Shown: positions 1 through 64,000 of the stretch, in pieces
How positions within the stretch are numbered: position 1 is the stretch's first letter
Layout of the letters: each line of letters opens with the position of its first letter
Assembly (NCBI GenBank): GCA_011939005.1
Contig: GCA_011939005.1_4858.1
Source: a phage
DNA: 64,000 bases
Reading direction: 5' to 3' (one strand)
The notes under the pieces: generated by a model
What the model was told of the DNA's origin: nothing
Databases searched by the model: none
The model's input: only the letters and a program-made list of their open reading frames with translations
Translations under genes and position numbers: made by a program

Positions 1-1239
1 CACGTTCTTATCAGCAGAACGGTTATACTCACCTTTACGCATGGCTTCATCGTATTCACGACCAATCTCTTCACGGAAGTCGTTATAGACTTCATACGTC
101 TCAGAACAGAACGCCTTGTCAAGGATCTCAAACGCTTTCGGTGACCAGACAATGTTCTTGTCTTTGGACATCGCAAAATAGAACCGCACGATATCATTGT
201 AAAAACGTTTCAAAGCGTTCGCGTAGTGATCTAACTCGCGTTTGTTCTCTTCGGTACATGCGATATTGTTAACACCACGATCGCATTTGGTTTCGTCCCG
301 CCATACCTGAATATCAACGACACGAGAACCGGTACGTTCCATCTTTTCAAAGTCGCCGGCCTGACGCGCTTTGTAATGCTCAGGGTCAGCGTCAACATAC
401 TCACAACGGTCGAAGTGCGGAGAGATATGTTGTGTTTCACCTACGTGCGAGTCAATGGCTGCCCATAGCTTATCGAAACGGCGCGCGGCAATAACCAACC
501 CATCATCACGAATTGCCTGTCCTTTATTGGGCAGGTACTGTGGTCGACGAACGCCATCAATACCCGTTGTCCCATACGTGTCAAGCAGGTACTCGTCGTC
601 GCGCAAGGTAAAGTCAATTGCACGCAAACCATAAGCGTGCATCGCCTTCGCTGCAGTTTCGGAGATGGTGTACGAGTCCTCGATAATGTCCGGGTGCGAC
701 ATTGTCACGGTGTGCAGGTTGACCCCATCGACAAACTCACCGTCTTTCTGTGCCGGCAGTACGGTAAGCATTTCATCTTTTTCCAGGTGCTGCGTCTGTC
801 CGCGCAGCAACGCCTGAAGTTTCCCAGTAGCCTCTTTCTTAGACGAGAAAATGTTATCGTGGTTGGTGTAATACTTAATATCGATTACATCAATCATCAC
901 TTTGCGCTGGTTGGTTAAATCTGCGCGCTTGAAGAAGATAACATGCTGGAGCGGATCGTGATCCCCTTCACGACCATAGCGTGCAAAAACAGCTGCACGA
1001 GTAACACCTTCTTTGGTTGTGTAACTGCACACAGTACCACTGTCTTCCACGATATCGTTAAAACAATAATCGTGGTAGTTCACATCAGCGCCGGTAAAAT
1101 GGATAGTCGGATCTGGATTGTCCAGTGGTACCGCCGACTTCATATGTCCACCCACCATTGAGGCACGTGCCCCAGATACGCCAGTGATATTCACCTCACG
1201 GTCAGCAACGCTTGACATGAGTTCGACTGGTGTTTTCAT
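1..1239 (-). CDS. hypothetical protein, N-terminal portion (ORF runs off the window start)
   Basis: Minus-strand frame open from ATG at 1237-1239 (MKTPVELMSSVADREVNITG...) to position 1, checked by hand for about 330 nt; AAAAGGAG 8 nt upstream. Absent from the ORF track because it has no stop inside the window. Confidence 0.6.
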   Translation of the reverse strand, partial: MKTPVELMSSVADREVNITGVSGARASMVGGHMKSAVPLDNPDPTIHFTGADVNYHDYCFNDIVEDSGTVCSYTTKEGVTRAAVFARYGREGDHDPLQHVIFFKRADLTNQRKVMIDVIDIKYYTNHDNIFSSKKEATGKLQALLRGQTQHLEKDEMLTVLPAQKDGEFVDGVNLHTVTMSHPDIIEDSYTISETAAKAMHAYGLRAIDFTLRDDEYLLDTYGTTGIDGVRRPQYLPNKGQAIRDDGLVIAARRFDKLWAAIDSHVGETQHISPHFDRCEYVDADPEHYKARQAGDFEKMERTGSRVVDIQVWRDETKCDRGVNNIACTEENKRELDHYANALKRFYNDIVRFYFAMSKDKNIVWSPKAFEILDKAFCSETYEVYNDFREEIGREYDEAMRKGEYNRSADKNV

Positions 1240-1269
1240 TCGTAAATGCTCCTTTTGGTTACCTCGGTA

Positions 1270-1284
1270 AGATAATATCTATCT
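1270..1284. promoter_or_regulatory. copy 1 of recurring motif AGATAATATCTATCT, in divergent intergenic region
   Basis: Exact 15-mer between minus gene start 1239 and plus gene start 1306. Confidence 0.4.
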
Positions 1285-1305
1285 GTTTTATTTTAAGGAG
1301 AGACG

Positions 1306-1629
1306 ATGCTAGATAAATTTGCTACCTTATCCGAAATAATACCTTCGCCTGATTCGACCAAGTATAAGGTGTTGCATGACTATACAGACTTCCTTCGCAA
1401 ACACCCAGATACTACAGAAGAAGTTGTTGACCCAAAATATGCCTACCCAGAGGTACACAGTTTCTACGCGTACTGTCGTCTCAAACAGTACGATAATAGT
1501 ATTATTTATCCGATGATGTTAATGAACGGAATTTCTACTCCGTTTGATTTCACGCCAGAGATAAGAACCTTATTGGTTCCTAGTGTCGGTGTGGTAAGTA
1601 ACATCTTATCGACTATCGTAGAATCTTGA
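1306..1629 (+). CDS. hypothetical protein (107 aa)
   Basis: ORF with AAGGAGAG RBS about 8 nt upstream of ATG; followed by hairpin terminator. Confidence 0.5.
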   Translation: MLDKFATLSEIIPSPDSTKYKVLHDYTDFLRKHPDTTEEVVDPKYAYPEVHSFYAYCRLKQYDNSIIYPMMLMNGISTPFDFTPEIRTLLVPSVGVVSNILSTIVES

Positions 1630-1660
1630 AAAAAAGAAGGGACGCCCAGTCCCTTCTTTC
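1629..1660. terminator. bidirectional intrinsic terminator
   Basis: Stem GAAGGGAC/GTCCCTTC with A-run upstream and T-rich tract downstream, between convergent genes. Confidence 0.5.
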
Positions 1661-1666
1661 TAACGC

Positions 1667-3034
1667 TTAACGTAAATTAGCTGATGAGAATGGTAGGTTG
1701 CCTAAACTGCTGCTACTTCCGCCACCTAAACCACCCAGACCACCTAACACGTCACTACTCCCTCCTAAGAGGTTGGTGCTACCGCCGCCCAACTGCGTGC
1801 TACCCCCCAAGAGATTATTACTACTTCCCAGCAAACCAGAACCCAGACCACTTTCTTTCGTCACCGCATTACCACGCAGCGCTTCACCGAGAGACAGTTC
1901 TTTAATTGTCCCTTTCGGTAAATGGCCGTTGTTCTCACGCAGCGCTTCCTGAATCTTCGGTGCTAACGCGTTGAAGCTATTAGCTGAAGACGCCTGTTGC
2001 GCTTTCTTCGCACGGAAATAGTTTACCGGATCGTTGAGATCAAGATTTTCCTGCGGAGCTTGTTGAGAAGCTAAAGCAACGACCGGCTTTGTGCCGGCAG
2101 GTGTACGCCCGATACGGAAATCCGTTGCGGTGGTGTCTGTTGCCTGATCGGTGCGTGGGCCGGTATTATACGGCAGAGTTTGGATAACGTTATCATAAAC
2201 GCTCATGTTATCCAGTTGGCCAATCCATTCTTCTTCTAACGGACGCAGTGGAGTGTGGTCACGCAGACCACGAACCACTTGATTGTAGTTGGTCACGTAT
2301 TGTGCCCAACCGCGTGCCAAAGAACCGAAGTACGGACGCGGATCGTTAGAACCCGTAACCGAAGGATACCAACCAAACACTGCAGTGAGCAGGTTAAAGA
2401 TAATGACCTTATCCTGCTTACGCTGGAGCTTGGCACCGAAGAATGTTGCCGTACCATCCAGTGACTCTTCTTCAAACATGTGTTTGTAGTTCGCCACGCG
2501 GATATATTTGATACCTTCAATGGTCATATCGCTGGAGATGAAGATACTGGTGATCTTTGTCTTTTTATCTTCTTCCAGCAAACCGTAAACGTAGTTCTTC
2601 ACTGCGTGCCAGCTCTGAACCAGTTTCTTATCCATCGTCGGATCTTTCAGGTCAGCACAAACCACATCGCTTAAAAACTTCTTGTACGATGCCAGACGGA
2701 TATTTTTTCCTTCGGCTGCTGTTTCCAAAATCGCATCGATTAACTCGAAGCTTTTCAGGAAGAGGTTCGCGCTGATGGCTTTCTTCAGGAAACGAATCGT
2801 TCCAGATTCGCCAGCCAGTACCGATTCACACAGTGGGTGGAACGCATGACATTCACTACCTTCGTCATCTTCCAACCCACGCTTAATCATCGCTGCAGTT
2901 GGAAGCACCAAGCGGCGCTTCACTTTGTTGTAGGTGAACATTGCCGGATGACCATCATCGATGGTCAACATGTCACCTTCGAATCCGTATCCGAGCGAGG
3001 TCAGAAACGAACGGTAGAATTCAATCAATTTCAT
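1667..3034 (-). CDS. hypothetical protein with Gly/Leu-rich C-terminal tail (possible virion protein)
   Basis: 455-aa ORF; C-terminus LGGSTQLGGGSTNLLGGSSDVLGGLGGLGGG resembles tail of adjacent 3047..4747 product. Confidence 0.65.
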   Translation of the reverse strand: MKLIEFYRSFLTSLGYGFEGDMLTIDDGHPAMFTYNKVKRRLVLPTAAMIKRGLEDDEGSECHAFHPLCESVLAGESGTIRFLKKAISANLFLKSFELIDAILETAAEGKNIRLASYKKFLSDVVCADLKDPTMDKKLVQSWHAVKNYVYGLLEEDKKTKITSIFISSDMTIEGIKYIRVANYKHMFEEESLDGTATFFGAKLQRKQDKVIIFNLLTAVFGWYPSVTGSNDPRPYFGSLARGWAQYVTNYNQVVRGLRDHTPLRPLEEEWIGQLDNMSVYDNVIQTLPYNTGPRTDQATDTTATDFRIGRTPAGTKPVVALASQQAPQENLDLNDPVNYFRAKKAQQASSANSFNALAPKIQEALRENNGHLPKGTIKELSLGEALRGNAVTKESGLGSGLLGSSNNLLGGSTQLGGGSTNLLGGSSDVLGGLGGLGGGSSSSLGNLPFSSANLR

Positions 3035-3046
3035 GGTTAATAATCC

Positions 3047-4747
3047 TTAATCAATGAGACCGTTGCCGAGTCCGTTTCCGCCTATACCGCCTAAGCCACC
3101 ACCCAGGTCAAGACCTCCAAGAGGATCTAAGCCACCTGTGTTAGTTGGAATGTTAGATAGCATTCGACCCCGGCCTTGGCCTTTCTCGAATTCTGTATAA
3201 CCTTCTTCTACGGCTTTCAACAGCGTTGCGGTGTTCTGTGCCAGCTCACCAACGTATTTGAGATCGGTGGTGTTGCCGGTATGGAGACGGAATTGCATAA
3301 ACGACGCGTAGGTGTAATATTCCAGCGGTTCGTCGTCGACACGGATTTCAATACGAGTAACGGTCCCCAACAATGCGGTGACCAGCATGTGGCAGCGAAT
3401 ATGGTTATGTTTAGTAACCTGAACCATCGCTTCTTTCATGTTCTGCAAGAAACGACGACCTAACGCAGCAGGTAACTGATGGTGCGTGATGCTGCTGACT
3501 GAGTTAGGAATAACTTCCAGCGTAGGCTCTATCATGATATCTGTGTTGCGATTATCAAAGACAAAGCTCACTTCACCAATCAGGTTACGTGACATAATCG
3601 GCCCGATAGACATAGCCAGATCATACGCAACTAGACTACCCTGTGTGGAGAAGCCATTACGTCCAATCCAGTGGTCGGTTTGGTTAACCAGCCCTGCACC
3701 CAACCCACGGCGACTTGCCAGCGCCAGCGATTCACGGATACATTCATCCAACCGCATTGGGTTGACAATCGCATTACGCAAATCAGCCAAACGGAACGTC
3801 GCCTTACTGGTTGCTTTCCAACCGCCAGATACATCAGACATCCCGTTCTGGAGTGCTTGACGCATCGCAGCAATCAGTTCGTGGTTGCTGTAGTTACGGA
3901 TAACACCACGTTGCTTCAATTCAGATTCAACGCCGATGGAGTTATTACCTGCAAAGAAGCTTTCCACGCTACCGAGTTCGGTATCTACCCCAGAACTTGC
4001 CAGATACGCATTACTGATTGCAGATACGTAGTTTTCTGGACGCTGGAGTTGGGATACCATCAACTGTGGTGCAGAGCTACTGGTTGCGGATAGCACAGAG
4101 TCGCTCGTTGGGACGAACTTCTCACCGCTATTCATTTCAATACGTTTTACCATGTCCGCCGCTTTCGCGATCGAAATGATATCTACCGTACTTTCTGTTT
4201 GACCTTCAACAGACAACGCTTTCGATAAAACGTAGTTATCCAGTAGACGGAATGAGTCTGGGTTCAATGTTTTGCCGCCCAGGGCATCGTGTGTATACGT
4301 TGCCTGTAAGCCGTAGATGTCGTTAATGTACAACACCATATCGTCCGGCAGCAAGCTACCCAGGCTGGTTTCTGCCTGACTGGTATAACCGGAGACGATA
4401 TATTGCGTTTCCTGAGTGCGTGTTGCATTCAGAGGTTTGGCAATAAACACCGCCACGAAGTTAAAGATACCGGTATCACGTGATTCCCATTGGAACTGTA
4501 CAGGACGATTGTCATCATCGGACACGTTGATGAATGGACGCTCAAAACCATTCTGGGTGCCATCGAAGCCCACGATGGCAGATAATGCTTCTTGATACTG
4601 CTGTGTTCCCACAGCCTTTTCCCCGCCCAGTTCAACCGCTGCTGCTAAGTCATCCAGTGCACCCGTCGATGCGTTAAAGCCGATGCGGCGACGAACTTGC
4701 TCTGGAACATCGTAGACCGGATACATCAGTAGATTTACAAGCTGCAT
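3047..4747 (-). CDS. hypothetical protein with Gly-rich C-terminal tail (possible virion protein)
   Basis: 566-aa ORF; C-terminus GGLDPLGGLDLGGGLGGIGGNGLGNGL; tandem with 1667..3034. Confidence 0.65.
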   Translation of the reverse strand: MQLVNLLMYPVYDVPEQVRRRIGFNASTGALDDLAAAVELGGEKAVGTQQYQEALSAIVGFDGTQNGFERPFINVSDDDNRPVQFQWESRDTGIFNFVAVFIAKPLNATRTQETQYIVSGYTSQAETSLGSLLPDDMVLYINDIYGLQATYTHDALGGKTLNPDSFRLLDNYVLSKALSVEGQTESTVDIISIAKAADMVKRIEMNSGEKFVPTSDSVLSATSSSAPQLMVSQLQRPENYVSAISNAYLASSGVDTELGSVESFFAGNNSIGVESELKQRGVIRNYSNHELIAAMRQALQNGMSDVSGGWKATSKATFRLADLRNAIVNPMRLDECIRESLALASRRGLGAGLVNQTDHWIGRNGFSTQGSLVAYDLAMSIGPIMSRNLIGEVSFVFDNRNTDIMIEPTLEVIPNSVSSITHHQLPAALGRRFLQNMKEAMVQVTKHNHIRCHMLVTALLGTVTRIEIRVDDEPLEYYTYASFMQFRLHTGNTTDLKYVGELAQNTATLLKAVEEGYTEFEKGQGRGRMLSNIPTNTGGLDPLGGLDLGGGLGGIGGNGLGNGLID

Positions 4748-4759
4748 TTTAAATACTCC

Positions 4760-6394
4760 TTAAGAATTAAACCATTCAACTTCTTCTAACTTGCGACGTG
4801 CATTCAACACCATAAACTCCGCCAGGCTATTGTGCAGTGACAAGTGAGGTATATAGTTTGGCTGATCCGTCTCACACTTCAGCAGCGCAGCTGCTTCTGG
4901 TGTAGCCCTGAGATGGAACAGATACGGGTTGATGTGATCCTTGTGTAACAAGGTCAGTGATTCCCGTGGTGTAGATTGCGGTTCGAGATTACGCGGGTTG
5001 CGGTACTCCTGAAGATAATATCTATCTAAATCTGCTTTGAGTTCAGATCGAATTGGATCGGCTGCATAACCGGCAGACATCTCAGAACGCACCATATTGC
5101 AACTTAACAGTTGCGCAACGTCATACATTCCATAATTGAGATAAGTTGCCTGCGCCAACGCCATACCGTAGCGAAACGCTTCTGGTCCACATTCAGTATA
5201 CGTCTTATAATGCGCGCTACGATGGAGTGCTAATGCGACTAACCATTCATGCAACGTATAGACAGGACCGTCATGTGTTGCCAGTTGCGAATCAATCAAT
5301 AACTTAACATCTGCTGGAGCGGCATTATCCAGACGCATTGTTTTCAAGAAAGAGCGGTATTCTTTAAATACGTACTCGGTACGGACGTATTCTTTCATCT
5401 GTGCAGGAGAACGTGCCTGCACCAAATCCATGGCGTTTATCTTACCCTTTTCGCCATTGAATACCACACTTTCCGGATGCGCTTTTAACAGCACCGGCTG
5501 GTTAGAGATTTTGTTTGCAAAACCTGTTTCAATCTCTTGTTTAACCAGAAAATACATGCTGGTGACGATATTGTTGTTAACCATGATTTCAATCGGTAAT
5601 TCACCACCGACTTCACGGACAGCCAACAATTTAATAATAGCATACGCCAGGATATAATCTTCCATCATATCCGTGCCATAGCCCCGCACCGTAGCCAATA
5701 CCGACAAACTGGTGCTGTTCGTACCTTTGTTTGCCAGTTCTTTTTCTACCTTTTCCATCACTGTCTGTAGGAACCCACGCAGTTTCGGAATAGCAGGTAA
5801 AGACATGACTTCTGTGTCTTGAAGCATCTCCAGACAGTATGTCAGATTGTACACCATTTTCCGATGTGTTTCGATTGGCAAGTTCTTACCTATCGGGAAC
5901 GTCCCCATGGTGAGGAACACCGGAATATACGGTTTAATCATCAGGACCAGTATCAACAACTCGTAATAGTCCGGACGAATGTACGTCATCGCTTCCGGAT
6001 AATTACTGTTCATTTCATCGTGCGTATCTTCCATGTTCTGCGGAATCCACAGCTTATCGATGGGATACAGCTTACGATACACTTCAGCCTTGTGGAACTT
6101 CGCGATCATCTGCACAATCTTCGGCATGTGCTTACGCTGCGTTTCCGTCGATTCGTTTGCCAGCTCGTCCAGCATCAGATACGCCATGAACAGTTCATCT
6201 TGTTCGTCTGGCGTTAAATAATCCCACACGCGTTGTAATTCCATGAAGAGAATGTTGTCGCGTGCAATCTGTTTACCTTTAACAGTGATGTAGTCGGGTG
6301 CGTTGTTATCCTTCCGATAACGTAAGCCAATAAATGTGACCTCTTGACCATGATGCTCGATTGTCATCCGGTCTTTAATCTTCATAATTTTCAT
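4760..6394 (-). CDS. hypothetical protein (544 aa)
   Basis: Long ORF; GGAG RBS about 9 nt upstream of ATG at 6394; motif copy 35 nt upstream. Confidence 0.65.
   Translation of the reverse strand: MKIMKIKDRMTIEHHGQEVTFIGLRYRKDNNAPDYITVKGKQIARDNILFMELQRVWDYLTPDEQDELFMAYLMLDELANESTETQRKHMPKIVQMIAKFHKAEVYRKLYPIDKLWIPQNMEDTHDEMNSNYPEAMTYIRPDYYELLILVLMIKPYIPVFLTMGTFPIGKNLPIETHRKMVYNLTYCLEMLQDTEVMSLPAIPKLRGFLQTVMEKVEKELANKGTNSTSLSVLATVRGYGTDMMEDYILAYAIIKLLAVREVGGELPIEIMVNNNIVTSMYFLVKQEIETGFANKISNQPVLLKAHPESVVFNGEKGKINAMDLVQARSPAQMKEYVRTEYVFKEYRSFLKTMRLDNAAPADVKLLIDSQLATHDGPVYTLHEWLVALALHRSAHYKTYTECGPEAFRYGMALAQATYLNYGMYDVAQLLSCNMVRSEMSAGYAADPIRSELKADLDRYYLQEYRNPRNLEPQSTPRESLTLLHKDHINPYLFHLRATPEAAALLKCETDQPNYIPHLSLHNSLAEFMVLNARRKLEEVEWFNS
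5013..5027. promoter_or_regulatory. copy 2 of motif AGATAATATCTATCT, inside coding sequence
   Basis: Exact 15-mer plus 6 further identical bases (21 nt shared with copy at 6429) inside ORF 4760..6394, about 265 nt upstream of the start of 3047..4747. Confidence 0.3.
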
Positions 6395-6428
6395 TATAGT
6401 TGAACTCCGCGAATAGTCGATTGCACTG

Positions 6429-6443
6429 AGATAATATCTATCT
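6429..6443. promoter_or_regulatory. copy 3 of motif AGATAATATCTATCT
   Basis: Exact 15-mer 35 nt upstream of minus gene start 6394. Confidence 0.45.
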
Positions 6444-6490
6444 AAATCTTCTTACAGTGTGTGTTGCAGGACCACGCATAAGCGTTAATA

Positions 6491-6530
6491 GCCCAAGGTT
6501 TCCCTTGGGCGTATTTTTTATTTTGTTTCT
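6491..6530 (+). terminator. plus-oriented hairpin plus T-run
   Basis: GCCCAAGG-TTTC-CCTTGGGC followed by GTATTTTTTATTTTGTTT; oriented against the surrounding minus genes. Confidence 0.35.
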
Positions 6531-7228
6531 TAGAGTAATTCGTCGTAAGAATCAGTGGTTGCTGGAGGTGCAGATTGTTGCTGCTGTTGATAACCGCCGC
6601 CGCTACGCTGACCACCACCCTGGCCACCGCCGTATCCGCCACGACCGAAGCTACCACCACCTTGCTGGAATTCACGCGGCTTATATTTCTCTTCCAGGTT
6701 CTGTAAGAACTTCTCGAAGTTAGTGATAAACGCACGTGCGCAGCGCTCAGCAAGTTCTAAATCAGAAACCTGCTGGCCGTCGCGGAAAATACGGAAACCT
6801 TTCGGGTAGGAGAAGTAGAACTTCTTCTGGCGGGCACCAACGCCCTGGATTTCACCGGCAATAGCGATGAACGGTACCAGGTTGTCTTCACGGCCAACAA
6901 TCAGACTAACGGGCGGTTTGTTGCCGTTTTCGTTAGTAAACTTCAGCATACTCTTTTCGCTCTTACGCAGACAATCCTGCAGAGCTTCGATAATGGTACG
7001 ACAAACCGTAATCGGTGCAGAGAAATAGAGACCTTCGCCCTTACCAAAAGAGTAGCTAAACTTCATAGTTTCAACATCACCGTTGAAATCATTCGGTTCA
7101 ATGTTGAGTTTACGCGTACGGTTTTGCTGATCCGGTTCGGTCTGCGGGTAAAGCCATTTGTCTTTGAAAATTTCTTGGTTAATCATCATTTCATCCTTTT
7201 CGGAAAAGCAGTCTAGTGGTTCACACAT
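6530..7228 (-). CDS. hypothetical protein with Gly/Gln-rich C-terminal region and acidic tip (SSB-like tail; function unverified)
   Basis: C-terminus GGGSFGRGGYGGGQGGGQRSGGGYQQQQQ...DSYDELL; likely true start at MMINQ (about 7189) where AAGGA precedes ATG. Confidence 0.55.
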   Translation of the reverse strand: MCEPLDCFSEKDEMMINQEIFKDKWLYPQTEPDQQNRTRKLNIEPNDFNGDVETMKFSYSFGKGEGLYFSAPITVCRTIIEALQDCLRKSEKSMLKFTNENGNKPPVSLIVGREDNLVPFIAIAGEIQGVGARQKKFYFSYPKGFRIFRDGQQVSDLELAERCARAFITNFEKFLQNLEEKYKPREFQQGGGSFGRGGYGGGQGGGQRSGGGYQQQQQSAPPATTDSYDELL

Positions 7229-7254
7229 GATGTCCCACTAACGTAAATTTTAAC

Positions 7255-8091
7255 TTACTTCATAAGCCTGCGGAGCAGTTCAATTACAAATGGCTCATTC
7301 ACCAGTTTTAGACAGTTATAAATACGGTCCATTGTGGTATCCTGTTTCCAGCTGTACTTCTCTGCGGTTTTTAACACCACCCCACGCGTTTTGCGATCGA
7401 GGGGTGAAAACATTATCCCGTCGCCAAACAACGTCAGGAACGCTTTGTTAAACGGAATATGTTGGGGTTTCCCGTTAAGTTTGGTGTACCACTCCAGTTG
7501 TGTTTTCACTTTACCGGTGTGCGATTCCAACAAACCCAGTTTAGGGAAATCTTTACGTGCCAGGAGATCAGCTGGCATGTGGGTCAGTAACAGTGTGTCG
7601 CGGCTACCCTCTGGGAAAACATCGAATTGACGGAAGTAATTTTCGTGTTTCTCACCGTACATTTTTAAGGTGTCGTGTTCCAGTGCATTATAGTGCAGCT
7701 GGTTTGGCGTCATCTTATCCTGACCGCCTGCAATGTTTTTGAACGAGGCTTCGGGAAACACTTTGTTAGCGCTACGATAGCTACAAAGGTACGGAACGCA
7801 TAACACCGAAGGGGCTACCGCTCTCGCGGTAGCCGTAAGATTATTAATATCTTCTTCAATCGATGTTAGCATCACGTCGGGTGTTAACCGTTCTCTATTC
7901 TCTTCAAACGCATAGAAGGCGTTACGGAACAATGTCCGGAGATTCAGGTATATTTCCTGATAGGAATGGATAGGCAATTCACCTTTCCAGTCGGCGTATT
8001 CGCCGGTATGCAGCAGACCTTCAAACGCCAGCGAACTGGCGATTGACACTGAATAGAACCCGAAAGTGCGATCAACACTGATTGGATTCAT
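7255..8091 (-). CDS. hypothetical protein (278 aa)
   Basis: Long ORF in tandem minus-strand array. Confidence 0.6.
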   Translation of the reverse strand: MNPISVDRTFGFYSVSIASSLAFEGLLHTGEYADWKGELPIHSYQEIYLNLRTLFRNAFYAFEENRERLTPDVMLTSIEEDINNLTATARAVAPSVLCVPYLCSYRSANKVFPEASFKNIAGGQDKMTPNQLHYNALEHDTLKMYGEKHENYFRQFDVFPEGSRDTLLLTHMPADLLARKDFPKLGLLESHTGKVKTQLEWYTKLNGKPQHIPFNKAFLTLFGDGIMFSPLDRKTRGVVLKTAEKYSWKQDTTMDRIYNCLKLVNEPFVIELLRRLMK

Positions 8092-9239
8092 TCTATTTTC
8101 CTAATGATTGCAGTAACAACATCAGGGTCGTACTTCACTGATGTTAGCTCTTCGAGAACCAACCGTTCGAAGTTCTCAGGAGTAGGTTTTTCGTACAGTG
8201 GGGCTTCGTTCGAAAAACTCTTCACTAACAACTCCTCTTCTTCAGAGGAGCGCACACGTTCTCCAGATATGTGGAACGTGTATTCTTTTTTCCACCGACT
8301 GACGTATTCGGCCATCGGTGAGCCTGCGTAATACTCGACCTCAAATCGCCCAATAGCGGACGAGGGATGATTGTCGATGTATTCTAATGCAGAAAGACAA
8401 GCTGCTAACTGCGCATCAAAGTCTTCCTGTGCCCGAATCTTTTTCTGCGGGCACGCGCGTGGGTTAACCAGGAAATAATCCCTGGCAACCGTATCGGTGA
8501 AATCGACAAGAGCTACGCCTTTGTCCTCCTCTTCACCTTGAGATAGTCGCTCAGGACTACCTACAACTCTTATCTTGTCTAATTCCTTGGGTCGATGGTC
8601 ATGCCCGATAAATATCAGGTGCTTGACTCTCGGCAACCAGAACTCCTCGTGGAAAGAACGAGGGGACTCGACAGGGAGTTGAAACTGGAAGCAGCCGTGC
8701 ATGAAGATAAAGTCTAACTTCTCCAAGCCTCGTGTCGCCATCAGTTCTGCCATTTCTGCCTCAGTGGCAGCAGCATTAATTTCATCGACGCCAGCAGCTT
8801 TATATTCGTCCTGCACCCAACCTACCATCGCATCGAGAGCCGGATCGTAAAATATCCCGATCCCTGCCAAATACAAACAGTCTGCGCCTATACTGATGTT
8901 CAGCGACTCAACTATTTTGGACTGGCCATGGTCATGGGACGGTGTTCCCTCAACGATGCGAACGGCGGTATTAGTGGCCTTAGACCACTGGAGCAACCAC
9001 GTCAAGAAGCCCACAGCTTCTTGAGAATCTTCCTGGCGAAGATGTCGGGAATCATCAAATAAATCCCCTGCTATATAAAAGGCGTCAAGCGTATTTTCGC
9101 AGCTAATGAGTATCTCACGTATCACATCCACGATGTGCCATGTGGGCACACGTTTATGCAACAAATGGATATCGTTAGTGTTCAAAAGGCGCTTAACGCC
9201 TTCTGGTCTCTTAGGAGGTTTAGTAATCTTCTCCATCAC
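8088..9239 (-). CDS. calcineurin-like metallophosphoesterase (Mre11/SbcD-type nuclease or phosphatase)
   Basis: Ordered motifs DIH, GDLFD, GTPSHD, FMHG, GHDH match the metallophosphoesterase signature. Confidence 0.6.
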   Translation of the reverse strand: MMEKITKPPKRPEGVKRLLNTNDIHLLHKRVPTWHIVDVIREILISCENTLDAFYIAGDLFDDSRHLRQEDSQEAVGFLTWLLQWSKATNTAVRIVEGTPSHDHGQSKIVESLNISIGADCLYLAGIGIFYDPALDAMVGWVQDEYKAAGVDEINAAATEAEMAELMATRGLEKLDFIFMHGCFQFQLPVESPRSFHEEFWLPRVKHLIFIGHDHRPKELDKIRVVGSPERLSQGEEEDKGVALVDFTDTVARDYFLVNPRACPQKKIRAQEDFDAQLAACLSALEYIDNHPSSAIGRFEVEYYAGSPMAEYVSRWKKEYTFHISGERVRSSEEEELLVKSFSNEAPLYEKPTPENFERLVLEELTSVKYDPDVVTAIIRKIE

Positions 9240-9894
9240 CGATCCCTACGATTGGCTGCGTTTGAGCTGGGGCTTGCACCGAAGTCTCTGCAGCTGTCGC
9301 CGTGTTTTTACCGCCGGTAATTTTATCGACGTATTCAACCAACCCTTCCGGATATGGCAATTGACCACCCACACCGTAGCGTCGGAAAATCCAGTTCAGC
9401 AAGTCAATAATGTACTTCGCACGAACTGAATTTTCAGCCAGAGACATATTTTCGATCCCGGTTAAGGTGTAATCGATCATCTTGTACATCTGGGTTTCAC
9501 CGACGGTTGCAATCACATCAACCTGACGACGGATGTACTCAGTCTCATCGGAGAGGGAGGGTTCGCCGTCAACGGTGATTAACGAGCGGCCGGTGTTCAG
9601 CAGAGCAGGGATGGTAAATAGCAGTTTGCTGTTATCAGCATCGTCCACAATCTGTAGGGGTACAAATGGACTTCCTACGTAAGCCGTCCAGGTCTCTTCG
9701 TTAAAAGTACCATCAAGCATCCCGGACAGCAGTGGTAAGCCCTGTCGACGGAACTGTGCTTCGGTGAACACACTGCAAACGTTCTGGCTTTCCGCCAAAT
9801 CGTTTTCAATCTCTTTGAGTTTGTTATACTCAAAGCGCATCTGCTCATTCATCTGACTTAACGGTACACCGTTAAATGTAGGTTCCTGGCTCAT
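9220..9894 (-). CDS. hypothetical protein (224 aa)
   Basis: ORF overlapping neighbours by a few nt (coupled). Confidence 0.55.
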   Translation of the reverse strand: MSQEPTFNGVPLSQMNEQMRFEYNKLKEIENDLAESQNVCSVFTEAQFRRQGLPLLSGMLDGTFNEETWTAYVGSPFVPLQIVDDADNSKLLFTIPALLNTGRSLITVDGEPSLSDETEYIRRQVDVIATVGETQMYKMIDYTLTGIENMSLAENSVRAKYIIDLLNWIFRRYGVGGQLPYPEGLVEYVDKITGGKNTATAAETSVQAPAQTQPIVGIGDGEDY

Positions 9895-10280
9895 TACATA
9901 TCCTCAATCGCACTCGACTCGGTATCCACGTACCGCTCAACATCGTACCATTCACCGTCTACAACTTCTTGCACACGGACACTAATGAAGATGCGGTAGC
10001 GCACATCTGAATCTTTTAAAAACTCCCAGCTGGTTTCAACTTCAACGCCAGCAGGAAATACGTTCCCGTAGAGGTTCTCCAAATCCATTTTAATCTGGGC
10101 AACCATCCCGTCGGGATCTTGTGCAAACACAGCTTGCGTATACGCAAGTGATTTAATGTTCCCACGATAAACCACCGATTGGCTATAGCCAGACTCGGTG
10201 TAATGGTTCATCAACTCACGCGCCTTTTCCTGGGGTGTACGTGCCCAGCCACGTGTGGATAAGGTTCCTACCGCAATCAT
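9894..10280 (-). CDS. hypothetical protein (start revised to ATG at 10280)
   Basis: Track ORF extends to 10400 across a terminator hairpin; AGGAG precedes ATG at 10280 (MIAVGTLSTRGW...). Confidence 0.5.
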   Translation of the reverse strand: MIAVGTLSTRGWARTPQEKARELMNHYTESGYSQSVVYRGNIKSLAYTQAVFAQDPDGMVAQIKMDLENLYGNVFPAGVEVETSWEFLKDSDVRYRIFISVRVQEVVDGEWYDVERYVDTESSAIEDM

Positions 10281-10330
10281 GTTAGCTCCTGTCAAATTCA
10301 AGGTAGGATGCTGCATACAGCCCCCAGTGA

Positions 10331-10365
10331 AGAAAAAAAGAGGGGCCGAAGCCCCATCTTTTTTA
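10331..10365. terminator. bidirectional intrinsic terminator
   Basis: GGGGC-CGAA-GCCCC hairpin flanked by A-run and T-run. Confidence 0.5.
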
Positions 10366-10944
10366 ACACGTCGCGCCAAGTTCCGAACAGGGATCACCAT
10401 CTTCCCAGTCGAAAGCTGACATGCGTGCCCAGTTAAGTTGAATATCCACTTTATCGATTCGACTCAGTCGTACTGCACGATCTTCATTGGTAGCCCATTG
10501 CCAAATCTTATCTTCGTCGTACTTCGTCGAAATGCCCGATGTTGCTTCGCGGAAGTGGTCATCGGTACGCATATACGCATTGCCTTTGAACACATCCAAC
10601 CGAGAAAAGCCGTTCTCATAACCAGTCGCCATACCGTCATTATACAACTTACGATATTCCGGCATGGCAACGAGGAATGGCTGTAAAGCAGCATTGGCGA
10701 ACTGGAATTCACCCAACTCTTCGATCTGTCTTACCATCTCTACCGCATCGCTATAACGTAATTTACGTGCGGTACTGAATGTTTCACGGAAACGCTCCAG
10801 TGAGATTAAGTCCTGACAATGTTCTTTTACACGGTCAACGAGATCGGGTGCCAGGCTAGACAGCGAAAACGATTCTTTGAATACGCTGAGTGCCCCGCTA
10901 CCTTCGGTCTGTTTCGTCCACACCGTGCTACCTTGTAGCCACAT
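10363..10944 (-). CDS. hypothetical protein (193 aa)
   Basis: ORF followed by terminator. Confidence 0.55.
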   Translation of the reverse strand: MWLQGSTVWTKQTEGSGALSVFKESFSLSSLAPDLVDRVKEHCQDLISLERFRETFSTARKLRYSDAVEMVRQIEELGEFQFANAALQPFLVAMPEYRKLYNDGMATGYENGFSRLDVFKGNAYMRTDDHFREATSGISTKYDEDKIWQWATNEDRAVRLSRIDKVDIQLNWARMSAFDWEDGDPCSELGATC

Positions 10945-10957
10945 TACAATACTCCTA

Positions 10958-11230
10958 TTAGCCCATCACCGCTTCCAACGGAATGCCTTCTTCATCATCC
11001 TCATCTGCTTCAATAAGGAACTGGTTCTGCATACTGATTAGCTCGTTATGTAAAACCATGCCGTGTTCTACGCGGTCCACATCAGTAGAAGACATAAAGC
11101 CGTTATCTGGACGGAATTGGAGCGCCAACTTCATCTCAGTTTCATCGACTGGTAAACGTACCTGGAACTGGTCGCCATCAAAATCCTGTTTGTCCACTCC
11201 AATCCTTTTGGAGCAGGTGTGTAGTAACAC
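10958..11230 (-). CDS. 3' exon of split RNA polymerase beta-prime-like N-terminal subunit (contains catalytic DFDGD motif)
   Basis: Translation LLHTCSKRIGVDKQDFDGDQFQVRLPV resembles bacterial beta-prime [24 protein letters not shown]; the track start codon is probably not used, the exon being joined by splicing. Confidence 0.6.
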   Translation of the reverse strand: MLLHTCSKRIGVDKQDFDGDQFQVRLPVDETEMKLALQFRPDNGFMSSTDVDRVEHGMVLHNELISMQNQFLIEADEDDEEGIPLEAVMG

Positions 11231-12640
11231 CCTCCCTAACTTTCACTAGGGCACAGACCATACCTTAGCCATGAGCTTTCGCTTTTAGGCTCCTCCCCAC
11301 TTCGGTGCTATTCTAAGCACCTACGAGCATTTCAGCTCCGGTCGTTGAACGTTCCTCTTACGAGGCTTCGCTGCTGATTACCCATTGTTAAAACCCTTAG
11401 CAGTATTGTTTAGCATAGGTCATCTCATTACTTGTTTCCGACTTTCGTCTCCACATGGGCAAATGAGCTTTAGGGGTTCCCAGCAATTCAGGGAGATACA
11501 CATCAGAGGTTTCCCGTCTGATGGGGCAAGGCTATTCTGCTGTTAAATATTGAACTTCAAATTGTTTGTACTTTCCGGTTTGTGAGACTGCTTTGGCCAC
11601 AGTGTTTCTTTTCACACCAATCGCGTTTGAAAACTCTTGTAAAGAATTCCAAATGGTTTTGATGTTAGTGGTCGTATCAGTCACACGCACCATCGACGGT
11701 ACACGTTTTGGCATTTGTGATTGTGGTCTGGGTTTGCGGAGATCGATCATGTCAGTTATGGCAACATCGATATCCACCATGTACCACGCCTCATATCCAA
11801 ACTTAGTCAAATCGACGGAACCGCCGTTGAGATGGGAATAGATGAGGTGTGGTTTTATACCCACGTATTCGGCTGCTGCCGGTACAGACGAGAACAGGAA
11901 ATATGGTTCCTTACCAACTTTTCTGATGACCAGTCCTTTATTACCTGGTCCTGAGTTCTTACCAATAGAATTCTTGGTGAGAATCCAGTCGTCTTCCGGT
12001 ACCTTGACTTCAAACACATCATTTAGCGTGTATTGACGATTAAGCCCACGTGCGATCGAGCTTGAAACCAAGTGCCGATTAACGCCGATATACTCAGCCG
12101 CCTTAGTCATGCTACGGAACTGAACTATATCGCCGGTCTCGAGATTTCTGACATCGACAATAATGTTGTCAGTTCTTAGACCAGTATCGAAAGCATGATT
12201 AACATTTTCCTTTCGATAACACCACTCAAGGTTTACCACAGATGGATTACTCTTAACACCATCACGATGGTTAACCTCGTCACCACATTTATCCAGGAAC
12301 ACAGTCGCAACAATTCGATGTAAATGGGTTTCGCCTTTACAACCGCGCACTCCCAGGTATCCACTTTTGAGAATGAAGACTGGTAGCGGCGTGACCATAC
12401 CTTTTACTTTACAGTCGCCCAATGCATCAACAAAGAGATCACGATAGACTGGGTGTCTGTAATACCCCTTAAAAACATACGAGGGCTCTAAATCATCGCG
12501 TAGTTTCCTACTCAACTTTTCAATAATCACAATTTATTCCCTATTACCAGTCACCGACTAAGAATAAGGAATAGCAGAATAACACTTTTACCGTTAGCCA
12601 TCTTGATCACACGGTCAGAGATACGCAGCGAACACTGGTT
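11231..12640 (-). mobile_element. group I intron with embedded HNH homing endonuclease gene (boundaries approximate, within about 15 nt)
   Basis: Interrupts a beta-prime-like reading frame; 300-nt core (11231..11531) carries P-like AATTGCTGGGAA (11475..11489), Q-like AATCAGCAG (11371..11379) and R-like GTTCAACGAC (11341..11350) in canonical order on the sense strand; a G precedes the proposed 3' junction at 11231. Confidence 0.6.
11532..12530 (-). CDS. HNH homing endonuclease (intron-encoded)
   Basis: HNH core VNHRDGVKSNPSVVNLEW...NVNHA plus three repeated helix-turn-helix-like modules (AAEYIGVNRHLVSS, AAEYVGIKPHLIYS, SNAIGVKRNTVAKA); GTG start about 20 nt after the exon-readthrough stop. 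Confidence 0.75.
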   Translation of the reverse strand: MIIEKLSRKLRDDLEPSYVFKGYYRHPVYRDLFVDALGDCKVKGMVTPLPVFILKSGYLGVRGCKGETHLHRIVATVFLDKCGDEVNHRDGVKSNPSVVNLEWCYRKENVNHAFDTGLRTDNIIVDVRNLETGDIVQFRSMTKAAEYIGVNRHLVSSSIARGLNRQYTLNDVFEVKVPEDDWILTKNSIGKNSGPGNKGLVIRKVGKEPYFLFSSVPAAAEYVGIKPHLIYSHLNGGSVDLTKFGYEAWYMVDIDVAITDMIDLRKPRPQSQMPKRVPSMVRVTDTTTNIKTIWNSLQEFSNAIGVKRNTVAKAVSQTGKYKQFEVQYLTAE

Positions 12641-13957
12641 AACATCGGTAACAACTTCGTCGATGAACAGCGTCTGAATAGACAACTGTACCAGCGTTGG
12701 GTTACGTAGCGGTATGACCATGATCCCAAGACCGCCTGGGGATTCACGAATCAGTTCTTTAAAGATTTCGTCTACAAGCGGGTCATACTGCATTGCCGCT
12801 TTTGCGACGATACGTTCACACTGCCGTGACGAATAACCGCGTCGTAGCAGTTTGTTCTCGATGTGGGTCGACATCAACCCAACCATCCAACGCCATGGTG
12901 CTTTTAACTTCCAGGCATCGTGTGGTTCTGAGATAGGTGAGATGGTTGCACGACCACCGAACGGGATGTGGGTAGAACCCAATTTCGCACGATAGTCACC
13001 CGGTTTACCTTCCATAGACTCACGACGGAAGTCCATGTGGAAGTACGTTAGCTGACGGTTCGCCTTCAAAGCACGACTAATCAGAAAACGTGGTTCGATC
13101 GCTTTACGCCGCGTATAGAGCAACGCGATATTTTTCACCGCGTCAATAGCACCCGTGAACACTGGGTCTACCATGACACCACGACGACCTTCCTCAGTAA
13201 CGATAAGTTTAGAGGAGATTAGCGGTAAGTGTCTTGGGAAGAATGCATGGCGTTGCGTTTCGAATAGCTCCTTCCATTGTAAACGTAAGCGTTCACCTTC
13301 AGCGGCGTTATGCCGATTAGGTGCGAAGATTTCCTTCCAGGCTTCTGGCGTGGTAAGGATGTTAAAGATACTAACGTGGTTATCAACCAGATTGCGCAAG
13401 CCACGAACGAAACCATGTTCTTCCAATACACGTTTCACAGCATGTGCGCGTTTACCGTCTGGTTCTTCTATACGGTAATACGGGTCAATCATCCACATCA
13501 TCAAGTCATTACCGCGTTCGATAGTGACCTTGTTACGTTCAAACTTCTTCAACTTGCTATTAAAGAAAGCATTGAACATTGCCCAGAATCGTGGGTTGAC
13601 GAAGTTACCCATTTCATCGGGTGCACGTAACCAGACATCGGATTCAATTCGATGTTCAGTTACAACATAGCCACACGTCGGACACTTACAACCGAGATTG
13701 TAACGATGCGCGATCGGTGCCGGACAATCCAAACTACAAATCGGTGCAGAGTTCAGTTCTTCGTCAACGATTCTGTTCTGTACCATGCGATCGATAAGTT
13801 CAGCAACCTCGATCGCATCCCCGTTAACGGCGACATCGTTAATAATAGTGGGTGGTTTAATACCTTTGGCAGCAGCTTCTATTTGCAAATCGGACAAATA
13901 GTTATCCTGACTAACCAACCGGCCGGATATTCCGTAGAATTTTGGTACCTTTCTCAC
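12551..13957 (-). CDS. 5' exon of split RNA polymerase beta-prime-like N-terminal subunit (exon proper about 12641..13957; frame reads through into intron to stop at 12551)
   Basis: Zinc-finger-like CPAPIAHRYNLGCKCPTCG and LRNPTLVQLSIQTLF (compare beta-prime NRAPTLHRLGIQAFEP); ORF ends before the DFDGD motif. Confidence 0.65.
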   Translation of the reverse strand: MRKVPKFYGISGRLVSQDNYLSDLQIEAAAKGIKPPTIINDVAVNGDAIEVAELIDRMVQNRIVDEELNSAPICSLDCPAPIAHRYNLGCKCPTCGYVVTEHRIESDVWLRAPDEMGNFVNPRFWAMFNAFFNSKLKKFERNKVTIERGNDLMMWMIDPYYRIEEPDGKRAHAVKRVLEEHGFVRGLRNLVDNHVSIFNILTTPEAWKEIFAPNRHNAAEGERLRLQWKELFETQRHAFFPRHLPLISSKLIVTEEGRRGVMVDPVFTGAIDAVKNIALLYTRRKAIEPRFLISRALKANRQLTYFHMDFRRESMEGKPGDYRAKLGSTHIPFGGRATISPISEPHDAWKLKAPWRWMVGLMSTHIENKLLRRGYSSRQCERIVAKAAMQYDPLVDEIFKELIRESPGGLGIMVIPLRNPTLVQLSIQTLFIDEVVTDVNQCSLRISDRVIKMANGKSVILLFLILSR

Positions 13958-13974
13958 ACTGTCAACCTCAACAA

Positions 13975-14012
13975 AAAAAGAGGGAAGGACGGAGGCGTTA
14001 GCCCCCGTCCGT
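13975..14012 (-). terminator. hairpin plus U-run downstream of 14040..15893
   Basis: GGACGG...CCGTCC stem followed in minus sense by TTCCCTCTTTTTTT. Confidence 0.35.
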
Positions 14013-14039
14013 TTCCTAACTACTCAGTAACCGATTCGA

Positions 14040-15893
14040 TTACAGTTTGAAGTTGCTCAGAGTCACGCCCAGACCGAAATCGGAACCGCTTGCAGACAGG
14101 CCGTTGCCAGACAGCGTGAAGTCTTCCCCACCGTTGTTGAAGAACAGAGAGGTCGCCATCGTGTTGTAGGCATTTACACCAGTCATAGACCAGGTGCAGT
14201 TGTTACGGACGAAGTCCAGCAGGCATTTACCGAAGATCGGGTTGATAGCCATATCCAGAGATTCACCGGTAGCTTGCGGTGCTTTGGATGCGAACAGAGA
14301 AGCGGCCAGTTTCAGCATGTAGATACGCTGTTGACGCTCGTTCAGTTCACGGTGGCTGTAGGACTGTGCGTTCAGGTAGCTATAGACGTCGTTCGCGTTA
14401 TCACCCAGTTTGGTAACAACGGAAATCAGGTCCATATCCTGGAAGCTACGTTTCTGTGCAGTACCGGTGTAAACACCGGAAACAGTCGGTACGGCTGCTT
14501 TCACGATGTGGCTGCAATGGATGGTACCATTGAAGGCATCGCCCAGCTGTGCTTTCAGTGCAGAAGCAAATACTGCAGTGAAGCTGGTCGCTGCAACAAC
14601 TTCGCCGTTCTGATCACGCGGGGACATGGAATTCAGAATAGCGAGCAGCTGTTTCAGAGAGTTGTCGTAACCGACCGCAATTTCAGACAGCAAAGTAGAC
14701 AGACCACCCAGGCCGTTACCGGCACGATGGCTAACTACCAGTGCTGCTTCACGCGGTGCGAACATATCCAGGCAACCTTCGATAGCTTCACGGCTACCGT
14801 CGATTTTGGATACATCAGGACGAGCGTCAGCACCCCAGGACAGGTATTCTGCCACACGGGAGAACTTGCGATCTTGTTTGTTCAGACGTTTCACAAACAG
14901 GTCACGCCAGCCACCGATTGCCGCGATTTCTGCAAATGCAGCCAGCAGCAGCAGTTGACGTTCATACGGTGCCATTGCACCTTCAGTTTGAGAATCGATC
15001 AGACTTACTACGATTTCAGCCTGCAGCTGTTTCAGGTCGTAGACGCCGTTAACGACAGGCTTCTGACCGGTGAAACGCATATTGACGAAACCGGTACCGG
15101 ATACACGCGGATACACCTGTACCTGATTGGTGTCCAGCAGAGTCGGAGTGGCGTCGGTTACGTTGCTTGGGCTGTGCTCAACGGTGATTGCGAAATCAGC
15201 ACGCTGTGCGTGGCCGTTAGCATCAACAACCGCACCATCTTCCAGCGGCATTACTGCGGCCTGATAACGGTCATGCTTACGCAGGTTCAGCGTACCCAGG
15301 TAGCCTGCGATACGACCGAAGATGCCCATCATCATCTGACCCATCAGAGTACGTGCCCACTCAGCATCCAGAACTTTACCCAGGTCTGGTACGGAGTTGA
15401 TGATCATGAAGTTCGCATTGGTCAGACCATGCGCTTCCATGATGTTTTTCTGTACTACTGCCAGCACGTCTTTGTTGAACAGTTCAGTGATGGTGTAGTA
15501 GTCTTCCTGGCCGTTGTTGGTAGTTTCTTTCAGACGCAGAGACTGACCGCGTTCAAAGAAGATGATACCGTACAGCCAGTGGCCCTGCCATTGGCCTGCG
15601 ACGTACGCCGCGGAACCCATTTCGTTACCCACGCCGACGATGGTGCCCCAGCGGAATGCGTTGAGGTATTCGTTGCTTTTCTTCAGCTCATCCAGGAGGT
15701 TGGTGAAGTGCATTGCATAGGTGCTGATGTTGCGGATGCCAAATGCGTTATCGAATTGGCTGACAGTAGAAGTACCCGGCACAGCAGTTTGCACTTTTAC
15801 AGTCTCGTTGCCCAGACCGCCCAGTGGTGCGGTGTCTTGAGTCTGAGTGTTGTTCTGCTGAGCGTTGTTGTTAGAGTCAACGATTTTTACCAT
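14040..15893 (-). CDS. hypothetical 617-aa protein, apparently monocistronic; candidate abundant protein (phage-nucleus shell protein or capsid protein; unverified)
   Basis: AAGGAA RBS; two motif copies upstream and a terminator downstream; low-complexity N-terminal (NNNAQQNNTQTQ) and C-terminal (GNGLSASGSDFGLG) tails around an ordered core. Confidence 0.7.
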   Translation of the reverse strand: MVKIVDSNNNAQQNNTQTQDTAPLGGLGNETVKVQTAVPGTSTVSQFDNAFGIRNISTYAMHFTNLLDELKKSNEYLNAFRWGTIVGVGNEMGSAAYVAGQWQGHWLYGIIFFERGQSLRLKETTNNGQEDYYTITELFNKDVLAVVQKNIMEAHGLTNANFMIINSVPDLGKVLDAEWARTLMGQMMMGIFGRIAGYLGTLNLRKHDRYQAAVMPLEDGAVVDANGHAQRADFAITVEHSPSNVTDATPTLLDTNQVQVYPRVSGTGFVNMRFTGQKPVVNGVYDLKQLQAEIVVSLIDSQTEGAMAPYERQLLLLAAFAEIAAIGGWRDLFVKRLNKQDRKFSRVAEYLSWGADARPDVSKIDGSREAIEGCLDMFAPREAALVVSHRAGNGLGGLSTLLSEIAVGYDNSLKQLLAILNSMSPRDQNGEVVAATSFTAVFASALKAQLGDAFNGTIHCSHIVKAAVPTVSGVYTGTAQKRSFQDMDLISVVTKLGDNANDVYSYLNAQSYSHRELNERQQRIYMLKLAASLFASKAPQATGESLDMAINPIFGKCLLDFVRNNCTWSMTGVNAYNTMATSLFFNNGGEDFTLSGNGLSASGSDFGLGVTLSNFKL

Positions 15894-15949
15894 TTTAAAT
15901 ATTCCTTAATAGTGATTGCAATCATAGTTCGGTTCGCAGAGATAATATC

Positions 15950-15964
15950 TGCCTGTAATTCCAT
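15950..15964. promoter_or_regulatory. copy 4 of motif (AGATAATATCTGCCT)
   Basis: 57 nt upstream of minus gene start 15893. Confidence 0.4.
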
Positions 15965-16032
15965 GGAATGCAAGTATGCCGTCGCTTACTTACAAGGCAC
16001 ATAGTCCAGACATTTCTCAGGAACTGTCACAT

Positions 16033-16047
16033 AGATAATATCAATCT
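16033..16047. promoter_or_regulatory. copy 5 of motif (AGATAATATCAATCT)
   Basis: 53 nt upstream of the probable plus gene start 16100, in a divergent region. Confidence 0.4.
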
Positions 16048-16078
16048 GAGATATTTTTGACTGTGACTGACTTCCTAT

Positions 16079-17167
16079 GTGGAATCTAAGGAGTCTGCCA
16101 TGTTCAGCCAAGCCGAGTTAAACCAAGTGGCCATAAAGGGTCACAGCACGGACCCCTCCGCTATAACATTAGCGGCTCACGTAAAAAACAACAGCCAGCG
16201 TATACGCAACTACTTCGAACAGCTTAATCGCAGTGCTGGTAATGGCCATTTGTTGCAACAGGTGTTGTCTGCCATCGGCTATGCCGGTGAACCAGAGTAC
16301 GAAGACATCGAATGGGCTTGCCGTCGCAAGCTTGTTCAGATCGGTAACGCCTTACGCTTGACATCTGTTGGTGAGTACGGTCAAATCTTTAATAGCAAGT
16401 TTATCCAGGGCCAAGATGAGGTAATCTCTCTCGTAGCCCGCCCAGTAAATCCAGACCTTTCGTTCCGCGACTACACCCCCGCCCGTTACCTCTACCATGA
16501 GTATACCAACCTCAATTGGAAGTTCGGTGACGGACGGCCCCGAGGTGTTACGGTGATCGAAATCAACCTGGTTGCTTTGCTTTGGCAATATGTCAAAGGC
16601 CAGCAGCACTACAGTCGCGGTACCGAACCTATTGCCACACCTGTGTATCTCCAACGACATGTGATCTCTCGCATGTTGCCGAGCTACATGGATATCGCCT
16701 TTGTAAATATACATCGCGCGATAGCCTTCGGGAAAGAGATTGAACCGGATGAAACATTACGTGTCATTCCTGTTCCGCCGCTTCAAGCTTTAGCTGTGAA
16801 GCACGCAAAAGGCATCCGTAGTAAACTACTGGCTGCCAACCCGTTACCGGGACAAGTCTTAAACAACATCCCGTTGTTCTTCCAACACCCTGATGAAGAA
16901 GGCCACACAGCACTGGAACTGATTGTCTTTCGAGAACCAGGTCAAACACTGCAGAACACCTGGCACCAGAACATGGTGAACTGGTACTGGGCACTGTTTT
17001 GTCTTCAATACAACCAGGGGAATATGGAGAAACACAAACGTACGATGTTGGTTGATTTGGCGCGTTATGTGGACTCTAAAGTCCTCACACGTTTGACCAA
17101 ATCCTTCTATAACTTTATCCAACGCGATTTGATTATCCCGTTGACGACAGAGCTAGAAGAAAAATAA
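16079..17167 (+). CDS. hypothetical protein (probable start ATG 16100)
   Basis: AAGGAG 6 nt upstream of ATG at 16100 (MFSQAELNQ...); followed by terminator. Confidence 0.6.
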   Translation: MESKESAMFSQAELNQVAIKGHSTDPSAITLAAHVKNNSQRIRNYFEQLNRSAGNGHLLQQVLSAIGYAGEPEYEDIEWACRRKLVQIGNALRLTSVGEYGQIFNSKFIQGQDEVISLVARPVNPDLSFRDYTPARYLYHEYTNLNWKFGDGRPRGVTVIEINLVALLWQYVKGQQHYSRGTEPIATPVYLQRHVISRMLPSYMDIAFVNIHRAIAFGKEIEPDETLRVIPVPPLQALAVKHAKGIRSKLLAANPLPGQVLNNIPLFFQHPDEEGHTALELIVFREPGQTLQNTWHQNMVNWYWALFCLQYNQGNMEKHKRTMLVDLARYVDSKVLTRLTKSFYNFIQRDLIIPLTTELEEK

Positions 17168-17215
17168 GACTTACTCTCTCCTCGCGAACACTCTTTCGAG
17201 TATTCATACTATATA

Positions 17216-17252
17216 CAAAAACTACACACTTCGGTGTGTAGTTCTTTTTTTA
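17216..17252. terminator. intrinsic terminator (bidirectional)
   Basis: CTACACAC-TTCG-GTGTGTAG hairpin then TTCTTTTTTTATTT; short A-run upstream. Confidence 0.55.
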
Positions 17253-17921
17253 TTTGCTGTCTGGGTGGTTCTTGAGGAAGTTTAAAGCATGTTCAACCGC
17301 AGCGGGATCTAGGGTTTGTACCGCAGTAAACGCCACCTCAATTTCAACACTCGACGACTTCTTTTTCTTCCCGCATTGATAGTAGGCAATACCCAACTGT
17401 TTACACACAGAAGCGACATTCGCATCCGTAAAACGAACGACATGCGTATTGCTACCCGGATCGATAACCACGAAATCGACATCAATCACCGCATTAGGTG
17501 ACCAGACTTCCGGCCCACGTACGCCATCGCGGAGAACAGCAGAATCACCAACCCAAGGTAGTTTTCGCAGGTATTCGACTAACGCCACTTCGCGAGACTT
17601 GTGCGACATAGCCCATTCGATATTAGCTGACTGAACTTCTTCAACACACTTATAGTGCCAGTTCATTTCAGTAAGCAGCTGTTTTGCCAGAGGTGTGGTC
17701 GGGTGAACAGCGACTAATAACTGAGTGCCTTTACCATGCGGTTGTGTAACTGATTGTGCCAGTGGTGTACGGAAGTTACGAATCGCTTCACTATAACCAC
17801 TCTGAGCAAAGGCTTTCTCTACGCGTTTGCTTACTTGATTAATGAGATCGTCTCGGTTGACGGTGAGATAAGTCAATTCGGGTATTGACATTGGTAACTT
17901 CAAATCTTGTTCATCACTCAT
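17250..17921 (-). CDS. hypothetical protein (223 aa)
   Basis: ORF in tandem array. Confidence 0.6.
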   Translation of the reverse strand: MSDEQDLKLPMSIPELTYLTVNRDDLINQVSKRVEKAFAQSGYSEAIRNFRTPLAQSVTQPHGKGTQLLVAVHPTTPLAKQLLTEMNWHYKCVEEVQSANIEWAMSHKSREVALVEYLRKLPWVGDSAVLRDGVRGPEVWSPNAVIDVDFVVIDPGSNTHVVRFTDANVASVCKQLGIAYYQCGKKKKSSSVEIEVAFTAVQTLDPAAVEHALNFLKNHPDSK

Positions 17922-18115
17922 TTTATCGTCTCCATGAAATCACTTGCGTACGGTTTACCCCACACAGTGATACTACGTTTCCGTTTGGCATCCAATGCCG
18001 TGATATGCACCGTTTCGCCTGCCTGATGTAACTCAATATCCACGCAACCCCGTTCTTCGAGGTCGCGACGGATTGCGGTTATCATCTCTGTGGACTTCCC
18101 GCTATTTCGATACAT
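17918..18115 (-). CDS. hypothetical small protein (65 aa)
   Basis: Short ORF with start/stop overlap to neighbours. Confidence 0.4.
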   Translation of the reverse strand: MYRNSGKSTEMITAIRRDLEERGCVDIELHQAGETVHITALDAKRKRSITVWGKPYASDFMETIK

Positions 18116-18383
18116 ACCCTTCCACCCGCACGTTTAAACCGCCTATTGCTGCAAACCAACCGTCGAGAGGATTGTCAAATTGCTTGTCAATAGACACAAC
18201 CGGTTTCATGGTTTTCCAACGATCGTCGCGTGGCGACACTGAACCTTCACACGATGCCAGTGTTTGAAACTGCGTTGGCAAAGACAACACATGCTGCCGT
18301 ACCAGGTTAGGCTGGCTGTGCAAATAGAGCTGTCGCCAGCCCCAGTTATTTGCTTTACTGTTTCGTTTCGACACAATGTTCAT
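18102..18383 (-). CDS. hypothetical small protein (93 aa)
   Basis: Short ORF in the operon. Confidence 0.4.
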   Translation of the reverse strand: MNIVSKRNSKANNWGWRQLYLHSQPNLVRQHVLSLPTQFQTLASCEGSVSPRDDRWKTMKPVVSIDKQFDNPLDGWFAAIGGLNVRVEGYVSK

Positions 18384-18487
18384 CCTTTAGATAAGATAAC
18401 CAAAGATTGAGTAACGCCGTCGGTACCGGTGCTGGGTCCACCCACGTAAAGGTTATTGTTTGTGGTACACACGATCGTGACTTATTC

Positions 18488-20767
18488 TTACTCCTCCGCT
18501 TCTTCCCCATCTTCTTCCTCTCCATCACGTTCAGATTTCTTAACGTACTCACCGCTACCTAATTCTTCCTTGACGGAATCTACAGACTCACCGTAGTAAT
18601 CCGAAAGCAGACGAGTTCTGTTCTTGTCCATCATGAACACACCCAGACATTCCAAGATGTGATAGTAAGGTTCTACTGTGGAGAATGCGCTTCGACGTGT
18701 GTCTGCAGCATCAATCAGCTCCGGCGGAATACCGAAGTTTTCCACCAGGAACTCTGGCAGTATCAGAGTGCGATAGGTACGATAGTTGTTTTCTTCGAAC
18801 CACCGTGTTGCAGTGGTCTTAATCATCGGGTCTTTAATGTTTTCCAGCCACTCTTTAACGGCTGTTTTGTTCTCCAGGTTTACCGGAAGTTTCACGGCGT
18901 CATAAGGCGGTTCGTCCAGGTAGCCGTACTTCGGTCCAAAGATAGCGTTGTACATGCGGTGGTAGTGGTAGCTCTTTTCATCATCTTCAGAGTACGCACT
19001 ACGGTCTTTGACGTTGGTTGTTTTCAGGTAGCCTGCTTTACCAGCGCGAATAGAATCCACCACAACGTGCTCAATTGCAGCAACCTTTTCCAGCAGAGGC
19101 AGAATCTTAATCTTATCGCCGCGCGCTACAATCTCACAGAGTTCTTTAATCGTGCGTTTGAACTCTTTCATGACCACCGGAGGAATGTTCGACGTACGTA
19201 AAGACACGCCCTTAACTTCTAACTCAGGGTCAGACTTCAACTGCCCTTCCTGGCCAGTGATGATGGAGAAATAGTGTTTTGCTTTCGTGGTTAACGCAAA
19301 GGAGTCGAACTTAAATTCGTTCTTCATTGCGTACAAGAACAGACGCTCTTTCGCCACACCGATGTTCGCCGACATACTCGCCATCAGATGACGTAAGTGT
19401 TGGGTTGCGATATAAATCATCGCATCCGATACGCGCGTAGCTTCACGACCGTAATGTTGACCGGTATACCACTGTGCCCACCACTGTGCAGTCATCATCG
19501 TGGAGTCGGTATCAGATACCACACCAACACGACGAACTACGTCGGGCATCCTGGCAATGTTGATTGGCAGGTTTTTGGTGGTCAGGATGTTACGAATCAA
19601 ACATGCGTACTTACCGATGGTTTTCTGCAGATATACAGCTGAGCGAATCAGCTCTTTGTATTTTTCCTGCTTATCCCACGGTTCCGCTTTGTTCGTGTTT
19701 TCGTCTTTAAGTTTAACGTCAGAGAACGACTTACCTAACGGCACGATATCAGTACGGAACTGCGAGATAATAATCTGCATATCGCCGTCGATGGAGCGCT
19801 CGGCGGCGTCCCAATCTGTGATCTCGTCTTCCATCTCCTCAGCAATCAGCGCACCGATAAACCCACGCATGAATTCATCGTTGTATTTTGCCAAGTGATA
19901 GAAATCGCCCATGTAGACAAACGCAGCACGCACTAATGGGCTACAGTTACCTACGTAGTGGCGGATAAACTCCAGTCCTTCATCATTGCGGAAATAGAAG
20001 TCTGCAGAGTACGTAACCACTTCCATAACCTCGTCCACAGTTGGGTAGTGGAGGTTATAGAGTTCCATACACTTCTTGAACTCCGCAAAGTTAGTCAGTG
20101 TACCAATAGACAGTAAGTGATCGATAACACGGGACGGTGTATCGTAGTGACGATTACCACCCAGTAGACGTTCGTTGCCAGCGTTACCGAACGATGTAGC
20201 CGTACGGCAGGTTGACGTCAATACAGAGTGCGAAGACTGGTTAAAGATTACCGTGTACGGTGATGAGAAAGCACCAGACATCCCGTTGTTCAGCGTTTTA
20301 ACAGCATTCTGTTCGTTCTTTTTGTTAATACGTAAAACTTCGTTGCCTGCAGCACCGGCTGCATACATCTCTTTCTTAACAACCGCACGCTTACGCACGT
20401 TCTCTGCGGTAAATTCAGCAAGCTTAGAGCGCTTGACGTGTTCCGGCAAATAGAAAGTCAACGACGGTGCAGAAATGATCTGCTTATCAATCACTGTACG
20501 GAACAGTTTATCTACCGTGGTGTATTTTTCTTCGCGATCGCCGGTCTTTTGATTGCGCACCCACATCTTACACACGGGGAATTCGTGTACTAACTCACCA
20601 CCAGGTTGGAACATTTCTTCGACCTGCTGTCGACAGAACTCCAAAGAATATTTCCCGTTGGTGACGGTATGAATGTAGAGCGCCAGTTGTTCGTAGTACG
20701 CATCGATAACGTCAATGTCGCGATGATACTCGTCTTGACTAAGACGAAATGGTGAATTGTAGTCCAC
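18488..20767 (-). CDS. hypothetical 759-aa protein; weak family-B-polymerase-like motifs (speculative)
   Basis: KTLNNGMSGAF (compare motif B Kx3NSxYG) upstream of VVSDTDSTMM (compare motif C YGDTDS); acidic C-terminus; no exonuclease domain seen. Confidence 0.65.
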   Translation of the reverse strand: MDYNSPFRLSQDEYHRDIDVIDAYYEQLALYIHTVTNGKYSLEFCRQQVEEMFQPGGELVHEFPVCKMWVRNQKTGDREEKYTTVDKLFRTVIDKQIISAPSLTFYLPEHVKRSKLAEFTAENVRKRAVVKKEMYAAGAAGNEVLRINKKNEQNAVKTLNNGMSGAFSSPYTVIFNQSSHSVLTSTCRTATSFGNAGNERLLGGNRHYDTPSRVIDHLLSIGTLTNFAEFKKCMELYNLHYPTVDEVMEVVTYSADFYFRNDEGLEFIRHYVGNCSPLVRAAFVYMGDFYHLAKYNDEFMRGFIGALIAEEMEDEITDWDAAERSIDGDMQIIISQFRTDIVPLGKSFSDVKLKDENTNKAEPWDKQEKYKELIRSAVYLQKTIGKYACLIRNILTTKNLPINIARMPDVVRRVGVVSDTDSTMMTAQWWAQWYTGQHYGREATRVSDAMIYIATQHLRHLMASMSANIGVAKERLFLYAMKNEFKFDSFALTTKAKHYFSIITGQEGQLKSDPELEVKGVSLRTSNIPPVVMKEFKRTIKELCEIVARGDKIKILPLLEKVAAIEHVVVDSIRAGKAGYLKTTNVKDRSAYSEDDEKSYHYHRMYNAIFGPKYGYLDEPPYDAVKLPVNLENKTAVKEWLENIKDPMIKTTATRWFEENNYRTYRTLILPEFLVENFGIPPELIDAADTRRSAFSTVEPYYHILECLGVFMMDKNRTRLLSDYYGESVDSVKEELGSGEYVKKSERDGEEEDGEEAEE

Positions 20768-20814
20768 GTCTGGCCCCTTGGTTTTTTACTCAGCTATAAG
20801 ACTTGCGGGATACG

Positions 20815-20853
20815 TGAAAAAAGAAAAAAAATAACCCACTCCGAAGAGTGGGC
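20815..20853 (-). terminator. intrinsic terminator
   Basis: CCCACTC-CGAA-GAGTGGG hairpin followed (minus sense) by a long U-run. Confidence 0.55.
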
Positions 20854-20858
20854 TTACT

Positions 20859-21269
20859 TTAACCGGCAATACTCTCAACGATTTCAAAATCGACGTCATT
20901 GAAACCATTGGCAGCCAGGGCACGTTTAAGGTCGTCAATCTCCTGTTTGTTATCCAGGGTGACGGTGAAGCGCACCTTCGTGTTTTCGATAATCTGAACA
21001 TCACGAATCCAGGCATCGGCAGCGACTTTTGGTTTGCCGTCAACACCTTTGAAAATCAGATACGTGTATTTGTTCACGTTATCTTCTGGCTGAGAAACAA
21101 TGGAAGAGTAGATATTCTTCTGCTCCGCCATCACATCCATATAACTTTTGGCCATTTCATAGCCAACGCCGGTTGCCAGAATAATTACACGCGTCTCTTG
21201 CCCTTTCAAAGGGGTGTCGTAAACAATGTTAACTTTTTGCCCAGCGACCAGTGTGCGTAAATCGAACAT
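20859..21269 (-). CDS. hypothetical protein (136 aa)
   Basis: ORF followed by terminator. Confidence 0.55.
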   Translation of the reverse strand: MFDLRTLVAGQKVNIVYDTPLKGQETRVIILATGVGYEMAKSYMDVMAEQKNIYSSIVSQPEDNVNKYTYLIFKGVDGKPKVAADAWIRDVQIIENTKVRFTVTLDNKQEIDDLKRALAANGFNDVDFEIVESIAG

Positions 21270-21868
21270 TATTCCTCCTCAGGAACATCAATAAGCAGCC
21301 TCATATCCAAAGCATTGGTCACTGGTGTTTTCGGGAAGTCCACCTTGAGAACCAACGTACGGATAGCGCCATTATGCGCCTCTAAGAACATCTTCACCGG
21401 CTCAACATAATGCGCCATAACTGCCTCCGTTACGGCGGTCGCCATTAGATCCAGCGTGTAGTGCTTGAGCGTAGCCCAGTGTGAACTGTCTTGCTCTTTG
21501 TACACCAACGCTAAATCTAACAATGGTGTCAGCCCGTTAAAATGTGACTCAGTGCTGGCTTCCATTGCAACATTAAACTTCCACCGACGGTACTCGTCAG
21601 TCAGTAACGTAAAGAAGTCGTGCAAGAACGTAAGGTCGGTGCGAGGCAACATGCAACGAAACTCGTACGTATAGCTAGTCAGCGTTTCACGTATAAGTTC
21701 GTGCATCTCGTCCTGGTCCAATTCTTTTACGGGTATCTCCACGGTGATACGCGGTAGGCGGACTACGGTGTCAACCACCAAATCCAAAAACCGCATACCG
21801 TCCGGAAGATACCCCACGACCCCCAAGTCCACATTAATCAAGTGGTTGGCGATCACCTTGTAGATCAT
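21269..21868 (-). CDS. hypothetical protein (199 aa)
   Basis: ORF; stop/start overlap with the downstream gene. Confidence 0.55.
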   Translation of the reverse strand: MIYKVIANHLINVDLGVVGYLPDGMRFLDLVVDTVVRLPRITVEIPVKELDQDEMHELIRETLTSYTYEFRCMLPRTDLTFLHDFFTLLTDEYRRWKFNVAMEASTESHFNGLTPLLDLALVYKEQDSSHWATLKHYTLDLMATAVTEAVMAHYVEPVKMFLEAHNGAIRTLVLKVDFPKTPVTNALDMRLLIDVPEEE

Positions 21869-21877
21869 TCGTACTCC

Positions 21878-22309
21878 TTAACATTCAACACAGATGAGTG
21901 CGTTGCCAATTTCATTCATAAGGAGTGAAACCTTTGTCTTTTTTGCTCCGTCTTCTGGAGTCAAGCCAGCCATGCCCCACACACGTTCTATCACGGAAAG
22001 GATTTCATAGAACCGAACATCATCCTTAATCCCACTGCTCATGCTGTAGCAGTTTAGAGGCAGCACCTTTTCAGTACCCCACATCCCGCGCAACTGTTCC
22101 AGTATCAACGCAGGGTCTGGGGGAATAAAAGTAAGAAAGTTCTTACCCTTACCTAGCCCATTAACAATAGAACGAACCGTTAATTCGGCGTAACTGGCCA
22201 GAAACAAATAAGCGACAGCGGGCTCGATCTCGCTAGTATCAGCAATCTCGGCCCGTGCCAACAACGACTCATATTTGAAGACTTCGCCTATGGTCATGTA
22301 CAGTTTCAT
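21878..22309 (-). CDS. hypothetical protein (143 aa)
   Basis: ORF in tandem array. Confidence 0.55.
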   Translation of the reverse strand: MKLYMTIGEVFKYESLLARAEIADTSEIEPAVAYLFLASYAELTVRSIVNGLGKGKNFLTFIPPDPALILEQLRGMWGTEKVLPLNCYSMSSGIKDDVRFYEILSVIERVWGMAGLTPEDGAKKTKVSLLMNEIGNALICVEC

Positions 22310-22794
22310 TCGCAGATTAACACCACATCGTTAAAACTATCACCTACATACGTTTGATATCGACCCGGATACAGCGACTCTATCAATCCAGCGAAACCAG
22401 TTAAGTTTGTTAACTCTTCGACCAACAAACTTACCGCAGCGCCGAAGGCAGCTTGATGTTGTTCGGGCGAACCTTGTGCTGCCAGAAACGTCGTATCGAC
22501 AGACGTTTCTTTAGCGAACTGGTCAACGGACAGACCATCGGTCACCAACTCCCAATTGCCCAGAGGTTCAAGCGTGTCTTCCTGTAACAAATCAACCATT
22601 GTCGATGGGTCACGAGTTTTCACACCGATGATATACGCAAACGCAAAACGTTGATAAAAATCACGTATCTGCGTTTCATCAATCTCCAGGTTACTGGCTT
22701 CCAATACACGCAATGCTGCTTCGCGAACGTGCTCGTAAAACCGAGTCGCGCTATATTGGTTCGCAATATCCGCCACATCAAACAGAACGCTCAT
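22306..22794 (-). CDS. hypothetical protein (162 aa)
   Basis: ORF with 4-nt overlaps to neighbours. Confidence 0.55.
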   Translation of the reverse strand: MSVLFDVADIANQYSATRFYEHVREAALRVLEASNLEIDETQIRDFYQRFAFAYIIGVKTRDPSTMVDLLQEDTLEPLGNWELVTDGLSVDQFAKETSVDTTFLAAQGSPEQHQAAFGAAVSLLVEELTNLTGFAGLIESLYPGRYQTYVGDSFNDVVLICE

Positions 22795-23300
22795 ACACGG
22801 CCTCCGAGATTACCGATAAGCAAATCGATAACAGGCAGAAGCTGTGGGGTAATGCGCTCGTACGCTTCCTGGCTGGCAAACTGTGGGAATTTATCACCGC
22901 CATTATAGTCCAGTAAGAATTCGACATCCGCCGGATTGCGCGTTGTGTATTGTGCCCCTACCCAGCGACCGTAGTGAGTGAACCAATACGGAGACTGTGA
23001 CACAGCAGTCATATACGCACGACCGATGTTTTGAATTGCGGTGCCGTAAGTGATTACTTGCTCATTTTCCAACACAACGCCGTGCGCATTCAGTGTACGA
23101 GAAACAAACCCAAAGGTATTGTTCATCATAAACTTTAACTCACTACCAATGGTTCCACGTTCCACGAAGCTCATGGCGGTATTGATTATCGAGTTCAAAT
23201 CGTCATTCACTTCGCGGAGCACATCGTTTGGCGAAAACTCCGTTAACGGCCCAGCCAATAACTGATAGCCGGGGATATAAAAATGAGATCGCTCAATCAT
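22791..23300 (-). CDS. hypothetical protein (169 aa)
   Basis: ORF in tandem array. Confidence 0.55.
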   Translation of the reverse strand: MIERSHFYIPGYQLLAGPLTEFSPNDVLREVNDDLNSIINTAMSFVERGTIGSELKFMMNNTFGFVSRTLNAHGVVLENEQVITYGTAIQNIGRAYMTAVSQSPYWFTHYGRWVGAQYTTRNPADVEFLLDYNGGDKFPQFASQEAYERITPQLLPVIDLLIGNLGGRV

Positions 23301-23700
23301 TGTAAGTAACCCCTGTAGTTAACATTTTCCAGACACCATCTCCTACATGCCAAAGGAGGAAGTCGGATTGTGGTAAATAAGTCATGTCCTCGTCGATTGC
23401 TTGCCAGATGCAATCGGTGTCCCGTATCAACAACTCAAATCGACAAAGAGCCCAGTATTTTGCCGACGTGGTTGGTGTAATGATTGGGTTATCGTGAACA
23501 TACTCCATAAAGAACTGGCGTATCATGCTATCGATAACGCCATATTTTTTCCGCAGAACGTGCAACCGAACAATTTGCTCGATATAGTCGTCAAGCTCTA
23601 TCGCAGCATCCTGGTAATCGATGCCGAGATTCTCTTTGACGAGTGCGGTGAGTCGGCAAGTCAAACGCACGAACTCAGTATAAACCGTCATCATAGACAT
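23293..23700 (-). CDS. hypothetical protein (135 aa)
   Basis: ORF in tandem array. Confidence 0.5.
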   Translation of the reverse strand: MSMMTVYTEFVRLTCRLTALVKENLGIDYQDAAIELDDYIEQIVRLHVLRKKYGVIDSMIRQFFMEYVHDNPIITPTTSAKYWALCRFELLIRDTDCIWQAIDEDMTYLPQSDFLLWHVGDGVWKMLTTGVTYND

Positions 23701-24142
23701 CTGTTACCTTACGTGGAATGAAACGGAGAATTCTGTCTGCTTGATTATAATGATACCGATACCCTTTTGGAGGAATGCCCATTTCCTCACAGATAGCACG
23801 ATGAACGTGTGACGCGATGGTGTGGATTTCCCGCGAATGACTTCTGGGACGATAGCACCTAACAATCAGTGAGACTGTTTCTACGTCCCACGTACCGTGT
23901 TCTGTAAATGTCGGAATCATGTATTCGAGCATACAGAGAATGATATGCTTCAACCCCGTATTAACATCATACATGCTGAACATGATGTCGCTGGGGTCAT
24001 TCAATATCCTGACGTATGCCGTCGAGGCGATGTGATCGATCAGTACCAGACGGACGATATCGTTTGTTTGGGAAGCATTGGCGGTAGTGGATGAATCTGA
24101 TGTCTTCTCCAATTTGCAACTCCAGAGATTGCACCTGCCCAC
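23675..24142 (-). CDS. hypothetical protein (start uncertain; possibly ATG at 23983)
   Basis: Track ORF overlaps the upstream gene by about 146 nt; internal ATG at 23983 would remove the overlap. Confidence 0.45.
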   Translation of the reverse strand: MGRCNLWSCKLEKTSDSSTTANASQTNDIVRLVLIDHIASTAYVRILNDPSDIMFSMYDVNTGLKHIILCMLEYMIPTFTEHGTWDVETVSLIVRCYRPRSHSREIHTIASHVHRAICEEMGIPPKGYRYHYNQADRILRFIPRKVTDVYDDGLY

Positions 24143-24758
24143 GATGGGTTATGTGTGGTTCCAGTTTAATCGTCGCATAACGATTAAACGGCTGGTTGGT
24201 GGCCTTCACAGCATTCTCCACAAGTGCATGGATACTGTCCAGGAAACTGTTGTAACAGTCTTCGAATGCCAATCCGATAAGATATTCGGTAGAACGTAAA
24301 ATCGCTACGGTCTCTTTCGTCTTATTAACCGGGGCACCCAAACCGCCACTGGAAACATATGTACGTTCCACAGGAACTGTTTTCGGTGGGAGTATGATCT
24401 GGTCAGCCACCAACATCATCGTAAGATTAAAAGCGTCAGTATAAGGTTCCAGCAAAGGTTCCATACGTGCATTAGGCATTTCCGGAACGGAGTAAAAGAT
24501 ATCTTCGAGCGCAGTGTGTAACAGTTGTACAGTTAACATCTCGCGTTCTTTTTGGCTCATCCGCAGAGCGGTAGCGTACTGGGAAGCATCGACAGGCCCC
24601 CAGAAGCTAGAATGAACCGCAGCTGGTTCGAGGTATATTCTGACCACGTTTGCACAACTCCATTTTTGTAATGAAAGGGATAGCGATGGTTTCGGCCCAA
24701 CGCCGAAATAACAAACCACGCTTCCGTGCCAAAATAACTTTCGGCAATGCGTGTCCAC
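23997..24758 (-). CDS. hypothetical protein (start uncertain; possibly ATG at 24560 overlapping upstream stop as ATGA)
   Basis: Track ORF overlaps 24557..24877 by 200 nt in another frame; ATG 24558-24560 overlaps that gene's TGA. Confidence 0.45.
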   Translation of the reverse strand: MDTHCRKLFWHGSVVCYFGVGPKPSLSLSLQKWSCANVVRIYLEPAAVHSSFWGPVDASQYATALRMSQKEREMLTVQLLHTALEDIFYSVPEMPNARMEPLLEPYTDAFNLTMMLVADQIILPPKTVPVERTYVSSGGLGAPVNKTKETVAILRSTEYLIGLAFEDCYNSFLDSIHALVENAVKATNQPFNRYATIKLEPHITHRGQVQSLELQIGEDIRFIHYRQCFPNKRYRPSGTDRSHRLDGIRQDIE

Positions 24759-24877
24759 TCACGTGGAAACTCATGCGTGCCGGGATAAATAACTTCTTGT
24801 ATCGCGCACAGTAACATGTCCGCAGGCACAATCAGCTCATTTGTCCCTGGAGAGAAATTAAAGAACATGCGCGTCAT
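24557..24877 (-). CDS. hypothetical protein (106 aa)
   Basis: AAGGAG RBS 9 nt upstream of ATG at 24877; motif copy 31 nt upstream. Confidence 0.5.
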   Translation of the reverse strand: MTRMFFNFSPGTNELIVPADMLLCAIQEVIYPGTHEFPREWTRIAESYFGTEAWFVISALGRNHRYPFHYKNGVVQTWSEYTSNQLRFILASGGLSMLPSTLPLCG

Positions 24878-24907
24878 CGAGAAATGCTCCTTAAGGATAA
24901 TTCACGA

Positions 24908-24922
24908 AGATAATATCTATGC
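24908..24922. promoter_or_regulatory. copy 6 of motif (AGATAATATCTATGC)
   Basis: In a divergent region, 31 nt from minus start 24877 and about 119 nt from plus start 25041. Confidence 0.4.
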
Positions 24923-25010
24923 AAAATTTCTTCGAGTATGGTGCGCACATAAAGGTCGTAAAACGTATTTTAATGTCAGGTAATGCTATCCCATTACCCG
25001 ATGGTATGAG

Positions 25011-25853
25011 TTGTCCTACGAGCTTCATAGGAGCCTTAGAATGAATGTTATCGACTACTGCCTGCGTAAAATCAGACAGCATATCCCTGCCCCGATTCTA
25101 CAGGCGGCTTTTGTTCCAGAAAACCTCAAGTTACTGGGAATTGCAAGCTCTGTAGATAACGAAATTCAACAACGCGTTATTCGTGAAATTCTGGTCCCTG
25201 AAATCTCCAGAATGGGGCAGTATCAAGAAGTAGATTTGCAAGGTGTTCCTTGGGATAACGACACGCAAGATTATTTCAGTCGCGTGTATTATCTCGACGA
25301 CATCAAAACAGGTGGTCGCCCAATTCTGGACGCCCATATCTCTGTAACACCTGTTGCCGGACAGGCGTACACCATGCCACCCGCGGGTTCGTATCTGGAC
25401 GGTGCAACCTCTGGCGTACTGGCGTCCACTCAACAAGTGGTTGATAGTCAATCCGCGATGCCGCGTATCGCCTCACCAGAAGTTGAAGTGCTCGGTCCGA
25501 ATACCATTCGTATCAAAGACCCAGGCATGTTCGTTTACTCTACCAAACTCGTGGTGAAGTACGAACTGTCCCAGGAGATGAACGAAATCAAACCAGCATT
25601 CTATCCGGTTGTAGGTGAGCTGGCAGTCATGGCTGTTAAGCAATATATCTACAACACCATGATCTTCGACATGGATTCCGGTAAACTGGAAAATGGTATG
25701 GAGTTCGGTGCCTTCAGAAACGTTATTGAAGGTTACTCGGACGCCGGTCAAATGTTCGAAGACACCTTGCCGAAAATGCAACGTTGCCTGGTCCACAACG
25801 ACAACATCGGAAACCGTTGGAACTACATGAACGGTGGTCGCTTCAAGTCGTAA
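25011..25853 (+). CDS. hypothetical protein (probable start ATG 25041)
   Basis: TAGGAG RBS 7 nt before ATG at 25041 (MNVIDYCLRK...); lone plus-strand gene ending at a bidirectional terminator. Confidence 0.6.
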   Translation: MSYELHRSLRMNVIDYCLRKIRQHIPAPILQAAFVPENLKLLGIASSVDNEIQQRVIREILVPEISRMGQYQEVDLQGVPWDNDTQDYFSRVYYLDDIKTGGRPILDAHISVTPVAGQAYTMPPAGSYLDGATSGVLASTQQVVDSQSAMPRIASPEVEVLGPNTIRIKDPGMFVYSTKLVVKYELSQEMNEIKPAFYPVVGELAVMAVKQYIYNTMIFDMDSGKLENGMEFGAFRNVIEGYSDAGQMFEDTLPKMQRCLVHNDNIGNRWNYMNGGRFKS

Positions 25854-25854
25854 C

Positions 25855-25907
25855 AAAAAAAGAAAGATTCCGTACCTCTACGCAAGTAGAGGTACTTCTT
25901 CTTTTTT
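25855..25907. terminator. bidirectional intrinsic terminator
   Basis: GTACCTCTAC-GCAA-GTAGAGGTAC hairpin flanked by A-run and T-run. Confidence 0.6.
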
Positions 25908-26295
25908 AACCGGCAACACCCAGCACATCCTTAAGATGATGGGTAATACCTGACGTCCACGCTTCACCTTCACGCACGATTTCCGGTTGAGCGTTAACCA
26001 GTCGGCGGAGAGAAATTGTGTGTTCCGCTAAACCAGCTACGGGAAACACAGGTGGAACGGTGGCTTGTTTGACATAATCGACGACATCGTTGAAGCCTTC
26101 GTTAGAAGACCAATCGATTTCTACGCCGTCGCAGACATCTAATTGACGCGTGTTGTTCTCTTCATCGGGGTGGAAAGTAAAACCCCATTGAATAGTATCC
26201 AGGAGACCACGGTCAAGTTCGTTGACCACTTTAATTTTCTTGAGGGTATCCGGATGCGCCATAATCACGTCCAGCGGACGCAGTTTGTTTTTCAT
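25906..26295 (-). CDS. hypothetical protein (129 aa)
   Basis: ORF. Confidence 0.55.
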   Translation of the reverse strand: MKNKLRPLDVIMAHPDTLKKIKVVNELDRGLLDTIQWGFTFHPDEENNTRQLDVCDGVEIDWSSNEGFNDVVDYVKQATVPPVFPVAGLAEHTISLRRLVNAQPEIVREGEAWTSGITHHLKDVLGVAG

Positions 26296-26362
26296 CGAGC
26301 ATCTCCTTTGGAATCTATTACAGCACAGACTCCCTACAAGATAGGTGCCTGCCGTAAAAAAG

Positions 26363-26779
26363 TCAGTGTAAGGTTCCGAGGGTTTTATAGTGTTTATAAT
26401 TCATTGCGTGGATGCTGTCTAACACAATGGCGAATACTTCCTCATAAGGTAGTCGTTTCTGCATAACTGCAGCACACATCGATTCGAATAAAGAAGGCAT
26501 TAATTGCGGCATTTCATTTAACGCCGACGATTCGCTACGGGATAAACACTCGCTTGTGTTTATTGTTGGTGCGTCTGACCCAGTGTAGATAGCCACAGCA
26601 TCTACCACATCTAGCGAGTCGAGCCACGGTTGGAATTGGGGCAACTGCATTAGCACTGGAAAGACCTCACATGCAAGTATTCTTGAATAACTGCACTGCG
26701 GTCTTAAAGTCGTGGGTAATTTATTTTCTTCCAATGCTTTAAATAAATCTTGCGTCTGGTAATAGCACTGCGTAATCAT
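26363..26779 (-). CDS. hypothetical protein (138 aa)
   Basis: ORF. Confidence 0.55.
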   Translation of the reverse strand: MITQCYYQTQDLFKALEENKLPTTLRPQCSYSRILACEVFPVLMQLPQFQPWLDSLDVVDAVAIYTGSDAPTINTSECLSRSESSALNEMPQLMPSLFESMCAAVMQKRLPYEEVFAIVLDSIHAMNYKHYKTLGTLH

Positions 26780-26813
26780 GGTAACTTCCTCCTATAAGAT
26801 TCTGAGGCAGTCG

Positions 26814-26852
26814 TGAAAAAAGAAAAAAAAGAGGGAACCGAAGTTCCCTCAA
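26814..26852 (-). terminator. intrinsic terminator
   Basis: GAGGGAAC-CGAA-GTTCCCTC hairpin followed (minus sense) by U-run. Confidence 0.55.
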
Positions 26853-26861
26853 AAGCATCGA

Positions 26862-27812
26862 CTACCAACCAAACCGAATTTCATACGCACGGAGCCATTG
26901 CTCATGCGGGAATAAATTATAGACCTCTTCGGGAACGTGTAACATCAACCACCTCACGCCAATACTGCTCGCGTACCACGAAGCGTATGGATAGATTGAA
27001 TCCTTCGGTGGTGCTAACGGTGATGGTAACTGTTGAACATCGGTGACAGGGTTACCGATAATTTCACCGCCGGGTAGTACAGCCGCTAGCATCCAGGTCG
27101 TTGGGTAGTAACTACCGCTATCTGTTTTAGCCAGATAACGTAAGTCTAAGTTATTCGGCTCAAACCGCTTGCGTAGAGTTAAGAACAGGCACAACTCATA
27201 CGGTTCGATGTTCAATCTGGTGTTCGGGAGACTGTGCCCTTTATACCAGTTTGCGTAACCTGCCTGCAGTGCTCTGATTGCCAGGATTGGTTTGTCTATA
27301 TCCACAGGTAGCTGGAGTGGTGTAACGTTCAAATCTGCGACTGTTGGAAACATTACCGGTACAGGATTGATGAGCTGGTTATACGCTTCCCGTAAACGAT
27401 TCATCTTGATGCGCAATGCACCGTTCGTTAACATCAGTCTACGTCCATGGTTTTCATCTGTAGCCCGTTCCGTAAAGAGTGCATCGCCGAAATGGCGAAC
27501 AAACTCAATGCTTAGGAACTTGGTGTGGTACGTAGGTGAGGTATACTCAATGAACTCGTTCTGTTGGAATCCGAAGTGGTGGAGCAATTCGCCGTTGCCC
27601 CATTTGAAAACAAATCGGAATTCGAAGTTCTTGTACTGTAGTGCATCTTTTACAGCACGTATCGCTTCCCAAGCGTCGAAATTCGTTCTGTATAACGAAC
27701 CGAAAGGGAAGAATCTGCGAGGTAAGAAAGGTCGAATGCGGGTTGCTTCTGCGAGGCTGAAGCCATCCTGGTTTAATCCTTCAATAGCACTAGGATTACT
27801 TGGTCTGTACAT
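26862..27812 (-). CDS. hypothetical protein (316 aa)
   Basis: ORF; motif copy 60 nt upstream, terminator downstream. Confidence 0.6.
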   Translation of the reverse strand: MYRPSNPSAIEGLNQDGFSLAEATRIRPFLPRRFFPFGSLYRTNFDAWEAIRAVKDALQYKNFEFRFVFKWGNGELLHHFGFQQNEFIEYTSPTYHTKFLSIEFVRHFGDALFTERATDENHGRRLMLTNGALRIKMNRLREAYNQLINPVPVMFPTVADLNVTPLQLPVDIDKPILAIRALQAGYANWYKGHSLPNTRLNIEPYELCLFLTLRKRFEPNNLDLRYLAKTDSGSYYPTTWMLAAVLPGGEIIGNPVTDVQQLPSPLAPPKDSIYPYASWYASSIGVRWLMLHVPEEVYNLFPHEQWLRAYEIRFGW

Positions 27813-27871
27813 GATGCTTACCTTTTATAGTAGAGTTGGGGAAATTCAGATGAGGCTTTCTCATCTCACTT

Positions 27872-27886
27872 AGGTAATATCTATCT
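27872..27886. promoter_or_regulatory. copy 7 of motif (AGGTAATATCTATCT)
   Basis: Lies between the terminator of the upstream gene and the start of 26862..27812. Confidence 0.45.
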
Positions 27887-27902
27887 GTGAATATTTGGGA
27901 TA

Positions 27903-27946
27903 CAAAAAAAATAAAAGAGTTGTCCTCACTCCGAAGAGTGAGGACT
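27903..27946 (-). terminator. intrinsic terminator
   Basis: GTCCTCACTC-CGAA-GAGTGAGGAC hairpin followed (minus sense) by U-run. Confidence 0.55.
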
Positions 27947-28035
27947 TCCCTGGTGTTGGCATGTAAATCTACAAGGTCTTACAAGGTCAGACGAGGGCTA
28001 ATCGTCAGGAACATAGCTACTGGGCGTTAGCTAAT

Positions 28036-28857
28036 TCAGCGAAGGGCGTCGGTAGTCTTACCGTGAGAGTTAACCACGTAGACTTCGTCGCCTTTATAAA
28101 ACAGTTCGTACAACGCACCGGCACTGATCTGGTTATCAGGATCGTACCCAGATTCTTCTTCGATGCACATTGCGCCAATCAGTTCATCGACTGACCGGTC
28201 GCCAGGGCGAGCGCCTTTTAAAACAGTAACAACAGACTCACCGTTAATCCACTGCGACTGCTCCTGGACATCAGTGAACTCGATAGATGGACCAGGCTCT
28301 AATTCGACTTGTTGCAGTTCTTCCTGAGTGTAGACAATGATCGCCATGTCGCTATCAGGAGATGGTTTGTACCAGCCTAATTTCTCTGGGGGAGTACCGT
28401 AACCGATGATTTCACCACGTATGCTAGCCACAGCATCAGGTATGCGGGAATTTGTGTCCAGTACCAAGATAGCATTGCCCTTATTATCTAGCACGTAGCT
28501 AATAAACTCGCGTGCGTTGCAGTTAAACACCTCGACCGTTTCCAAATCGGGGATAATAAGGTTGGGGAAAAGCTGCCGCAAATACGTGTGTGCATAAACC
28601 TGACTTTTATATAATCTGTGCGACCAGCTGCAGTAGTCAGACAAATGCATGGTGTTCGGATCAGGCACATCAGGGGCAACGCGTTTTAACCCCGGATTAA
28701 GGGCTAACTTTTCATCATCGACAACGATGTCGAAGCGCTCGTTCTCGAGCATTTTTAATGCCTCGCGGAATACACGAGACTTACGGTCACCGATACGAAC
28801 CTTTTCATGCTCGGTAATAATGCGGTCACCATCAATTACACGTTTAACTGTAAACAT
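28036..28857 (-). CDS. hypothetical protein (273 aa)
   Basis: ORF with AAGGAAG RBS. Confidence 0.6.
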   Translation of the reverse strand: MFTVKRVIDGDRIITEHEKVRIGDRKSRVFREALKMLENERFDIVVDDEKLALNPGLKRVAPDVPDPNTMHLSDYCSWSHRLYKSQVYAHTYLRQLFPNLIIPDLETVEVFNCNAREFISYVLDNKGNAILVLDTNSRIPDAVASIRGEIIGYGTPPEKLGWYKPSPDSDMAIIVYTQEELQQVELEPGPSIEFTDVQEQSQWINGESVVTVLKGARPGDRSVDELIGAMCIEEESGYDPDNQISAGALYELFYKGDEVYVVNSHGKTTDALR

Positions 28858-29232
28858 GTTGCTTCCTTCTTACTACTATTGCTGCTTCTATTGGTAGTCC
28901 ACGACATATCCCTCGTGGGTGGGTTCGGTGTGTAACCGAATAAGTTTTTCTGTTCCCAGGGCAACGCACCAGGCTTAATTGATTTAGTTGGCAAACCAGG
29001 AACAGAAAAGGGGTATACAGACTATGGCGCGAGGTGGCTCTGGATGGATGCGTAAGAAAAACCCAAACGGCCCTGGCCTGTAAGTTGGCCCGAAGTCACC
29101 GTGTCGGAGGACAGCCCATGCAGGTAGGCGGCAATGGACACGGTGACCGCGGAAGTGGTTCGTGTTACCCTTGACCCGTGTGTGGATACGCGTCTTATTT
29201 CGAATGCCTTCGGGATAAGGATAACACAAATG

Positions 29233-29312
29233 GGGCGAGCAAGTGGCAGGGATTCGAACCGTCGAAATATCCGATTATGAGTCGGGTGTTAATTCCTCTA
29301 ACTTCGCTGCTC
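29233..29312 (-). pseudogene. tRNA-like element with CAU anticodon arm; degenerate T-arm and acceptor (possible tRNA pseudogene)
   Basis: Minus-sense D-arm GTTA-GAGGAAT-TAAC and anticodon arm CCCGA-CTCATAA-TCGGA fold well; GGTTCGAATCC T-loop present but T-stem and acceptor pair poorly. Confidence 0.3.
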
Positions 29313-29313
29313 T

Positions 29314-29382
29314 TGCTTTGACCGGACTCGAACCGGCGACCTTCCTCGATGAGGCTGCTCTACCTACCTGAGCTACAAAGCC
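29314..29382 (-). pseudogene. tRNA-like element, truncated (69 nt) with aberrant anticodon/variable region
   Basis: Minus-sense acceptor GGCTTTG/CAAAGC, D-arm GCTC-AGGTAGGTA-GAGC and T-arm GCCGG-TTCGAGT-CCGGT are good, but the anticodon stem has a mismatch and the variable loop is about 3 nt too short. Confidence 0.3.
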
Positions 29383-30408
29383 ATTGTTCATGACATCATG
29401 ATAGTTACACTCAACGTACCACACCCCTACTGGTTTCCGTTTCGGGGGACTTAACCAGACACCATACGTCCAAGGTCGACGCTTAGGTGTGTTATCAGTT
29501 GCATGACTGGAAATCTCTTACGAGACGTCTACGTTGAACCGGCAAGCCGGCCATGATGTGAAGATGGGGGAACGCCCAGGCTTCCGCCCAGTCGAGTGAG
29601 GTACGAATCCTTCACTCCAGTCATCACTGATGGTGACAGCGCTCCCATTGTAAGGTGCCGGTGCTTCCCGGCGTGTGTTAGTGCACTCAGCTCCCTCGGG
29701 CTTATCTGCGGCAACACGTTGCCCGGAGCACCGACATATACCACAGTAACCTCGTAAAGTCACTCTGGTATTGTTCGTTGCATACTACTAAGTTACCACG
29801 TAAACGATTTCATCACTTCCATAAATAATAATTAACCTAAATTCATTTCTGAATGCAGGTGATGGACTTCTTCTTCTGAGCCTGGCCGTAAGGTCAGGTC
29901 TTAGCGTCTCCAAGCACCACCCGCTATCACGCACATTCGTGGCGTACCGGCCGTATGAGGTACCGCGCCTACGGTGACACACAGTCACCCTAACACTGGG
30001 AACTCAATCCCATTCGGTTATCAAATTGTGGATTTACAGGCGTAGCGTAGCGGCTTAATGGGCCGGTGCTTGCCTGTCCCCTAGGGACGGTTGTCGTGGA
30101 GACGCCAGTCTGTAAGTGGGGCCCTTGCGGGAAAACCCATCGCCTGTAAACCAAACATGATTGAATACCCAGAACCGGACGTTGGAAATCAACATCCTGA
30201 TGTACTGGAGTATTTCATGCATAAACGTGTCTCGTATCGAATGAGGTTATGACCGGTCAGATACCCAGCATCCTGTACAAGCGACCTGGTGCTTTGTGTA
30301 CCTGGCTGCTACGGATTTATTGGTCTACCGTAGGTCTAAGCTACTACCGGCTCATGCGGGACATCAACCCGCACAATCTGAGTAAGTATCATGGCTCGAA
30401 TAGGGTTA

Positions 30409-30424
30409 GTGGGCCGAAGCCCAC
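30409..30424 (-). other. stable hairpin 3 nt after stop of 30428..30670, no U-run
   Basis: GTGGGC-CGAA-GCCCAC; possible RNA-stability or processing element. Confidence 0.3.
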
Positions 30425-30427
30425 TGT

Positions 30428-30670
30428 TTAGCCAGCGTTGAACGATTCATGAACGACGGTCCCAGCAGGATAGTGCGTAGTACCGATAAGAGTAACGGTC
30501 AGGGTAAGCCCTTCATCCCAGCGCTCTTTCGGTAACCAGCGGCAGTCCATCCAATGACCACGGTCGGGAGGAATTGCACACGCGGCTTGCTCCGTAGGAG
30601 CCGCCACGATTATGGAATCAAATTCATCATACCCGATATCGTCAGTTCGTTCTAGCAAATACAAGTTCAT
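30428..30670 (-). CDS. hypothetical small protein (80 aa), paralog of the N-terminus of 31408..31983
   Basis: MNLYLLERTDDIGYDEFDSIIVAAPTEQAA resembles MNLYRIGFYRNEVPESVLVVLAENEEQAK. Confidence 0.5.
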   Translation of the reverse strand: MNLYLLERTDDIGYDEFDSIIVAAPTEQAACAIPPDRGHWMDCRWLPKERWDEGLTLTVTLIGTTHYPAGTVVHESFNAG

Positions 30671-30736
30671 GATTATTCTCCGCAGTTAGACATTCGGTGT
30701 CATTCTGCTTTGAATCATGGCCTTGTTGGCTAAATG

Positions 30737-30812
30737 TGGCGGGGGCACGAGGTTTCAAACCTCGAACCTTCGGTTTTGGAGACCGGTGCGCTACCAATTG
30801 CGCCATACCCCC
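30737..30812 (-). tRNA. tRNA-Trp (anticodon CCA), CCA end encoded
   Basis: 76-nt cloverleaf: 7-bp acceptor, D-arm GCGC-AATTGGTA-GCGC, anticodon loop CTCCAAA, T-arm CGAGG-TTTGAAA-CCTCG; one C-A mismatch in the anticodon stem and T at position 56. Confidence 0.7.
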
Positions 30813-30940
30813 AGAATCTTTACTCGGGTGCCATACGGATGGGAGGGGACTTCTTGCGCTGACCAAACAACGTCAAAACCGTATCCCGTAAACCCAACTG
30901 CTTTGGCTTATCCTAATTCTTCTTCGGCTTTTGAGACACG

Positions 30941-31411
30941 TTAAATCTCCTGGACTGGGCCACCCGTGTTGATATCAAACTTTGCAGCGATGCGAACAGC
31001 GTCTGCTGAACTCGCCCCTGCTGCCATTGCCCCGATTGCAAACTCGCAACCCGACCCAATCGCGACCGGTGGTTGCACAACCGCCATCCAGGGAAGTTCA
31101 TCGTCTTCGTACTGGCCGCCAGTGTACACAACACCTTTGTCCGTAATCGCGATGTACTTGAGCGTGATACCTTTGGGGAATCGGTGGTTGGACGTGAGAC
31201 CGTTGTAACTCGTCAACGCTTCATGAACCGCTTGTACGCCAACCAGTTTTCCAGCGACGCCATAAGCCACGATTTGATTACCATCCAAACGCCAGTTATC
31301 GCTGGGTTTGGCCATGAAGATTTTCTGCGTGTTCATGTCCAGGCGATAATCGCCTAAGGTCATCTGGCTGTCAGAAGCCAGGACTTTTCCGTCGAACGCT
31401 ATCGTCGTCAT
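30941..31411 (-). CDS. HslV/proteasome-beta-like N-terminal-nucleophile peptidase
   Basis: Start MTTIAFDGKVLASDSQMTLG matches HslV MTTIVSV...GDGQATLG; VAIGSG motif; ATG overlaps the upstream stop as ATGA (31408-31411). The track's longer N-terminus is probably spurious. Confidence 0.65.
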   Translation of the reverse strand: MTTIAFDGKVLASDSQMTLGDYRLDMNTQKIFMAKPSDNWRLDGNQIVAYGVAGKLVGVQAVHEALTSYNGLTSNHRFPKGITLKYIAITDKGVVYTGGQYEDDELPWMAVVQPPVAIGSGCEFAIGAMAAGASSADAVRIAAKFDINTGGPVQEI

Positions 31412-31983
31412 TGGGTCACCTTCCTCGGTGTGTACTCGAATGTCGTTTCCGTCAGGTAATCCTGGCGGATCCAAGTCAGCTCCTGGCCTTGCTCACACTT
31501 GATGTTCGTAACCAAACCGGCTTCAAGTGGTAGCTCACAGACCGAAACGATTCCGGGTTTATCACCGTCCCAATGTGCGAATGCCGCAGCAGGGGTTGTT
31601 GCCCCGACGATGATTCCGGAATCGACGTAGTCTTCGGTAGCGGCGTCGCTGTACACCAGGTACAGTTTGAGCGTCGAAGGTTGTTTAACCTGAAATCCGA
31701 AATACGTCTCGGTGTTGCCTGAGGGAAATTCCCAGGAATGTCTGGCAGGTTCGGAAACAAACTCCAAACCGGGATGGGAGTAATCTTCCCATCGGCCCAT
31801 CTTCAGGACTACGCCTGCAGCGACATCCGTTGTGGCAACTGGACCGTCGTAGCAGCACGCAACCGCTGGACGCTCTGCGCTAACCGGCCAGAAGGATTTG
31901 GCCTGCTCCTCGTTTTCGGCTAAGACAACCAAAACCGATTCTGGTACCTCGTTCCGGTAAAACCCGATGCGATACAAGTTCAT
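31408..31983 (-). CDS. hypothetical protein (191 aa)
   Basis: ORF translationally coupled to the HslV-like gene. Confidence 0.55.
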   Translation of the reverse strand: MNLYRIGFYRNEVPESVLVVLAENEEQAKSFWPVSAERPAVACCYDGPVATTDVAAGVVLKMGRWEDYSHPGLEFVSEPARHSWEFPSGNTETYFGFQVKQPSTLKLYLVYSDAATEDYVDSGIIVGATTPAAAFAHWDGDKPGIVSVCELPLEAGLVTNIKCEQGQELTWIRQDYLTETTFEYTPRKVTQ

Positions 31984-32932
31984 GGTTTAATTCTCCGTTT
32001 GGTTTATCATACCTCACGCAGAATCTGTAAATTTTAATCAGCCAGGTACTGGCGTTTCACAACGGGAGTACCCACCCCTCTCGTCTGTTCCGAGCCGTCA
32101 AGATCCGATCACCCCACTTTGGAGTTATCCCCCAAGTCTGCGGTTCTACACGCAGACCCCTTTTCGACGCAACGCCGAATTCGAATCAGTTTTGGCCCGA
32201 CGCCAGAGCGGAATCAGCGATAACTATCGGAGGTAAGTTCAACGACGTCTCTCCGCTGCCCAGTCCTCTGGCGCTGCCACGGTCAACTCGGATTTTGTCA
32301 TGGGTGCGCAGTCGACTTTCTCGACACTCTCGCAAACCGAACTACGCCCGACGTAGCACCGTCGGCAGGTCGGTTATTTACCGAGTACCTGAATGGGTGG
32401 TGATTGTCGGAATCCCCGCCGACGCTCACCGGTTCTGTTCCACGGCGAAAGTTTTCCAGAACATAATAAATCACGCAGTGTTAGATTGCGCTTTGTCGAA
32501 GACACCACGGTAGGTATTTTCGAAAAAGCGTCCTGGGTATCAGTCCCAGGACTTGGAGCCCTAGTGTGCAGGGTTTAAAAAGTGATTGGACCATTGGCGC
32601 GGTCAATCGCTATTCGCATATAACAACAAACTCACGTAATCAAAAAATTACCGGCTCGAGGCGTAGGCGTCCAGGAGCCGGTGAGTCACACAGCAGTGAG
32701 TCCCTCTGCGGGGATTTTCGTGGAGCTTGTCGTTGGAATAAAAATCCGTCCCCGGACGGGTTGGTGTTGTGGGTCGACTTGTCAGAGTCTACCTACCAGG
32801 GAGGCGACCACCAAAGCTATGGGTTTTTGGACATCGAGTGGTGGTCTGAACACACGATAGGGAAACCACGTAAAAAATACACAGGGTACCCGATCTCGGT
32901 CTTCCGTCCGATCACGATCTCTTAATAAGGAT

Positions 32933-33096
32933 CACGCGCGCGCCCGCACGCGTTTTAAGATCTTAATATATTAATATATTTATTTATATAAATAATTATA
33001 ATAATTAAATATAATACCTAAAGGTATTATTATATTTAATATTATTATATATTTTAAAAGATCCTGGAGGATACGGGTGCGCGCACGCGCACGCGT
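32933..33096. repeat. AT-rich imperfect palindrome flanked by alternating CG/CA tracts (candidate origin-like element)
   Basis: Core of about 110 nt, nearly pure A/T, with inverted symmetry about ATAATACC-TAAA-GGTATTAT (centre about 33020); GATC-containing ends; flanks CACGCGCGCGCCCGCACGCG and GGGTGCGCGCACGCGCACGCG. Confidence 0.5.
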
Positions 33097-33684
33097 ATAA
33101 GGAAAGGGTCTTCGACCCGATCCACAGGATCGATCTAAAAAACAATCTAAGTGATTGTTTTAAAAAGAAATTTTGAGAATTAGATTAAATTATCCCCTAA
33201 GGGGGATTTTAGAGTGAGTTAAACAACCCAAAGAACTCGTAAGTAACCGACAGTGTGTGTCGGTTACAGAACGATCCAGTTTTCACCCAGACATGGCACG
33301 AAGTGCTACCCAACGTGTGATCGTCGCGGCGACCGGCGACCGTCGTCCCGGAACCGAAACGGGAATGGCTCTCTCGCGCTCTCAGCGGCCCGCTGGCGCG
33401 ATTTTCCGGTAGGGGGAACCCAAGTGTACTGGGTCAGTTATAAATCTCGTTCTAGCGCTTTCTAGAGCGTTTTTAATAACCGGTTAAAAAACATACAATC
33501 CTGAATCCCCATTCCCCGTATTTCCTCGCCCCGACAAAAATAAATTCACCGACTCGATGCAAGACCCCCTCTAAAACGCACGTAATTGACCCTAGAAAAC
33601 GATAAACTATCAAAAATGAGCTACCCTACATCCAGACCACTTAATCGTTTTCTGGTGTTTCCTAGACCTCTTTAATCGGATGGT

Positions 33685-33735
33685 TAAAAAAACAAAAAAA
33701 ATAAGATTGGCGTACTCCCCGAAGAGAGTACGCCT
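33685..33735 (-). terminator. intrinsic terminator
   Basis: GGCGTACTC...GAGTACGCC hairpin followed (minus sense) by a long U-run. Confidence 0.55.
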
Positions 33736-33741
33736 AGTGAC

Positions 33742-34296
33742 TTAACACTTGATGGTGTAGCCATCAAGGCCAAGGTGTACTGGTTTTATCCATAACCCTG
33801 GCTCCCCGAAAATATTCAGGTCGTAAGTTTGGTAATGCATGATCTTTGCAGGAACATGCACACCCATGCGTTGCAGAAATTCCCAGACGGCGACGTAGCG
33901 TTCACGAGTGATGAACATTAGCCCGGAGTCGAACCCGGAACCGATGTCTAGGAAATTACCAAGAGAACTGTCAAAACTTGACACCCCATCTTGAGTAAGT
34001 GCGACCAACCCTTTAGTTAAATCTCTGTGGTTGTCAATGAAGTTACAGAGATCTACGATGGTTATTTGACCGTAAATACGACGGAGGACGGCAGCAACAG
34101 CCAAAATCTCGCTGGTATTTCCGTAGTCACCTAAAGGGTTATGGTCCATCATCGCAGTAATTATGCTTGTGTCGCAGAGGTCGATTAACCGCTGGTCGTG
34201 TACCACCAGGTTAAGACCTTGCTCCACCTGCACGGTTGGCGCAGTAAACATAGGAGGCTCCTTACGTTTTGACTGACTGTGAAGGTAATCTGGCAT
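33742..34296 (-). CDS. hypothetical protein (start possibly ATG 34251)
   Basis: Track start overlaps the upstream gene; internal ATG (MFTAPTVQV) removes the overlap. Confidence 0.55.
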   Translation of the reverse strand: MPDYLHSQSKRKEPPMFTAPTVQVEQGLNLVVHDQRLIDLCDTSIITAMMDHNPLGDYGNTSEILAVAAVLRRIYGQITIVDLCNFIDNHRDLTKGLVALTQDGVSSFDSSLGNFLDIGSGFDSGLMFITRERYVAVWEFLQRMGVHVPAKIMHYQTYDLNIFGEPGLWIKPVHLGLDGYTIKC

Positions 34297-35395
34297 CGTA
34301 CATTAAAAAGATTTCCAGCAGGTTCATACCCGTCGCGTAAAAGATTTGGTCTGTGATGACACTCACTAACGCATCTGGGTCAATCGCATCTACTGCGAAA
34401 TCGCTGTCGAACTGCCAGAACTCGACGTCATCCCCCTTTTCAAACGTCGCGGCATACAATCCAGGTTTCACACCACGCCGGAACGAAAAGAGTTTTGCGT
34501 CAGACTCAGTGTCCTTACCATAAATTTCCCCGTCGGTCAGTGTGATCGCTGCGCGTTTACACCGAGTTACCGTAAGGAGCGCACGGTTTGCAGATGCTTG
34601 CGATTTAAACGGATAGGGGCCATCGTATGTCGGGACATTCTGGTCGCCTAAGGCATCAAGTGCCTTACTCCGATAGACTACCGGAGACTTAAAATTACAC
34701 AGTCGATTCCCTTCGGTAAACATTGTGTATTCGACCTTAACGTCGGTACCGACGAGGTCAGCAGGGGACACTTTGTAGTGTGCTAACTGTCCCTGCACGC
34801 GGCGAGAGAGCATCGATGCCAGGAACGTGTGGTTGCCCTGTGTACGCAAGACATACCCAAACTCTGTGCAGTCGACGATACGAGCGTCCATACGCCGTAC
34901 AGGCTCCAGCCGGTAAGTCACATCATTCGCTTCGATAAGAAACTGACTGATGCTAACATCGCGAGATCGATGTTTGATTGCTTCAAACACTTCACCCGCT
35001 TCCAGAATAGCTGGTTCAATTACATTGACCTGGAATGGGAGGGGTTTCGTCGGCCGTTGACCCATTGTTGTCACTGTCATCGAACGTAGCCACGGGTCGT
35101 CCTCGCTAGGGTCATTGGAGAGCCAATGCGTTAACCAGCGAGAAAGATTCTGGGGAATCGTTGCGGTTGAATATAAAATCACGGTACCCATTATGCCTGC
35201 ATCGGCCAGCAAGCGCGCGAGTACCGTGTTCATCGAATCGTATTTGCCATTTCGAAGAATAGGTAATCCCCCGACCTGGACCATTTCGCAGATGACGCCG
35301 TGCGGCAGCACCCACATCTTCACTTGTTGGGCAGAATGTATCTGCCCCGTGCGTAGCTTTTCTTGCCACGCGTGCTTACGTTCATAGTTCATCAT
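34262..35395 (-). CDS. hypothetical protein (377 aa)
   Basis: Long ORF. Confidence 0.6.
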   Translation of the reverse strand: MMNYERKHAWQEKLRTGQIHSAQQVKMWVLPHGVICEMVQVGGLPILRNGKYDSMNTVLARLLADAGIMGTVILYSTATIPQNLSRWLTHWLSNDPSEDDPWLRSMTVTTMGQRPTKPLPFQVNVIEPAILEAGEVFEAIKHRSRDVSISQFLIEANDVTYRLEPVRRMDARIVDCTEFGYVLRTQGNHTFLASMLSRRVQGQLAHYKVSPADLVGTDVKVEYTMFTEGNRLCNFKSPVVYRSKALDALGDQNVPTYDGPYPFKSQASANRALLTVTRCKRAAITLTDGEIYGKDTESDAKLFSFRRGVKPGLYAATFEKGDDVEFWQFDSDFAVDAIDPDALVSVITDQIFYATGMNLLEIFLMYDARLPSQSVKT

Positions 35396-35467
35396 TGGGT
35401 AAAATCTCCTTCAGGTATACTCTCAGTATGATAACATATATCCGTAAATTTTTAGAGGTTTAGCGCC

Positions 35468-36844
35468 ATGTCTGAATTGGTTTATGATTTCAGTGCCGGT
35501 TGTTATCGTGATACCGGAGTGAAGGTTGCCGTCGAATCATTCGGACGTGACCCATTCTTCGACGATGACACGTATTCTACGGGCTTGTATTACGACTACG
35601 GTTTTGGCGGCTACGTTCCGATGGGACTGGTGGTTGCTGCAGAAGCCATGAAGAATGACCGATTACGTAAAGTGTTTGACGAATGTTTTAAACATGTCGT
35701 TATCGATCGTCGTTTTGCAAAGCAAATTCAACTTCACGTGGATAACATTCTTAAACGTGAAGGCAATGTGGAGTGGCTAGGGTCTAATCTATTAGGCGTC
35801 CACACCATTCGTTTCTACGATTCTGACCGTAACCGCTTTTTTGAAGATGTCTTGAAAGTGGATGAAGATTATCTGTTCGAGATGATTAAAGAATCGGGTA
35901 CGATTAACACCGACTGGGCAGTGGCGGGTGATCCGTATAACCTCTCTACGGTGTATACTCTACATCGAATGATGTCGAAATTCGCCGATCGTGAAATCCA
36001 CGCCGCGGCGGTATCGTTAGTAACGCTTCTGCAATTCAAATTCTACTCCAGTATATATTATCACTTCTTCCCCAAGCCGGTCGACATGGCCGCTGCCGAC
36101 GCCGCATACTCGATGTTGTCGTTAAAGTTCGATATCCGTCGTTTAGGCAACTGGGGTCTGCACATGCAGGAGCGTTCAGAATACTTCTGTTCTCCGGAGT
36201 ACCCAAACTACGACGCGGTTAAACGTTTTGATACGCCAGACCTGGTATTGCGTTTTATCACCGACCTGAACACCCGTACCAAACAAACTGTGAAGGACTA
36301 TTACGCGGTATTGGACAAAGTGCGTCGTGATAACAGTCGTGTAATTACGCAGTCAACCCGAATTGAGTTAGACGGTGAATCGATTATCCGTGACAAAGTG
36401 GGTGCGCTGGATATCGCTAAGCAGAATTTGTTCGATGCGTCTTACGACATCAACAATCTCTACAAAGAGCAATTGGCAAAAGTGGTATTGGAGCTAGTAC
36501 CCAAAGCATCTCCCGCGGCACTGAAAACTTTGCTGGCGTATATTGCAAGTCTACCGCTTGGCAAAAAGCGCGATGAGATTAACGCTATCATGGAGGACAC
36601 GCTATCGCACGCGTTCGACGAAATTGTTACCTCTCGTCTGAACTTTAACGATGCGAGCACGGTTCTACTGCGTATGCGTTCGTTGTACCAGGCTTCGAAG
36701 TCCCCTAACCCATACGTGTTATCGTTGCGTGAACGGATTGAGAAACTGGCCGCACGGGAAACACACATCCGCCATGAAGCCGCGTTGGCCGCTTTGCGTA
36801 ATGCGTTACTGTTGTACTTCTTGATCCGCTCTTTGCAGAAATAA
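35468..36844 (+). CDS. hypothetical protein (458 aa)
   Basis: AGAGG RBS 9 nt upstream of ATG; followed by terminator. Confidence 0.6.
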   Translation: MSELVYDFSAGCYRDTGVKVAVESFGRDPFFDDDTYSTGLYYDYGFGGYVPMGLVVAAEAMKNDRLRKVFDECFKHVVIDRRFAKQIQLHVDNILKREGNVEWLGSNLLGVHTIRFYDSDRNRFFEDVLKVDEDYLFEMIKESGTINTDWAVAGDPYNLSTVYTLHRMMSKFADREIHAAAVSLVTLLQFKFYSSIYYHFFPKPVDMAAADAAYSMLSLKFDIRRLGNWGLHMQERSEYFCSPEYPNYDAVKRFDTPDLVLRFITDLNTRTKQTVKDYYAVLDKVRRDNSRVITQSTRIELDGESIIRDKVGALDIAKQNLFDASYDINNLYKEQLAKVVLELVPKASPAALKTLLAYIASLPLGKKRDEINAIMEDTLSHAFDEIVTSRLNFNDASTVLLRMRSLYQASKSPNPYVLSLRERIEKLAARETHIRHEAALAALRNALLLYFLIRSLQK

Positions 36845-36852
36845 AATAAAAT

Positions 36853-36896
36853 GCCACCTCTCCAGTTTCGGAGAGGTGGCTACGTCGTATTTTTTC
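36853..36896. terminator. bidirectional intrinsic terminator
   Basis: 11-bp stem GCCACCTCTCC/GGAGAGGTGGC then T-run; A-rich upstream. Confidence 0.6.
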
Positions 36897-36910
36897 GAGT
36901 TAAAGTTGAT

Positions 36911-37153
36911 TCAGGCGAGTGCTCCCGATACGGCAACTTGATGTAGGGTATACACAACGTGTAGCCCCGCGGTCGATAGTCCACCGATAAGCAATACGCC
37001 AAAGCTACAGATAATCTGTCCGAGCCGCATTGTGCGTGTGCAGACATCGTGGCTTTGTGCGTGTATGCGTATTACTTCGATGGTGTGGCGTAAGCCAAAG
37101 TACAGGCAAATCCACATTACCAGCACGATTGCATAGTAGAGTTGAGTCATCAC
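36911..37153 (-). CDS. small hydrophobic protein (80 aa, two predicted membrane helices)
   Basis: Hydrophobic stretches YYAIVLVMWICLYFGL and ICSFGVLLIGGLSTAGL; overlaps the terminase stop. Confidence 0.45.
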   Translation of the reverse strand: MMTQLYYAIVLVMWICLYFGLRHTIEVIRIHAQSHDVCTRTMRLGQIICSFGVLLIGGLSTAGLHVVYTLHQVAVSGALA

Positions 37154-39261
37154 TTCATCCTCTGTCGTTGGATTAGCTCTTTCAAGCTTTCCATCGATGC
37201 GACGTTACGAACGTCAGTGTTGAGTTGAGAGACGAGCGCTTGAATACGATTCTTGTACATGAGCTGTTGTACCGGGTCGGCTACAACTTGACTCTGTCTA
37301 ATCATCGTTTCAATTTGCCCCATCAGTTGTTGTTGCTTTTCTTCTTCCTCGACTGCAGCCTCTTCATCGAATTCACCTGCCATGCCCCCAAGCATATTGC
37401 GGTTGCGCATCATCAGTCGGCTGTTACTTATACCGTAGTGGCCTAAGTTGTTGCCGAACAGAAGTAACCACATTGCCAGAAGCCAGGATATTACCAGGTC
37501 ATCGTGACCGGATGCACGGTGGTCTATGCGCCCGTTTCGTTCGACGAGACCGAGGATTTGGTCGATCAATTCGCCTGACCGCAGTAAGTCCGCAGAAAGA
37601 CGCAACGCCGTGGTAAATACTTCACCATACAACTTACGGCGTTTATCCTGGTCGGTTGAGAAACCGATGTATTTACGGAATTTGTCCCAGAAGCGCTCTG
37701 GACTGCCCACAGGGCCACGATGGAACTCTTTGTAAAGTTCATCGTTCCTTGAGTAATCCTGGGTCACTTTCACGTACAAACGACGATGCAAATCGCGAAC
37801 CTTAGATTGCAGCTGCAGTATAATGGCATCTGCTACCGAGGAGCCGGTAGACCGTCGTTCCAGAATGAGTACCGTGTTCGGATATTCGATCATGAAGTCT
37901 GCTAAGTGAATCGCAAACCCGATGACGTTTGTTTCGTTCACGGTGAGCTTGCCGGCATATTCGGCAGTGACAGAGTTGACGATTGACATGGCAATGGCGT
38001 CACGTCCAACGGCTTCGGAAGTATCCAAACCGATGATGTGGCGGTCTTGCATTTTAACCAGCATCTGCTCTTCAGTGTAATACCAATCCGTTACGTAGTT
38101 GGATGCAGAGATAATTTTCTGCGCCGCACGAACACGCGAGTCGTTCATACGTCTTGCATCATCGCCTGAGAACGGTTTGTTGTAACCACCGGTTGTCCAT
38201 TCACCACCGAAGTCACGGCGGATTTGGTCTAGTGTACCTGGGGCGTTCGCAATCATATCTGCGAGTTCTTCGTCCGTGGTACCGAGTTGGCGGTGGTTGT
38301 ATTTCACGTAGAACATGATACGTGGAATCTTCGCAGTAGAGCCTTTGCGAATCATGTCAATCAGTTGTGCACGAGTCGGAATGTCGATATACCGTTCATC
38401 CCACGAAATCCCCGACGTCATCAGGCTGTACATGTACTCGCCTTCTTCTGTCGCCAAATCCCCAGGCGTTGTTGCGAAGACGTTGCCGTATGGAACACCT
38501 TCGGCTTCGTTAATACGACGCGCCGCGGTACCCGATGCTAGTGCAGCAGGGAGGATATGGTGGATGTTGTTGGTAAACGGTCCTTCATCCGAGAACAGGC
38601 GTCCGGCTGTGAGTCCACGGCCTACCCCGTTCGCAGCTTCCTTATCGTTTTGACCGATGCCGGTGATAAGTTTGTTACCCTGTGCTAGACAAGCAAATGT
38701 CTCACGGTTATCAGGATCGTCCGGATGATGAGGCCAGAGATAATCCGGTAACGCGTTACGCAGTTGTTTCATTTTGTTGATAGTTTCTTCACGCAGGGCA
38801 GGACCCTTCGTGATAAGAATCGTACGTGAGTTCTCCAGGAAGCGCATCAGCCACAATAGCAATGCGGACATCCCGACGGTCTTACCATGCTGACGGAGAA
38901 ACTCGATAGCGGCGTCGATGTTGTTGAAGAAAATCCAATACATCGAAAAGTTACCGCGGTCTAGACGAAACGGCATCCCGTTCTTTACACCATCCGCAGG
39001 GACCCGGACACACTCACGGAAGAAGTACCATGGGTTTTCCGCACACTCCGTAACAATCATCGCTTTTTGTTCGAGTGTTAAATCCGGGCTAAACGGATCA
39101 ACACCACGGAGTTCGGGATTGTGTAATGCCAGGTGGACGTACCAATGCTGGACACCTAATCCTTGTAGTGTTGTGGCGAATTGAAGGAAGTGCACGTTTG
39201 GTGTGACATCGTCAACAATCGCCCCCGGATAGTGTCGCCAATCGTTTTTTCGCAGTATCAT
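37150..39261 (-). CDS. terminase large subunit
   Basis: Walker A-like LRQHGKT in the context FLRQHGKTVGMSALLLW (compare T4 gp17 SRQLGKT); size and N-terminal ATPase layout fit. Confidence 0.65.
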   Translation of the reverse strand: MILRKNDWRHYPGAIVDDVTPNVHFLQFATTLQGLGVQHWYVHLALHNPELRGVDPFSPDLTLEQKAMIVTECAENPWYFFRECVRVPADGVKNGMPFRLDRGNFSMYWIFFNNIDAAIEFLRQHGKTVGMSALLLWLMRFLENSRTILITKGPALREETINKMKQLRNALPDYLWPHHPDDPDNRETFACLAQGNKLITGIGQNDKEAANGVGRGLTAGRLFSDEGPFTNNIHHILPAALASGTAARRINEAEGVPYGNVFATTPGDLATEEGEYMYSLMTSGISWDERYIDIPTRAQLIDMIRKGSTAKIPRIMFYVKYNHRQLGTTDEELADMIANAPGTLDQIRRDFGGEWTTGGYNKPFSGDDARRMNDSRVRAAQKIISASNYVTDWYYTEEQMLVKMQDRHIIGLDTSEAVGRDAIAMSIVNSVTAEYAGKLTVNETNVIGFAIHLADFMIEYPNTVLILERRSTGSSVADAIILQLQSKVRDLHRRLYVKVTQDYSRNDELYKEFHRGPVGSPERFWDKFRKYIGFSTDQDKRRKLYGEVFTTALRLSADLLRSGELIDQILGLVERNGRIDHRASGHDDLVISWLLAMWLLLFGNNLGHYGISNSRLMMRNRNMLGGMAGEFDEEAAVEEEEKQQQLMGQIETMIRQSQVVADPVQQLMYKNRIQALVSQLNTDVRNVASMESLKELIQRQRMK

Positions 39262-39273
39262 ACAATCTCCATA

Positions 39274-39297
39274 CCTCCACCCCCGAAGGGGTGGAGG
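39274..39297 (-). promoter_or_regulatory. hairpin immediately upstream of the terminase ribosome-binding site
   Basis: CCTCCACCCC-CGAA-GGGGTGGAGG with no U-run; its 3' arm abuts the terminase RBS GGAG. Confidence 0.3.
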
Positions 39298-39305
39298 AAG
39301 GTTTG

Positions 39306-40949
39306 TTACTCGATGTGGTGCGCCAGCATTGGCGTAGCCGCGAGGTTAAGCGTATCCGTAGGAGTGCGACGAATCCAGCGAATAACTAACGAATCGTCCA
39401 GAGCGATACGATAATCTACCGTTTGCTCATTTAACCACTCATCGATGCTGTGGGTGTAAACCTTACCACCGACATGCACCTCAAAGTGTGTAGGCTCGGG
39501 AGCCTCAGATTCATTACGACGATCGTAGAGCGGATAAATCGGCTCGTACAACGCTTTAAGCCACTCGGCTTTAGAGGCACAACCACAACGAAGGTTCAGC
39601 GTGGAGTAGTTGACATTGGAGTATTTGAACTCTGCCCAAATTTCATTACCGTAGACCAGCCCATCAGGCAGGTATTCGATAAGGAAGTTGGTATTCAACT
39701 CGTTACCTGGGTTCACTAACGTGATGGCGAAAGACTGCGCCTGGATGAATGCGCGGAATTGTGGATTTACTTTGCTGATATCCACCTGCACGTTCAGACG
39801 CTGTTTCACACCCATCAATAGTGGGTCGAATGTAGTCCCTGTGGTGTACTGGATGTTTGCGGTCGCGTCGTAGACTTGGCCGCGTGTCAGGTTGTACAGC
39901 AGGAACGACAGACGATAGCCACGGTTCGCATCCAACCAACGCGGAACCACAAACAGCTTCATGGAATAAGCACCATCGACTGTTTCGGTTACAGCGGTGT
40001 AGTCTTTGACAATTGTATCTTTAACAATGTCAGTACCACCGTAGGTTTCACCGCGAGCCAACTGATAGCTTAACTGGCAAGGTAACTCATTACCGGCGTT
40101 TGAAGCGATGTAAAACGTGTCATGTGCACCAGAGTTACGCAGACCGTTAAACTTCACACGCGAACCATCGATAGGTAGGCGTTTGGTTCCGTCGCTGTAC
40201 TGGATGTCACACCACAGCGGAATAGATTCCAGCGGGATGTTAATCGGCAGCGTCAGCGTAGTACCATTGTCGTCTACCAGGAACGGTGAAACCAGTTTAA
40301 TACCTAGCACAGTGCGAGACGGAGTCTCTTGCGCCATCACCAGATTGGTCTTGATGATGTGACCGTGGGCGATCTGAACAACGTTACCGGTGTCAGAGTA
40401 AACCAGGAAAGTACACTCTTCACCGTTACTGACTTCAGCCAGACAGCTCCCAGGAATCGCTTGTTTCACCACAGTTTCTGCGTCAGCCGCACTGATAGTC
40501 TGCACCGGCAGATAGTTCTTTTTCAGAACCCCGTCTTTGTAATACCCAGACAGGATTTCTGCAGCATCGTTTACAGATGAGCCACGCAGGATACGCACAC
40601 CATCGATATCAGGACCGTTGAAAGTGACGGCATCATCGATAACCATCGTCGGTGGAAGTTTGGTGCTGTCCACGTAGACGCGATATCTGTCAGAGCGTAG
40701 TGGGTAGTGACCATTAAGACGCCCGTCTTGGTTTGCCACACCAACGCCACCGAACGGTTCTGTTTCCCACGACGGTACCGAATAGTTTACGCTAACCACG
40801 CGGTCAAAGCCGGAGGTCATGTCGTTCACGATAAGGTCACGTGGGTTAGGTACGTAACCTGTTGGTTTGTTTGGTTCGTACAATTCACTCGGGTCCCAGA
40901 CTTCGAACCCGCGATCCTTGTCGATTAATTTGGACGCAATCTTCGCCAT
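39306..40949 (-). CDS. hypothetical protein (547 aa; possible virion protein)
   Basis: Long ORF immediately upstream of terminase. Confidence 0.6.
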   Translation of the reverse strand: MAKIASKLIDKDRGFEVWDPSELYEPNKPTGYVPNPRDLIVNDMTSGFDRVVSVNYSVPSWETEPFGGVGVANQDGRLNGHYPLRSDRYRVYVDSTKLPPTMVIDDAVTFNGPDIDGVRILRGSSVNDAAEILSGYYKDGVLKKNYLPVQTISAADAETVVKQAIPGSCLAEVSNGEECTFLVYSDTGNVVQIAHGHIIKTNLVMAQETPSRTVLGIKLVSPFLVDDNGTTLTLPINIPLESIPLWCDIQYSDGTKRLPIDGSRVKFNGLRNSGAHDTFYIASNAGNELPCQLSYQLARGETYGGTDIVKDTIVKDYTAVTETVDGAYSMKLFVVPRWLDANRGYRLSFLLYNLTRGQVYDATANIQYTTGTTFDPLLMGVKQRLNVQVDISKVNPQFRAFIQAQSFAITLVNPGNELNTNFLIEYLPDGLVYGNEIWAEFKYSNVNYSTLNLRCGCASKAEWLKALYEPIYPLYDRRNESEAPEPTHFEVHVGGKVYTHSIDEWLNEQTVDYRIALDDSLVIRWIRRTPTDTLNLAATPMLAHHIE

Positions 40950-40951
40950 GA

Positions 40952-43465
40952 TTAACCCTTGATTATCAGATACTGATTAAGCTGCACTTCGCCATTCAGA
41001 TAACGTTCATTGACGCGGTCTAAGAAAGCAAAGCCAAGTTCGTTGATTTCTACCGTTTCGTACTTCACATGCGGATGCAGTTTCACAAACGCTTTATCGT
41101 AACCGATATAGGCCGGGTCAAACGGCAGGAGGTCTTTATAACGCTCCATGATGTCATCCAGCTGTGACGTCGAGATACGATACTCCGGATCGTCTTCCCG
41201 CAGAATCAGAATACCTTGCAAGTAGTCCCACAAGATTTTGTTCAGGGTTGGCGAATAGAGGTGATACAGATACGGCAACGGTACCGGGTTAACCGGCGGA
41301 GGTGTCGGGAACCAGTTAGACAGGTAAGCCTCGACGCGTGTGTCCAAATCACGGGCAGTGTCGCGCAAGTCGTACGTATCGCCGCTTACCAACGTCCGCA
41401 ACGGAATAGTTGGATCGTCGACCGAGTATGGGAACCCGTCTTGTACGATGTCGACACCTACAGTGTTGTCTTCACGGAACACGACTTCGTCACGCAATAG
41501 CAGTGAACCACCACCCACGACACGAATCACTTTGTCGTCACGGCAATCAAACTGGCTGTTATTAGACAGCAGTCCGTTTGACACGAAACCATGTTTAGGA
41601 ATACGGAGTTCACCGGTCACGCCACGACAACGCACTGAGACTTTATTTGTATCCCCGTCCGCCATCCACGCTTTACAAACCACCACAATTTCCGGCCAGC
41701 GGGTGTGGTAATCGATACCGTGCACCAGTGGGTGGTTGTTCAACCACACTTCGACCGTTTCCATTGGTAACCACAGCGTGCGCTGCTGCCCGTCTTGGTT
41801 GCGTGCTACAATCGGAATACGTATCTGACCTTCCGACACCTTAACATCCACTTCGAAGAACAGATGGAAGTCGTCGTAAATCACTGTCGGGTGACGTCGT
41901 GTCCGATCTACGGTCCAGGTGATTTTATTTCCGTCGCGAGTATAATCCGTTCCTTCCTCGGCTTTGTAGTAGTCGTTGGTTGGAACTTCCCCGATGACCA
42001 TTCGAATCCACAACCCAACGTTTGAACCTGGCTCAATTTCAAAGTCGGGAGCGTTGTCAACAATCTTCACCGCATCCGAGACTTCACCCGCAATAGCCTC
42101 GATGATTCGTGCTTCTGGATTGCGAGGGATGTAAACATCGTAGCCTGCATTACGGTGATGTTCTAACAGCAACCCATCGGCATCGTACTCGTATACAGTT
42201 GACAGCGTTGCCAGTAAGTCGGGCAAAGTACCGCGATAGCCACCGGATGTAAGTTCCAGACGCTGTGGAGTGTCGGCACTGTAACGTGCGGCGGCATTGT
42301 AGCCGTACGCATCAGTGCAGAGATCGCGTGTGATGTTCCGGAGTTTGGCTGCCGCTAACCGATTCGCTGCCGATTCCTCGAGCGCTGCTGCGGTCCACTC
42401 TGGTACGTTGGAGTTTGCCCCCACCATCGCACCGATGATCTGCTCGTCACTAAGACGATAGAGGTCGTGCGTGTGGGTGGAGTTATACAGTGGCTTCAGG
42501 TCAAGGAAATCGTCACGTATCAATAAACGAATCGTTAGTTCGTCGATATCATTCATTGGGTTAGTGAAAGCGGTGCGGTATTTCGAAATCCGCATCGACG
42601 GAATCGATAGATCGTTCCACGTCAATTGTCGTACGGCCATATGGCGGTGACGATGGTAGTAACGTCCCTCACCTTTCCACAACAACTGAATTTCACAGTC
42701 GTTGTTGAAAATCCAAATGCCGTCCCCTTTTGGAATGTGCAGCAGGTATTTTCGTGTTTGATCAAGCGTTGAGTAGAACGTTTGCAAATCCCCACAACGG
42801 TATTCAATCACACGACGAATACGTCCATCGACACGAATTTCAACATCATCCCATGCTTTGATATCCGCGGGCTTAGGATTAGCAATCATCTTTCCGTTTA
42901 CCCAGAAATCGACATAGCCGATTTTCTGGCCTTTCAACAGATTATAACGGTCTAAGACGATCTGGATCTGTTGTGGGTTCGGCGGATTATACGGTTCGAT
43001 GAATGTCGGTTTAACAACAGGAGCGTTTTCGCCGCCATCATTACCAGCATAAATGCGTAGATAACATGGTGTGTCGTCTAACCACTTGTAGCGTTCCGTT
43101 TGTGGAATCGCCATGTAAATCTGACCAGAGAGTGTCCGCCAGAAATACACAGAGTTCGACGGGATAATTGTCCCATCTTCGTTGTACACCTGCATCCACG
43201 CATGGAAGTTATTTACACACGTAGTAAGTTTCTTCCAGCGCTCAGGAGGGATACTCAAGTTGCCGTAGTTGAGGTGGAGCTTGTCAATTACAAACGCGTG
43301 CCACCACCCCTCGCCCGGTAAAGGAATCGGATTACGCCCGTGCTTGAAAAACCCGATCGCTCCGGTCTTTTCAGTTAATCGAAAAGGCGCAATGTTCAAC
43401 ACCCCATCGAGGTACGGACGCTGCCACGCATTTTTAACGGCGTGAGCGACCAGCCAGTTCTCCAT
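40952..43465 (-). CDS. hypothetical protein (837 aa; possible virion protein)
   Basis: Long ORF, tightly packed with neighbours. Confidence 0.65.
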   Translation of the reverse strand: MENWLVAHAVKNAWQRPYLDGVLNIAPFRLTEKTGAIGFFKHGRNPIPLPGEGWWHAFVIDKLHLNYGNLSIPPERWKKLTTCVNNFHAWMQVYNEDGTIIPSNSVYFWRTLSGQIYMAIPQTERYKWLDDTPCYLRIYAGNDGGENAPVVKPTFIEPYNPPNPQQIQIVLDRYNLLKGQKIGYVDFWVNGKMIANPKPADIKAWDDVEIRVDGRIRRVIEYRCGDLQTFYSTLDQTRKYLLHIPKGDGIWIFNNDCEIQLLWKGEGRYYHRHRHMAVRQLTWNDLSIPSMRISKYRTAFTNPMNDIDELTIRLLIRDDFLDLKPLYNSTHTHDLYRLSDEQIIGAMVGANSNVPEWTAAALEESAANRLAAAKLRNITRDLCTDAYGYNAAARYSADTPQRLELTSGGYRGTLPDLLATLSTVYEYDADGLLLEHHRNAGYDVYIPRNPEARIIEAIAGEVSDAVKIVDNAPDFEIEPGSNVGLWIRMVIGEVPTNDYYKAEEGTDYTRDGNKITWTVDRTRRHPTVIYDDFHLFFEVDVKVSEGQIRIPIVARNQDGQQRTLWLPMETVEVWLNNHPLVHGIDYHTRWPEIVVVCKAWMADGDTNKVSVRCRGVTGELRIPKHGFVSNGLLSNNSQFDCRDDKVIRVVGGGSLLLRDEVVFREDNTVGVDIVQDGFPYSVDDPTIPLRTLVSGDTYDLRDTARDLDTRVEAYLSNWFPTPPPVNPVPLPYLYHLYSPTLNKILWDYLQGILILREDDPEYRISTSQLDDIMERYKDLLPFDPAYIGYDKAFVKLHPHVKYETVEINELGFAFLDRVNERYLNGEVQLNQYLIIKG

Positions 43466-43475
43466 AGTGGGCCTC

Positions 43476-44381
43476 TTACTTGATGTTCAGTGGTTTGGTG
43501 TTTTGATTCATCAGAAGGTTGTATGTGAATTCAAACTTATCGCGTTTCTTAGCGGTGTCTGACTTCTTCACAATCCCACCTAACCGACTGCGGTTAAACA
43601 TGTTATTATCCAGACAAGCCTTAATCATAACGAAGAGACTAGGCGGATATTCGATGGCGCTGGTAGCGAGTTGTTTTTCATAACTCACCCCGAAGAAGCT
43701 GGTATTCAACATCTGCTGCAGAGACAGAATGCTCAGGTCACGCACCCGCGGAGTGATATCTGCAGCCTGCACCATTTCGACGAATTCTGCGATATTACGC
43801 GGGAAAAGATATTCTGTGTGGCCTGTCACTGATTCAAACAGTTCCGCAGGTAAGCCTAATTGTTGCTCCAGCATCTGCTGCAAACGTAAAGCTTTCACAT
43901 CATCTTCGACGTGATTATAGAACTGTCCCACAGAGAACAATGCAGCCAACGCTTTGATTTGCCCACTTTGATATGGAGCAAGTGCAAACGTGTGGGTAAT
44001 CGCATCCGACACCCATTTGCTGAAAATCTCATGGTGGTAGGGCATCTGTGCCATCAGTGCAGCAAGCTTACCATTACTCCGTTTCCACACCAATTCCCAG
44101 CGAGCCTGGTCGAGACGCAATGCGTGTTCGACTGGGTTTCGTATTTTTAGCTCGTTGGTCTTATCCAGCGTGGTAAACGTGGCTGCGTATACATAAACGT
44201 CGTCGCCGATAACAATCGGCAAAGGAAACGGTTTTACATCAGCGGTCTCAACAACGTAATGAACTTCATCGGACTGTGAGACAGTTTGGTTAAGTTTACG
44301 GGCTAATTCCAGGTCTGCCTTGGTGCGAGTAAGGTCAAGTGCATTAAAGGGATTACCGCTGTAAGCGTTTTCGAGTGCCAT
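43476..44381 (-). CDS. hypothetical protein (start revised to ATG 44381)
   Basis: Track start 44543 would overlap the divergent sheath-like gene; AAGGA 9 nt upstream of ATG 44381 (MALENAYSGNPF...). Confidence 0.55.
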   Translation of the reverse strand: MALENAYSGNPFNALDLTRTKADLELARKLNQTVSQSDEVHYVVETADVKPFPLPIVIGDDVYVYAATFTTLDKTNELKIRNPVEHALRLDQARWELVWKRSNGKLAALMAQMPYHHEIFSKWVSDAITHTFALAPYQSGQIKALAALFSVGQFYNHVEDDVKALRLQQMLEQQLGLPAELFESVTGHTEYLFPRNIAEFVEMVQAADITPRVRDLSILSLQQMLNTSFFGVSYEKQLATSAIEYPPSLFVMIKACLDNNMFNRSRLGGIVKKSDTAKKRDKFEFTYNLLMNQNTKPLNIK

Positions 44382-44438
44382 GAGTATGATCCTTAGTATG
44401 ACCATCAGGTCTTTAAGACGAATATATGGAGACGTTCC

Positions 44439-46484
44439 ATGACTTTTATTCCACGAAACGGCGCGCCGTTGAATAACAAGCAAGGTTGGCAGGATAACTC
44501 TGTCCCCGAGCTTGTGCGTACCCCTACGGGTGACGCAATTCATAAGCCGCTGATCTTCACCTTTGCCGCGCGCGGGGTAGACAACGAGGCGTTCCCGTTA
44601 ACCGGGGATAATGCACTGTCTCTGCTTGGTCGCAATGTCTTTGACTTGCGAGGCCCCTACGCGACGTTCAACACGCCCTATCAGGCGATGTTCAACGCTA
44701 ACGCAAACGAGTGTATGTATCAGCGCTTGATCCCTGAAGATGCGAAAACCGCAAGTGTTCGCGTATTCGCCGACGTACTCGAAACGAAAGTTCCGTCCTA
44801 CGAACGCGACAGCAACGGGATCGTTCAGTACGACAACTCGGGCAAGCCCAAGATCAAAGAACAAGTTGACGGTTTGGTAATCGTCTTCCGTTCTGTCGTA
44901 ATCGACGAAACTACCCCGGCCATCGGCGCAGGTGTGGTTATCGAGGGGACGATGACTGGCGAAGGCGGCACGAAATCGAAGCTGTATCCGTTGTTCGATA
45001 TCGCAGGCCCGTATGCGGGTGCTGACGTCAACGGTTTCGGTTTCAAACTGATCCCACTCAGCGAGAAATCCAGCCCGGCTCTGACCTCCTCCTATCAAAA
45101 TGAAGTCGGTGGTCGTGTTTACACCCTGCAATGGTTCGAAACCCTGGCAGGTGTGACTTCTCCGGTAGTGTGGAAAACTCTCACTGGCATGAGTAGCATC
45201 AATTTTAGCTTTAAGCCCGATGCATACTATCAGCCGATGAGAACGCAACTCGACTTCGAAGTTGTTGTTGCGGATGCATATCGTCAGACGATGCCTGACA
45301 TTGGCGAGCTGCCAGATTATGGTCCTTTCGAGCAGTTCTATCTGTATCGCGAGAACCTGGAAACTGTACTGGGCTTGGCTCAGGCCGCTATCACAACTGA
45401 TGCGCCTGCTGACCCGTATATGGTTGACATCTTTGGCGGCTATGATTTACTGGGCCAGCCTTACGATGGTCTTCAGGTAAACCCGGCTACTGAAACCGGT
45501 AAAGTTGTGTTCTCCGCATCCAACATCCACTACCTGCAAGGTGGTAGCGATGGTACCATGAACAACGACGTTTACGACGAACTCGTTCGCCGTGAAATGC
45601 TGCTGTTCCCGGATGGCGGTAAAGTCCGTTACGACAACGAGCTGAAATACTCGCTGGGTTGTTTCTGGGACTCTGGCTTTAGCTTCGATACTAAAGCTGC
45701 GCTCGTGAACTTCATCGGTCGTTCACGTAACACCTTCTTGACGCTGGCGACTCACGTTTACAGCCAAGGCCGTAACGATGAGCAGACAGAAGAAAGTGCA
45801 AAAATCGCCCTGATCGAATTGATCACAGCGGTACCGGAATCTGCCTATTACGGCACTCCGGCTGCACGTGGTATGGTCACCGGCCAATCGGCGTTCATCA
45901 AGAACTCTTCCTACAAGAAGCCTGTTCCGATGAACTACTCCCTGGCGAACTTCTTCTCGAAGTACCTGGGTGCAGGCGACGGTCGTGCAAAACCGGCTTA
46001 TCGTTTCAGCCGTGGCGAACTGACGATTATCGAAGATCTGACTGACCTGAGTATGCCGTGGAAAGGCAACGAAGTGTATGCGTCTGACTGGGATGTGTCG
46101 CTGATCACTGCCCGTTCCTACGACTACTATCGCTTGTTCATTCCGGCGATTCAGTCAATCTACAGCGAAGATCGTTCTGTACTGAACAACGCCCTGTTCA
46201 ACTTCATGATGACCTACGTCTATCGTGTTTCCGACCGTGTATGGGCGGACATGTCTGGCGAAGCGGCCATGACAGATGATGAACGTGCGAAGATGATTGA
46301 GAACAAAATTATCGAACGTCTGGAAGGCCGTCTCGATAACGTTGCTGTCGTCACTCCGAAGGCGTACTTCACTGCAGACGATAAATCCAATGGTTACTCT
46401 GTGACGCTGGACCTGATCGCTGAAGGCGGTGTGCTGCTCACCCAGTTCAACACCACTATCAAAGTTTACCGTCGGGAGAGCTAA
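44439..46484 (+). CDS. contractile tail sheath-like protein (by size and gene context)
   Basis: 681-aa ORF with GGAG RBS, followed 3 nt later by a 291-aa ORF and a strong terminator, resembling a sheath/tube pair; no motif-level confirmation. Confidence 0.4.
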   Translation: MTFIPRNGAPLNNKQGWQDNSVPELVRTPTGDAIHKPLIFTFAARGVDNEAFPLTGDNALSLLGRNVFDLRGPYATFNTPYQAMFNANANECMYQRLIPEDAKTASVRVFADVLETKVPSYERDSNGIVQYDNSGKPKIKEQVDGLVIVFRSVVIDETTPAIGAGVVIEGTMTGEGGTKSKLYPLFDIAGPYAGADVNGFGFKLIPLSEKSSPALTSSYQNEVGGRVYTLQWFETLAGVTSPVVWKTLTGMSSINFSFKPDAYYQPMRTQLDFEVVVADAYRQTMPDIGELPDYGPFEQFYLYRENLETVLGLAQAAITTDAPADPYMVDIFGGYDLLGQPYDGLQVNPATETGKVVFSASNIHYLQGGSDGTMNNDVYDELVRREMLLFPDGGKVRYDNELKYSLGCFWDSGFSFDTKAALVNFIGRSRNTFLTLATHVYSQGRNDEQTEESAKIALIELITAVPESAYYGTPAARGMVTGQSAFIKNSSYKKPVPMNYSLANFFSKYLGAGDGRAKPAYRFSRGELTIIEDLTDLSMPWKGNEVYASDWDVSLITARSYDYYRLFIPAIQSIYSEDRSVLNNALFNFMMTYVYRVSDRVWADMSGEAAMTDDERAKMIENKIIERLEGRLDNVAVVTPKAYFTADDKSNGYSVTLDLIAEGGVLLTQFNTTIKVYRRES

Positions 46485-46487
46485 TAG

Positions 46488-47363
46488 ATGGCAATCAAAG
46501 ATCGTCTCATTTTGCCTGATCAGGGTCTGCACGTCGACGGCGGCCAGTACGATATGGTCAACGCGTTCTCCTCGGGCCAAAACGGCCCGGTTGGACAGGT
46601 TGGCAAGTTCGTTACTAACGCCTCTCGTCTGCGTCGTAACGTCATTGCGCGCGTCATGGAATTCCCTCGTTGGGTGGATTACATGCCGAACCCACAGATG
46701 TGGCGTCAGGCTATCAAGTCCTTTATCGAGGTTCACTCCGAGATTACTGGCCTGGATAAAACCCTGAGCCATGCGGCTGTTGAAACTCAGCAGGGTCGTA
46801 ACAACCGTACCCAGTATGAAGCTGGTCTGGTAACGGAAGCACTGTCCTCTGTTACCTTCACCACCCCGGATAAACTCGGGAAGGTGTACCAAAACATGCT
46901 GTGGGCGTGGCTGGTTTACGGTGTTTGTGATCCCCAGACTGGTCACCCGGGCCTGGCCGCAATCAACCCGAACGTTCCTGACCACCTGCCGGATATGTAC
47001 AGCATGACCGTGCTGTTCATCGAGCCAGATGCGTATCAGCGTAAACCGCAGAATGCGTGGTGGTTAACGAACATGATTCCGGAAACCGCTGGCCAGGATA
47101 TCGGTGAGCGTGAAACCAACACCGGTCCGCAGATTAACGAACTGTCAATCGCCTTTACCTCCCAGCAATGGACAGGTTGGGGTCCGATGCAGGCCGCTGC
47201 GAAAGAGCTGGATCGTATGAAGCTGTACGGTCTGCGTCCTTACGAACGCAAACTGTGGCTTACTCCGTCTCAGCAGACCGACGGTATCAACCCGGACGTC
47301 AACGCAACCCCAGGTGGTTACAACTCTGTCTCCGACGAGCAGATGGCCAACCAGATGCGCTAA
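46488..47363 (+). CDS. tail tube-like protein (by context)
   Basis: 291-aa ORF directly after the sheath-like gene; GGGAGAG RBS. Confidence 0.4.
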   Translation: MAIKDRLILPDQGLHVDGGQYDMVNAFSSGQNGPVGQVGKFVTNASRLRRNVIARVMEFPRWVDYMPNPQMWRQAIKSFIEVHSEITGLDKTLSHAAVETQQGRNNRTQYEAGLVTEALSSVTFTTPDKLGKVYQNMLWAWLVYGVCDPQTGHPGLAAINPNVPDHLPDMYSMTVLFIEPDAYQRKPQNAWWLTNMIPETAGQDIGERETNTGPQINELSIAFTSQQWTGWGPMQAAAKELDRMKLYGLRPYERKLWLTPSQQTDGINPDVNATPGGYNSVSDEQMANQMR

Positions 47364-47365
47364 GA

Positions 47366-47421
47366 CAAAAAAAAACAAGCGTTACCTCTCTCCATTTGGA
47401 GAGAGGTACGTTTTATTTTTT
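47366..47421. terminator. bidirectional intrinsic terminator
   Basis: Stem CGTTACCTCTCTCC/GGAGAGAGGTACG flanked by A-run and T-run. Confidence 0.6.
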
Positions 47422-47955
47422 CGGTTGGCTAGCATCAATTTCACGCTGCGCATTAGCACGAATTAATAGGTTCTTAATTTGCAGCAGTAACAGATAAGTT
47501 ACGAGCACATCGAACTCAGACGGTGGTTGAACGTCACCTAGGTCAGGATGGGCAATCTTCCAGAGAGACATCCCGTCTTTATAACCTTGCCCCGATTCGG
47601 CCGCGAGAATGTCGTTGGCAGACATGCTAATGAGTTCGTGTTCCAGCCGACGGAGTACCTCGTCACCCAGCTCTACTTGCAACAAGCACTTAAAGCGGAT
47701 GATAAAGCCCGCGATAATACGCCCGCTACTACCTTTGGTGATCGTGTCGAGAAAACGCTGGTAGCCGTTGATGGTGTGCGGAATAATCTCAACCGGATAT
47801 TCGGCAATGGTTTCGAATGCGTCTTCCAGTATAGCTTTCATGGACAACGTAAACACGTCACCGATTTGATTGATGTGTCGAATGATGTCTTCACGTTTCA
47901 TATCAGACGGGATCGGTTTGATATCGTCCTGACCGAGAGTATTGAGTTGTTTCAT
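47413..47955 (-). CDS. hypothetical protein (180 aa)
   Basis: ORF. Confidence 0.55.
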   Translation of the reverse strand: MKQLNTLGQDDIKPIPSDMKREDIIRHINQIGDVFTLSMKAILEDAFETIAEYPVEIIPHTINGYQRFLDTITKGSSGRIIAGFIIRFKCLLQVELGDEVLRRLEHELISMSANDILAAESGQGYKDGMSLWKIAHPDLGDVQPPSEFDVLVTYLLLLQIKNLLIRANAQREIDASQPKK

Positions 47956-48011
47956 TGTAGCTCCAAAATCAAAAAAAATAGGGCAGTCATAAGACCACCC
48001 TAATGTTTTCT

Positions 48012-48374
48012 TTAGAGGAAGCCTTTTTCTTTCAAGGCTTCTTCAATGATTTCTGCAATGTGCGCAGCACGTGTTTCACCGCCGTCGGCATCAGGCCCGA
48101 ACTCTTCCGGGTCAAAATCCTGCAAGGCGTCTACGATAACTTGTTTCGCGTTTTCTGACTGTGACATGGTGTATTCCTCTCGATAAAATTTAGGATTAGC
48201 AGCAAGCGCAATAGGCGCAGGCATAGGTTTAGGGAAGGTGACGGTGAGACCGATTTCCTCGTGTGACGCAATGGTGCCATCCCAACGTAACCCAGTAGCA
48301 GGATTCACATTAGGATGGCATTCCACTTTAGCCCCGAGTAGCTCAGCGAGTTCCTTTGGGCTGGACGGAATCAT
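48012..48374 (-). CDS. hypothetical protein (120 aa)
   Basis: ORF. Confidence 0.5.
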   Translation of the reverse strand: MIPSSPKELAELLGAKVECHPNVNPATGLRWDGTIASHEEIGLTVTFPKPMPAPIALAANPKFYREEYTMSQSENAKQVIVDALQDFDPEEFGPDADGGETRAAHIAEIIEEALKEKGFL

Positions 48375-48862
48375 TATTCGTCGTCTTCGTCTTCTTCATC
48401 AGTTGCCATCATGGACTTGGCAAACTCTTTACGCAGCTTGCCTTCCAACGCTTTAGACTTCGGAGAACCGAAACCGTAAGAGATGGACGCTGCCCATTCT
48501 TTCTGAGTTGGGTTTTCAGTAACCGGGCGAGAGAACACGGTAGAGAATGCTGCGTTACCGATATCCAGCGTTAAGTCCAGTGCACCGATATCGCTATCCG
48601 CTTTCGCACGGTCAGCAATCAGACCACCGGCAATGCCACCGAACAGTTCAGTGAAGTTTGCGTCGTGCTGTCGCAGAGCGTCCGCGTCTTCCAGTGTGAA
48701 GCGATAGTCCACATCCCCAACTTTCGTTACGGGGAGTGTTTCTTCGTAAATCTTAACCAGCGGGTCGGCGTTCAGCGCCAGGTCTTCGGACAGGGTTGCT
48801 GCCGGCGTGTCCAGTTCAGCGATCAGTTTGTGCAGTGCTTTCATTGAAGTTACTTCAGCCAT
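48374..48862 (-). CDS. hypothetical protein with acidic C-terminus (162 aa)
   Basis: ORF ending ATDEEDEDDE. Confidence 0.55.
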   Translation of the reverse strand: MAEVTSMKALHKLIAELDTPAATLSEDLALNADPLVKIYEETLPVTKVGDVDYRFTLEDADALRQHDANFTELFGGIAGGLIADRAKADSDIGALDLTLDIGNAAFSTVFSRPVTENPTQKEWAASISYGFGSPKSKALEGKLRKEFAKSMMATDEEDEDDE

Positions 48863-48888
48863 CTTAATATTCCTTAAGGTCAGTGTGA

Positions 48889-49560
48889 TTAATCGTGTGA
48901 AAGACGAGCTTCGAGGTCGTCGATAATGGTATCTGTGAAATAGCTAATATCTAGCTGCTCCACGAAATCCCTGCGTTCCAGAATGCGCTCTGCGAAGAGC
49001 GTACCGTACCAACTAGGGATATTACTAATACCGTTGCGTCCGAACTTCTGTTGGACGTGACCAACGGCATGGAATTTTGCATCGCCTTTACTTTTACCCT
49101 GTTCACGGGCAAACAGATAAGAACGGTGCATGTAATTGCTCACGTCATCTACAGACGGTATACCACGGTCAGCTGCGGCAACTATCTCAGAGACAATCCC
49201 GTTGTAGTTCCCTTTGTGAGAACTGCGGTGTTCTAAGACTGCATGGGCAATCGTCAAACATTCATCATCGGTAAGTTTATACTTACGTTTGAGCACTGGC
49301 TTGTTATCCAGTATCCAGCTATACCCTTTGATGTGGTGCGACGCACGGTCTTCTTTGGTAGAGAAGATATCGTGAGCTGCCACCGCAATCAGTATCAGCT
49401 TCAGGTGTTCGGTTTGCCCAAGCATATACGCGATACGAATCGCATTTGATTTAACTGAGTTGATGTGATCCATGCGATGCGCACTATCGGTATAACGATA
49501 GAAGTCGCGGAATTGACGAACCAGTTTTTCCCAAAGTTTGTTGAGTTCAGTGCCCTGCAT
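48889..49560 (-). CDS. HD-domain phosphohydrolase-like protein
   Basis: SAHRMDHINS followed by IAVAAHDIF (H...HD signature), with later His/Asp residues. Confidence 0.4.
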   Translation of the reverse strand: MQGTELNKLWEKLVRQFRDFYRYTDSAHRMDHINSVKSNAIRIAYMLGQTEHLKLILIAVAAHDIFSTKEDRASHHIKGYSWILDNKPVLKRKYKLTDDECLTIAHAVLEHRSSHKGNYNGIVSEIVAAADRGIPSVDDVSNYMHRSYLFAREQGKSKGDAKFHAVGHVQQKFGRNGISNIPSWYGTLFAERILERRDFVEQLDISYFTDTIIDDLEARLSHD

Positions 49561-49594
49561 GTAAATATTCCTTACGGTAATGGTCGATTAACTA

Positions 49595-49984
49595 CTAAGA
49601 AAATGTGTGGTAACAACGTGTCAGTGTAACCTTCACGTTATCAGAATGGTCTTCGTTGGTATACAACACCGGCCAGATAATGTTATCAGACGAAAGCGCC
49701 TTTGATAACCCTTCAATCAATTCCTTCATTGAGGTTCCCTTCAGCCGATGGGTCGTACGCCACCTGTGTGACGTCATACGGCTATAAACCACCATATCTG
49801 GTGTAAGGGTACTACTTTCCTCTTTAATCTCCTCTAAACGCTTCTCCTCGCTTTCTACGAAGCTTAGTAAAGCATCTGGATTTCGAACAAACTCACCGAA
49901 ACGATCGTCTCGGCGCAAGCCACAAAGAACCCACAGCGTGAATGGGTCTCTGCACGCATCTACTAACCCTTCTGCGATTTTCAT
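49595..49984 (-). CDS. hypothetical protein (129 aa)
   Basis: ORF. Confidence 0.5.
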   Translation of the reverse strand: MKIAEGLVDACRDPFTLWVLCGLRRDDRFGEFVRNPDALLSFVESEEKRLEEIKEESSTLTPDMVVYSRMTSHRWRTTHRLKGTSMKELIEGLSKALSSDNIIWPVLYTNEDHSDNVKVTLTRCYHTFS

Positions 49985-50038
49985 TTTATTCCTTCCTACA
50001 CAGTCAAAGGATTTGTACGATTCGTGATTTTTGAGAGA

Positions 50039-50437
50039 TCAGATTAGCTGCTCAGCGCGCAAACGTCGCAAAGTGTTCGTTGCTGTAACCAGAACGTCCT
50101 GCAGCTCTTGCATCGCTTCACCAGTAAAGAACGCTTTAAGGTGCTGGTCGCTAGTGATGAGTCCGCCGTATTTGTACGGTAGGTCTGTAATATCACAGAC
50201 GATGGGATTTTTTGCTCGCCACGTTTCATCAGCAACAAGAATAAGAAACTTCCAGGCGTCTTGATTGCCGAGCGATTCACCGGTTTCTGGCTTGTAGAGT
50301 TCTTTTAAACGTTTATCGCGCTCGGAGATAAGGTATTCGTCATCAGTCAACAGACGAATTAAATCGGCTTCATTGCTCTCGGCTTTAGCACAAAGCATCA
50401 TGGCAACAAACGGGTCTTGGCGTAGTTGGTTAGTCAT
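50039..50437 (-). CDS. hypothetical protein (132 aa)
   Basis: AAGGAG RBS; motif copy 58 nt upstream. Confidence 0.55.
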   Translation of the reverse strand: MTNQLRQDPFVAMMLCAKAESNEADLIRLLTDDEYLISERDKRLKELYKPETGESLGNQDAWKFLILVADETWRAKNPIVCDITDLPYKYGGLITSDQHLKAFFTGEAMQELQDVLVTATNTLRRLRAEQLI

Positions 50438-50494
50438 TGTAAATACTCCTTCTGGGTAATAGTCGATTAAAGCGTTAACGTGTAACGCTCACCT

Positions 50495-50509
50495 AAGTAA
50501 TATATATCT
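50495..50509. promoter_or_regulatory. copy 8 of motif (AAGTAATATATATCT, degenerate)
   Basis: Lies between the upstream terminator-like hairpin and the start of 50039..50437. Confidence 0.35.
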
Positions 50510-50529
50510 CAGTTCTTTTTGAATGCAAT

Positions 50530-50580
50530 TAATAAAATAAAAAGGCTCACCCGTATCCGAAGATAGGATGAGCCTAGTGG
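50530..50580 (-). terminator. putative terminator hairpin after 50584..51177
   Basis: AGGCTCA...TGAGCCT stem with A-rich tract on the plus strand; long loop lowers confidence. Confidence 0.3.
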
Positions 50581-50583
50581 AGC

Positions 50584-51132
50584 TTAGACTTGCAGTAGTG
50601 TCCCCGAGTGAGTAATCGGGTCATTGTAGAACGCTTCACACTGGAGGCAAATGCCATCAATGTTCGGTTCTTCAGTTCGCGACCATATTGCCGCGCCACC
50701 TTGCAAAATCCATTCTCGACAGTTACGACCATAATCGTCGACAAGCAAATTACCTCGCGAGGCGTAAGCTTTCTTCTGCCCTGAACTTTCGGTGACGATG
50801 ACTTTGTCAGCTGGCACCCCAAAGTGCTTCATGAACCATCGTTGTTTTGAATCCACAACCAATTGGTGGTCGTAGTGATCTTCTGACCCAGAGGTGAGTA
50901 TTGCCCAACTGTCGCAAAGTCTATCTACCGTTTCCAGGATTCGCTCTACACCCTCAATTGGTTCGAGTTTGTAAAACAAGTCAGGATCGTTCTGATACAT
51001 CGAACGAACCAAACTACGACGGCGGAGTTCAGGTAATGCGTTAAACTCTTTAATCGTCATTCCGGGAAAATGTGTGGATAAAACGTATTTACGCCAGCGT
51101 GCAAAAACGCCATCGCTATCCAGATAAAACAT
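50584..51132 (-). CDS. HAD-superfamily hydrolase (nucleotidase/phosphatase-like); start revised to ATG 51132
   Basis: MFYLDSDGVF (HAD motif I DxDG) and C-terminal LLVDDYG (motif IV); AAGGA 9 nt upstream of ATG 51132. Confidence 0.5.
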   Translation of the reverse strand: MFYLDSDGVFARWRKYVLSTHFPGMTIKEFNALPELRRRSLVRSMYQNDPDLFYKLEPIEGVERILETVDRLCDSWAILTSGSEDHYDHQLVVDSKQRWFMKHFGVPADKVIVTESSGQKKAYASRGNLLVDDYGRNCREWILQGGAAIWSRTEEPNIDGICLQCEAFYNDPITHSGTLLQV

Positions 51133-51185
51133 CTTCTTGTCCTTATTTTGTTCCCCAACACATGAAACCAACGTCATGTAAAAAA

Positions 51186-51530
51186 TTACATCTGCTTTAT
51201 TGCCATATTCGAACGATACGGCTCAGTGAGTAGAAAGTAAGTACGGCGATAGTCGATTGTCACTCCAGCCTCTTTAATGTCGCAATAGAGTGCCATGATA
51301 TCTAGCGACGCGATTCCGGAGATGATGTTATTAATCTTGCGTTTTGTATCAAAACGTTCCGATAAGATTTCGGCAAGCACTTCTTTACCAGCCTTTCCTT
51401 GGATAGCGTAGATCGCTAACGCTTTCAGTTCTTCCGGCGTCAAACAACGAAGGGTCGGAGGTATTGCGATGTTAACGACCTTCATGCGTCCCCCTACTGT
51501 AGTGGTTTTTAGTTGTGATTTGCAGACCAC
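51186..51530 (-). CDS. hypothetical protein (114 aa)
   Basis: ORF. Confidence 0.5.
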   Translation of the reverse strand: MVCKSQLKTTTVGGRMKVVNIAIPPTLRCLTPEELKALAIYAIQGKAGKEVLAEILSERFDTKRKINNIISGIASLDIMALYCDIKEAGVTIDYRRTYFLLTEPYRSNMAIKQM

Positions 51531-51540
51531 GAACTAGGCA

Positions 51541-52170
51541 CTACGGTGAAACGACGTATTCGTTCAGTGCGTTATCAAAAGCAGTACGCGCAGTGGCGAC
51601 CGCCTCCGAGACCTTAACTTCACTGCGCTCCCAGTTGACGCTGATAATCAGTCGATAAAATTCGCCGGCTTTCAGCAGTTGACTGGTAGACAGGCGTACA
51701 TCTTGTCCGAAACTTAAGTGATAGACAAAAACATGGCCGCCGTTGCGAAGTTCTGACAACCGCATCTCGCCCAGGTAAATCGGTTTGATATCCCAGTTCG
51801 ACATGCGGTGTGGTACAATCCATACTTCACCCGCCCGATTCGGTTCCTGTGTCAGGTTGACCGAAGGCTGCGCTACATCACGTTCATCAAAACCGTAAAG
51901 ATACAATCGTGTGGGTATTTCGATTGCAGAGAAGTTGTGACGTGCACCCTTAATCGCTCGCTCTAAATCTACCGAGCAGCAAATCCTGGGCACGGTCTTG
52001 TCTTCATCTGGCGCGCACGAAAGTGGGATACGCGGCGAAAACGTCGGTATCTTACACTTGCTTAAATGCAGCGGCTGTTCAGTCAGTTTACGCAACGTCA
52101 ACTTTTTGGCGACGTGCGGCATCTGGCGTTCACACCACCGCTCTAATGACGGGTCGACATGTTCTGCCAT
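51541..52170 (-). CDS. hypothetical protein (209 aa)
   Basis: ORF. Confidence 0.55.
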   Translation of the reverse strand: MAEHVDPSLERWCERQMPHVAKKLTLRKLTEQPLHLSKCKIPTFSPRIPLSCAPDEDKTVPRICCSVDLERAIKGARHNFSAIEIPTRLYLYGFDERDVAQPSVNLTQEPNRAGEVWIVPHRMSNWDIKPIYLGEMRLSELRNGGHVFVYHLSFGQDVRLSTSQLLKAGEFYRLIISVNWERSEVKVSEAVATARTAFDNALNEYVVSP

Positions 52171-52172
52171 TT

Positions 52173-52976
52173 TTACCAGCTCCTTACACCCATGCCCATT
52201 ACCCGCAGATTGGACACTTTCGGAGCCAGCTGCAGGTATTCCTGCGCGAGTTGCTGGAGAGCACCACGACGGGACTCAGTGGCAACAGCGCTGGTCGTTG
52301 TCGGATTGTACAGAATGTCTTCCAACACTTGACGACTGATAGGGCGGTCGACGTAAGTGCGAGTAGATTCCTGTGCCACTTTACTACCGCGTTGAATCGC
52401 AGAGTATTTGTTACAGATTTGCAGGCCATCTTCAATAACCCAGTCAAAGGTGACCAGTTTATCGATGCGGCGTACGATAGTCGTACCCAGACGACCTTCA
52501 CGAACGATAGCACGCAGTGAGAAACACACGTTCTGATGTGGGTTCTCTAGTGCTTCCGCTAGAAGCGGACCACGTTCACGGTTAGGTTTAATCCAACCCC
52601 AGATTTCCATTACCGGCAGACCGTTACACATCTGGTCGGTCGGCTTCACTTCTACTTCGCGGATGTGCATACACACGTTACGCGTTTCGATCCATTCGTT
52701 ACGTTCGATCCACTGGGCTTCGCTCATGCCTTGTTCGTATTGCGGATGGTCTTCTTCACCGAAGAGATTCCCCGCCAAAACTTTACGCATGAAAACGTTA
52801 GAGCGCTCGAAGACATGTTTTGACTCGTTATAGGCGTAGTAAATATTCTCAGAGTTGAAAATATTCAGTGCACCTAACAGGACGTAGTAATATCCGTCCG
52901 CATCTTTCTTTAGCGTTGCCCCTTTATTGACCCCAGCGAGTGCCACGCAGTTATAACGTAGTGACAAGTTTTCCAT
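52173..52976 (-). CDS. hypothetical protein (267 aa)
   Basis: ORF. Confidence 0.6.
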   Translation of the reverse strand: MENLSLRYNCVALAGVNKGATLKKDADGYYYVLLGALNIFNSENIYYAYNESKHVFERSNVFMRKVLAGNLFGEEDHPQYEQGMSEAQWIERNEWIETRNVCMHIREVEVKPTDQMCNGLPVMEIWGWIKPNRERGPLLAEALENPHQNVCFSLRAIVREGRLGTTIVRRIDKLVTFDWVIEDGLQICNKYSAIQRGSKVAQESTRTYVDRPISRQVLEDILYNPTTTSAVATESRRGALQQLAQEYLQLAPKVSNLRVMGMGVRSW

Positions 52977-53038
52977 TGGTTTCCCCAGTTGTTATTACCG
53001 AAGCGGGTTATTGGGGACGTACAATAACCCTACCTCAG

Positions 53039-53767
53039 TTACCTCATATACAAATCCTCGAGTGGCTCTGCACGTACCGGATCGACCTGGAGTGCAGAAC
53101 GGATACCCTGTTTCAGTTCCACATCTGCAATCTTGGCCAACCGGGAAGTTTTGTTCAATGAACCTGAACGCAGCGGAATAAACTGCACCCGATTCATCAA
53201 ATCGCTGTCTTTTTTCAGGGTGTAGCGGAAATACGTCCGCGGGTCGCCAACCTTACGCTGTGTGTGGGCAGCATAACAGTCAGCGGTGATCTGGTCGTTA
53301 AAGACCGTAAAGCCGTTCCACGTCTTAGTGTCAGACAATAGCTCAGCGTCATCTACTGCGGTGTACCAGAAAGGCCGGTTTCCGAAGTCGTAGATGTACG
53401 AAGCGATGTTGTAGACTGGCGAGGAGAGCACTTGCAGCATTCGGTTGGGGAACACCACCGTGCCGGGGTCAAAACGGAACTCGTAATACGGCACACCCTG
53501 AACGTCAATTTCCTCAAACGCCGACGGGGTAATTTCAATGAACGTCGTGACGTTCGATACCCCGTAGGTTTTGCGGTCAGTGGAGATAGCGAAAATACCG
53601 ACGATTTCGACTTGCGAAGAAATTACCGCCAGCTCTTTAGCCACGAAGCCAACAGGGATGTAAATGTAACATCCCCCTTTGGTGATGGTGGCCGTGCCTT
53701 GGTCCACTAAATCTGCATGAATTTTCGTCGCGTCACGACGTGCTGTTTCAATGGCGCTCACGACCAC
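53039..53767 (-). CDS. hypothetical protein (242 aa)
   Basis: ORF. Confidence 0.6.
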   Translation of the reverse strand: MVVSAIETARRDATKIHADLVDQGTATITKGGCYIYIPVGFVAKELAVISSQVEIVGIFAISTDRKTYGVSNVTTFIEITPSAFEEIDVQGVPYYEFRFDPGTVVFPNRMLQVLSSPVYNIASYIYDFGNRPFWYTAVDDAELLSDTKTWNGFTVFNDQITADCYAAHTQRKVGDPRTYFRYTLKKDSDLMNRVQFIPLRSGSLNKTSRLAKIADVELKQGIRSALQVDPVRAEPLEDLYMR

Positions 53768-53776
53768 CTCTCTTTA

Positions 53777-55252
53777 TTAAACTTTGCTCGGTACAGAAAT
53801 AACCACACCGCCACAAATCCAATCCAGGACGTAGTTAATCATCCAGTCGGTTGCCACCTCGTCAGGTTGACGGTTAGCAATCATACCACGATGAATATCC
53901 AGCATCAGCTTGGACAGTTCGTATTCGCCGAAGACCTCAGTCGCGGAGACTTTGATAACGAACTCAGTGATGTCTGTGGTGTCGGTTGTGAAGAACGAAT
54001 CGATGAAGCTTGCCGTTGATTTCTTAACGAACTCCGGCGTTGCTACCTGACCGTCCTGTCCACGCCAGAACAGTTCAGGATCGGTCGCATCGATAGCCAC
54101 GTTAAACGCTTGTTTCAGTGACTGGCGATTACGTGTTACCCAATTGCTGTCGAGTTTAGCACGCTGAATCGCAGAACGGTGCCCCCAGGCAGCGATGTAG
54201 TCTTTCTGTTTTTCCAACAATGAAGCTACACGCGTGGAGACATTGGTGTCACCTTCGTCCAGCTGGTAAATAGCACCCAGTAACGCTTCAACGCTACCGC
54301 CTTTTTCCAGATAGTCGTCCATCACTTCCTGACAGATATACACTTTCTTCTCAACGTTGTCGTATCCGAAGACAATGTTACCGGTCTTGATGCGGGTAAC
54401 GATGTTCTGGGTGTAGGCGTAAACCCAACCGATATAGCTGTAATGTAATGGCAGCATCTGTGCTTTCCACTGCCCGCTATTCAGACCAGAGTCTTTCCAC
54501 GGCATTTCCAGGTAGTAGCCAGAAAGCAGCATAAACAGAATGTTGCGTTTCAGGTTGTGTGGTGCCTGGTCGCTTACCGGAGAGAGCATGTTCCCTTCGA
54601 GCATGTTGCGAACGGCTTCGTTGATATTCCAACCCAGCGCATTCAACAGTTCTTTAACCAGATCGTCGTATGCTTTGCTGCCGGTTTCTGGCAGTTCGAT
54701 ATCGGCAGGGACGTTAGCTTTAACCGCAGGGTGTGTGGTACCGTTACCCAGCGGGTTTTCTACCGAATCAATTAATGCCTGTACCACCGGGGAGTTCAGC
54801 GCCGGGTCCATACCTGCAGGCACAAGTGCCCATTCTTCGCTAACTGCCTGGTTTTCAATACCCTGGTTGTTTTGGATAACCAGCTGAACAAACGGCTGAA
54901 TAACGTTACGAGCAAAGTCAAGCATACCCTGACAACGCTGGATAGCCATACGCTTCAGTTCAAACAGCGTTGGTTCGTGGTCTTCGACGTTCAGCGTTTC
55001 TGGACCCGCTGCCGTGTCCGCGATTACGGACGCTTCGCCTGTACCGGCCTGCGGCGTTTTCAGTGCAGTGATATCCGGCAGAGACTGGAAGAACTCTTCG
55101 TCGGTTATCTGCGTATCGAAAACGCTCTGCTGCGTAGTCGCTTTTGTCAGTAGACCAACAGGACTGTCAACGTCAGCTTCCAAACGAACCTGGTGTTGTT
55201 TCGCCAGTTTCATTGCGTTGGTGACAGCATTAAGTGAATATAAGTTGATCAT
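53777..55252 (-). CDS. hypothetical protein (491 aa)
   Basis: Long ORF. Confidence 0.6.
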   Translation of the reverse strand: MINLYSLNAVTNAMKLAKQHQVRLEADVDSPVGLLTKATTQQSVFDTQITDEEFFQSLPDITALKTPQAGTGEASVIADTAAGPETLNVEDHEPTLFELKRMAIQRCQGMLDFARNVIQPFVQLVIQNNQGIENQAVSEEWALVPAGMDPALNSPVVQALIDSVENPLGNGTTHPAVKANVPADIELPETGSKAYDDLVKELLNALGWNINEAVRNMLEGNMLSPVSDQAPHNLKRNILFMLLSGYYLEMPWKDSGLNSGQWKAQMLPLHYSYIGWVYAYTQNIVTRIKTGNIVFGYDNVEKKVYICQEVMDDYLEKGGSVEALLGAIYQLDEGDTNVSTRVASLLEKQKDYIAAWGHRSAIQRAKLDSNWVTRNRQSLKQAFNVAIDATDPELFWRGQDGQVATPEFVKKSTASFIDSFFTTDTTDITEFVIKVSATEVFGEYELSKLMLDIHRGMIANRQPDEVATDWMINYVLDWICGGVVISVPSKV

Positions 55253-55542
55253 GCCTGACCCCCGTTTTTGGTGCTGATGGAATCCTGGATGCGACCAGTA
55301 ATACGCGCACCCACCATATCAGCGATGTCTCGTTTCAGCAAACGCTGATCGCCCATGCGGTCAGACAGGCCATTGCTGCCCTTCAGCAGTCCGTGAATAA
55401 TTTCGGTGGCCAATTCAACCGCATTGCCCAGAACAACAAAGTTCATGCGTTGCTGTGGGGAATAACCTTCCGTTTCCGGATTCGTGCTATTACGGCCCAC
55501 CGGAATCCCATGCTGCTGCTTGAGCGTATCTAAAATTCCCAT
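55249..55542 (-). CDS. hypothetical protein (97 aa)
   Basis: ORF with GGAG RBS; hairpin upstream. Confidence 0.5.
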   Translation of the reverse strand: MGILDTLKQQHGIPVGRNSTNPETEGYSPQQRMNFVVLGNAVELATEIIHGLLKGSNGLSDRMGDQRLLKRDIADMVGARITGRIQDSISTKNGGQA

Positions 55543-55566
55543 TATTAACTCCGGAGTTTATTTACC

Positions 55567-55585
55567 GGGCGGGAGCGACCCGCCC
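55567..55585 (-). other. intergenic hairpin between the beta-like gene and the next gene
   Basis: GGGCGGG-AGCGA-CCCGCCC, no U-run. Confidence 0.3.
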
Positions 55586-55589
55586 TACA

Positions 55590-58500
55590 TTAGTTGATTT
55601 TAGCCGGCAAGGCTGGGACGTCTTCACCATCTAAGATGCGTCCGATATTCTCCCCACCACGATACCCGACAGCGTTGGTGGTTCCGATGCGCATGATAGA
55701 ACCTACGATACGTGCGTCGACGGAATCACGACCAAAGATAATGTCGAGTTCCTGCCCGTCTTCCGTTTTGTTGGTTCCATACATCACTTCCTGAACCGTC
55801 GTTTTCAGCTGGTTAGCAATAACCATCTTATCCGCTGCTGCCATCTCTACCCGGTGTGTGATGTAGAATCGGACACACAGGCTATTGTACGCTAACGGCA
55901 CCCCCTCAACACGAAAATCACCGTTGACTCGACCGTCCTTCGGCTCGTCACGTTTGAGAGCCAGCGCAGTCTTCCGACGTATACGGTCGTATTTACGAAC
56001 CATCTCCGCCAAAGACGGGGTCATATCTTCCACCTCGCCGTGGTAAACCACTTCGATTTTGTCGATAAACCCACGAACACCAGAGCGTGGTGCAAAGGAG
56101 CTTAACTCACGCAGCGTTTCCGCTGCTTCTTTACTGAACCCGCTCATATCGCCGGTCAGGTTGTCGGTGAAGGTGCATAGAATTGAATCCACGTCTACGT
56201 GGTCCCCTTCTTTTACCATCTCCAACAGGTTCTGGGTAAACGTCATTGTGACTTCTTTGAGTTTGGTAACATCGGCTTCAGCCTTAGCAGCGAACCGCTC
56301 ACTAATGGCGTTGGAGTCCTCAATTACTTCTTCCCCTTCAATCAAAGCGACAGTTGCCAGTATCCCGTTTTTAAAACTGACCTGCGTTGGATCGTAGATG
56401 TCTGGTTCAAAGTGTTGTTCGTTGTACGTGATAACGGCACCGGCAGGGAGTTTATCTCCGCGCTTCCATTTCGTTACCAGGGTGTGTGGGTAGTAAGTCC
56501 CTTCGTGTGGACCGAACCAACGGCCCAGTGGGAAAGCTTCTTCCTCTCCGTCGTCGTATTTGATTTTAACGTGGTCGTTAAGAACCTCCACAATCTTGCC
56601 TGGTTTATCGATTACGCGTGCGTGCTTCACAGAAGTACGGTGTGCCACGAACTTTTCTTGCTCGGTACGATACGGTGTGGTGGTTGCGCCAACACAACTG
56701 GTCGCAGAACCGAATTGAATCCCAACGAAGTTCTGACGCTTAGCATCGTCCATCAGGGTATCCGGCACCAAGCCATCAATAAATGACAGTGCCTCACCTG
56801 GCTTCAGTTTATCGAGGTCCTTTTTAAAGGTCGTGCCGTCCACGGTGTCGTAACGCGGATTGTTTGTTGCAAAGGCGGTGATACCTACGTCGCCGTTATC
56901 GACCGTGTTACCGGAGATAATCCCCAGGTCGCTCGGTTGGAATTCACGGGTACTGTATACCATGGTTTTGCGGTTACGACCACCTGTACCGCCCATGGTA
57001 ACGACATCTTTTTCTTTGATGTTCTGTACCGGGTTTGCGCCAGGAGCCAGCAGAACAGACGGGTCGGAGTTAATTGCACCCCACACCATGTCCTGCGTCA
57101 ACTCAAACTTACGATTTGAGTTAGGCGCGTTGTTGTAGTTACGCATCGCCCGCACCATCGCGGTGTAGATGTGATACGAAATACGTTGGTTCCCGATGAA
57201 CATCATTTCGTCACCGTTAATTTCCGGTAACGTGTGGTCCGTCTGCAGCAGTTCGTTAGAACGCTCCAGTAAGCCGATAAAGGTTTCCGGCTCGCCCATT
57301 TTCCTGAGGATACGCGCGTGCATGTCATCAACAAATGCGGTCCGCATCAGTTTCAGCTCTTTGATGTAGCGTGGTGTTAGCCCATCTGCATCGCGTAACA
57401 GGTTCAGATAAATGTCTTCCCGGTCAACTTCCGACTCGGTATACGTGGTAAAGTGTTTGATGTAACGGTCTAAGCCGTTGACAATCATCCTCTGTTGATC
57501 GTTCTCGCAGACAATTGCAATTTTCGCATCCTGGAGACGAATAATGGAGTCGAACTGACCTTTATCGATACGTTGTCCGACAGAGAGAACCTCGTAACTG
57601 ATACCAAAGTGTTTCAACATCCCGGTTAACCCGAGATAGTACGAAAACACAAAGCCCAGCGAGATTGATTTGCCCATCAGTGACAGTTCGGTCATTTCTC
57701 GTGGAGCCTTAGAGGTGTCCACGCCAAAGACCTCGGCGAGTGTACCCAGTGGTTCGGTCTTATCCTTATCCACTCGATAAAGCTGGGAGTTTTTATCCAT
57801 ACCGACGATGACATGACTCCGCGGTTTCTTCGCCACAGGTACCAGCTCGACACGGTCCGCGTCTGCCAGTTGCCCTTCGTTAAAGAATGCCGCTTTCTGT
57901 TTAATGTCAAAGTTCCATTGGTACCCAATTGCGTTGAACGCTGCTACACGACGTGCCACCTCGGTGTACTGACGCGGCAGTTTAGACAGCGGATCGAACA
58001 CATTCGCCAGTTTTGCATCAGTGATTTCGGTGTTCTTTGGATCGACCGCGCGAGTAATAATCGCATTAGTGAGCCAACGTCCGTAATCATTGACGACTTT
58101 ATCACTGCGACGGACAAAGTTCTTCCCGTAGGCAGTGGTTAACGCTACAGTATCGTGGGACACTTTACGGATAGGAAGATCAACGCGCTGACGACGCATT
58201 GTATATTCTACACCATTCGCAACCCAAGTACCGTCTTCGGTTAATGCAGGAATTGAGAAACGTACCGTGGTTGGTTCTCCGCCAATCGGCTGAATACGCA
58301 ACGTGTGGTGTTCGATATTCCCGGTAACGGAAATCTCTTTCTCGACAGTGTGATTGTGAATCGCTAAACCAAGACGTTGGGATGACGCTACTGCCCCCAG
58401 AATATCTTTCGGGAAGATTTCCTGGTTGTACTGACGAATGATTTGGTCGGTGGTATTTTCCGCCCAGGCTTCATCCGTAACTAAGCGTTCAATCTTCTTA

Positions 58501-59795
58501 GGCTCGGCTTTAACTTCGAGTTTCTTAGGATCGATGGTCAGACCTTCGCCGTACGTCTCTTTAGGATTGTACGGGTTGGGTAAGTTTACGAAACGTTTAG
58601 AAGATTCGTTCAGGAACTGATACGCTTTGGCGGTGACGCGGCCCGCTTCTGCCAGGCGCTCAACTTCCTGTTTAATCACAGCATCGTGTGGGATGGTGCG
58701 TTCTACGACGATGGTGGTTGGTTTGACATCTTCTTTCGGCGCTTCGATGACCAGATCTTCTTTCTCATCGAACTCATGATCGTTCAATATATCGTCAACG
58801 TTGTCGCTTTGTGTTGCTTCATCGTCGACGATATCGAGGGTTTCTTCCGGTTTACTGGCAACGGCTTCAACAACATCGTCGTCCTCTCCCAGATGTACGC
58901 GTTCGTCCCCTTCCGGTGTAACGAACTCGTCATCTTCGTAGTCGGTAGACGGCGGTGTGGTCATCACAGTAGTCAGTGTACGGTAGAACATTCTGCCCAT
59001 CTGCACGTCAGTCAAACGACCGCCGGCAGACTTACGCATTCTTTCAATTACACCCATGTTCATGGATGTAAAACCACCGTTGTGCGTGAAGATAAAGTTC
59101 ACACGTGACAGCTGGTTCATGTCCATACCGTCAAACAGGGTTGCTTGCTGATCGCCGTAAGCCCAACCGAACAGTTCCAGTAACCACAGCAGGTTAAAGT
59201 CCTTAAAGCGCTCCAGTTTGGTTTTAACACGATCGTTATACGTCATTTTAAAACGATCGAAAGAAGGCAGTACGTTACCCAGTTCGATGATGTAGTAGTT
59301 CTGACGCATGTACTCACGTGAGTCAGTTTTCATCTGGTTAGTTATCAGCAGCTGAATGTTGTGCAGACGTTCGTACCAGGACATCAGAGTATCAGGGTAG
59401 AAATAATGCGGCAGCATCGGGGTGTAGTTTTCGATGAGCAGCACTTTCGGATCTGAACGCACCACACCATCTTCAATCATGCGACGAATACGACGGTTGT
59501 TACGATGGTACTGGAAGATTTGACGTTCTTGGCCAACAACAGGTTTCTTACGCGGATGGCCAATAATGCCGTCTTCAGGTAGCTGGAAGTGATGGCGAAT
59601 CATCGCCGGTTTTTCCAGCTGGCCAAAACACGGTGTAGTTAACGGCGGCGCTAAAACCACCTGGTCTAAATCGATGGTGTGGTAGATAGAACCACGTGGG
59701 AGCTGGAGCTTCTCCAGCGGGATAATACGCGGACGACCGAACTCATCGGTCTTGCGCACGGTAAAGCGCTGGTTAAACTGTTTCAGAAAAATCAT
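55590..59795 (-). CDS. multisubunit RNA polymerase beta-like subunit (1401 aa)
   Basis: GTWVANGVEY (compare beta GTFVINGTER), GGTGGRNRK...TVDNGDVGI (compare GPGGLTRER...ETPEGPNIGL), KRGDKLPAGAVIT (compare GDKMAGRHGNKGVIS), in the same N-to-C order as bacterial beta; directly downstream of a beta-prime-like gene. Confidence 0.5.
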   Translation of the reverse strand: MIFLKQFNQRFTVRKTDEFGRPRIIPLEKLQLPRGSIYHTIDLDQVVLAPPLTTPCFGQLEKPAMIRHHFQLPEDGIIGHPRKKPVVGQERQIFQYHRNNRRIRRMIEDGVVRSDPKVLLIENYTPMLPHYFYPDTLMSWYERLHNIQLLITNQMKTDSREYMRQNYYIIELGNVLPSFDRFKMTYNDRVKTKLERFKDFNLLWLLELFGWAYGDQQATLFDGMDMNQLSRVNFIFTHNGGFTSMNMGVIERMRKSAGGRLTDVQMGRMFYRTLTTVMTTPPSTDYEDDEFVTPEGDERVHLGEDDDVVEAVASKPEETLDIVDDEATQSDNVDDILNDHEFDEKEDLVIEAPKEDVKPTTIVVERTIPHDAVIKQEVERLAEAGRVTAKAYQFLNESSKRFVNLPNPYNPKETYGEGLTIDPKKLEVKAEPKKIERLVTDEAWAENTTDQIIRQYNQEIFPKDILGAVASSQRLGLAIHNHTVEKEISVTGNIEHHTLRIQPIGGEPTTVRFSIPALTEDGTWVANGVEYTMRRQRVDLPIRKVSHDTVALTTAYGKNFVRRSDKVVNDYGRWLTNAIITRAVDPKNTEITDAKLANVFDPLSKLPRQYTEVARRVAAFNAIGYQWNFDIKQKAAFFNEGQLADADRVELVPVAKKPRSHVIVGMDKNSQLYRVDKDKTEPLGTLAEVFGVDTSKAPREMTELSLMGKSISLGFVFSYYLGLTGMLKHFGISYEVLSVGQRIDKGQFDSIIRLQDAKIAIVCENDQQRMIVNGLDRYIKHFTTYTESEVDREDIYLNLLRDADGLTPRYIKELKLMRTAFVDDMHARILRKMGEPETFIGLLERSNELLQTDHTLPEINGDEMMFIGNQRISYHIYTAMVRAMRNYNNAPNSNRKFELTQDMVWGAINSDPSVLLAPGANPVQNIKEKDVVTMGGTGGRNRKTMVYSTREFQPSDLGIISGNTVDNGDVGITAFATNNPRYDTVDGTTFKKDLDKLKPGEALSFIDGLVPDTLMDDAKRQNFVGIQFGSATSCVGATTTPYRTEQEKFVAHRTSVKHARVIDKPGKIVEVLNDHVKIKYDDGEEEAFPLGRWFGPHEGTYYPHTLVTKWKRGDKLPAGAVITYNEQHFEPDIYDPTQVSFKNGILATVALIEGEEVIEDSNAISERFAAKAEADVTKLKEVTMTFTQNLLEMVKEGDHVDVDSILCTFTDNLTGDMSGFSKEAAETLRELSSFAPRSGVRGFIDKIEVVYHGEVEDMTPSLAEMVRKYDRIRRKTALALKRDEPKDGRVNGDFRVEGVPLAYNSLCVRFYITHRVEMAAADKMVIANQLKTTVQEVMYGTNKTEDGQELDIIFGRDSVDARIVGSIMRIGTTNAVGYRGGENIGRILDGEDVPALPAKIN

Positions 59796-59813
59796 ACATG
59801 TGCCTTATGGGTA

Positions 59814-61427
59814 TCATTTCAACAGCGCAGCAGTCGTTCTTTTAATCACGTTGTTAACCGGATTGATTTTGAAACTGCCGTCTGTTGCAAACCAGTAGTT
59901 TTTCGAACTGACCCACTTCCGATTTTCCTCGAGCGCTTCGGTTGACATCGGGCAGTTTGCTGAGCCGGTGTCACCATCGTAGTCACCACCCAATCCACCT
60001 AATCGGGATGGATGTGGTGCCATGGATTCCACAAAGGTTTTCACGGTACGGTCAGGGAAACTAATTGCACCCTTCTCTTTTAACGTGACCCAATCGTCTT
60101 CCAGTTCATGCAAATAGAGGGAAGAAGTGGTGGTCTCCAATCTTATGGTCGAGGAGTAAGTCGAACCGCGTCCCGTAACCGGATAACGCGTGATGAACGA
60201 GAAGTAGTCATTCCAAATATCGTAACCTGACAAATAGAGGAGTTCTGCTAAGCTCAGTCCGCGGACAAGCTTACGGTCACGTCCTTCCGGCAGGTCTTCA
60301 ATATCGTAAAAGATTTTGAAGCTGCGTTTGTCTTGGTAGATTAATGCCACGTAATGGTCCGGATCAATCATCAGCGGTTTATGTCGAAGCTCGCGCGCTT
60401 CCATTCTGTTGATGAGTGTTTCGATGCCATCGTCGGTAGTGAAAAGGTCATACACCCGCCCGGAGACTTCCAGGAACTCACGCTTGAGTGTTTTGGTGTT
60501 AACGCCGTATAAGTTGCCGTCCCCTGCCCGGATGTTACTGAGGTAACGTTCACGGATGTGGTATTGCGCCACAGGCAGTAATGCCTTCAGGGTTTGGTAC
60601 AAACCGATACGGGTATCCGTTGGACGAATCGCATCTTCGCGACCCATGACCTTGGAACCGGTTGAGAATGAAGACAGCACGTTACGCGTACCGTTCATTA
60701 ATTTACGTGACGTCACTTTACGACGTGCAAAACCACCTTTACCGTCTTGGATGTTGAAGAAGTACATCCAGATGTCATTAAAGGTTTGTTGGAGCTTCCA
60801 GCGAACCGGGTCAGTCAGTTCCGTTCGCGTACTGCGGTCGGGGATTGCACGTGCCAGAGAAATCAGACGGCGGTAGAGTCCGCCAATCTCTTCTTCTTGG
60901 TCGCGGCCATCCTGACGAATGACCAAATCACGTAATCCTGCAGGCAGAACCAGCACATAGCGGCTGAGACTGACCGGACGGAACTTATTGAAGAAATCGA
61001 CTGTCTCGTCGCGACGCATCGACTCGTTGCGTCCCGGAGTCAGTTGTTCGTAGTAGCGTAGGAAGAAGTTGAAGCCGGTGTCTGCACCTTTATCACTGGG
61101 CAGAGCCGGCTCGAAATCTTTTTCTTTCTCATTCCAGATAGCGAATCGCTTCCCGGAACAGATTTCTTCGTACAGCTGTTTCAGCTGGAACAGTGCCAAA
61201 CAAACGGTCGGCGAAATGATATCCAGTTTGATATCAATGTACGAGAACGTTGAGTCTCGTGCCTCGCTCCCTGTGAGGCCAAATATTTCGGTTGAATACA
61301 GTCCTTCAGGGTGAAAGTTTTTCGTCAGTCCCTGAAAGGTGTCTGTTGTTGTAACTGGTTTTAAATGCGACACCAGGGACTTGTTGACGTTTAACAAGTA
61401 AAAGTCAACCCAGTTTAGCTTTCTCAC
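59814..61427 (-). CDS. multisubunit RNA polymerase beta-prime-like N-terminal subunit (intronless paralog)
   Basis: EGLYSTEIFG (compare DGLFCEKIFGP), LPAGLRDLV...GGLYRRLISLA (compare IPPDLRPLV...DLNDLYRRVINRN), catalytic GDYDGDT (compare NADFDGD); ends about 40 aa after the catalytic motif. Confidence 0.7.
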   Translation of the reverse strand: MRKLNWVDFYLLNVNKSLVSHLKPVTTTDTFQGLTKNFHPEGLYSTEIFGLTGSEARDSTFSYIDIKLDIISPTVCLALFQLKQLYEEICSGKRFAIWNEKEKDFEPALPSDKGADTGFNFFLRYYEQLTPGRNESMRRDETVDFFNKFRPVSLSRYVLVLPAGLRDLVIRQDGRDQEEEIGGLYRRLISLARAIPDRSTRTELTDPVRWKLQQTFNDIWMYFFNIQDGKGGFARRKVTSRKLMNGTRNVLSSFSTGSKVMGREDAIRPTDTRIGLYQTLKALLPVAQYHIRERYLSNIRAGDGNLYGVNTKTLKREFLEVSGRVYDLFTTDDGIETLINRMEARELRHKPLMIDPDHYVALIYQDKRSFKIFYDIEDLPEGRDRKLVRGLSLAELLYLSGYDIWNDYFSFITRYPVTGRGSTYSSTIRLETTTSSLYLHELEDDWVTLKEKGAISFPDRTVKTFVESMAPHPSRLGGLGGDYDGDTGSANCPMSTEALEENRKWVSSKNYWFATDGSFKINPVNNVIKRTTAALLK

Positions 61428-61456
61428 TTTTAAGCTCCTGAATTGGAAGAAACATT

Positions 61457-64000
61457 ATGGCAAAAAGAGGCAAAGACGGTTTCGATGATATCGATTTAGA
61501 TAGACTCGACGACTGGGATGATTTCGGTGAACCACCCCGTCCCAAAGACGAGAAAAAACGAAGCCCGATACTCAGTACCCTGAATGTTGCCAGGAAGTCG
61601 GCGTTGTCAACTATCTGGCCAGAAGGGAAACGCGACCAAGTTATCCTCAAGGGGATGCCTAAGCCGGCAGCTGATGCATACGAGGGTTATCAGTCAGCGG
61701 CAGCTGCAGCAAAGGACATTTACGCCCATACGAAAGGGGAGCTTGAGAAGACCGAGCGCACGCTGAAGATGCAAGCGCGCCAACTCGGTCCGACGATGAA
61801 GAAATACTTGCCGGATGCAGTTACTAAGCGCTTCGACAAGTGGTCAAAATCTGACCAGTTAGATTACCAGAACTACGATCCGAATCAGGCATTGATGGAT
61901 CGTGAACTGGGCGACGTATTCTCAGGTGTGCCAAAGGACGCCGACGAACAACGTCAGCTGCAGGACCGCATGGTAGAGGATAAGCTCCGCGACAGCATCA
62001 AAGAGATGCGCGCGGATGCAATGCACCAAACCATGATTGGAATGGCGAAGGACATTAACCTGTTAACCGGGTTAAGCCGTGGGGTATTCTTAAACATCGA
62101 GCGTAAGAAACTCGAATTGCAATACCGTACCCTGTTCGCCATTCAAGACATCGTGAAGATGAAGCAGTCGGAGTTCGATCGTAACACGCCTGCTTTAGAA
62201 GCCATCGTGAAGAACACGGCGCTGCCAGACTACGCGAAGGAAGATTTCTCAGAAGTCCGTTGGGCAAACGTTAAACGCCAGGCTGCGGAATGGATGAACC
62301 CATTGCGTTATGCTGACGGGTTTATGGACATGATTCGCGAAAATACCAAGAAGAAAATTTCTGGTATATTTGGCGAAGGTCGTGGTTTGTTAGAGTCTGT
62401 TCTCGGCATGGGTGTTGAAGACGATTTCGGCATGAGCGATAGCTCTTCGTTGACTGCCGAACGTCGCAAAACAAATGCTCGAGATAAAGCAACTGCATGG
62501 GGTAGCGGATTCCTTGCGAAGAAACTACTCGGCCCACAAATCGAGAAACTCCAGAAATGGACTCGTGAGGAGATGGAGAAAAATCCAGAGGTCATGAAAC
62601 GCCTGCAGAAGGGCGCGTTCACCTTTGGTAATCTTTCCTCTATCTCGAACTCAGCTATCGCAGGCGAAACGCAAGGACCGTTGGCGGATTTGTTCCGGGT
62701 ATTGAATGAACTCGGTATTGTCCAACCGTTAAACCGTGAGAAAGCCTTCCTTGACGAACGTAATGGCGAAACGTTAAGCCGTTCGGCGAAATTTGACCGT
62801 AAAGCATATCTTAGCCTGGTTGAAGTTATTCCTGCCTGGCTGGCAGAGATTAACAAATCTGTTCGTCGGGGTTATGGCGAACATGCCGACCTGGAATACG
62901 ACATCACTAGTCGTGGGTTCGTAGACCGTAAAGTGGTCGGTAACCGCGTACGCAAGGCGGTTGCAAACGATGAACAACGCCTGCGTCTCCAAAATTCCAT
63001 TAACAGCACTGTGGATTTTGTTGACCGCGGCAAAACGCTCTCGCAGAAGGATCGACAGCATCTCGCCGACTATATCGAGTCGCGAGCCTCGCAGGGCCGC
63101 GCATTCGACGTAGAAGCGATTCTGAAAGACCCGATGCATCTTCATCGGTATATGCCAGGAAACGCCGCAGAACGCATTAAGGAAGCGTTACAGGGGCATT
63201 CTGATAGCTTGGTCGGCGGTAGCAACGAATTAAGTAACGAGCTGGCCCGCAAAATCTCCACAGTGCAGTCATCTATCACCCAACGTCAGGCAATTATCGA
63301 CGAGGCGGTGAATATTTACGGTGAGCGAGCATTGCGCGATGCGGGTATCTTTAACTACGACGCGAAGAGTGACACTTTCGGCGTGGATAAAGACCTGTCC
63401 GATCCCTATACCTTGTTTAATGACTTGGCGATGGGCAAGACACGCAGCGGGCGTGCATTGACTCGTGACCAGGAGATTCAACGTAAGCTGCAAAATGGTT
63501 CGGCGTTAGGCGACTATCTGCGCCGAATGAACCAAGGGGCAAGTGGTGGTGCCGATGACACGTCGTTGCCGCCGGCTTTACGTGGCGGTGGTAAAGGCCG
63601 CGGAATGTCGCCTCGGCAGTTAGCCGCAGTTCTCTACGGTGAAACCTCGACTAACTTTGTTGAATTGTTGAGTCAACGTAACCGTGGCGAAGAAGCACCA
63701 CGGAATAACTTTGACGGTATCATCGAAGCGATTCGGGGTAATAACAACAGTGACACCCTCCAGAAAATTCTGGAACACGTCAGAAGTATGGACGAAGAAG
63801 GGGTTCTCCTGGCTTCGTTAGCAGGGGGTGCTGGTTCTGGTGACGAAGAGATGGGACCACCTCGTCCTGGTGGTGGTAGCGGTGGCGGTAAACGCCGCCG
63901 TATTATCATCGGTGAGGATGGGCTTATTCGTCGTTGGGGCGGTGTGTTGTTCGACACTGCAGCAGGAATCGGTGGCTTTGCAAAACGTGGTGTTAAAGGT
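61457..64000 (+). CDS. hypothetical large protein, 5' portion (ORF continues past window end)
   Basis: Frame open from ATG 61457 (MAKRGKDGFDDIDLDRLDDW...) to the window end with no stop seen on hand translation; Gly-rich segments near the end; not in ORF track because no stop lies in the window. Confidence 0.5.
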   Translation, partial: MAKRGKDGFDDIDLDRLDDWDDFGEPPRPKDEKKRSPILSTLNVARKSALSTIWPEGKRDQVILKGMPKPAADAYEGYQSAAAAAKDIYAHTKGELEKTERTLKMQARQLGPTMKKYLPDAVTKRFDKWSKSDQLDYQNYDPNQALMDRELGDVFSGVPKDADEQRQLQDRMVEDKLRDSIKEMRADAMHQTMIGMAKDINLLTGLSRGVFLNIERKKLELQYRTLFAIQDIVKMKQSEFDRNTPALEAIVKNTALPDYAKEDFSEVRWANVKRQAAEWMNPLRYADGFMDMIRENTKKKISGIFGEGRGLLESVLGMGVEDDFGMSDSSSLTAERRKTNARDKATAWGSGFLAKKLLGPQIEKLQKWTREEMEKNPEVMKRLQKGAFTFGNLSSISNSAIAGETQGPLADLFRVLNELGIVQPLNREKAFLDERNGETLSRSAKFDRKAYLSLVEVIPAWLAEINKSVRRGYGEHADLEYDITSRGFVDRKVVGNRVRKAVANDEQRLRLQNSINSTVDFVDRGKTLSQKDRQHLADYIESRASQGRAFDVEAILKDPMHLHRYMPGNAAERIKEALQGHSDSLVGGSNELSNELARKISTVQSSITQRQAIIDEAVNIYGERALRDAGIFNYDAKSDTFGVDKDLSDPYTLFNDLAMGKTRSGRALTRDQEIQRKLQNGSALGDYLRRMNQGASGGADDTSLPPALRGGGKGRGMSPRQLAAVLYGETSTNFVELLSQRNRGEEAPRNNFDGIIEAIRGNNNSDTLQKILEHVRSMDEEGVLLASLAGGAGSGDEEMGPPRPGGGSGGGKRRRIIIGEDGLIRRWGGVLFDTAAGIGGFAKRGVKG

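Follow-up and report, generated by a model that had tools for sequence, protein, structure and literature searches.

A putative early-promoter motif conserved inside the gp30 coding sequence of SPN3US-like jumbo phages and its probable role as an internal promoter for gp31 and gp32

Why should a phage carry the same 21 nucleotides once inside a gene and once in front of it? The question is raised by a 64-kb stretch of DNA (64,000 nucleotides, hereafter the window) that is assigned to an SPN3US-like jumbo phage with a Salmonella host. The window has exactly two copies of the 21-mer AGATAATATCTATCTAAATCT, at 5013-5033 and 6429-6449 of the plus strand, and allowing up to three mismatches adds no further match. 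None is expected by chance, as 100 dinucleotide-preserving shuffles returned 0 matches. The identity stops at exactly 21 nucleotides, with different bases on either side (a at 5012 versus g at 6428, g at 5034 versus t at 6450). The first copy lies within the minus-strand ORF 4760..6394, where it is read as TTA GAT AGA TAT TAT CTT CAG and encodes LDRYYLQ near the 3' end of the gene. The second lies within the 135-nt gap that separates ORFs 6530..7228 and 4760..6394, and 35 nt separate the end of its core from the ATG at 6394. A sequence-only reading had described this pair, one copy in a coding sequence and one intergenic, and the match is exact at both sites. The same reading put forward the intragenic copy as a possible internal promoter for the gene at 3047..4747, and a hairpin nearby as a possible terminator of plus-direction transcripts.

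The gene that hosts the intragenic copy, gp30 (SPN3US_0030; 4760..6394, minus strand), is homologous to phiKZ gp68, which is the fifth subunit of that phage's non-virion RNA polymerase (nvRNAP). A phmmer search of the PDB matches gp30 to the PHIKZ068 chains 7OGP_B and 9RJS_B (E=1.3e-6), tblastn also reaches PHIKZ068, and both gp30 and phiKZ gp68 match PHROG 3209 over their full length. The neighborhood is syntenic with phiKZ gp65-gp70, in the order SbcD-gp66-gp67-gp68-gp69-gp70. Downstream of gp30 is gp31 (3047..4747, minus strand), the proposed target of the internal promoter and a positional and PHROG-level counterpart of phiKZ gp69 (PicA/Imp1), which is a core chimallivirus gene (PMC11087766). 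The two occupy the same position, are of similar length, and match PHROG 3141 over their full length (E=6.6e-157 for gp31 and E=2.7e-179 for phiKZ gp69). Shared PHROG membership and synteny point to gp31 as a putative PicA homolog; the assignment is based on these because pairwise BLASTP against phiKZ gp69 was not significant (E=2.3) and PDB searches with gp31 and gp22 returned no matches. A tblastn search with gp31 likewise did not reach phiKZ. The last gene of the predicted gp30-gp31-gp32 unit, as drawn from the ORF map and the SPN3US annotation, is gp32 (1667..3034, minus strand), which belongs to PHROG 3520. Pfam returned nothing for gp29-gp33 or for the chimallin-like gene, and Rfam returned nothing for positions 1-20000 of the window.

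Both copies of the 21-mer are members of a larger motif family. The motif spans about 40 nt and comprises an A/T tract, the core AGATAGATATTATC on the minus (coding) strand, and a conserved G 6 nt downstream. The window contains nine strong copies, all on the coding strand. Eight of them are intergenic (1271, 6430 ahead of gp30, 15941, 16034, 24909, 27873, 35430, and 50496) and lie 34-150 nt upstream of a gene, though about 86% of the window is coding. The first of these, at 1271..1284 on the minus strand, is a perfect core copy upstream of gp34, the nvRNAP beta-like gene. A DNA search of the whole SPN3US genome, with the matches compared with the annotation tables, returns about 24 copies; all but the one inside gp30 are intergenic and co-oriented with the downstream gene. 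Over the 24 SPN3US and nine window copies, the core pattern G-A-A-AT-TTA is nearly invariant, and the G that follows 6 nt after the core, a candidate start, is nearly invariant over the 24 SPN3US copies. Genes under family motifs include the nvRNAP subunits gp30 and gp34, as well as the chimallin homolog, which has two tandem copies upstream; such genes are expected to be early.

The intergenic copy ahead of gp30, its predicted early promoter, spans 6419..6458 on the minus strand, with the core at 6430-6443 and the 21-mer at 6429-6449. With the conserved G near 6424 as its start, the predicted 5' UTR would be about 30 nt long, up to the ATG at 6394, and all relatives examined retain the copy ahead of their gp30 homolog. 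The intragenic copy spans 5003..5042 on the minus strand, with the core at 5014-5027, the 21-mer at 5013-5033, an A-rich tract upstream at 5032-5040, and the conserved G, marking the predicted start region, near 5008. Its 14-nt core is perfect. The consensus of the upstream A/T tract is TCnAAAAAATTTC; the intragenic copy has CTCAAAGCAGATTT, and its orthologs retain TCAAAA. To place these copies on a common scale, a position weight matrix (40 nt, 24 sites, leave-one-out) was used to scan both strands of 114 kb. Every family copy reached at least 29 bits in the scan and the best other site reached 14.2 bits. Under leave-one-out scoring, the intragenic copy obtains 32.2 bits in SPN3US (rank 17 of 24), a score to which its flanks add, and in that comparison it exceeds the promoters predicted for gp30 (30.3 bits) and gp34 (24.7 bits). 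In the window, it obtains 29.1 bits and the intergenic gp30 copy obtains 36.6 bits.

Every RNAP-encoding jumbo phage is reported to have an AT-rich motif centered near -10 upstream of its early operons (PMC7598289; PMC8244752). In phiKZ, the early promoter, which is ascribed to the virion RNA polymerase, consists of an AT-rich, extended -10-like TATATTAC preceded by an A/T-rich tract. A copy of TATATTAC with an A/T tract ahead of it is found 33 nt before the phiKZ gp68 ATG, a position equivalent to that of the intergenic gp30 copy. The family described here shares with phiKZ early promoters the AT-rich core, the upstream A/T tract, a distance of roughly 30-60 nt to the start codon, and co-orientation, but the core itself differs (AGATAGATATTATC or AGATATATATTACY versus TATATTAC). 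The copy at 6430, 35 nt from its ATG, and the family as a whole are intergenic, co-oriented, and followed by a short 5' UTR; the internal copy departs from this arrangement, and from that of phiKZ early promoters, in lying within a coding sequence with its core 266 nt from the next start codon, the gp31 ATG, though it too is co-oriented. From the precedent of phiKZ and AR9 (PMC7598289), we infer that the virion-packaged RNA polymerase reads the motif as a promoter early in infection. The family would then be the SPN3US-clade counterpart of the phiKZ early promoter, with the two 21-mers as two of its members. A search for an early-promoter core inside phiKZ gp68 gave a single candidate, GATATTAC (L009 4026), which was set aside as chance, as it has no A/T tract and falls in non-homologous codons.

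Two further elements occupy the gap upstream of gp30, and the order hairpin, TATG, motif upstream of the gp68 homolog is shared with phiKZ. The TATG at 6477..6480 (minus strand), between the hairpin and the early motif, is part of a TTATGYG sequence conserved in seven of eight aligned phages, and phiKZ has GATATGCC upstream of gp68. It is similar to the late (nvRNAP) promoter element of phiKZ, T-3 A T G+1 (PMC7598289), although the likeness is a 4-nt match only and the tetranucleotide is insufficient alone in phiKZ (PMC7598289). The hairpin and its T-rich run (6491..6530, plus strand) directly follow the gp29 stop codon (6530-6532). On the plus strand, GCCCAAGG (6491-6498), a TTTC loop, and CCTTGGGC (6503-6510) are followed by GTATTTTTTATTTTGTTT, the T-rich run occupying 6512-6528. 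With a GC-rich stem of 8 bp (six GC pairs), a 4-nt loop, and the ensuing GTATTTTTTATTTT, the element has the canonical form of an intrinsic terminator on the plus strand, like Rho-independent or bidirectional terminators elsewhere, and it is the top terminator-like site in positions 1-20000 of the window. Its T-run is antisense to every neighboring gene. The suggestion that it could end plus-direction transcripts holds for the structure, a canonical hairpin with its T-run, but finds little in the surroundings to act on. No plus-strand transcription unit feeding it was found, all genes from 1667 to 15893 being on the minus strand; the scan gave no plus-strand motif copy above 14 bits. In relatives, the hairpin keeps its position as far as phiKZ, and the plus-strand T-run is strong only in members of Seoulvirus.

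Whether the main role of the hairpin at 6491-6510 is instead to generate 3' ends for the minus-strand gp27-gp29 transcripts, the plus-strand T-run being secondary, appears evenly balanced. Immediately downstream of the gp29/gp67 homolog's stop codon, all eight relatives and phiKZ have a hairpin, with stems that differ between phages at the same position (as in SPAsTU, pEa29, phiEaH2, Huxley, Wellington, CR5, and phiKZ), and the neighboring A/T-run is weak in the more distant relatives. The sole plus-strand gene nearby, gp33 (1306..1629), carries its own hairpin at 1634-1658. On the coding strand of 6491-6530, however, an A-run precedes the hairpin and no U-run follows it, whereas the window terminators upstream of the 27873 and 50496 copies are canonical on the coding strand, and it is on the plus strand that the element is the best intrinsic-terminator match in 20 kb.

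With regard to the intragenic copy, we think it likely that it is a conserved internal early promoter for gp31-gp32. The intergenic copy would drive gp30, the gp68-like nvRNAP subunit, and the intragenic copy, embedded in the D-R-Y-Y codons toward the 3' end of gp30, would act as a second promoter. Minus-strand transcripts starting near 5008 would have a leader of about 260 nt, cover the PicA/gp69-like gp31 as well as gp32, and stop at the 1634-1658 hairpin. In this way, gp31-gp32 would gain an early transcription input additional to, and independent of, read-through from the gp30 promoter. The start near 5008 and its effect on gp31-gp32 expression are predictions from the sequence, with which three features are consistent: no terminator was found between gp30 and gp31, gp31 has its own ribosome-binding site (AAGGAG, in overlap with the stop codon of gp30), and downstream of gp32 stands a canonical terminator. 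The latter, AAGAAGGGAC-gccca-GTCCCTTCTT at 1634..1658, lies between the convergent gp32 (minus strand) and gp33 (plus strand) and has an A-run flank on the plus strand. Because a T-run follows the hairpin on the minus strand, it is likely the end of the gp30-32 unit, and it would also stop plus-strand transcripts from gp33.

Several observations count against this assignment. At about 260 nt, the predicted leader falls outside the usual range: the other copies are 34-150 nt from a start codon, and phiKZ 5' UTRs are mostly 31-40 nt (PMC8244752). In addition, the homologous codons of phiKZ (D-E-L-Y-P) contain no early-promoter core, so that the element is specific to the clade rather than general to gp68 genes. 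The predicted leader shows no structure beyond that of shuffled controls (z=-0.63), and a search for a hidden ORF downstream of the intragenic motif found only ORFs of 22-34 amino acids. An in-frame restart there was rejected, as the sole in-frame ATG (a 17-aa tail) lacks conservation in relatives. A literature search for SPN3US start-site or promoter data, or for the motif string, returned nothing relevant, and no 5'-end data were found for the clade. There is a known class to which an internal promoter of this kind would belong: dRNA-seq of phiKZ defined internal start sites (iTSS; PMC8244752), at which a promoter in one gene serves the downstream genes of the operon. The promoter predicted here from sequence differs from that class in being held through the divergence of at least five genera, in constraining the choice of a rare AGA codon, and in tolerating residue change only where the core allows it.

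It is unlikely that the intragenic copy functions as DNA yet is not a productive gp31 promoter. In that event, it might be a binding or pausing site for the phage polymerase or a regulator within the gp30-32 operon, an antisense start, or a host sigma-70 site. The core is nearly palindromic (GATATTATC versus GATAATATC), the canonical plus-strand terminator at 6491-6530 is reached about 50 nt past the intergenic copy when reading antisense, and the distance to gp31 is atypical, all of which would suit such a role. The flanks, however, are those of the sense orientation, as the internal copy and its orthologs retain both the A/T tract upstream and TnnGTGAG downstream. Reverse-complement matches score at most 14 bits versus at least 29 bits for the sense strand, and all 24 copies are oriented with the downstream gene. 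As to the host RNA polymerase, the core does include TATTAT, a sigma-70 -10-like hexamer, which leaves some room for recognition by the host enzyme, but a sigma-70 scan did not flag the motif sites, which have no -35 element, and found 26 sites overall versus 27 expected.

A far less probable account is that the intragenic copy is kept only for the residues D-R-Y-Y, its likeness to a promoter being coincidental and without function at the DNA level. The residues do matter, as Y459 and Y460 are invariant in the family and the related D-E-L-Y-P stands at the homologous place in phiKZ gp68. Codon analysis nevertheless disfavors this account. Across six lineages, the 13-nt GATAGATATTATC is the longest invariant nucleotide run of gp30, the next best being 6 nt (P=0.0012 in a codon-column permutation test). 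Only 20 of 150 conserved degenerate positions (13%) keep the same codon in these lineages, whereas at the motif four consecutive codons and one further base, GAT AGA TAT TAT C, are invariant. The AGA is rare, at 4.9% of the Arg codons in window genes, and in five lineages it is the sole AGA among the 27-33 Arg codons of gp30. In CR5 and Phobos, it is the residues that change (E/D-I-Y-Y, with R to I and D to E) and the 10-nt core ATATATTATC that stays intact, in agreement with the core common to every copy that turned up in 50 kb of CR5 sequence. The promoter consensus is also matched by the A-tract in the flank and by the G downstream. A motif copy is present at the homologous site in 13 of 13 clade loci recovered, four of them metagenomic, with protein identity as low as 37%. 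Nucleotide-level conservation in relatives, named beforehand as one test of the proposal, is thus found in all those examined. Synonymous sites at the motif are conserved beyond the gp30 background, as in a dual-coding sequence, and selection on the intragenic copy acts on the DNA, beyond the protein alone, as purifying selection at the nucleotide level.

The full 21-nt identity is specific to the lineage of the window. The SPN3US intergenic copy has one mismatch in the upstream flank, and the flanks of SPAsTU and pEa_SNUABM_29 diverge more, such that it is the 13-14-nt core with consensus-like flanks, and not the whole 21-mer, that is conserved across relatives. A recent copying or gene conversion event in this lineage, leaving an intragenic copy without selected function, is scarcely credible: here alone the identity does run past the core, by 6 nt on its upstream side and 1 nt on its downstream side, with SPN3US mismatched once in the upstream flank, but the extra identity needs only one point change in a region with a T-rich consensus, and phages with no more than 37-58% gp30 identity have the internal core at these very codons, so that it is older than the split between Seoulvirus, Erskinevirus, Machinavirus, Wellingtonvirus, and Derbicusvirus. 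Gene conversion is thereby refuted as the origin of the element; a conversion tract could account for the last few identical flank bases. The internal promoter first suggested for 3047..4747 appears well founded on these comparative grounds, as the copy is conserved, contains the strongest DNA conservation in gp30, and is a full member of the family.

A wider interpretation, in which the internal promoter is a deeply conserved dual-coding element that both shapes the nvRNAP specificity subunit and sets up a separate early circuit for the PicA-like gene, is more tentative and, on balance, doubtful. The forced D-R-Y-Y codons, the rare AGA, and the changes of R to I or D to E only where the core permits them may reflect such a dual role. 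If so, the unusually long leader (about 260 nt) could itself have a regulatory role, as perhaps could the antisense-facing terminator at 6491-6530, and, for example, the dosage or timing of the import factor could be uncoupled from the dosage of the polymerase subunit in nucleus-forming enterobacterial phages.

For the SPN3US-like jumbo phages, whose transcription has no mapping that our literature search could find, this analysis supplies a promoter consensus for the clade. It also predicts a gp31-gp32 transcription unit that would be missed by annotation alone. Promoter and protein would share the same 13 nucleotides, with the promoter dictating the choice of codons. Synonymous recoding of gp30, whether for engineering or in CRISPRi-ART and antisense studies, could alter the expression of downstream genes. 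Since the host gene encodes a sigma-like nvRNAP subunit and the gene downstream is a predicted homolog of PicA, an essential factor for nuclear import, the internal promoter would offer a testable handle on how these phages balance the early production of both machines.

An exact search of the window gives two occurrences of AGATAATATCTATCTAAATCT, at 5013-5033 and 6429-6449, which agrees with the sequence-only reading that one 21-base motif lies both inside ORF 4760..6394 and in the intergenic region beside it. The first copy falls within this minus-strand ORF, as codons TTA GAT AGA TAT TAT CTT CAG (LDRYYLQ), and the second occupies the 135-nt gap upstream of it. No further matches occur in the window with up to three mismatches allowed, and none in 100 dinucleotide-preserving shuffles. 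The region shares 99% identity with jumbo Salmonella phages of the SPN3US type (Seoulvirus), in reverse complement to the SPN3US record. ORF 4760..6394 is SPN3US gp30, which matches the solved structure of phiKZ PHIKZ068 (7OGP_B, E=1.3e-6), the fifth subunit of the non-virion RNA polymerase (nvRNAP), and shares PHROG 3209 with it; the order SbcD, gp28, gp29, gp30, gp31, gp32 parallels phiKZ gp65 to gp70. The next gene, gp31 (3047..4747), shares PHROG 3141 with phiKZ gp69, or PicA, an essential nuclear-import factor of the chimallivirus core genome (PMC11087766). Homology of gp31 to PicA is only probable, since a pairwise BLASTP of gp31 against phiKZ gp69 returned no significant match.

The coding-strand reading of the repeat includes AGATAGATATTATC. 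Strong copies of this type number nine in the window, each on the minus strand, and eight lie in intergenic DNA, 34-150 nt ahead of a gene on that strand, in a window of which about 86% is coding. A pattern search of the whole SPN3US genome, with positions compared to the annotation, returns about 24 copies, every one in the orientation of its downstream gene and only the gp30-internal one not intergenic. Aligned, the SPN3US copies give the consensus TCnAAAAAATTTC-AGATAGATATTATC-TnnGTGAGA, in which the G six bases past the core is nearly invariant. The nvRNAP subunit genes gp30 and gp34 are each preceded by a copy, as are many small genes. Tandem copies 93 nt apart (15941-15954 and 16034-16047, minus strand) lie upstream of 14040..15893 (SPN3US_0022). 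A diverged chimallin homolog has been reported in SPN3US as 'gp244' (PMC9365700), and from RefSeq locus-tag order, protein size and synteny we infer that SPN3US_0022 is this protein. Two perfect cores 198 nt apart (L010 38486-38499 and 38684-38697; 72486 and 72684 in the SPN3US record) fall in the 333 nt that separate gp76 from the major capsid gene gp75. This is an unexpected place for an early promoter, and the interval between the two cores could hold a small unannotated gene or RNA. A palindromic, motif-like AGCTAGATATTAGC (48943-48956, both strands) lies within the homolog of the HD-domain gene SPN3US gp251, some 80 nt upstream of gp252; as it lacks the A/T tract and scores under the family threshold, it is unlikely to be a promoter.

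Four tests indicate that the intragenic copy (core 5014-5027) is a real member of this family rather than a coding accident. A 40-nt matrix derived from the remaining 23 SPN3US copies gives it 32.2 bits, which ranks it 17th of 24 and above the gp30 promoter (30.3) and the gp34 promoter (24.7); in a both-strand scan of 114 kb, no family copy falls below 29 bits and the best site outside the family reaches 14.2. Its flanks therefore fit the family as well as its core. The second test is nucleotide conservation, for which the gp29-gp31 regions of eight phages in five genera were aligned; their protein identity to the window goes as low as 37%. Over six divergent lineages, the same codon is kept at 20 of 150 conserved degenerate amino-acid positions of gp30, while GATAGATATTATC is invariant, a 13-nt run unequalled elsewhere in the 1.6-kb gene (the runner-up, 6 nt, is at the start codon), with P=0.0012 for a run of this length under codon-column shuffling. 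Third, arginine in the motif is encoded by AGA, a codon that accounts for 4.9% of Arg codons in window genes and that, in five lineages, occurs nowhere else among the 27-33 Arg codons of gp30. Lastly, residues change only where the core permits: in CR5 and Phobos, E-I-Y-Y and D-I-Y-Y replace D-R-Y-Y with ATATATTATC intact, and ATAT[AG]TTATC occurs only four times in a 50-kb CR5 stretch, at three intergenic promoter-like sites and inside gp30. A scan of IMG/VR viral contigs extends this to 13 clade loci, four of them metagenomic, and all 13 keep the internal copy at the same place. The earlier suggestion that this copy is an internal promoter for 3047..4747 thus gains strong comparative support.

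The perfect 21-mer itself is not evidence of a recent duplication. Identity between the two copies spans exactly 21 nt, with unlike bases on either side, and relatives keep only the 13-14-nt core with consensus-like flanks; the SPN3US intergenic copy already has one mismatch, in the upstream flank, and farther Seoulvirus members diverge more. These comparisons point to a lineage-specific coincidence on top of two functional sites.

Upstream of phiKZ gp68, at the equivalent spot, an A/T tract leads into TATATTAC, which lies 33 nt from the ATG; phiKZ early promoters have TATATTAC as their core. An AT-rich motif of this kind, centred near -10, is reported to precede the early operons of every RNAP-encoding jumbo phage, and such motifs have been attributed to virion RNA polymerase promoters (PMC7598289, PMC8244752). 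Given this analogy and the anatomy of the motif, we infer that the family represents the early promoters of the SPN3US clade; a literature search found no transcript data for SPN3US-like phages. At the codons homologous to the intragenic copy, phiKZ gp68 has D-E-L-Y-P and no promoter core; the internal element therefore originated within the enterobacterial SPN3US/Erwinia/Cronobacter group and is confined to it. A minus-strand TATG (6477-6480, within a conserved TTATGYG), placed between the hairpin after gp29 and the early motif, is conserved in seven of eight aligned phages, and GATATGCC is found upstream of phiKZ gp68. This TATG fits the late-promoter element of phiKZ, T-3 A T G+1, so a late and an early promoter may stand in tandem before gp30/gp68.

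The gp30 stop and the gp31 start are only 12 nt apart, with no hairpin in the gap, and gp31 has its own ribosome-binding site, AAGGAG. Following gp32, the hairpin AAGAAGGGAC-gccca-GTCCCTTCTT (1634-1658), between the convergent genes gp33 (+) and gp32 (-), is flanked by an A-run and, at its opposite end, a T-rich run, the T-run being on the coding strand of gp32, and looks like a bidirectional terminator. From this arrangement, transcripts from the intergenic promoter would be predicted to cover gp30-gp31-gp32, and those from the internal promoter to start near 5008 and cover gp31-gp32 only, with a leader of about 260 nt. Such a leader is long against other family members, its predicted structure is unremarkable (z=-0.63) and it holds no conserved ORF; its length may only reflect where the protein could accommodate the motif. 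A further bidirectional terminator-like site, GGGGCTTCGGCCCC (10342-10355), with T-runs on both strands, sits at the overlap of ORFs 9894..10400 and 10363..10944.

The hairpin and T-run noted earlier at 6491-6530 are present, and no other site in the first 20 kb resembles a terminator as closely. All eight relatives, and phiKZ as well, have a hairpin directly after the stop codon of their gp29/gp67 homolog, each time with another stem sequence, and this positional conservation argues for a function there. The proposal that it ends plus-direction transcripts holds as far as the T-run, which is on the plus strand, antisense to all neighbouring genes and weak in farther relatives; no plus-strand unit was found running into it, as the sole nearby plus-strand gene has its own hairpin. 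No U-run follows the hairpin on the coding strand, whereas other window terminators are canonical on that strand. It may be a 3'-end element of the gp27-29 transcripts, a guard against antisense transcription, or both. The gp29 homolog itself (ORF 6530..7228; PHROG 3284, without assigned function) ends in a Gly/Gln-rich tail and acidic tip (...DSYDELL; 6530-6680), resembling the C-terminal tail of bacterial single-stranded DNA-binding proteins.

Relative to SPN3US, a 1.41-kb insertion (11186-12596) lies inside the nvRNAP beta-like subunit gene (gp23 homolog). Its ORF 11532..12530 (-) encodes an HNH_3 and NUMOD1 (I-HmuI-like) homing endonuclease of PHROG 59, so it is probably an intron or other mobile endonuclease element, reminiscent of the PhiPA3 intron endonuclease (PMC11620839); Rfam at the gathering threshold gave no intron match. 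Another insertion, of about 656 nt (17264-17919), lies between the gp21 (16079..17167) and gp20 (18102..18383) homologs and carries ORF 17250..17921 (-), whose 223-aa protein belongs to PHROG 14096 (function unknown) and has no Pfam match.

Strong comparative evidence thus supports the intragenic element as a jumbo-phage early promoter of known kind, unusually well conserved, at an internal position between the gene of a sigma-like nvRNAP subunit and that of a probable PicA homolog. It would provide a promoter consensus for an unmapped clade and a clean example of promoter-over-codon constraint. In the simplest case, it would give the PicA-like protein and gp32 additional early expression, set separately from that of the polymerase subunit.

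Follow-up and report, generated by a model that had tools for sequence, protein, structure and literature searches.

Group I introns in the RNA polymerase genes of jumbo phages have been proposed before. In Pseudomonas phage phiKZ, an intron spanning gp55, gp56 and gp56.1 was predicted by Mesyanzhinov 2002, as cited in PMC11512511 and PMC10914365. In the solved phiKZ polymerase, gp55 carries the DFDGD motif at residues 417-421 (PMC8287921), beyond the annotated exon-1 ORF, which provides indirect evidence that the phiKZ homolog splices. One long-read transcriptome study detected no spliced reads for the homologous introns of phiKZ (PMC10914365), and this counts against the splicing model. Birkholz et al. 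2024 (PMC11620839) described PhiPA3 gp210 as an HNH, I-HmuI-like nicking endonuclease that lies in a putative group I intron, so that the precedent cited in the earlier note, of intron endonucleases in polymerase genes of nucleus-forming Pseudomonas phages, is real. Our literature search found no paper on an intron in SPN3US-like phages. The intron arrangement described below is the counterpart of the one already known in phiKZ.

The DNA analysed here (the window, 64,000 nucleotides) belongs to an SPN3US-like Salmonella jumbo phage (Seoulvirus). Three minus-strand ORFs follow one another, 12551..13957 (468 aa), 11532..12530 (332 aa) and 10958..11230 (90 aa), and DFDGDQ is encoded within the last of them, as had been noticed previously. 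We conclude that these ORFs very probably represent a β′-N polymerase subunit gene interrupted, directly before its DFDGD codons, by a mobile 1404-nt group I intron with an HNH endonuclease gene. This reading, which upholds the core claim of the earlier note, is supported by the agreement of the empty-site comparison, the covariance-model match, covariation and domain searches. The neighbouring 617-aa gene, a candidate chimallin, occupies the place of the annotated nuclear shell protein genes of phiKZ and of Vibrio and Photobacterium phages; it falls in PHROG 8316, a family without assigned function, and no solved structure matched it at E<=1 in the PDB search. A scan of 10800-14200 found no sigma-70 promoters or terminators above chance, as is expected where a phage uses its own polymerases.

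Alignment to the intronless SPN3US allele, which reads GTGATAAAGATGGCAAATGGAGATTTCGATGGTGAC at the insertion site, revealed an insertion of exactly 1404 nt with clean ends: on one side it is flanked by ...KMANG, whose last codon GGT ends with T12590, and on the other by DFDGDQ..., whose first codon GAT begins with G11185. In all nine intron-bearing records the matches begin precisely at the first base of exon 2. Conceptual splicing restores the reading frame and yields a protein of 531 aa, rather than the approximately 525 aa estimated earlier, with 531/531 residues identical to SPN3US gp23. Read-through of intron sequence accounts for the 12 C-terminal residues of the 468-aa ORF and for the 15 N-terminal residues of the 90-aa ORF. 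The junction at protein level is ...RVIKMANG|DFDGDQ...; the predicted ligated exons read ...ATGGCTAACGGT|GATTTTGATGGC... (also written ...AAGATGGCTAACGGT|GATTTTGATGGCGAC... and GCTAACGGTGATTTTGATGGC), and the predicted tryptic peptide across the junction is MANGDFDGDQFQVR. The earlier note had joined ...VVTDV near 12641 to LLHTCS at 11230; these splice sites are off by about 50 nt, and we rejected them, as a product joined there would, compared with gp23, lack NQCSLRISDRVIKMANG and gain LLHTCSKRIGVDKQ. The coordinates of all features are collected in the table.

Table. Features of the interrupted polymerase gene and its intron (positions in the window)
Feature	Position	Strand	Basis or remark
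Exon 1 of the nvRNAP β′-N gene; GTG start at 13957, 456 codons, ends ATG GCT AAC GGT, U at -1	12590..13957	-	empty-site alignment with SPN3US_0023; PHROG 2987; phiKZ gp55 homology
Group I intron, 1404 nt; 5′ end A12589, terminal omega-G 11186	11186..12589	-	absent from intronless SPN3US allele
Exon 2, 75 codons and stop; begins GAT TTT GAT GGC GAC, the DFDGD catalytic Mg-binding triad	10958..11185	-	empty-site alignment; PHROG 2987
In-frame stop ending exon 1 read-through, after 12 intron-encoded codons	12551..12553	-	ORF list and empty-site junction
Predicted hairpin, 3′ arm with SD-like AGGGAA, upstream of endonuclease GTG start	12535..12573	-	MFE and centroid folds, z -2.4
Putative HNH homing endonuclease ORF, 332 aa, GTG start, in P1 loop	11532..12530	-	domain searches, homologs
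P1 5′ strand GGU|AA, splice site after U12590	12588..12592	-	pairs with UUGCC 11525-11529
Internal guide sequence UUGCC (P1 3′ strand), 3 nt past endonuclease stop codon	11525..11529	-	complementary to GGU|AA 12592-12588
Ribozyme core	11234..11562	-	RF00028 positions 1-253
P2 hairpin	11502..11522	-	compensatory changes in 7/8 pairs
P3 (11490-11496 / 11292-11298), enclosing P4-P7.2	11292..11496	-	RNAalifold, pair counts
P4	11480-11485 / 11372-11377	-	within P3
P5 with extensions; P7 5′ strand	inside P3 span 11292..11496	-	RNAalifold, pair counts
P6/P6a	11369-11371 / 11349-11351; 11363-11365 / 11354-11356	-	within P3
P7.1; P7.2	11325-11338; 11304-11321	-	sequence and MFE fold
P7 pseudoknot helix (11339-11345 with 11255-11260), holding the guanosine-binding site region	within 11255..11345	-	6 pairs, 100% paired
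P8	11267-11291	-	RNA fold coordinates
P9	11234-11251	-	compensatory changes in 3/4 pairs
P9.1	11216-11231	-	compensatory changes in 1/5 pairs
P9.2	11196-11214	-	compensatory changes in 4/5 pairs

By homology to SPN3US gp23 and phiKZ gp55, 10958..13957 (-) encodes the β′-N subunit of the non-virion multisubunit RNA polymerase (nvRNAP). The spliced product aligned across the junction with phiKZ gp55/56.1 (7ogp_A; residues 52-494, E 5e-39) and matched PHROG 2987 with the DxDGD metal-binding loop included (E 4e-155). Positions 1-417 of this profile correspond to residues 8-456 and positions 418-477 to the 90-aa ORF from its residue 16, so the profile is interrupted at 417|418, precisely where the exons join, providing an independent check of the junction. 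Pfam searches with both exon ORFs gave no family match, and it was the PHROG and PDB searches that were informative. The motif RNPTLVQLSIQ, formerly taken as rudder-like, aligns instead with a conserved β′ motif just upstream of NADFDGD in the phiKZ gp55 alignment; its E. coli counterpart is RAPTLHRLGIQ. The protein at 59814..61427, previously proposed as an intronless paralog, belongs to a different PHROG and showed no significant pairwise similarity to the spliced product (BLASTP E 1.5); the proper comparator is the intronless SPN3US gp23.

The 3′ 350 nt of the intron are occupied by a match to the full RF00028 model (Intron_gpI, 1-253), found with Rfam in E-value mode at 47.0 bits, with E-values of 2.3e-10 (local) and 7.8e-9 (whole window). 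The group I fold expected in the earlier note was thus recovered over the full model, but the score lies below the gathering score of 50, and a Rfam scan at the gathering threshold reported no intron. The introns of nine relatives all scored above it (51.8-80.4 bits). Among them, the SaP7 core differs from the window by 3 bases and reached 51.9 bits; the window's differences leave the helices intact, as in P9, where an A-U pair becomes G.U. The P, Q, R and S elements lie in canonical order (11488-11477, 11379-11370, 11350-11340 and 11266-11254), as reported before for P, Q and R.

The secondary structure was derived from the RNAalifold consensus and pair counts with mapped coordinates, and from the sequence and MFE fold for P7.1 and P7.2. 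Covariation supports the core helices P3-P9 with the P3/P7 pseudoknot. In an alignment of seven sequences, 93.9% of cells were paired, compared with 36-47% when the partners were slid, and 33 of 70 base pairs carried compensatory (double) changes against 7-13 in the slid controls; none of 500 shuffles attained the observed covariation values. P7 itself showed one C-G to U-A compensatory change, in 3/7 sequences. The two hairpins between P7 and the 3′ strand of P3 suggest subgroup IA. At the 5′ splice site, U12590 (exon position -1) pairs with G11527 as a U.G wobble, and P1 covaries with the exon in the sequences of relatives (EC001 GGU|UC/GAGCC, Raoultella GCU|AA/UUGGC, Vibrio GAU|AG/CUGUC). 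Two features count against the splicing model: P1 has to close over a 1058-nt loop, and the P10 pairing, judged by eye, is weak (about 3 bp).

The 332-aa product is a putative endonuclease of the I-HmuI-like HNH/NUMOD1 type, as its domains and homologs indicate. Pfam identified NUMOD1 in two stretches C-terminal to the nuclease (55.1 bits, cut-off 22.8), and a third NUMOD1-type repeat was visible in self-similar BLASTP segments; TIGR01453 matched partially, and HNH_3 remained below its cut-off (20.0 versus 24.8 bits). The protein also matched the I-HmuI structure 1u3e (E 4e-4) and PHROG 59 (E 3e-29). Residues N87, H88, D90, G91, N95, N100, N109 and H112, within the pattern N-H-x-D-G...N...N-L-E-W...N..H, are invariant among the phiKZ gp56, EL gp25 and phiKp_32 homologs, including the Asn before the His. 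This Asn aligns with the metal-binding Asp that precedes the catalytic His of I-HmuI. The hairpin ahead of the endonuclease start codon has an analog in phage EL (AUUCCUCU/AGGAGGAAU), also before a GTG start, and its predicted fold makes translational control of the endonuclease possible.

The intron is polymorphic among GenBank Seoulvirus genomes whose exons share 97% identity or more: approximately 24 are intronless, six have a divergent intron without an ORF at this site, and three have the endonuclease-bearing form. The two intron forms are only 75% identical. The same insertion is present in the independently sequenced SaP7 and Proteus phage 7, at 98.9-99.7% identity. Intron-bearing alleles also carry synonymous changes at -7, -4 and -1 (GCA AAT GGA to GCT AAC GGT); together with the patchy distribution, these look like horizontal spread with co-conversion. 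In GenBank, the exons of SaP7, EC001, Proteus phage 7 and EL are annotated as separate "RNA polymerase subunits" and the endonuclease as a hypothetical or "replication protein". IMG/VR scans with two intron junctions returned no match, and the empty-site junction matched SPN3US itself only. Rfam assigned no family to a second intervening sequence of Raoultella phage VB_ZK_P1 and Klebsiella phage phiKp_32.

Based on these results, we propose the following model. In the pre-mRNA, GGU|AA at the border of exon 1 and the intron would form P1 by pairing with the guide UUGCC, which lies about 1.06 kb further downstream, and the IA-like core (P2-P9.2, with P7.1 and P7.2) would bind guanosine and cleave after U12590. 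Exon 1 would then be ligated to G11185, behind the terminal G11186, restoring ...KMANG-DFDGDQ... in the 531-aa subunit. By analogy with I-HmuI and PhiPA3 gp210, the endonuclease encoded in the P1 loop, with its three NUMOD1-type DNA-binding repeats, may nick intronless alleles of a co-infecting relative, whose repair would copy the intron and a few flanking bases (homing). Splicing in vivo, the activity and target of the endonuclease, homing and any competitive benefit are what we infer from this model. A further and rather doubtful extension is that the active-site codons of the Seoulvirus SPN3US nvRNAP are a contested site, where the endonuclease would be a weapon for interfering with intronless relatives that share the phage nucleus, and the ORF-less intron and the three synonymous changes would be immunity alleles.

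Other explanations of the locus differ mainly in which part of this model they drop. The intron might splice while its endonuclease is no longer active for homing, leaving a passenger that a small number of Seoulvirus lineages inherit vertically and that at present plays no part in mobility or competition. The small number of carriers (three GenBank genomes and the window), the six relatives that keep an ORF-less intron at the same site, the subthreshold HNH_3 score and the Asn at the metal-binding position of I-HmuI all point in this direction. However, carriers share a full-length ORF (332 aa) with 99.4% conservation, the same Asn and the other catalytic-motif residues are invariant in the phiKZ, EL and phiKp_32 homologs, and the patchy distribution with the changes at -7, -4 and -1 resembles horizontal spread with co-conversion. 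We therefore consider an inactive endonuclease unlikely.

That there is no splicing at all, and that insertion of a free-standing endonuclease cassette divided the gene into 468-aa and approximately 90-aa fragments which are translated separately and assemble, would agree with the split β/β′ fragments from which jumbo-phage RNAPs are built (PMC7598289), with the in-frame 90-aa ORF and its GTG start, and with the separate CDSs annotated in GenBank. Yet the fragments would then part a single residue ahead of the catalytic aspartate triad, with 12 and 15 foreign residues appended there. A complete, covariation-supported group I core lies between the fragments, the boundaries show the U.G and omega-G hallmarks, and excision gives 100% identity to the uninterrupted allele. 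In addition, GGGAGG runs directly into GTG 11230, a spacing ill suited to initiation because no spacer is left, and the annotated 3′ CDSs of SaP7 and EC001 disagree; we regard separate translation as very improbable. Still harder to credit is a splicing-dead intron that makes the gene a pseudogene in this genome, or an assembly artefact. The Rfam score just below gathering and the SPFM-series assemblies, which appear fragmented here in BLAST, could be read in this way, but the β′-N gene is expected to be indispensable, by inference from phiKZ, as no other subunit of the non-virion polymerase contains a DFDGD (PMC8287921); moreover, SaP7 and Proteus phage 7 contain the same insertion, and the differences between the window and SaP7 break no helices. 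Rather than an intein or a group II intron, a group I intron is what the ribozyme core and the boundaries, resolved to the nucleotide, indicate.

The group I intron reading corrects the annotation of a gene expected to be essential, as the exons and the endonuclease are misannotated in SaP7, EC001, Proteus phage 7 and EL, and it identifies the DFDGD codons of the jumbo-phage nvRNAP β′ gene as a recurrent insertion site across genera. Near-identical, culturable Salmonella and E. coli jumbo phages whose sole difference is the intron state of the polymerase active site also offer an experimental system, which could serve to test intron homing and intron-mediated competition, so far shown only for PhiPA3 versus phiKZ. 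If the contested-site idea were true, the principle known from PhiPA3 gp210 would also hold for another polymerase, another gene and phages of enterobacteria.

Compared with known systems, phiKZ shares the same interrupted gene, a corresponding gene order (shell protein gp54, gp55, HNH gp56 and gp56.1 in phiKZ; the 617-aa candidate chimallin gene stands in the upstream position of gp54 here), a homologous group I core (phiKZ-like T2P, 80 bits against RF00028 and about 48% identity to the window core) and a homologous HNH/NUMOD endonuclease, gp56 (29% identity, E 4e-19), also between the 5′ splice site and P2. However, the phiKZ insertion lies one codon upstream (N|ADFDGD versus NG|DFDGD here), host and phage genus differ, and the sequences are highly diverged. 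Phage EL, with gp24-gp25-gp26, has the identical junction position (NA|DFDGD), a similar 3′ intron end (GGACAAGUG versus GGACAAACAG), a core of 54.9 bits against RF00028 and a homologous endonuclease in the P1 loop (gp25; 27% identity, E 4e-19), although core identity is about 55% and the annotation of gp25 reads "putative replication protein". The PhiPA3 gp210 element likewise interrupts a jumbo-phage RNA polymerase gene beside conserved catalytic aspartates (PMC11620839), but there it is the virion RNAP β gene (gp211/209, phiKZ gp178) rather than the non-virion β′-N gene, and its competitive effect was shown by experiment, whereas such a role is putative here.

The SPO1 I-HmuI and T4 td/I-TevI introns lie in different host genes, and the group of the window phage, assigned by homology and synteny only, separates transcription from translation. 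Classical phage introns carry their ORF in P6a or P8, in contrast to the P1 loop here. The likenesses are that these are also IA-type phage introns in the active-site region of an essential gene, that I-HmuI (1u3e) belongs to the same HNH nicking-enzyme family, and that td/I-TevI is regulated through a hairpin sequestering the ribosome-binding site, which the possible hairpin before the present endonuclease resembles.

Alignment of the window with SPN3US, EC001 and SaP7 delimited an insertion of exactly 1404 nt. The conceptual spliced product, of 531 aa, was identical to SPN3US gp23 at 531/531 positions, and the SPN3US counterpart (SPN3US_0023) is one unbroken 531-aa CDS. Positions 1-417 of the PHROG 2987 profile matched residues 8-456 of the 5′ ORF and positions 418-477 matched residues 16-75 of the 3′ ORF; this break coincides with the alignment-derived junction, an independent agreement on the boundary. 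The spliced product matched the beta′-N subunit of the phiKZ non-virion RNA polymerase (nvRNAP; 7ogp chain A, 'PHIKZ055 ... PHIKZ056.1') with an E of 5e-39, with bacterial beta′ subunits as weaker matches, and the 7ogp alignment was continuous over the junction (window side kmanGDFDGDQfqvrl). The intron sits just ahead of the codons for the catalytic triad in the nvRNAP beta′-N gene. Read-through into it accounts for the C-terminal 12 residues of the 468-aa ORF, and intron sequence likewise encodes the N-terminal 15 of the 90-aa ORF. The earlier note, which had proposed an HNH-bearing group I intron here, was right about the kind of element, but its coordinates and some labels were not. Because the empty-site alignment, the gp23 identity and the PHROG 2987 break all place the boundaries elsewhere, its junction (after VVTDV near 12641, to 11230) was off by about 50 nt at both ends, and RNPTLVQLSIQ, labelled 'rudder-like', is a conserved beta′ segment ahead of NADFDGD.

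Features of the interrupted gene and other loci discussed (window positions; a slash marks the splice site)
Feature	Position	Strand	Remark
Exon 1	12590..13957	-	3′ end ATG GCT AAC GGT, T at 12590
Intron	11186..12589	-	terminal base G, 11186
Exon 2	10958..11185	-	5′ end GAT TTT GAT GGC GAC, G at 11185
468-aa ORF	12551..13957	-	ORF list
332-aa ORF	11532..12530	-	ORF list
90-aa ORF	10958..11230	-	ORF list
Hairpin	12573..12535	-	z -2.4
Intron_gpI match	11234..11562	-	full model length, 47.0 bits
P1	12592-12588 with 11529-11525	-	GGU/AA pairs with UUGCC; U.G wobble at splice site
P7.1 hairpin	11325-11338	-	between P7 and P3 3′ strand
P7.2 hairpin	11304-11321	-	between P7 and P3 3′ strand
617-aa gene	14040..15893	-	directly upstream of RNAP gene
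537-aa gene	59814..61427	-	uninterrupted
tRNA-Trp (CCA)	30737..30812	-	ARAGORN; Rfam 63 bits
tRNA-like	29313..29382	-	weaker Rfam match, 37.7 bits; no ARAGORN call

The ribozyme gave the sole match to the Rfam group I model (Intron_gpI, RF00028) within the 64-kb window, with an E of 2.3e-10 in the local search and 7.8e-9 over the whole window; the default Rfam scan missed it because the score is 3 bits under the gathering score of 50. Homologous cores occur in many jumbo phages (104 records), and nine fetched loci carried a homologous element above the gathering score (51.8-80.4 bits). The SaP7 copy, differing from the window at 3 core positions, scored 51.9 bits. We then aligned seven cores (window, EC001, Raoultella VB_ZK_P1, Vibrio 2 TSL-2019, Pseudomonas vB_PQ1, EL and phiKZ-like T2P), from which RNAalifold recovered P2, P3, P4, P5 with extensions, P6/P6a, P8, P9, P9.1 and P9.2. 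The P7 pseudoknot was placed manually before pairs were counted, and partners slid by 1-3 columns served as controls. With P7 included, 93.9% of cells were paired, compared with 36-47% in the slid controls, and compensatory double changes occurred in 33/70 pairs compared with 7-13; none of 500 shuffles reached the observed values. P1 covaried with both exon and intron sequence (GGU/UC with GAGCC in EC001, GCU/AA with UUGGC in Raoultella, GAU/AG with CUGUC in Vibrio). The two hairpins P7.1 and P7.2 suggest subgroup IA, the usual type in phages.

The 332-aa ORF lies wholly inside the P1 loop, its stop codon ending 2 nt ahead of the internal guide sequence. It matched NUMOD1 (55 bits), HNH_3 (sub-threshold), PHROG 59 'HNH endonuclease' (E 3e-29), the I-HmuI structure 1u3e across the HNH motif (E 4e-4) and phiKZ gp56 (29% identity, E 4e-19). 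Residues N87, H88, D90, G91, N95, N100, L101, E102, W103, N109 and H112 were invariant in an alignment of the window, phiKZ gp56, EL gp25 and phiKp_32 orf160; the endonuclease ORF therefore looks intact. A hairpin includes the SD-like sequence AGGGAA within its 3′ arm, immediately ahead of the GTG start; EL has a comparable hairpin in front of the start codon of its endonuclease. By sequestering the SD-like sequence, this hairpin may regulate endonuclease translation, reminiscent of I-TevI translational control in T4.

Comparison with related phages revealed several alleles. Over the region, identity was 98.9% with both Salmonella phage SaP7 and Proteus phage 7; about 30 further SPN3US-like (Seoulvirus) genomes matched the exons at 95-99% identity. 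Coverage was 100% for SaP7 and Proteus phage 7 (78% for SPFM1, whose assembly is fragmented), about 66% for EC001, Lh1B, JN03, SPLA3, SPLA5c and 1252, and about 54% for SPN3US, SEGD1, most SPFM phages, SPLA1a and MET_P1. Among GenBank Seoulvirus records, 3 hold the endonuclease-bearing intron, 6 have an ORF-less intron (about 356 nt) inserted at precisely this position, and some 24, including the SPN3US reference strain itself, are intronless. Core identity between the two intron types is only 75%, against at least 97% for the exons, a gap that suggests either separate acquisitions or a long-standing polymorphism. All four intron-bearing alleles read (window, SaP7 and EC001 among them) have GCT AAC GGT before the junction and the 3 intronless alleles read (SPN3US, SPFM17, SPLA1a) have GCA AAT GGA. 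The 3 differences, at -7, -4 and -1, are all synonymous. P1 requires the U at -1; the differences at -7 and -4 are consistent with co-conversion or target-site protection.

The earlier note had also described a similar intronless paralog, but the pairwise similarity of that 537-aa protein to the spliced product was insignificant (E 1.5). It carries GGDYDGD near its C-terminus, matches PHROG 2986 'RNA polymerase beta subunit' and is presumably the virion-RNAP beta′-N counterpart. The 617-aa gene is located where phiKZ (gp54) and the Vibrio and Photobacterium phages have their nuclear shell (chimallin) gene; its product had no match at E<=1 in a solved-structure search, and its family, PHROG 8316, has no assigned function. 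The window also contains a tRNA-Trp gene and a weaker tRNA-like match.

Across jumbo-phage genera, the nvRNAP beta′-N gene is interrupted at 4 points within five or six codons of N-A-D-F-D-G-D (window compared with fetched loci L004, L005, L006, L007, L009, L011 and L015), with guide sequences adapted to the respective site. phiKZ has the same gene order (nuclear shell gp54, gp55, HNH gp56, gp56.1), with its junction one codon upstream (N/ADFDGD). EL gp24-26, whose P1 loop likewise contains a homologous endonuclease, shares the window's junction (A or G/D), as do EC001, Klebsiella phiKp_32 and Raoultella VB_ZK_P1. In Vibrio 2 TSL-2019 and Photobacterium PDCC-1 the intron appears to lie one codon downstream (NAD/FDGD), with a matching guide sequence. 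The Raoultella (L004) and Klebsiella (L005) intron cores are nearly identical (positions 2484-2858), but a 339-aa HNH ORF occupies the P1 loop in L005 only, the Raoultella loop being ACAUA; the difference suggests that the endonuclease module was cleanly gained or lost, independently of the ribozyme. Both loci carry a second intervening sequence (2871-3186, about 316 nt), which interrupts at G/D and splits DFDG from D-TMYCYVL; a 12-nt mini-exon (GAT TTT GAC GGT, DFDG) separates it from the 3′ splice site of the first intron. It opens with a P1-like hairpin (GGU/AA-ACGUA-UUGCC), folds strongly (z -3.7) and had no Rfam match at E<=10; the only related sequences lie in Aeromonas jumbo phages, where they carry no annotation. 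Either RF00028 fails to detect a divergent intron here, or the gene is truly split within the catalytic triad.

Intron annotation is absent from the records of SaP7 (OM456492), EC001 (MN445185), Proteus phage 7 (MT679221) and EL (NC_007623), which give each exon its own CDS, named 'RNA polymerase beta subunit 1/2' or hypothetical, and place the starts inconsistently; EL gp25 is annotated 'putative replication protein'. The Goslar record has an Intron_gpI feature, placed between two genes related to RNAP. Our literature search found no paper on an intron in SPN3US-like phages. The phiKZ introns, with endonucleases gp56, gp72 and gp179, are a 2002 prediction, as cited in PMC11512511 and PMC10914365. 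No spliced reads were seen in the PMC10914365 study; however, the solved phiKZ polymerase places DFDGD at gp55 residues 417-421 (PMC8287921), past the exon-1 ORF. Judged by sequence, the window's element is a genuine mobile group I intron with a predicted HNH homing-endonuclease gene. Its main value is a corrected gene annotation and a natural three-allele system in which homing and competition can be tested. In PhiPA3, an intron in the gene for virion RNAP beta encodes the HNH nicking enzyme gp210, which confers a competitive advantage over phiKZ (PMC11620839); a mobile intron with an HNH gene in a jumbo-phage RNAP gene is already known in kind, and the present example is newly added.

Follow-up and report, generated by a model that had tools for sequence, protein, structure and literature searches.

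The question raised by this locus is whether a 759-aa open reading frame (ORF), read in a first-pass annotation as a tentative family-B DNA polymerase (PolB) with the motifs KTLNNGMSG and DTDS, encodes such an enzyme, and where the remainder of its active site would reside. The whole stretch of DNA analysed (the window, 64,000 nt) was 97-98% identical to SPN3US and JN03 of the genus Seoulvirus. Pfam domains found in it included PhiKZ_VTX, phiKZ_gp29PR and Peptidase_S80, and it contains genes whose counterparts in relatives are annotated as RNAP beta subunits. Judged by these sequences, the phage belongs to the phiKZ-like jumbo phages of group 1 and is of the SPN3US type (Seoulvirus), and the earlier mention of phiKZ-like phages was apt. 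A 617-aa ORF at 14040-15893 might be a chimallin gene by synteny with the relative L008 (BLASTP not significant, E = 0.51; no Pfam match).

The ORF listing and its translation confirmed a 759-aa frame containing both motifs. The gene and its flanking elements are as follows.

18488-20767, minus strand: predicted coding sequence of the C-terminal subunit (fingers, most of the palm, thumb) of a phiKZ-type divergent family-B DNA polymerase, 759 aa
20774-20779, minus strand: Shine-Dalgarno-like AAGGGG, 6 nt upstream of the polymerase GTG start
20823-20854, minus strand: intrinsic-terminator-like hairpin (9-bp stem, 4-nt loop, then a T8 run) between the SH3DP and polymerase genes
20859-21269, minus strand: 136-aa SH3DP-family gene upstream of the polymerase (PF20287, E = 3.2e-35)

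Translation starts at a GTG codon, and the stop codon occupies 18488-18490. Conservation among the homologs begins at about residue 5, the SPN3US RefSeq polymerase has the identical start, and an identical 759-aa protein is present in the database (entry P0001); on these comparisons the GTG start appears credible. The order SH3DP then polymerase was also found in L008, a relative at 36% identity. PF20287 is defined as the 'SH3 fold domain associated with phage DNA polymerases', and an SH3-fold gene upstream of and beside the polymerase was described previously (Iyer et al., 2021; PMC7824862). The SH3DP protein is a candidate third, accessory subunit of the polymerase.

Family membership was clear. 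The Pfam model PF20286, 'Divergent Family B DNA polymerase', matched the 759-aa protein with E = 2.9e-284 and a score of 945.2 bits (gathering cut-off, 25.7), aligning residues 11-725 with profile positions 3-705 of 705; PHROG 2927, 'DNA polymerase', matched with E = 0. The canonical model PF00136 stayed below its gathering threshold (17.9 bits versus a cut-off of 23, E = 0.0014, residues 94-189 only), and searching the PDB with the sequence profile yielded weak matches at best (Pol zeta, E = 0.018; RB69, E = 0.27). Structure prediction, one of the checks proposed with the first-pass annotation, returned a PolB-like fold: the closest structures to the AF2 model were RB69 and T4 gp43, and the palm, fingers and thumb folds were all present. 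The family-B assignment was thus upheld. The protein was 99.5% identical to YP_009153312.1, the exemplar used by Iyer et al. (2021; PMC7824862), who described PF20286 (divDNApol) as the divergent PolB found in group 1 (phiKZ-like) jumbo phages; the family is the same as the PolB cluster named 'PhiKZ' by Kazlauskas et al. (2020; PMC7544198). RefSeq annotates the gene as "DNA polymerase". Because the family is known, annotated and provided with its own Pfam model, the finding is an ordinary one, and the gene by itself adds no new biology.

The following segments of the chain bear on its catalytic role.

20516-20767, minus strand: ~84 N-terminal residues forming two helices and a beta-hairpin; F7, Y14 and R16 are invariant, Y24 near-invariant
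20375-20389, minus strand: first finger helix with R127 and K131, both invariant, aligning with T4 R479 and K483
20273-20299, minus strand: motif B, KTLNNGMSG (K157-G165), aligning with T4 K557-ILINSLY-G565
19568-20155, minus strand: all-helical insert of ~200 aa (residues ~205-400) between motifs B and C
19499-19516, minus strand: motif C, SDTDST (S418-T423), invariant, with D419 and D421 corresponding to T4 D618 and D620, the metal-binding aspartates
19196-19324, minus strand: C-terminal palm and thumb-base motifs, from the T4 alignment and PHROG 262/1918
18491-18535, minus strand: acidic C-terminal tail SERDGEEEDGEEAEE, predicted to be disordered and lineage-specific

To place these motifs, we used profile-profile alignment (hhalign). 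When the family was aligned with the single T4 gp43 sequence or with the whole T4-like profile, only the part from motif C to the thumb was aligned, with DTDS on T4 D618-S621; the fingers required a sub-alignment run, and global mode aligned nothing. In the sub-alignment, K157, N161 and G165 fell on T4 K557, N561 and G565, with the invariant S164 at T4 Y564. Motifs B and C align with T4 K557-G565 and D618-S621 in the right order, as had been claimed. The placement of R127 and K131 was obtained from a local hhalign run and the Pol zeta alignment; their T4 counterparts R479 and K483 are equivalent to RB69 R482 and K486, which contact the triphosphate. Toward the C-terminus, where PHROG 262 and 1918 matched residues 416-544, K482-N-E484 aligned with T4 D681-R-E683, K497-H-Y499 with T4 K703-R-Y705 (the 'KKRY' motif), and K519-G-V...R524 with T4 I-M-G-M-E-T-Q. 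Forty homologs, with identities as low as 35%, all retained K157, N160, N161, S164, G165 and S418-T423. Among full-length homologs, the K..NN..SG pattern was found in 117 of 117 and SDTDST in 116 of 117, so that the DTDS aspartates passed the conservation check suggested earlier. Motifs B and C are far beyond what chance would give. The distant homologs terminate at about residue 725.

The chain is incomplete in two respects, both of which had been noted from the sequence. No exonuclease domain (Exo I-III) was detected in the 759-aa chain by Pfam or in the predicted structure, and no conserved motif A (DxxSLYPS) was present, the N-terminal region having no invariant acidic residue; both elements were located on a 594-aa partner protein. 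A Pfam scan of 40 window ORFs likewise gave no exonuclease domain. Among the best 150 of 1,494 family representatives, none carried a fused N-terminal 3'-5' exonuclease, and 146 showed a single-stretch match beginning within the first ~36 residues. Just one of these 150, P0382, has a long N-terminal extension, a 5'-3' exonuclease/RNase H domain; P0392 has a 70-residue N-terminal extension without a convincing domain. Two candidates for motif A within the chain were rejected. The N-terminal RDIDVIDAYY has D19...Y24 at the DxxSLY spacing, and its D19 is often N, G or S, with D17 variable. The invariant D288, considered as a displaced motif A, sits at a helix-helix junction within the insert (pLDDT ~96-97), and motif A was found on the partner.

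The partner, YP_009153338.1 of SPN3US, carries Exo I-III and motif A. Its gene is located at 41224-43008 in SPN3US and at 43003-44784 in JN03, and by synteny it would lie ~10 kb past the left edge of the window; given relatives 97-98% identical, this genome presumably encodes it as well. No Pfam model covers the protein, and its label is mostly "hypothetical protein". The Exo I-III residues D152/E154, D266 and Y395/D399 were invariant in 33 homologs with identities down to 30%, as were D506, D508, Y513 and P514 of motif A (D-x-D-x4-Y-P). An hhalign comparison with the T4-like PolB profile (probability 98.8%, E = 4.7e-17) covered T4 56-431, ended on motif A and aligned D508...Y513-P514 with T4 D408...Y413-P414. 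Because HMMER alone gave a weak match to the motif A segment (domain E = 0.17), support for this motif comes from its invariance together with the hhalign context. The polymerase and partner genes lie ~27-29 kb apart on opposite strands. The polymerase was found in 301 phage records and the partner in 295; their counts agreed for seven genera out of the eight that appear in both tables; in Salmonella they were 28 and 26, respectively. Since motif A resides on the exonuclease protein, the split runs through the palm and not between whole domains. The presence of Exo I-III and motif A on a partner that co-occurs with the polymerase suggests that the active site is most likely a two-chain one, and by these sequence criteria the two proteins most likely form an obligate heterodimer.

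The AF2 monomer model showed irregularities around the catalytic centre. The DTD segment was not a canonical beta-hairpin (by DSSP, D419 starts a helix), and residues 164-180 had pLDDT below 50 though they are highly conserved. Both features could fit a missing strand from the partner, or they could be plain model error. The N-terminal ~84 residues, for which T4 gp43 has no counterpart, may serve as a docking module for the motif-A-bearing chain.

Because of the insert between motifs B and C, K157 and D419 are 262 aa apart, versus 61 aa in T4. The insert contains the invariant residues R206, H207, Y208, D288 and N296 and the near-invariant H291. Its helices (211-395) were modelled with pLDDT mostly of 86-98, one block having 79, and its fold matched only generic helical bundles. 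Iyer et al. (2021; PMC7824862) described a long multi-helical insert on the N-terminal side of motif C; they also reported that phiKZ-like phages have no sliding clamp and that group 1 jumbo phages have neither DnaG nor AEP primases, and they raised the possibility of a 'primpol'. In a more far-reaching proposal, the insert would act as a second functional site that other polymerases lack, either a clamp substitute or a priming part, the split palm would form an obligate two-chain active site, and SH3DP would be a possible third subunit. As a whole this combination seems doubtful to us. Both the second-site insert and the two-chain active site were raised speculatively by the same authors (Iyer et al., 2021; PMC7824862). 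If it were true, priming by the insert would account for the missing primase of phiKZ-like phages.

Three other readings of the protein were weighed. The 759-aa chain might be self-sufficient, with a degenerate N-terminal motif A (R16-D17-I-D19...Y24) and the 594-aa protein as a loosely associated proofreading exonuclease. R16-D17-I-D19 is the only topologically plausible motif A site in the chain: residues 12-19 sit where strand 1 would precede a 'SLYPS'-like helix (helix 20-35), an acidic residue was present at 17 or 19 in 40 of 40 aligned homologs, Y24 is near-invariant, and Iyer et al. (2021; PMC7824862) called the exonuclease a possible stand-alone associate. However, D17 and D19 both vary, and an acidic residue is missing from both positions in at least 4 of 117 homologs (with YVRNINV, YRRNFQI and YKRTINP, for example); the N-terminal region gave no confident hhalign alignment to motif A, whereas the invariant D-x-D-x4-Y-P of the partner falls on that of T4 in the high-probability alignment above. 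We therefore judged self-sufficiency unlikely. The reading of the protein as an inactive PolB relic, with a structural or regulatory task in place of catalysis, draws on the same lack of a motif A aspartate in the chain; the dNTP- and metal-binding residues are strictly invariant in homologs down to 35% identity and a partner with an invariant motif A co-occurs, which makes such a relic scarcely credible.

A primase-polymerase, of AEP-like type or in the form of a PolB with added priming activity, was the alternative fold named with the first-pass annotation, and it would account for the absent primase. The lack of DnaG and AEP primases noted above and an insert with its own invariant polar residues speak in its favour. 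Against it, Pfam and PHROG gave no AEP or primase family match, the fold matched PolB only, with no AEP fold among the matches and nothing beyond helical bundles for the insert, no features of AEP-type primase-polymerases (PrimPol) were detected, and the sequence has no sign of de novo initiation; priming would be an added activity rather than an alternative identity. This fold alternative was not borne out, and we consider the reading very improbable.

We thus favour, with a probability of about 85%, the reading that this ORF is the gene for the C-terminal, catalytic chain of a replicative phiKZ-type PolB, with the 594-aa partner completing the active site in trans. The proposal draws on homology, motif conservation, fold, gene neighbourhood and the co-occurrence of both genes, from which we infer the physical association of the two proteins, the composite active site and the replicative function. 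In this enzyme, R127 and K131 of the fingers, with K157 and N161 of motif B, would bind the incoming dNTP, D419 and D421 of motif C would hold the catalytic metals, and K497 and Y499 of the KKRY-like motif would contact the primer terminus. The same chain would also supply the thumb and the family-specific ~200-aa helical insert. The partner would contribute the PolB N-terminal domain, the 3'-5' exonuclease (Exo I-III) for proofreading and, near its C-terminus, motif A, with D508 as a metal ligand and Y513 as the sugar steric gate. The active site of the heterodimer would be assembled from both chains, and SH3DP might join them as a third subunit.

A split polymerase in phiKZ-like phages was reportedly first described by Cornelissen et al. 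in 2012. Thomas et al. (2016) credit the 'split subunit DNA polymerase' of phiKZ to an earlier paper. What is added here to the account of Iyer et al. (2021) is that the separate exonuclease protein also carries motif A, which that earlier paper, as cited there, may already state. The polymerase homolog RAY gp220 localises with the DNA of the phage inside the phage nucleus; our search of the accessible literature found no biochemical or structural data on a phiKZ-type polymerase. An enzyme of this type would replicate genomes of 200-300 kb in the phage nucleus, seemingly with neither a sliding clamp nor a recognisable primase, and its catalytic carboxylates would be shared between two polypeptides. 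For annotators, a caution follows: PF20286 alone denotes an incomplete polymerase.

Compared with known systems, the 759-aa protein is a member of divDNApol (PF20286), sharing the DTD, the long helical insert before motif C, the upstream SH3-fold gene and the absence of a fused exonuclease, and in itself shows no difference from that family. T4 and RB69 gp43, the canonical family-B replicases (PF00136 + PF03104), are single chains, whereas the phiKZ type consists of two; sequence identity between them is ~10-12%. The phiKZ type has Ser in place of the motif B Tyr (T4 Y564, RB69 Y567), an extra insert of ~200 aa between motifs B and C, ~84 extra N-terminal residues and, on the partner, ~65 extra residues after motif A. 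The split gp43A/gp43B of T4-like Acinetobacter phages (for example Ac42, P0210) is likewise a two-polypeptide family-B replicase; its first chain bears the exonuclease and motif A and its second chain motifs B and C, as in the phiKZ type. The breaks differ in position. Ac42 gp43A aligns with T4 2-500 and ends at ~500, past the first finger helix, which carries R479/K483; the phiKZ-type break lies at ~T4 431-450, before the CSPNG hairpin, and therefore the finger residues R127/K131 are on the C-terminal chain. From these alignments, the phiKZ-type split looks like an event independent of the T4-like one.

The first-pass annotation had read the 759-aa protein as polymerase-like from two motifs resembling motifs B and C of family-B DNA polymerases (PolBs). 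The ORF was present as claimed, and the features used below are as follows.

18488-20767, minus strand: polymerase ORF, 759 aa, GTG start (ORF listing)
20273-20299, minus strand: KTLNNGMSG, residues 157-165 (translation)
19880-19930, minus strand: insert residues 280-296, context RAAFVYxGDLYHLAKYN
19499-19516, minus strand: SDTDST, residues 418-423 (translation)
20823-20854: terminator-like hairpin plus T8, between the upstream gene and the polymerase GTG start
20859-21269, minus strand: SH3DP gene (SH3 fold domain associated with phage DNA polymerases), 136 aa, directly upstream of the polymerase (PF20287, E=3.2e-35)

The sequence AAGGGG lies 6 nt before the GTG. This long start is credible because homologs are conserved from residue ~5, database protein P0001 is an identical 759 aa, and the SPN3US RefSeq annotation agrees with it. 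The annotated CDS of Salmonella phage SPLA1a (20154-22280 of that record) begins instead at an internal ATG, M52; this start is probably mis-called, since it removes 51 conserved N-terminal residues.

Pfam analysis indicated that PF20286, "Divergent Family B DNA polymerase", covers the whole length of the protein (E=2.9e-284, 945 bits versus a cut-off of 25.7), while canonical PF00136 matched weakly at residues 94-189 (E=0.0014); PHROG 2927, "DNA polymerase", matched with E=0. At the DNA level, the window shares 98.4% identity with Salmonella phage JN03 and 97.0% with SPN3US (genus Seoulvirus). A tblastn search found polymerase matches in 301 phage genomes, with ≥99% identity in SPN3US-like Salmonella phages and 26-37% in phiKZ, OBP, EL-like and other jumbo phages. 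The SPN3US ortholog, YP_009153312.1 (755/759 identical, 99.5%), is annotated "DNA polymerase" and is the example accession in the definition of the divergent PolB of group 1 (phiKZ-like) jumbo phages (Iyer et al., 2021; PMC7824862). A "PhiKZ" cluster of divergent PolBs has also been listed, with the authors' own earlier identification cited (Kazlauskas et al., 2020; PMC7544198), and a decade passed between the sequencing of phiKZ and the identification of its "split subunit DNA polymerase" (Thomas et al., 2016). Thus, the window polymerase is a member of an already described and already annotated family.

We aligned 40 polymerase homologs, down to 35% identity. K157, N160, N161, S164 and G165 were invariant, as were S418, D419, T420, D421, S422 and T423; among full-length homologs, K..NN..SG occurred in 117/117 and SDTDST in 116/117, so that the DTDS aspartates proved conserved. 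Profile-profile alignment with a T4-like PolB profile placed DTDS on T4 D618-S621, K482-N-E484 on D681-R-E683, K497-H-Y499 on K703-R-Y705 of the KKRY motif, and K519-G-V on the next conserved strand. When the N-terminal third was aligned locally with hhalign (E about 9e-4), R127, K131, K157, N161, S164 and G165 fell on T4 gp43 R479, K483, K557, N561, Y564 and G565, respectively, and the family profile independently matched the corresponding region of Pol zeta. All polymerase residues aligned to T4 motif positions are invariant across the family, and we take them to be the dNTP-contacting finger residues and metal-binding aspartates established by RB69/T4 structural work. Canonical PolBs carry a motif-B tyrosine (T4 Y564, RB69 Y567) that sits beneath the nascent base pair and helps determine fidelity, whereas the phiKZ-type family has an invariant serine, S164 (20276-20278, minus strand).

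The AlphaFold2 monomer, predicted with the 40-homolog alignment, had a mean pLDDT of 84.7 and a pTM of 0.80. The top 50 Foldseek matches in the PDB were all RB69 or T4 gp43 (probability 0.99-1.00, E about 2e-4), with low TM scores of about 0.23; the prediction thus gave a related fold rather than an unrelated one. Together, PF20286, the invariant motifs and the gp43 matches supported the family-B reading. K157 and D419 are 262 residues apart, versus 61 in T4, and the extra ~200 residues between motifs B and C were modelled as helices (pLDDT mostly 86-98, one block 79), corresponding to the "unusually long multi-helical insert" of Iyer et al. (2021). The insert has invariant polar residues of its own, R206, H207, Y208, D288 and N296, a pattern that suggests a second functional surface. 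Residues 164-180 had pLDDT below 50 although highly conserved, and the DTD segment was not modelled as a hairpin; both fit a missing partner strand, but could also be model error.

The 759-aa chain lacks motif A and an exonuclease, as had been noted from the sequence, and both are present on a separately encoded protein. A scan of the SPN3US annotation revealed a second "DNA polymerase", YP_009153338.1 (594 aa; NC_027402.1, 41224-43008), in which a Pfam scan found no match. This partner includes YDVETN, WNHQFDI and YNMMD, and near its C-terminus DADLTQAYPSATNMMNQSRET, the T4 counterpart being SFDLTSLYPSIIRQVNISPET. Across 33 partner homologs, down to 30% identity, the invariant residues included D152 and E154 of Exo I, D266 of Exo II, Y395 and D399 of Exo III, D506, D508, Y513 and P514 of motif A, and N521 and T526. 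By hhalign, this alignment matched the T4-like profile with 98.8% probability (E=4.7e-17), over T4 56-431, with motif A at the end of the match; HMMER alone detected the Exo III region (E=3.4e-8), with the motif A segment collinear but weak. The partner was found in 295 phage records and the polymerase in 301; counts agreed in 7 of the 8 genera common to both tables (Salmonella, 28 polymerases versus 26 partners). Precomputed domains were absent from 93 of the 94 partner homologs P0241-P0334, and 'hypothetical protein' is the annotation of most copies. No exonuclease was found among the 40 window ORFs scanned with Pfam. The JN03 partner matches the SPN3US protein at every residue (100% identity), and its gene is on the strand opposite the polymerase gene, about 29 kb away; by synteny, this spacing would place the partner gene about 10 kb past the window's left edge, hence outside the window. 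The explicit placing of motif A on the partner is our sole modest addition, and may already be in papers of 2011-2012.

The evidence best supports a family-B replicase made of two chains. In this scheme, the motif A aspartate and the steric-gate tyrosine sit on the first strand and helix of the palm, which the partner would contribute along with the N-terminal domain and the proofreading exonuclease; the fingers, thumb, insert, KKRY and the rest of the palm, including motif C, would come from the window protein, and both chains would be needed for catalysis. The ~84 N-terminal polymerase residues (F7, Y14 and R16 invariant) and ~65 partner residues after motif A (E530 and N555 invariant) have no T4 counterpart and are obvious interface candidates. 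That the 759-aa chain is self-sufficient, with a degenerate motif A at its N-terminus, is improbable: R16-D17-I-D19...Y24 sits in the expected place, just before helix 20-35, but both aspartates vary among homologs, at least four of which lack any acidic residue at this site. Neither family nor fold searches supported the primase-polymerase fold raised as an alternative; priming as an additional activity is conceivable. The reading as a catalytically dead relic is contradicted, since the catalytic residues are strictly invariant.

Among the best 150 of 1,494 family representatives, 146 matched in one stretch starting within the first ~36 residues, leaving no space for a fused exonuclease. The P0392 match begins at residue 70, and the segment before it holds no convincing domain; P0393 and P0394 matched in two stretches. 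Rare metagenomic fusions occur: P0466 has a DUF4326 domain at the C-terminal end, and P0382, the clear exception, has a 5'-3' exonuclease/T4 RNase H domain at the polymerase N-terminus, consistent with a part in lagging-strand replication. The window polymerase ends in an acidic tail, SERDGEEEDGEEAEE (residues 745-759; 18491-18535, minus strand), predicted to be disordered. It occurs only in close Seoulvirus and Erwinia-phage relatives, distant homologs stopping at about residue 725, and might be a partner-binding tail. The SH3DP-polymerase gene order recurs in a relative at 36% identity, and SH3DP has been suggested as a polymerase subunit (Iyer et al., 2021). In Erwinia phage RAY, the polymerase homolog localises to the phage nucleus, with DNA.

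Other genes in the window were as follows.

11532-12530, minus strand: HNH_3 plus NUMOD1 ORF (homing-endonuclease type), 332 aa, between 12551-13957 and 10363-10944
14040-15893, minus strand: 617-aa ORF, two genes downstream of the polymerase
25011-25853, plus strand: DUF7484
43476-44543, minus strand: PhiKZ vertex-binding gp28-like
44439-46484, plus strand: phiKZ gp29PR-like
46488-47363, plus strand: tail tube protein
50584-51177, minus strand: NT5C-like 5'-nucleotidase
52173-52976, minus strand: Peptidase_S80 (prohead protease)

The 36%-identity relative has chimallin, the phage-nucleus shell protein, at the position of the 617-aa ORF; BLASTP between the two was not significant (E=0.51), and Pfam found nothing in the ORF. 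The HNH_3/NUMOD1 ORF separates an RNA polymerase beta-subunit gene from the next gene. Of 43 related phage records, only two share this segment, those of Proteus phage 7 and Salmonella phage SaP7 (99% each); alignments to the rest break in two around it, which gives it the look of a mobile insertion beside the phage RNA polymerase genes.

The SPFM15 polymerase copy (P0094) has 20-aa blocks in reverse order, partner entries from SPFM records combined high HMMER scores with BLASTP coverage of only 4-11%, and megablast matches to some of these records split into 38-40 pieces. The pattern suggests that the order of 60-nt sequence lines is reversed in the deposited records, LR535901 and others (Salmonella phages SPFM1, 5, 6, 7, 10, 12, 15 and 20; proteins P0094, P0279, P0280, P0282, P0290, P0292 and P0293), a database artefact rather than biology.

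In T4-like Acinetobacter phages, gp43 is likewise split. Ac42 gp43A aligns to T4 residues 2-500, placing the break after the first finger helix, whereas the phiKZ-type break maps to about T4 431-450, leaving R127 and K131 on the C-terminal chain. The two splits thus follow the same principle at different sites, and are presumably of independent origin.

Follow-up and report, generated by a model that had tools for sequence, protein, structure and literature searches.

A PPH-type proteasome homolog in an exchanged PPH and tRNA-Trp cassette of an SPN3US-like jumbo phage

The window, meaning the whole stretch of 64,000 nucleotides that was analysed (contig GCA_011939005.1_4858.1), derives from a jumbo phage of the SPN3US type (genus Seoulvirus). 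Over 25 kb that include the genes for terminase, tail sheath and RNA polymerase beta, it showed 98.6% identity with the Salmonella SPFM phages and 97.7% identity with SPN3US. The gene studied here, PPH, is located between a 191-aa ORF and a tRNA-Trp gene, and an 80-aa ORF follows downstream (Table 1). It is coded on the minus strand, which the sequence-only reading of this DNA had not stated. A spacer of 128 nt separates its stop codon from the tRNA-Trp, and when the ORF-poor flanks were scanned against Rfam, the tRNA-Trp and one weak tRNA-like element were the only matches.

Table 1. Position, strand and basis of the features at the PPH locus
Feature	Position	Strand	Basis or remark
80-aa ORF	30428..30670	minus	PHROG 5444, E 5.9e-36; downstream of PPH; possible distant paralog
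tRNA-Trp (CCA)	30737..30812	minus	ARAGORN; Rfam tRNA, 63 bits
Swapped cassette, ~640 bp (PPH from about codon 12 to the stop, 128-nt spacer, whole tRNA-Trp)	30740..31377	minus	Identity in 30-nt windows
PPH-type proteasome/HslV-like Ntn threonine hydrolase CDS, 156 aa	30941..31411	minus	ORF translation and family profile
ATGA start/stop overlap of the upstream 191-aa ORF and the PPH gene	31408..31411	minus	Plus strand reads tcat
191-aa ORF overlapping the PPH start	31408..31983	minus	Close homologs only, in SPN3US-like phages
Shine-Dalgarno-like GAGGAAGGTGA	31416..31426	minus	Read from the sequence; putative function

Translation of the reverse complement gave a 156-aa product, MTTIAFDGKVLASDSQMTLGDYRLDMNTQKIF...AIGSGCEFAIGAM...FDINTGGPVQEI, of which the N-terminus reads MTTIAFDGKVLASDSQ, and AIGSGCEFAIGAM and FDINTGGPVQEI lie further inside the protein. 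The MTTIAFDGK start with its Thr-Thr dipeptide and the SDSQ-like and GSG motifs, which had been picked out by the sequence-only reading, were all seen in this translation: Thr-Thr at residues 2-3, ASDSQ at residues 12-16 (the HslV counterpart is AGDGQ) and GSG at residues 119-121. The overlap of the start codon with the upstream stop was likewise as that reading had it, the ATG occupying 31411..31409 and the TGA of the 191-aa ORF 31410..31408, so that the coding strand reads ATGA. An equal 4-nt overlap was found with non-homologous upstream ORFs in Klebsiella phage IME346 and Proteus phage RS51pmB. The Shine-Dalgarno-like GAGGAAGGTGA is positioned 4 nt upstream of the ATG, within the 3′ end of the upstream ORF, and translation would start at 31411 from this site of its own. 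The ORF called by the program runs on to a TTG at 31474. This start, which would add a 21-aa “propeptide”, was ruled out by the family-wide N-terminus beginning at the ATG residue 1. As 175 of the 178 family members carry (M/V)T at residue 1, the ATG is taken as the real start.

PHROG 1040, named “peptidase HslV family”, matched the protein with an E value of 3.6e-35, well beyond a chance match. The Pfam Proteasome model PF00227 gave E 0.035 and 14.2 bits with the single sequence, below the gathering score of 22.4, and the best phmmer hit of the single sequence in PDB was at E 0.58. Single-sequence searches were too weak to decide the family and a profile was therefore required, which was built from 34 homologs reaching down to 29% identity to PPH. 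Through this profile, M. jannaschii proteasome beta (1.4e-10) and E. coli HslV (1.7e-10) were found in the PDB sequences, 207 of which matched at E ≤ 0.01; twelve of the 34 family members also matched Pfam Proteasome individually, the best at 4.9e-8. An exhaustive HMM search revealed 13,144 clusters (50% identity) at E ≤ 1e-3, with 9,544 of them at E ≤ 1e-10. Proteins of the best 150 of these clusters were mostly 137-170 aa long, and profile position 1 was almost always residue 1 of the protein. The relatives ranged from 131 to 293 aa with a median of 152 (178 sequences), many members having 137-145 aa.

Residues M1, T2, T3, I4, A5, D14, K30, G54, G119, G121 and D146 were invariant in the 34 homologs, and S120 was conserved in at least 90% of them. 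The catalytic candidates, in precursor numbering, are T2, D14, K30, G51 or G54, S120, D146 and T149, those after T2 aligning to Asp17, Lys33, Gly47, Ser129, Asp166 and Ser169 of the proteasome; the Gly47 match is within GVAG, where two alignments disagree by three residues (G51 and G54). The AF2 model (pLDDT 95.5, pTM 0.89) has the alpha-beta-beta-alpha arrangement of the Ntn fold, and its best single structural match is HslV. By DSSP, residues 56-67 form the single helix of the region in which H1 and H2 were expected, residues 68-83 being a loop, and the chain stops after H4 plus a short strand, with no S12/H5.

From the profile, the conserved residues and the model, the protein can be placed firmly in the proteasome-beta/HslV superfamily of Ntn hydrolases (MEROPS T1-like). 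The superfamily part of the sequence-only reading, an “HslV/proteasome-like threonine peptidase”, thus stood, including its expectation of a conserved N-terminal Thr, while its strict “HslV-type” did not: the protein scored 11.9 bits with the HslV equivalog TIGR03692 (cut-off 157.75) and 12.1 bits with NF003964 (cut-off 137), and H2 is missing. HslV (ClpQ) proper was ruled out on these grounds. A 20S proteasome beta subunit was rejected as well, PF00227 remaining below its gathering score and the family HMM finding no second homolog, that is, no alpha partner, in the window. The “peptidase” label for the protein comes from homology and the conserved residues, and a literature search returned no experimental or biochemical work, enzyme assay included, on any PPH.

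Fuchs, Alva and Lupas described 22 new proteasome homologs with PPH among them (PMC8665760). The published PPH is a compact subunit of about 140 residues without propeptide and without S12/H5, it comes from Caudovirales and the prophage regions of their hosts, and it was presented as the first member of the proteasome family to be truly viral; among the homologs, H2 is absent only in PPH and its offshoot RPC (PMC8665760). The protein of the window is compact (156 aa), lacks S12/H5 and H2 in the model, and has no propeptide, the Thr directly following the initiator Met. Its relatives were found in jumbo phages, in 40-50-kb phages, in IMG/VR contigs and in bacterial chromosomes, those of Providencia, Klebsiella and Endozoicomonas being named “hypothetical proteins”. 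The product is therefore better given as a “PPH-type proteasome homolog” than as “HslV”, a membership assigned by the described family features and not by clustering with the published set (reference WP_042125023.1).

Like the published PPH, it is a compact group-I homolog of tailed phages and prophages that conserves the Thr1/Asp17/Lys33/Gly47 set, but it has 156 aa compared with the typical 140 aa. The greater length is due to two insertions specific to the jumbo-phage clade, one at residues ~34-45 with a conserved Trp, between the Lys30 strand and the strand of the oxyanion glycine (Gly51/Gly54), and another at residues ~98-108. With HslV it shares the MTTI start, a predicted maturation simply by loss of Met, the GDGQ/SDSQ and GSG motifs and the VVQP motif around HslV Gln114; it differs in being ~20 aa shorter, in lacking H2 and most residues of the pocket for the HslU tail, and in having no adjoining hslU gene. 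BPH resembles it in having no known ATPase partner, whereas BPH and the 20S beta subunits have H2 and 7-fold rings, most beta subunits also carrying propeptides.

The identification of an HslV-like peptidase is not new, because the gene is already so annotated in the relatives. In SPN3US the syntenic gene is gp001, annotated “peptidase HslV family” and followed by tRNA-Trp as well; nothing was found in the literature on SPN3US gp1. The window gene and gp001 with its orthologs are alike in family, in locus (between the 191-aa ORF and tRNA-Trp) and in phage backbone, but the proteins are only 42% identical, and the gene body, the spacer and the tRNA-Trp have been replaced.

The extent of this replacement was located by a three-way DNA alignment scored in 30-nt windows, with identity given against SPLA5c. 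Above 31408, upstream of the start codon, 29-30 of 30 nt were identical, and 27/30 over 31378..31407 (codons 1-11). From 31377 down to ~30731 the identity dropped to 8-22/30, and below 30730 it returned to 26/30. By BLAST, the immediate flanks were 95% identical, and the backbone near the locus was 95-100% identical to the relatives. The tRNA-Trp differs in its acceptor and T arms from those of SPLA5c and SPAsTU. The low identity to the SPN3US-type allele, which all close relatives carry, is thus explained by a cassette of about 640 bp swapped into a near-identical backbone. Among 50,697 phage records the closest PPH alleles were those of SPAsTU (61%) and phiEaH2 (58%), and the allele type of the window was not found in IMG/VR.

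The junctions of the cassette are in the region coding for MTTIAFDGK and in the segment just 3′ of the tRNA, both of which are short and conserved. This position of the junctions suggests that the cassette came by homologous exchange, the partner being a relative not yet sampled. Four public read-set assemblies, independent of one another, contained this allele (99% identical) within an identical three-gene context, and we therefore regard it as a variant in circulation, not an artefact of assembly.

The two flanking ORFs had been read from the letters as a family of MNLY paralogs. Both ORFs are present, and a relationship between them is plausible, with weak support: each half of the 191-aa ORF showed slight similarity to the 80-aa family (BLAST E 0.03-0.26; shuffle p 0.002-0.02), and 15 of 16 nt around the start codons are common to the two genes. 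In SPAsTU, an ortholog of the 80-aa ORF (58% identical) occupies the corresponding place, while for the 191-aa ORF no homologs were found beyond the close ones of SPN3US-like phages. The 191-aa ORF is probably an internal duplication of a unit of ~85 aa. In P0182, a natural 107-aa variant of the protein, residues 72-155 are precisely missing, which is what recombination between tandem repeats would produce. For the 191-aa protein, AF2 gave an unusable model (pLDDT 34.6).

The 191-aa ORF lies outside the swapped block, and its 3′ end is essentially identical to that of SPLA5c. Despite the ATGA overlap, this argues against a specific pairing with PPH, and the 191-aa protein was ruled out as a specific partner, since it is unchanged while PPH drops to 42% identity. 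Nothing was found that links the function of the 80-aa or the 191-aa protein to PPH.

No HslU-like partner had been noticed in the window, which tblastn bore out: no match better than E 0.3 was returned for either query, E. coli HslU or a phage HslU-like protein. Within the phage group, however, the partner is not altogether missing, as some close relatives encode an HslU homolog. With E. coli HslU as query, a homolog of 586 aa (PHROG 4339) was found in SPLA3. Compared with the SPLA3 protein, the identity was 97% in phage 1252, 96% in MET_P1_082_240, 72% in SPAsTU, ~50% in pSal-SNUABM-04 and about 15 Erwinia jumbo phages, and 31% in the RAY/Ea35-70 group. The SPFM phages, the nearest relatives in backbone (98.6%), were not among the full-length HslU-like matches listed. 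The paper on pSal-SNUABM-04 reported two HslV genes and no HslU, which is contradicted by a full-length HslU-like match at 106144-107871 in this phage. RAY gp116, named “HslVU family”, was considered as a PPH and ruled out, being the HslU-like ATPase. This ATPase (PHROG 4339; RAY gp116) forms a nominal “HslVU” pair with PPH and co-occurs with it in many Erwinia and Salmonella jumbo phages, but it is absent from the window, its I-domain is enlarged, and some Seoulviruses have it deleted while others keep it.

In HslUV, the tail of HslU, with the strictly conserved Phe441, enters pockets between the HslV subunits and is required for activation, to which Pro315 of HslU also contributes (PMC4106860, PMC6429459). 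The pocket for the tail is composed of Phe54, Phe57, Ala79/Lys80 on H2 and Gln114 (PMC6429459). In PPH the positions of Phe54 and Phe57 are taken by Gln60 and His63, both varying across the family, the H2 segment with Ala79/Lys80 is absent, and the equivalent of Gln114 (VVQP) alone is kept. The phage HslU-like proteins showed 38-48% identity to E. coli HslU in the AAA+ modules, and their I-domain is about twice as long. Pro315 is missing, and since the protein ends with ...RGHAWTENA, it is without the C-terminal ...EDLSRFIL tail.

The two genes are also separate in position and in occurrence. In genomes having both, the HslU-like gene is located ~103 kb from PPH. SPLA1a and Lh1B kept PPH and have a 75-aa stub of the HslU-like gene; the deletion of ~2.2 kb that produced it also took an S80-like 160-aa protein and a 110-aa protein. 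PPH is also present in the 49-kb Klebsiella Jedunaviruses, a 42-kb Proteus phage and phage EL, and no PPH match was obtained in the RAY-type (RAY/Ea35-70) phages, which have the HslU-like ATPase. One PPH allele type is shared by SPLA3, which has the ATPase, and SPLA1a, which lacks it.

The neighbours of PPH were surveyed at 80 IMG/VR loci, representing 38 PPH groups at 60% identity and 3,333 clustered flanking ORFs. No conserved neighbour was found at these loci, the widest flanking cluster occurring in 4 of the 38 groups, and there was no HslU-like ORF within ±3 kb of PPH. The sole widespread “neighbour” in this survey was an antisense shadow ORF of PPH itself. The phage HslU-like gene was not found in IMG/VR. 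Considering the missing conserved neighbour and the uncoupled occurrence of PPH and HslU-like genes, an obligate, co-evolving ATPase partner seems unlikely for PPH. The use of host HslU, or a non-canonical interaction, is conceivable.

Taken together, we consider it probable, with fairly good confidence, that the gene encodes a compact propeptide-less Ntn threonine hydrolase, likely without a dedicated unfoldase, whose present allele arrived by an exchange of PPH and tRNA-Trp between related jumbo phages. Thr being a permissive second residue, Met1 would be stripped by the methionine aminopeptidase of the host, as in Ntn/HslV chemistry, exposing Thr as residue 1. Its free amino group and side-chain hydroxyl would then constitute the catalytic centre in the manner of E. 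coli HslV. By alignment and conservation, Asp14, Lys30, Gly51/54, Ser120, Asp146 and Thr149 occupy the catalytic positions of the proteasome. Peptide bonds would be cleaved by Thr1/Lys/Asp, most likely without a dedicated, co-encoded unfoldase; we infer the latter from the lack of a conserved neighbour, of H2 and of most tail-pocket residues, and from the persistence of PPH in phages that lost or never had the HslU-like gene.

HslV, a dodecamer of two hexameric rings, is nearly inactive without HslU, and a PPH that forms rings might likewise need an activator; the Salmonella host has HslU. The best structural match, HslV, and the VVQP motif common to both also speak against the reading just given. 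PPH could then be a functional equivalent of HslV, an ATP-dependent double ring activated by host HslU, hijacked or titrated, or by the distant HslU-like ATPase of the phage. E. coli HslV has a similar MTTI N-terminus and a similar VVQP...IGSG segment, the enterobacterial host has HslUV, and SPLA3, phage 1252, MET_P1_082_240, SPAsTU, pSal-SNUABM-04 and ~15 Erwinia jumbo phages carry both genes. We nevertheless hold this reading to be unlikely. The equivalog HMMs gave 12 bits against cut-offs of 137-158, the helix H2 that carries Ala79/Lys80 of the HslU-tail pocket is absent (PMC6429459), Gln60 and His63 stand in place of Phe54 and Phe57 of the pocket, and the phage HslU-like protein is without the ...F-I-L tail and the Pro315 that activation needs (PMC4106860). 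The two genes, moreover, are uncoupled in both directions (SPLA1a/Lh1B, Klebsiella and Proteus on one side, RAY/Ea35-70 on the other), and one PPH allele exists with and without the ATPase (SPLA3 and SPLA1a).

The Thr1 chemistry might also serve another use than general proteolysis, namely a specific processing enzyme, a connectase-like transpeptidase or ligase, or a non-protein amidase. Members of this fold can be ligases and not proteases, as connectase is, and several of the new homologs may not form rings (Fuchs et al., PMC8665760). The insertion at ~34-45, between Lys30 and the Gly51/Gly54 strand, could shape specificity, and allele replacement at a fixed locus fits an accessory function that determines specificity. 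Against these points, the closest relatives in structure and sequence (HslV, proteasome beta and BPH) are all proteases, the full catalytic set of the proteasome is conserved, including the equivalents of Ser129/Asp166/Ser169, and the model contains no connectase-like helical insertion, which leaves such a use quite improbable. Inactive paralogs are common in the proteasome superfamily, such as proteasome alpha and some beta subunits, and PPH might by this precedent be a catalytically dead decoy or a structural protein that keeps the fold. This is extremely unlikely, as the catalytic positions are invariant down to ~29% identity and the Met-Thr N-terminus is present in 175 of 178 members, a signature of purifying selection on catalysis.

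Beyond the hydrolase with its exchanged cassette, we might speculate on a broader reading, to which a low probability is given. PPH would be an ATPase-independent threonine protease directed against host proteins (takeover or counter-defence), with specificity set by the clade-specific insertions beside the active site and with the locus as a hot spot of cassette exchange under diversifying selection; or it would form a non-canonical “proteasome” with the tail-less HslU-like ATPase through a new docking. If the takeover and hot-spot version were right, diversifying exchange would explain a 42% allele in a 98.6% backbone (SPFM, 25 kb).

For the window alone, PPH is an expected, already annotated accessory gene, and the value is in the corrected label and the cassette exchange. 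What is new here is the documented local exchange together with a divergent PPH member, the family itself being already known computationally. PPH is a very large proteasome-like family (9,544 clusters at 50% identity and E ≤ 1e-10) that has been explored by computer analysis. Salmonella and the SPN3US-like phages are a genetically tractable pair for a minimal proteasome homolog without H2, propeptide or dedicated unfoldase, and they offer natural allele swaps and natural presence or absence of the HslU-like ATPase. The finding would be more significant if PPH were a stand-alone anti-host protease, or a non-canonical protease working with the tail-less HslU-like ATPase.

The region upstream of the 191-aa ORF contained a 1.76 kb stretch without a convincing ORF, whose counterparts in the related jumbo phages SPLA5c and SPAsTU were likewise without annotation. 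The stretch was conserved, at 95% to SPLA5c and about 72% to SPAsTU, and it included about 100 nt of nearly pure A/T with palindromes, flanked on both sides by a GC-rich direct repeat, GCGCGC(G/A)C(C/G)CGCACGCGT, at 32936 and 33079. The GenBank records of several relatives also start within this region. It could be considered a candidate regulatory or origin-like region.

Features of the window and their coordinates
Feature	Position	Strand	Remark
576-aa ORF	14274..16004	+	antisense to the 617-aa gene
617-aa gene	14040..15893	-	PHROG 8316, E 3.5e-302
ORF-poor stretch, ~1.5 kb	28858..30427		between the 273-aa and 80-aa genes
tRNA-like element	29313..29382	-	Rfam tRNA, 37.7 bits
80-aa ORF	30428..30670	-	
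191-aa ORF	31408..31983	-	
Stretch without convincing ORF, 1.76 kb	31984..33741		
A/T run	32957..33055		

A second ORF-poor stretch, downstream of the 80-aa gene, was homologous in part to the tRNA region of SPAsTU, and the Rfam scan revealed no family in it besides a weak tRNA-like match (gathering score 29). No tRNA was called at this element by ARAGORN; its counterpart in the SPN3US RefSeq record is annotated as "tRNA-OTHER". The syntenic region of SPAsTU contains six more tRNAs (Tyr, Glu, Asp, Ile, Gln and Asn), and their absence from the window suggests decay or indel turnover of the tRNA cluster.

The 617-aa gene, a real gene, is overlapped on the plus strand by the 576-aa ORF. The latter gave no match to any PHROG family and most likely represents a long shadow ORF.

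A unit of about 85 aa seems to have been duplicated in tandem in the 191-aa ORF, and this unit looks like a distant relative of the 80-aa ORF; the two genes have a 16-nt start region in common. In P0182, a natural variant of 107 aa, precisely residues 72-155 of the 191-aa ORF are missing, and AF2 gave no usable model of the 191-aa protein (pLDDT 34.6). In a Klebsiella Jedunavirus (L010, 3720..4004) and a Proteus phage (L011, 3780..4004), as in the window, the start of the gene encoding the proteasome/HslV-like threonine peptidase overlaps by 4 nt the stop of the ORF ahead of it; those upstream ORFs are small and are related neither to one another nor to the 191-aa ORF. Tight packing with an upstream ORF is recurrent for the peptidase gene, and the upstream partner differs each time.

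Outside the window, we found an indel of about 2.2 kb between the Seoulvirus genomes SPLA3 (L008, 3001..5656) and SPLA1a (L009, 3501..3728). The absent segment encodes a 586-aa HslU-like AAA+ ATPase, tail-less and with an enlarged I-domain, of which a 75-aa stub remains after the deletion. Also taken out are a 110-aa protein and a 160-aa protein that adjoins the ATPase and shows weak Peptidase_S80 similarity (PHROG 7478, "head maturation protease"). The HslU-like unfoldase and its neighbour, the small S80-like protein, may be a separate protease pair of their own.
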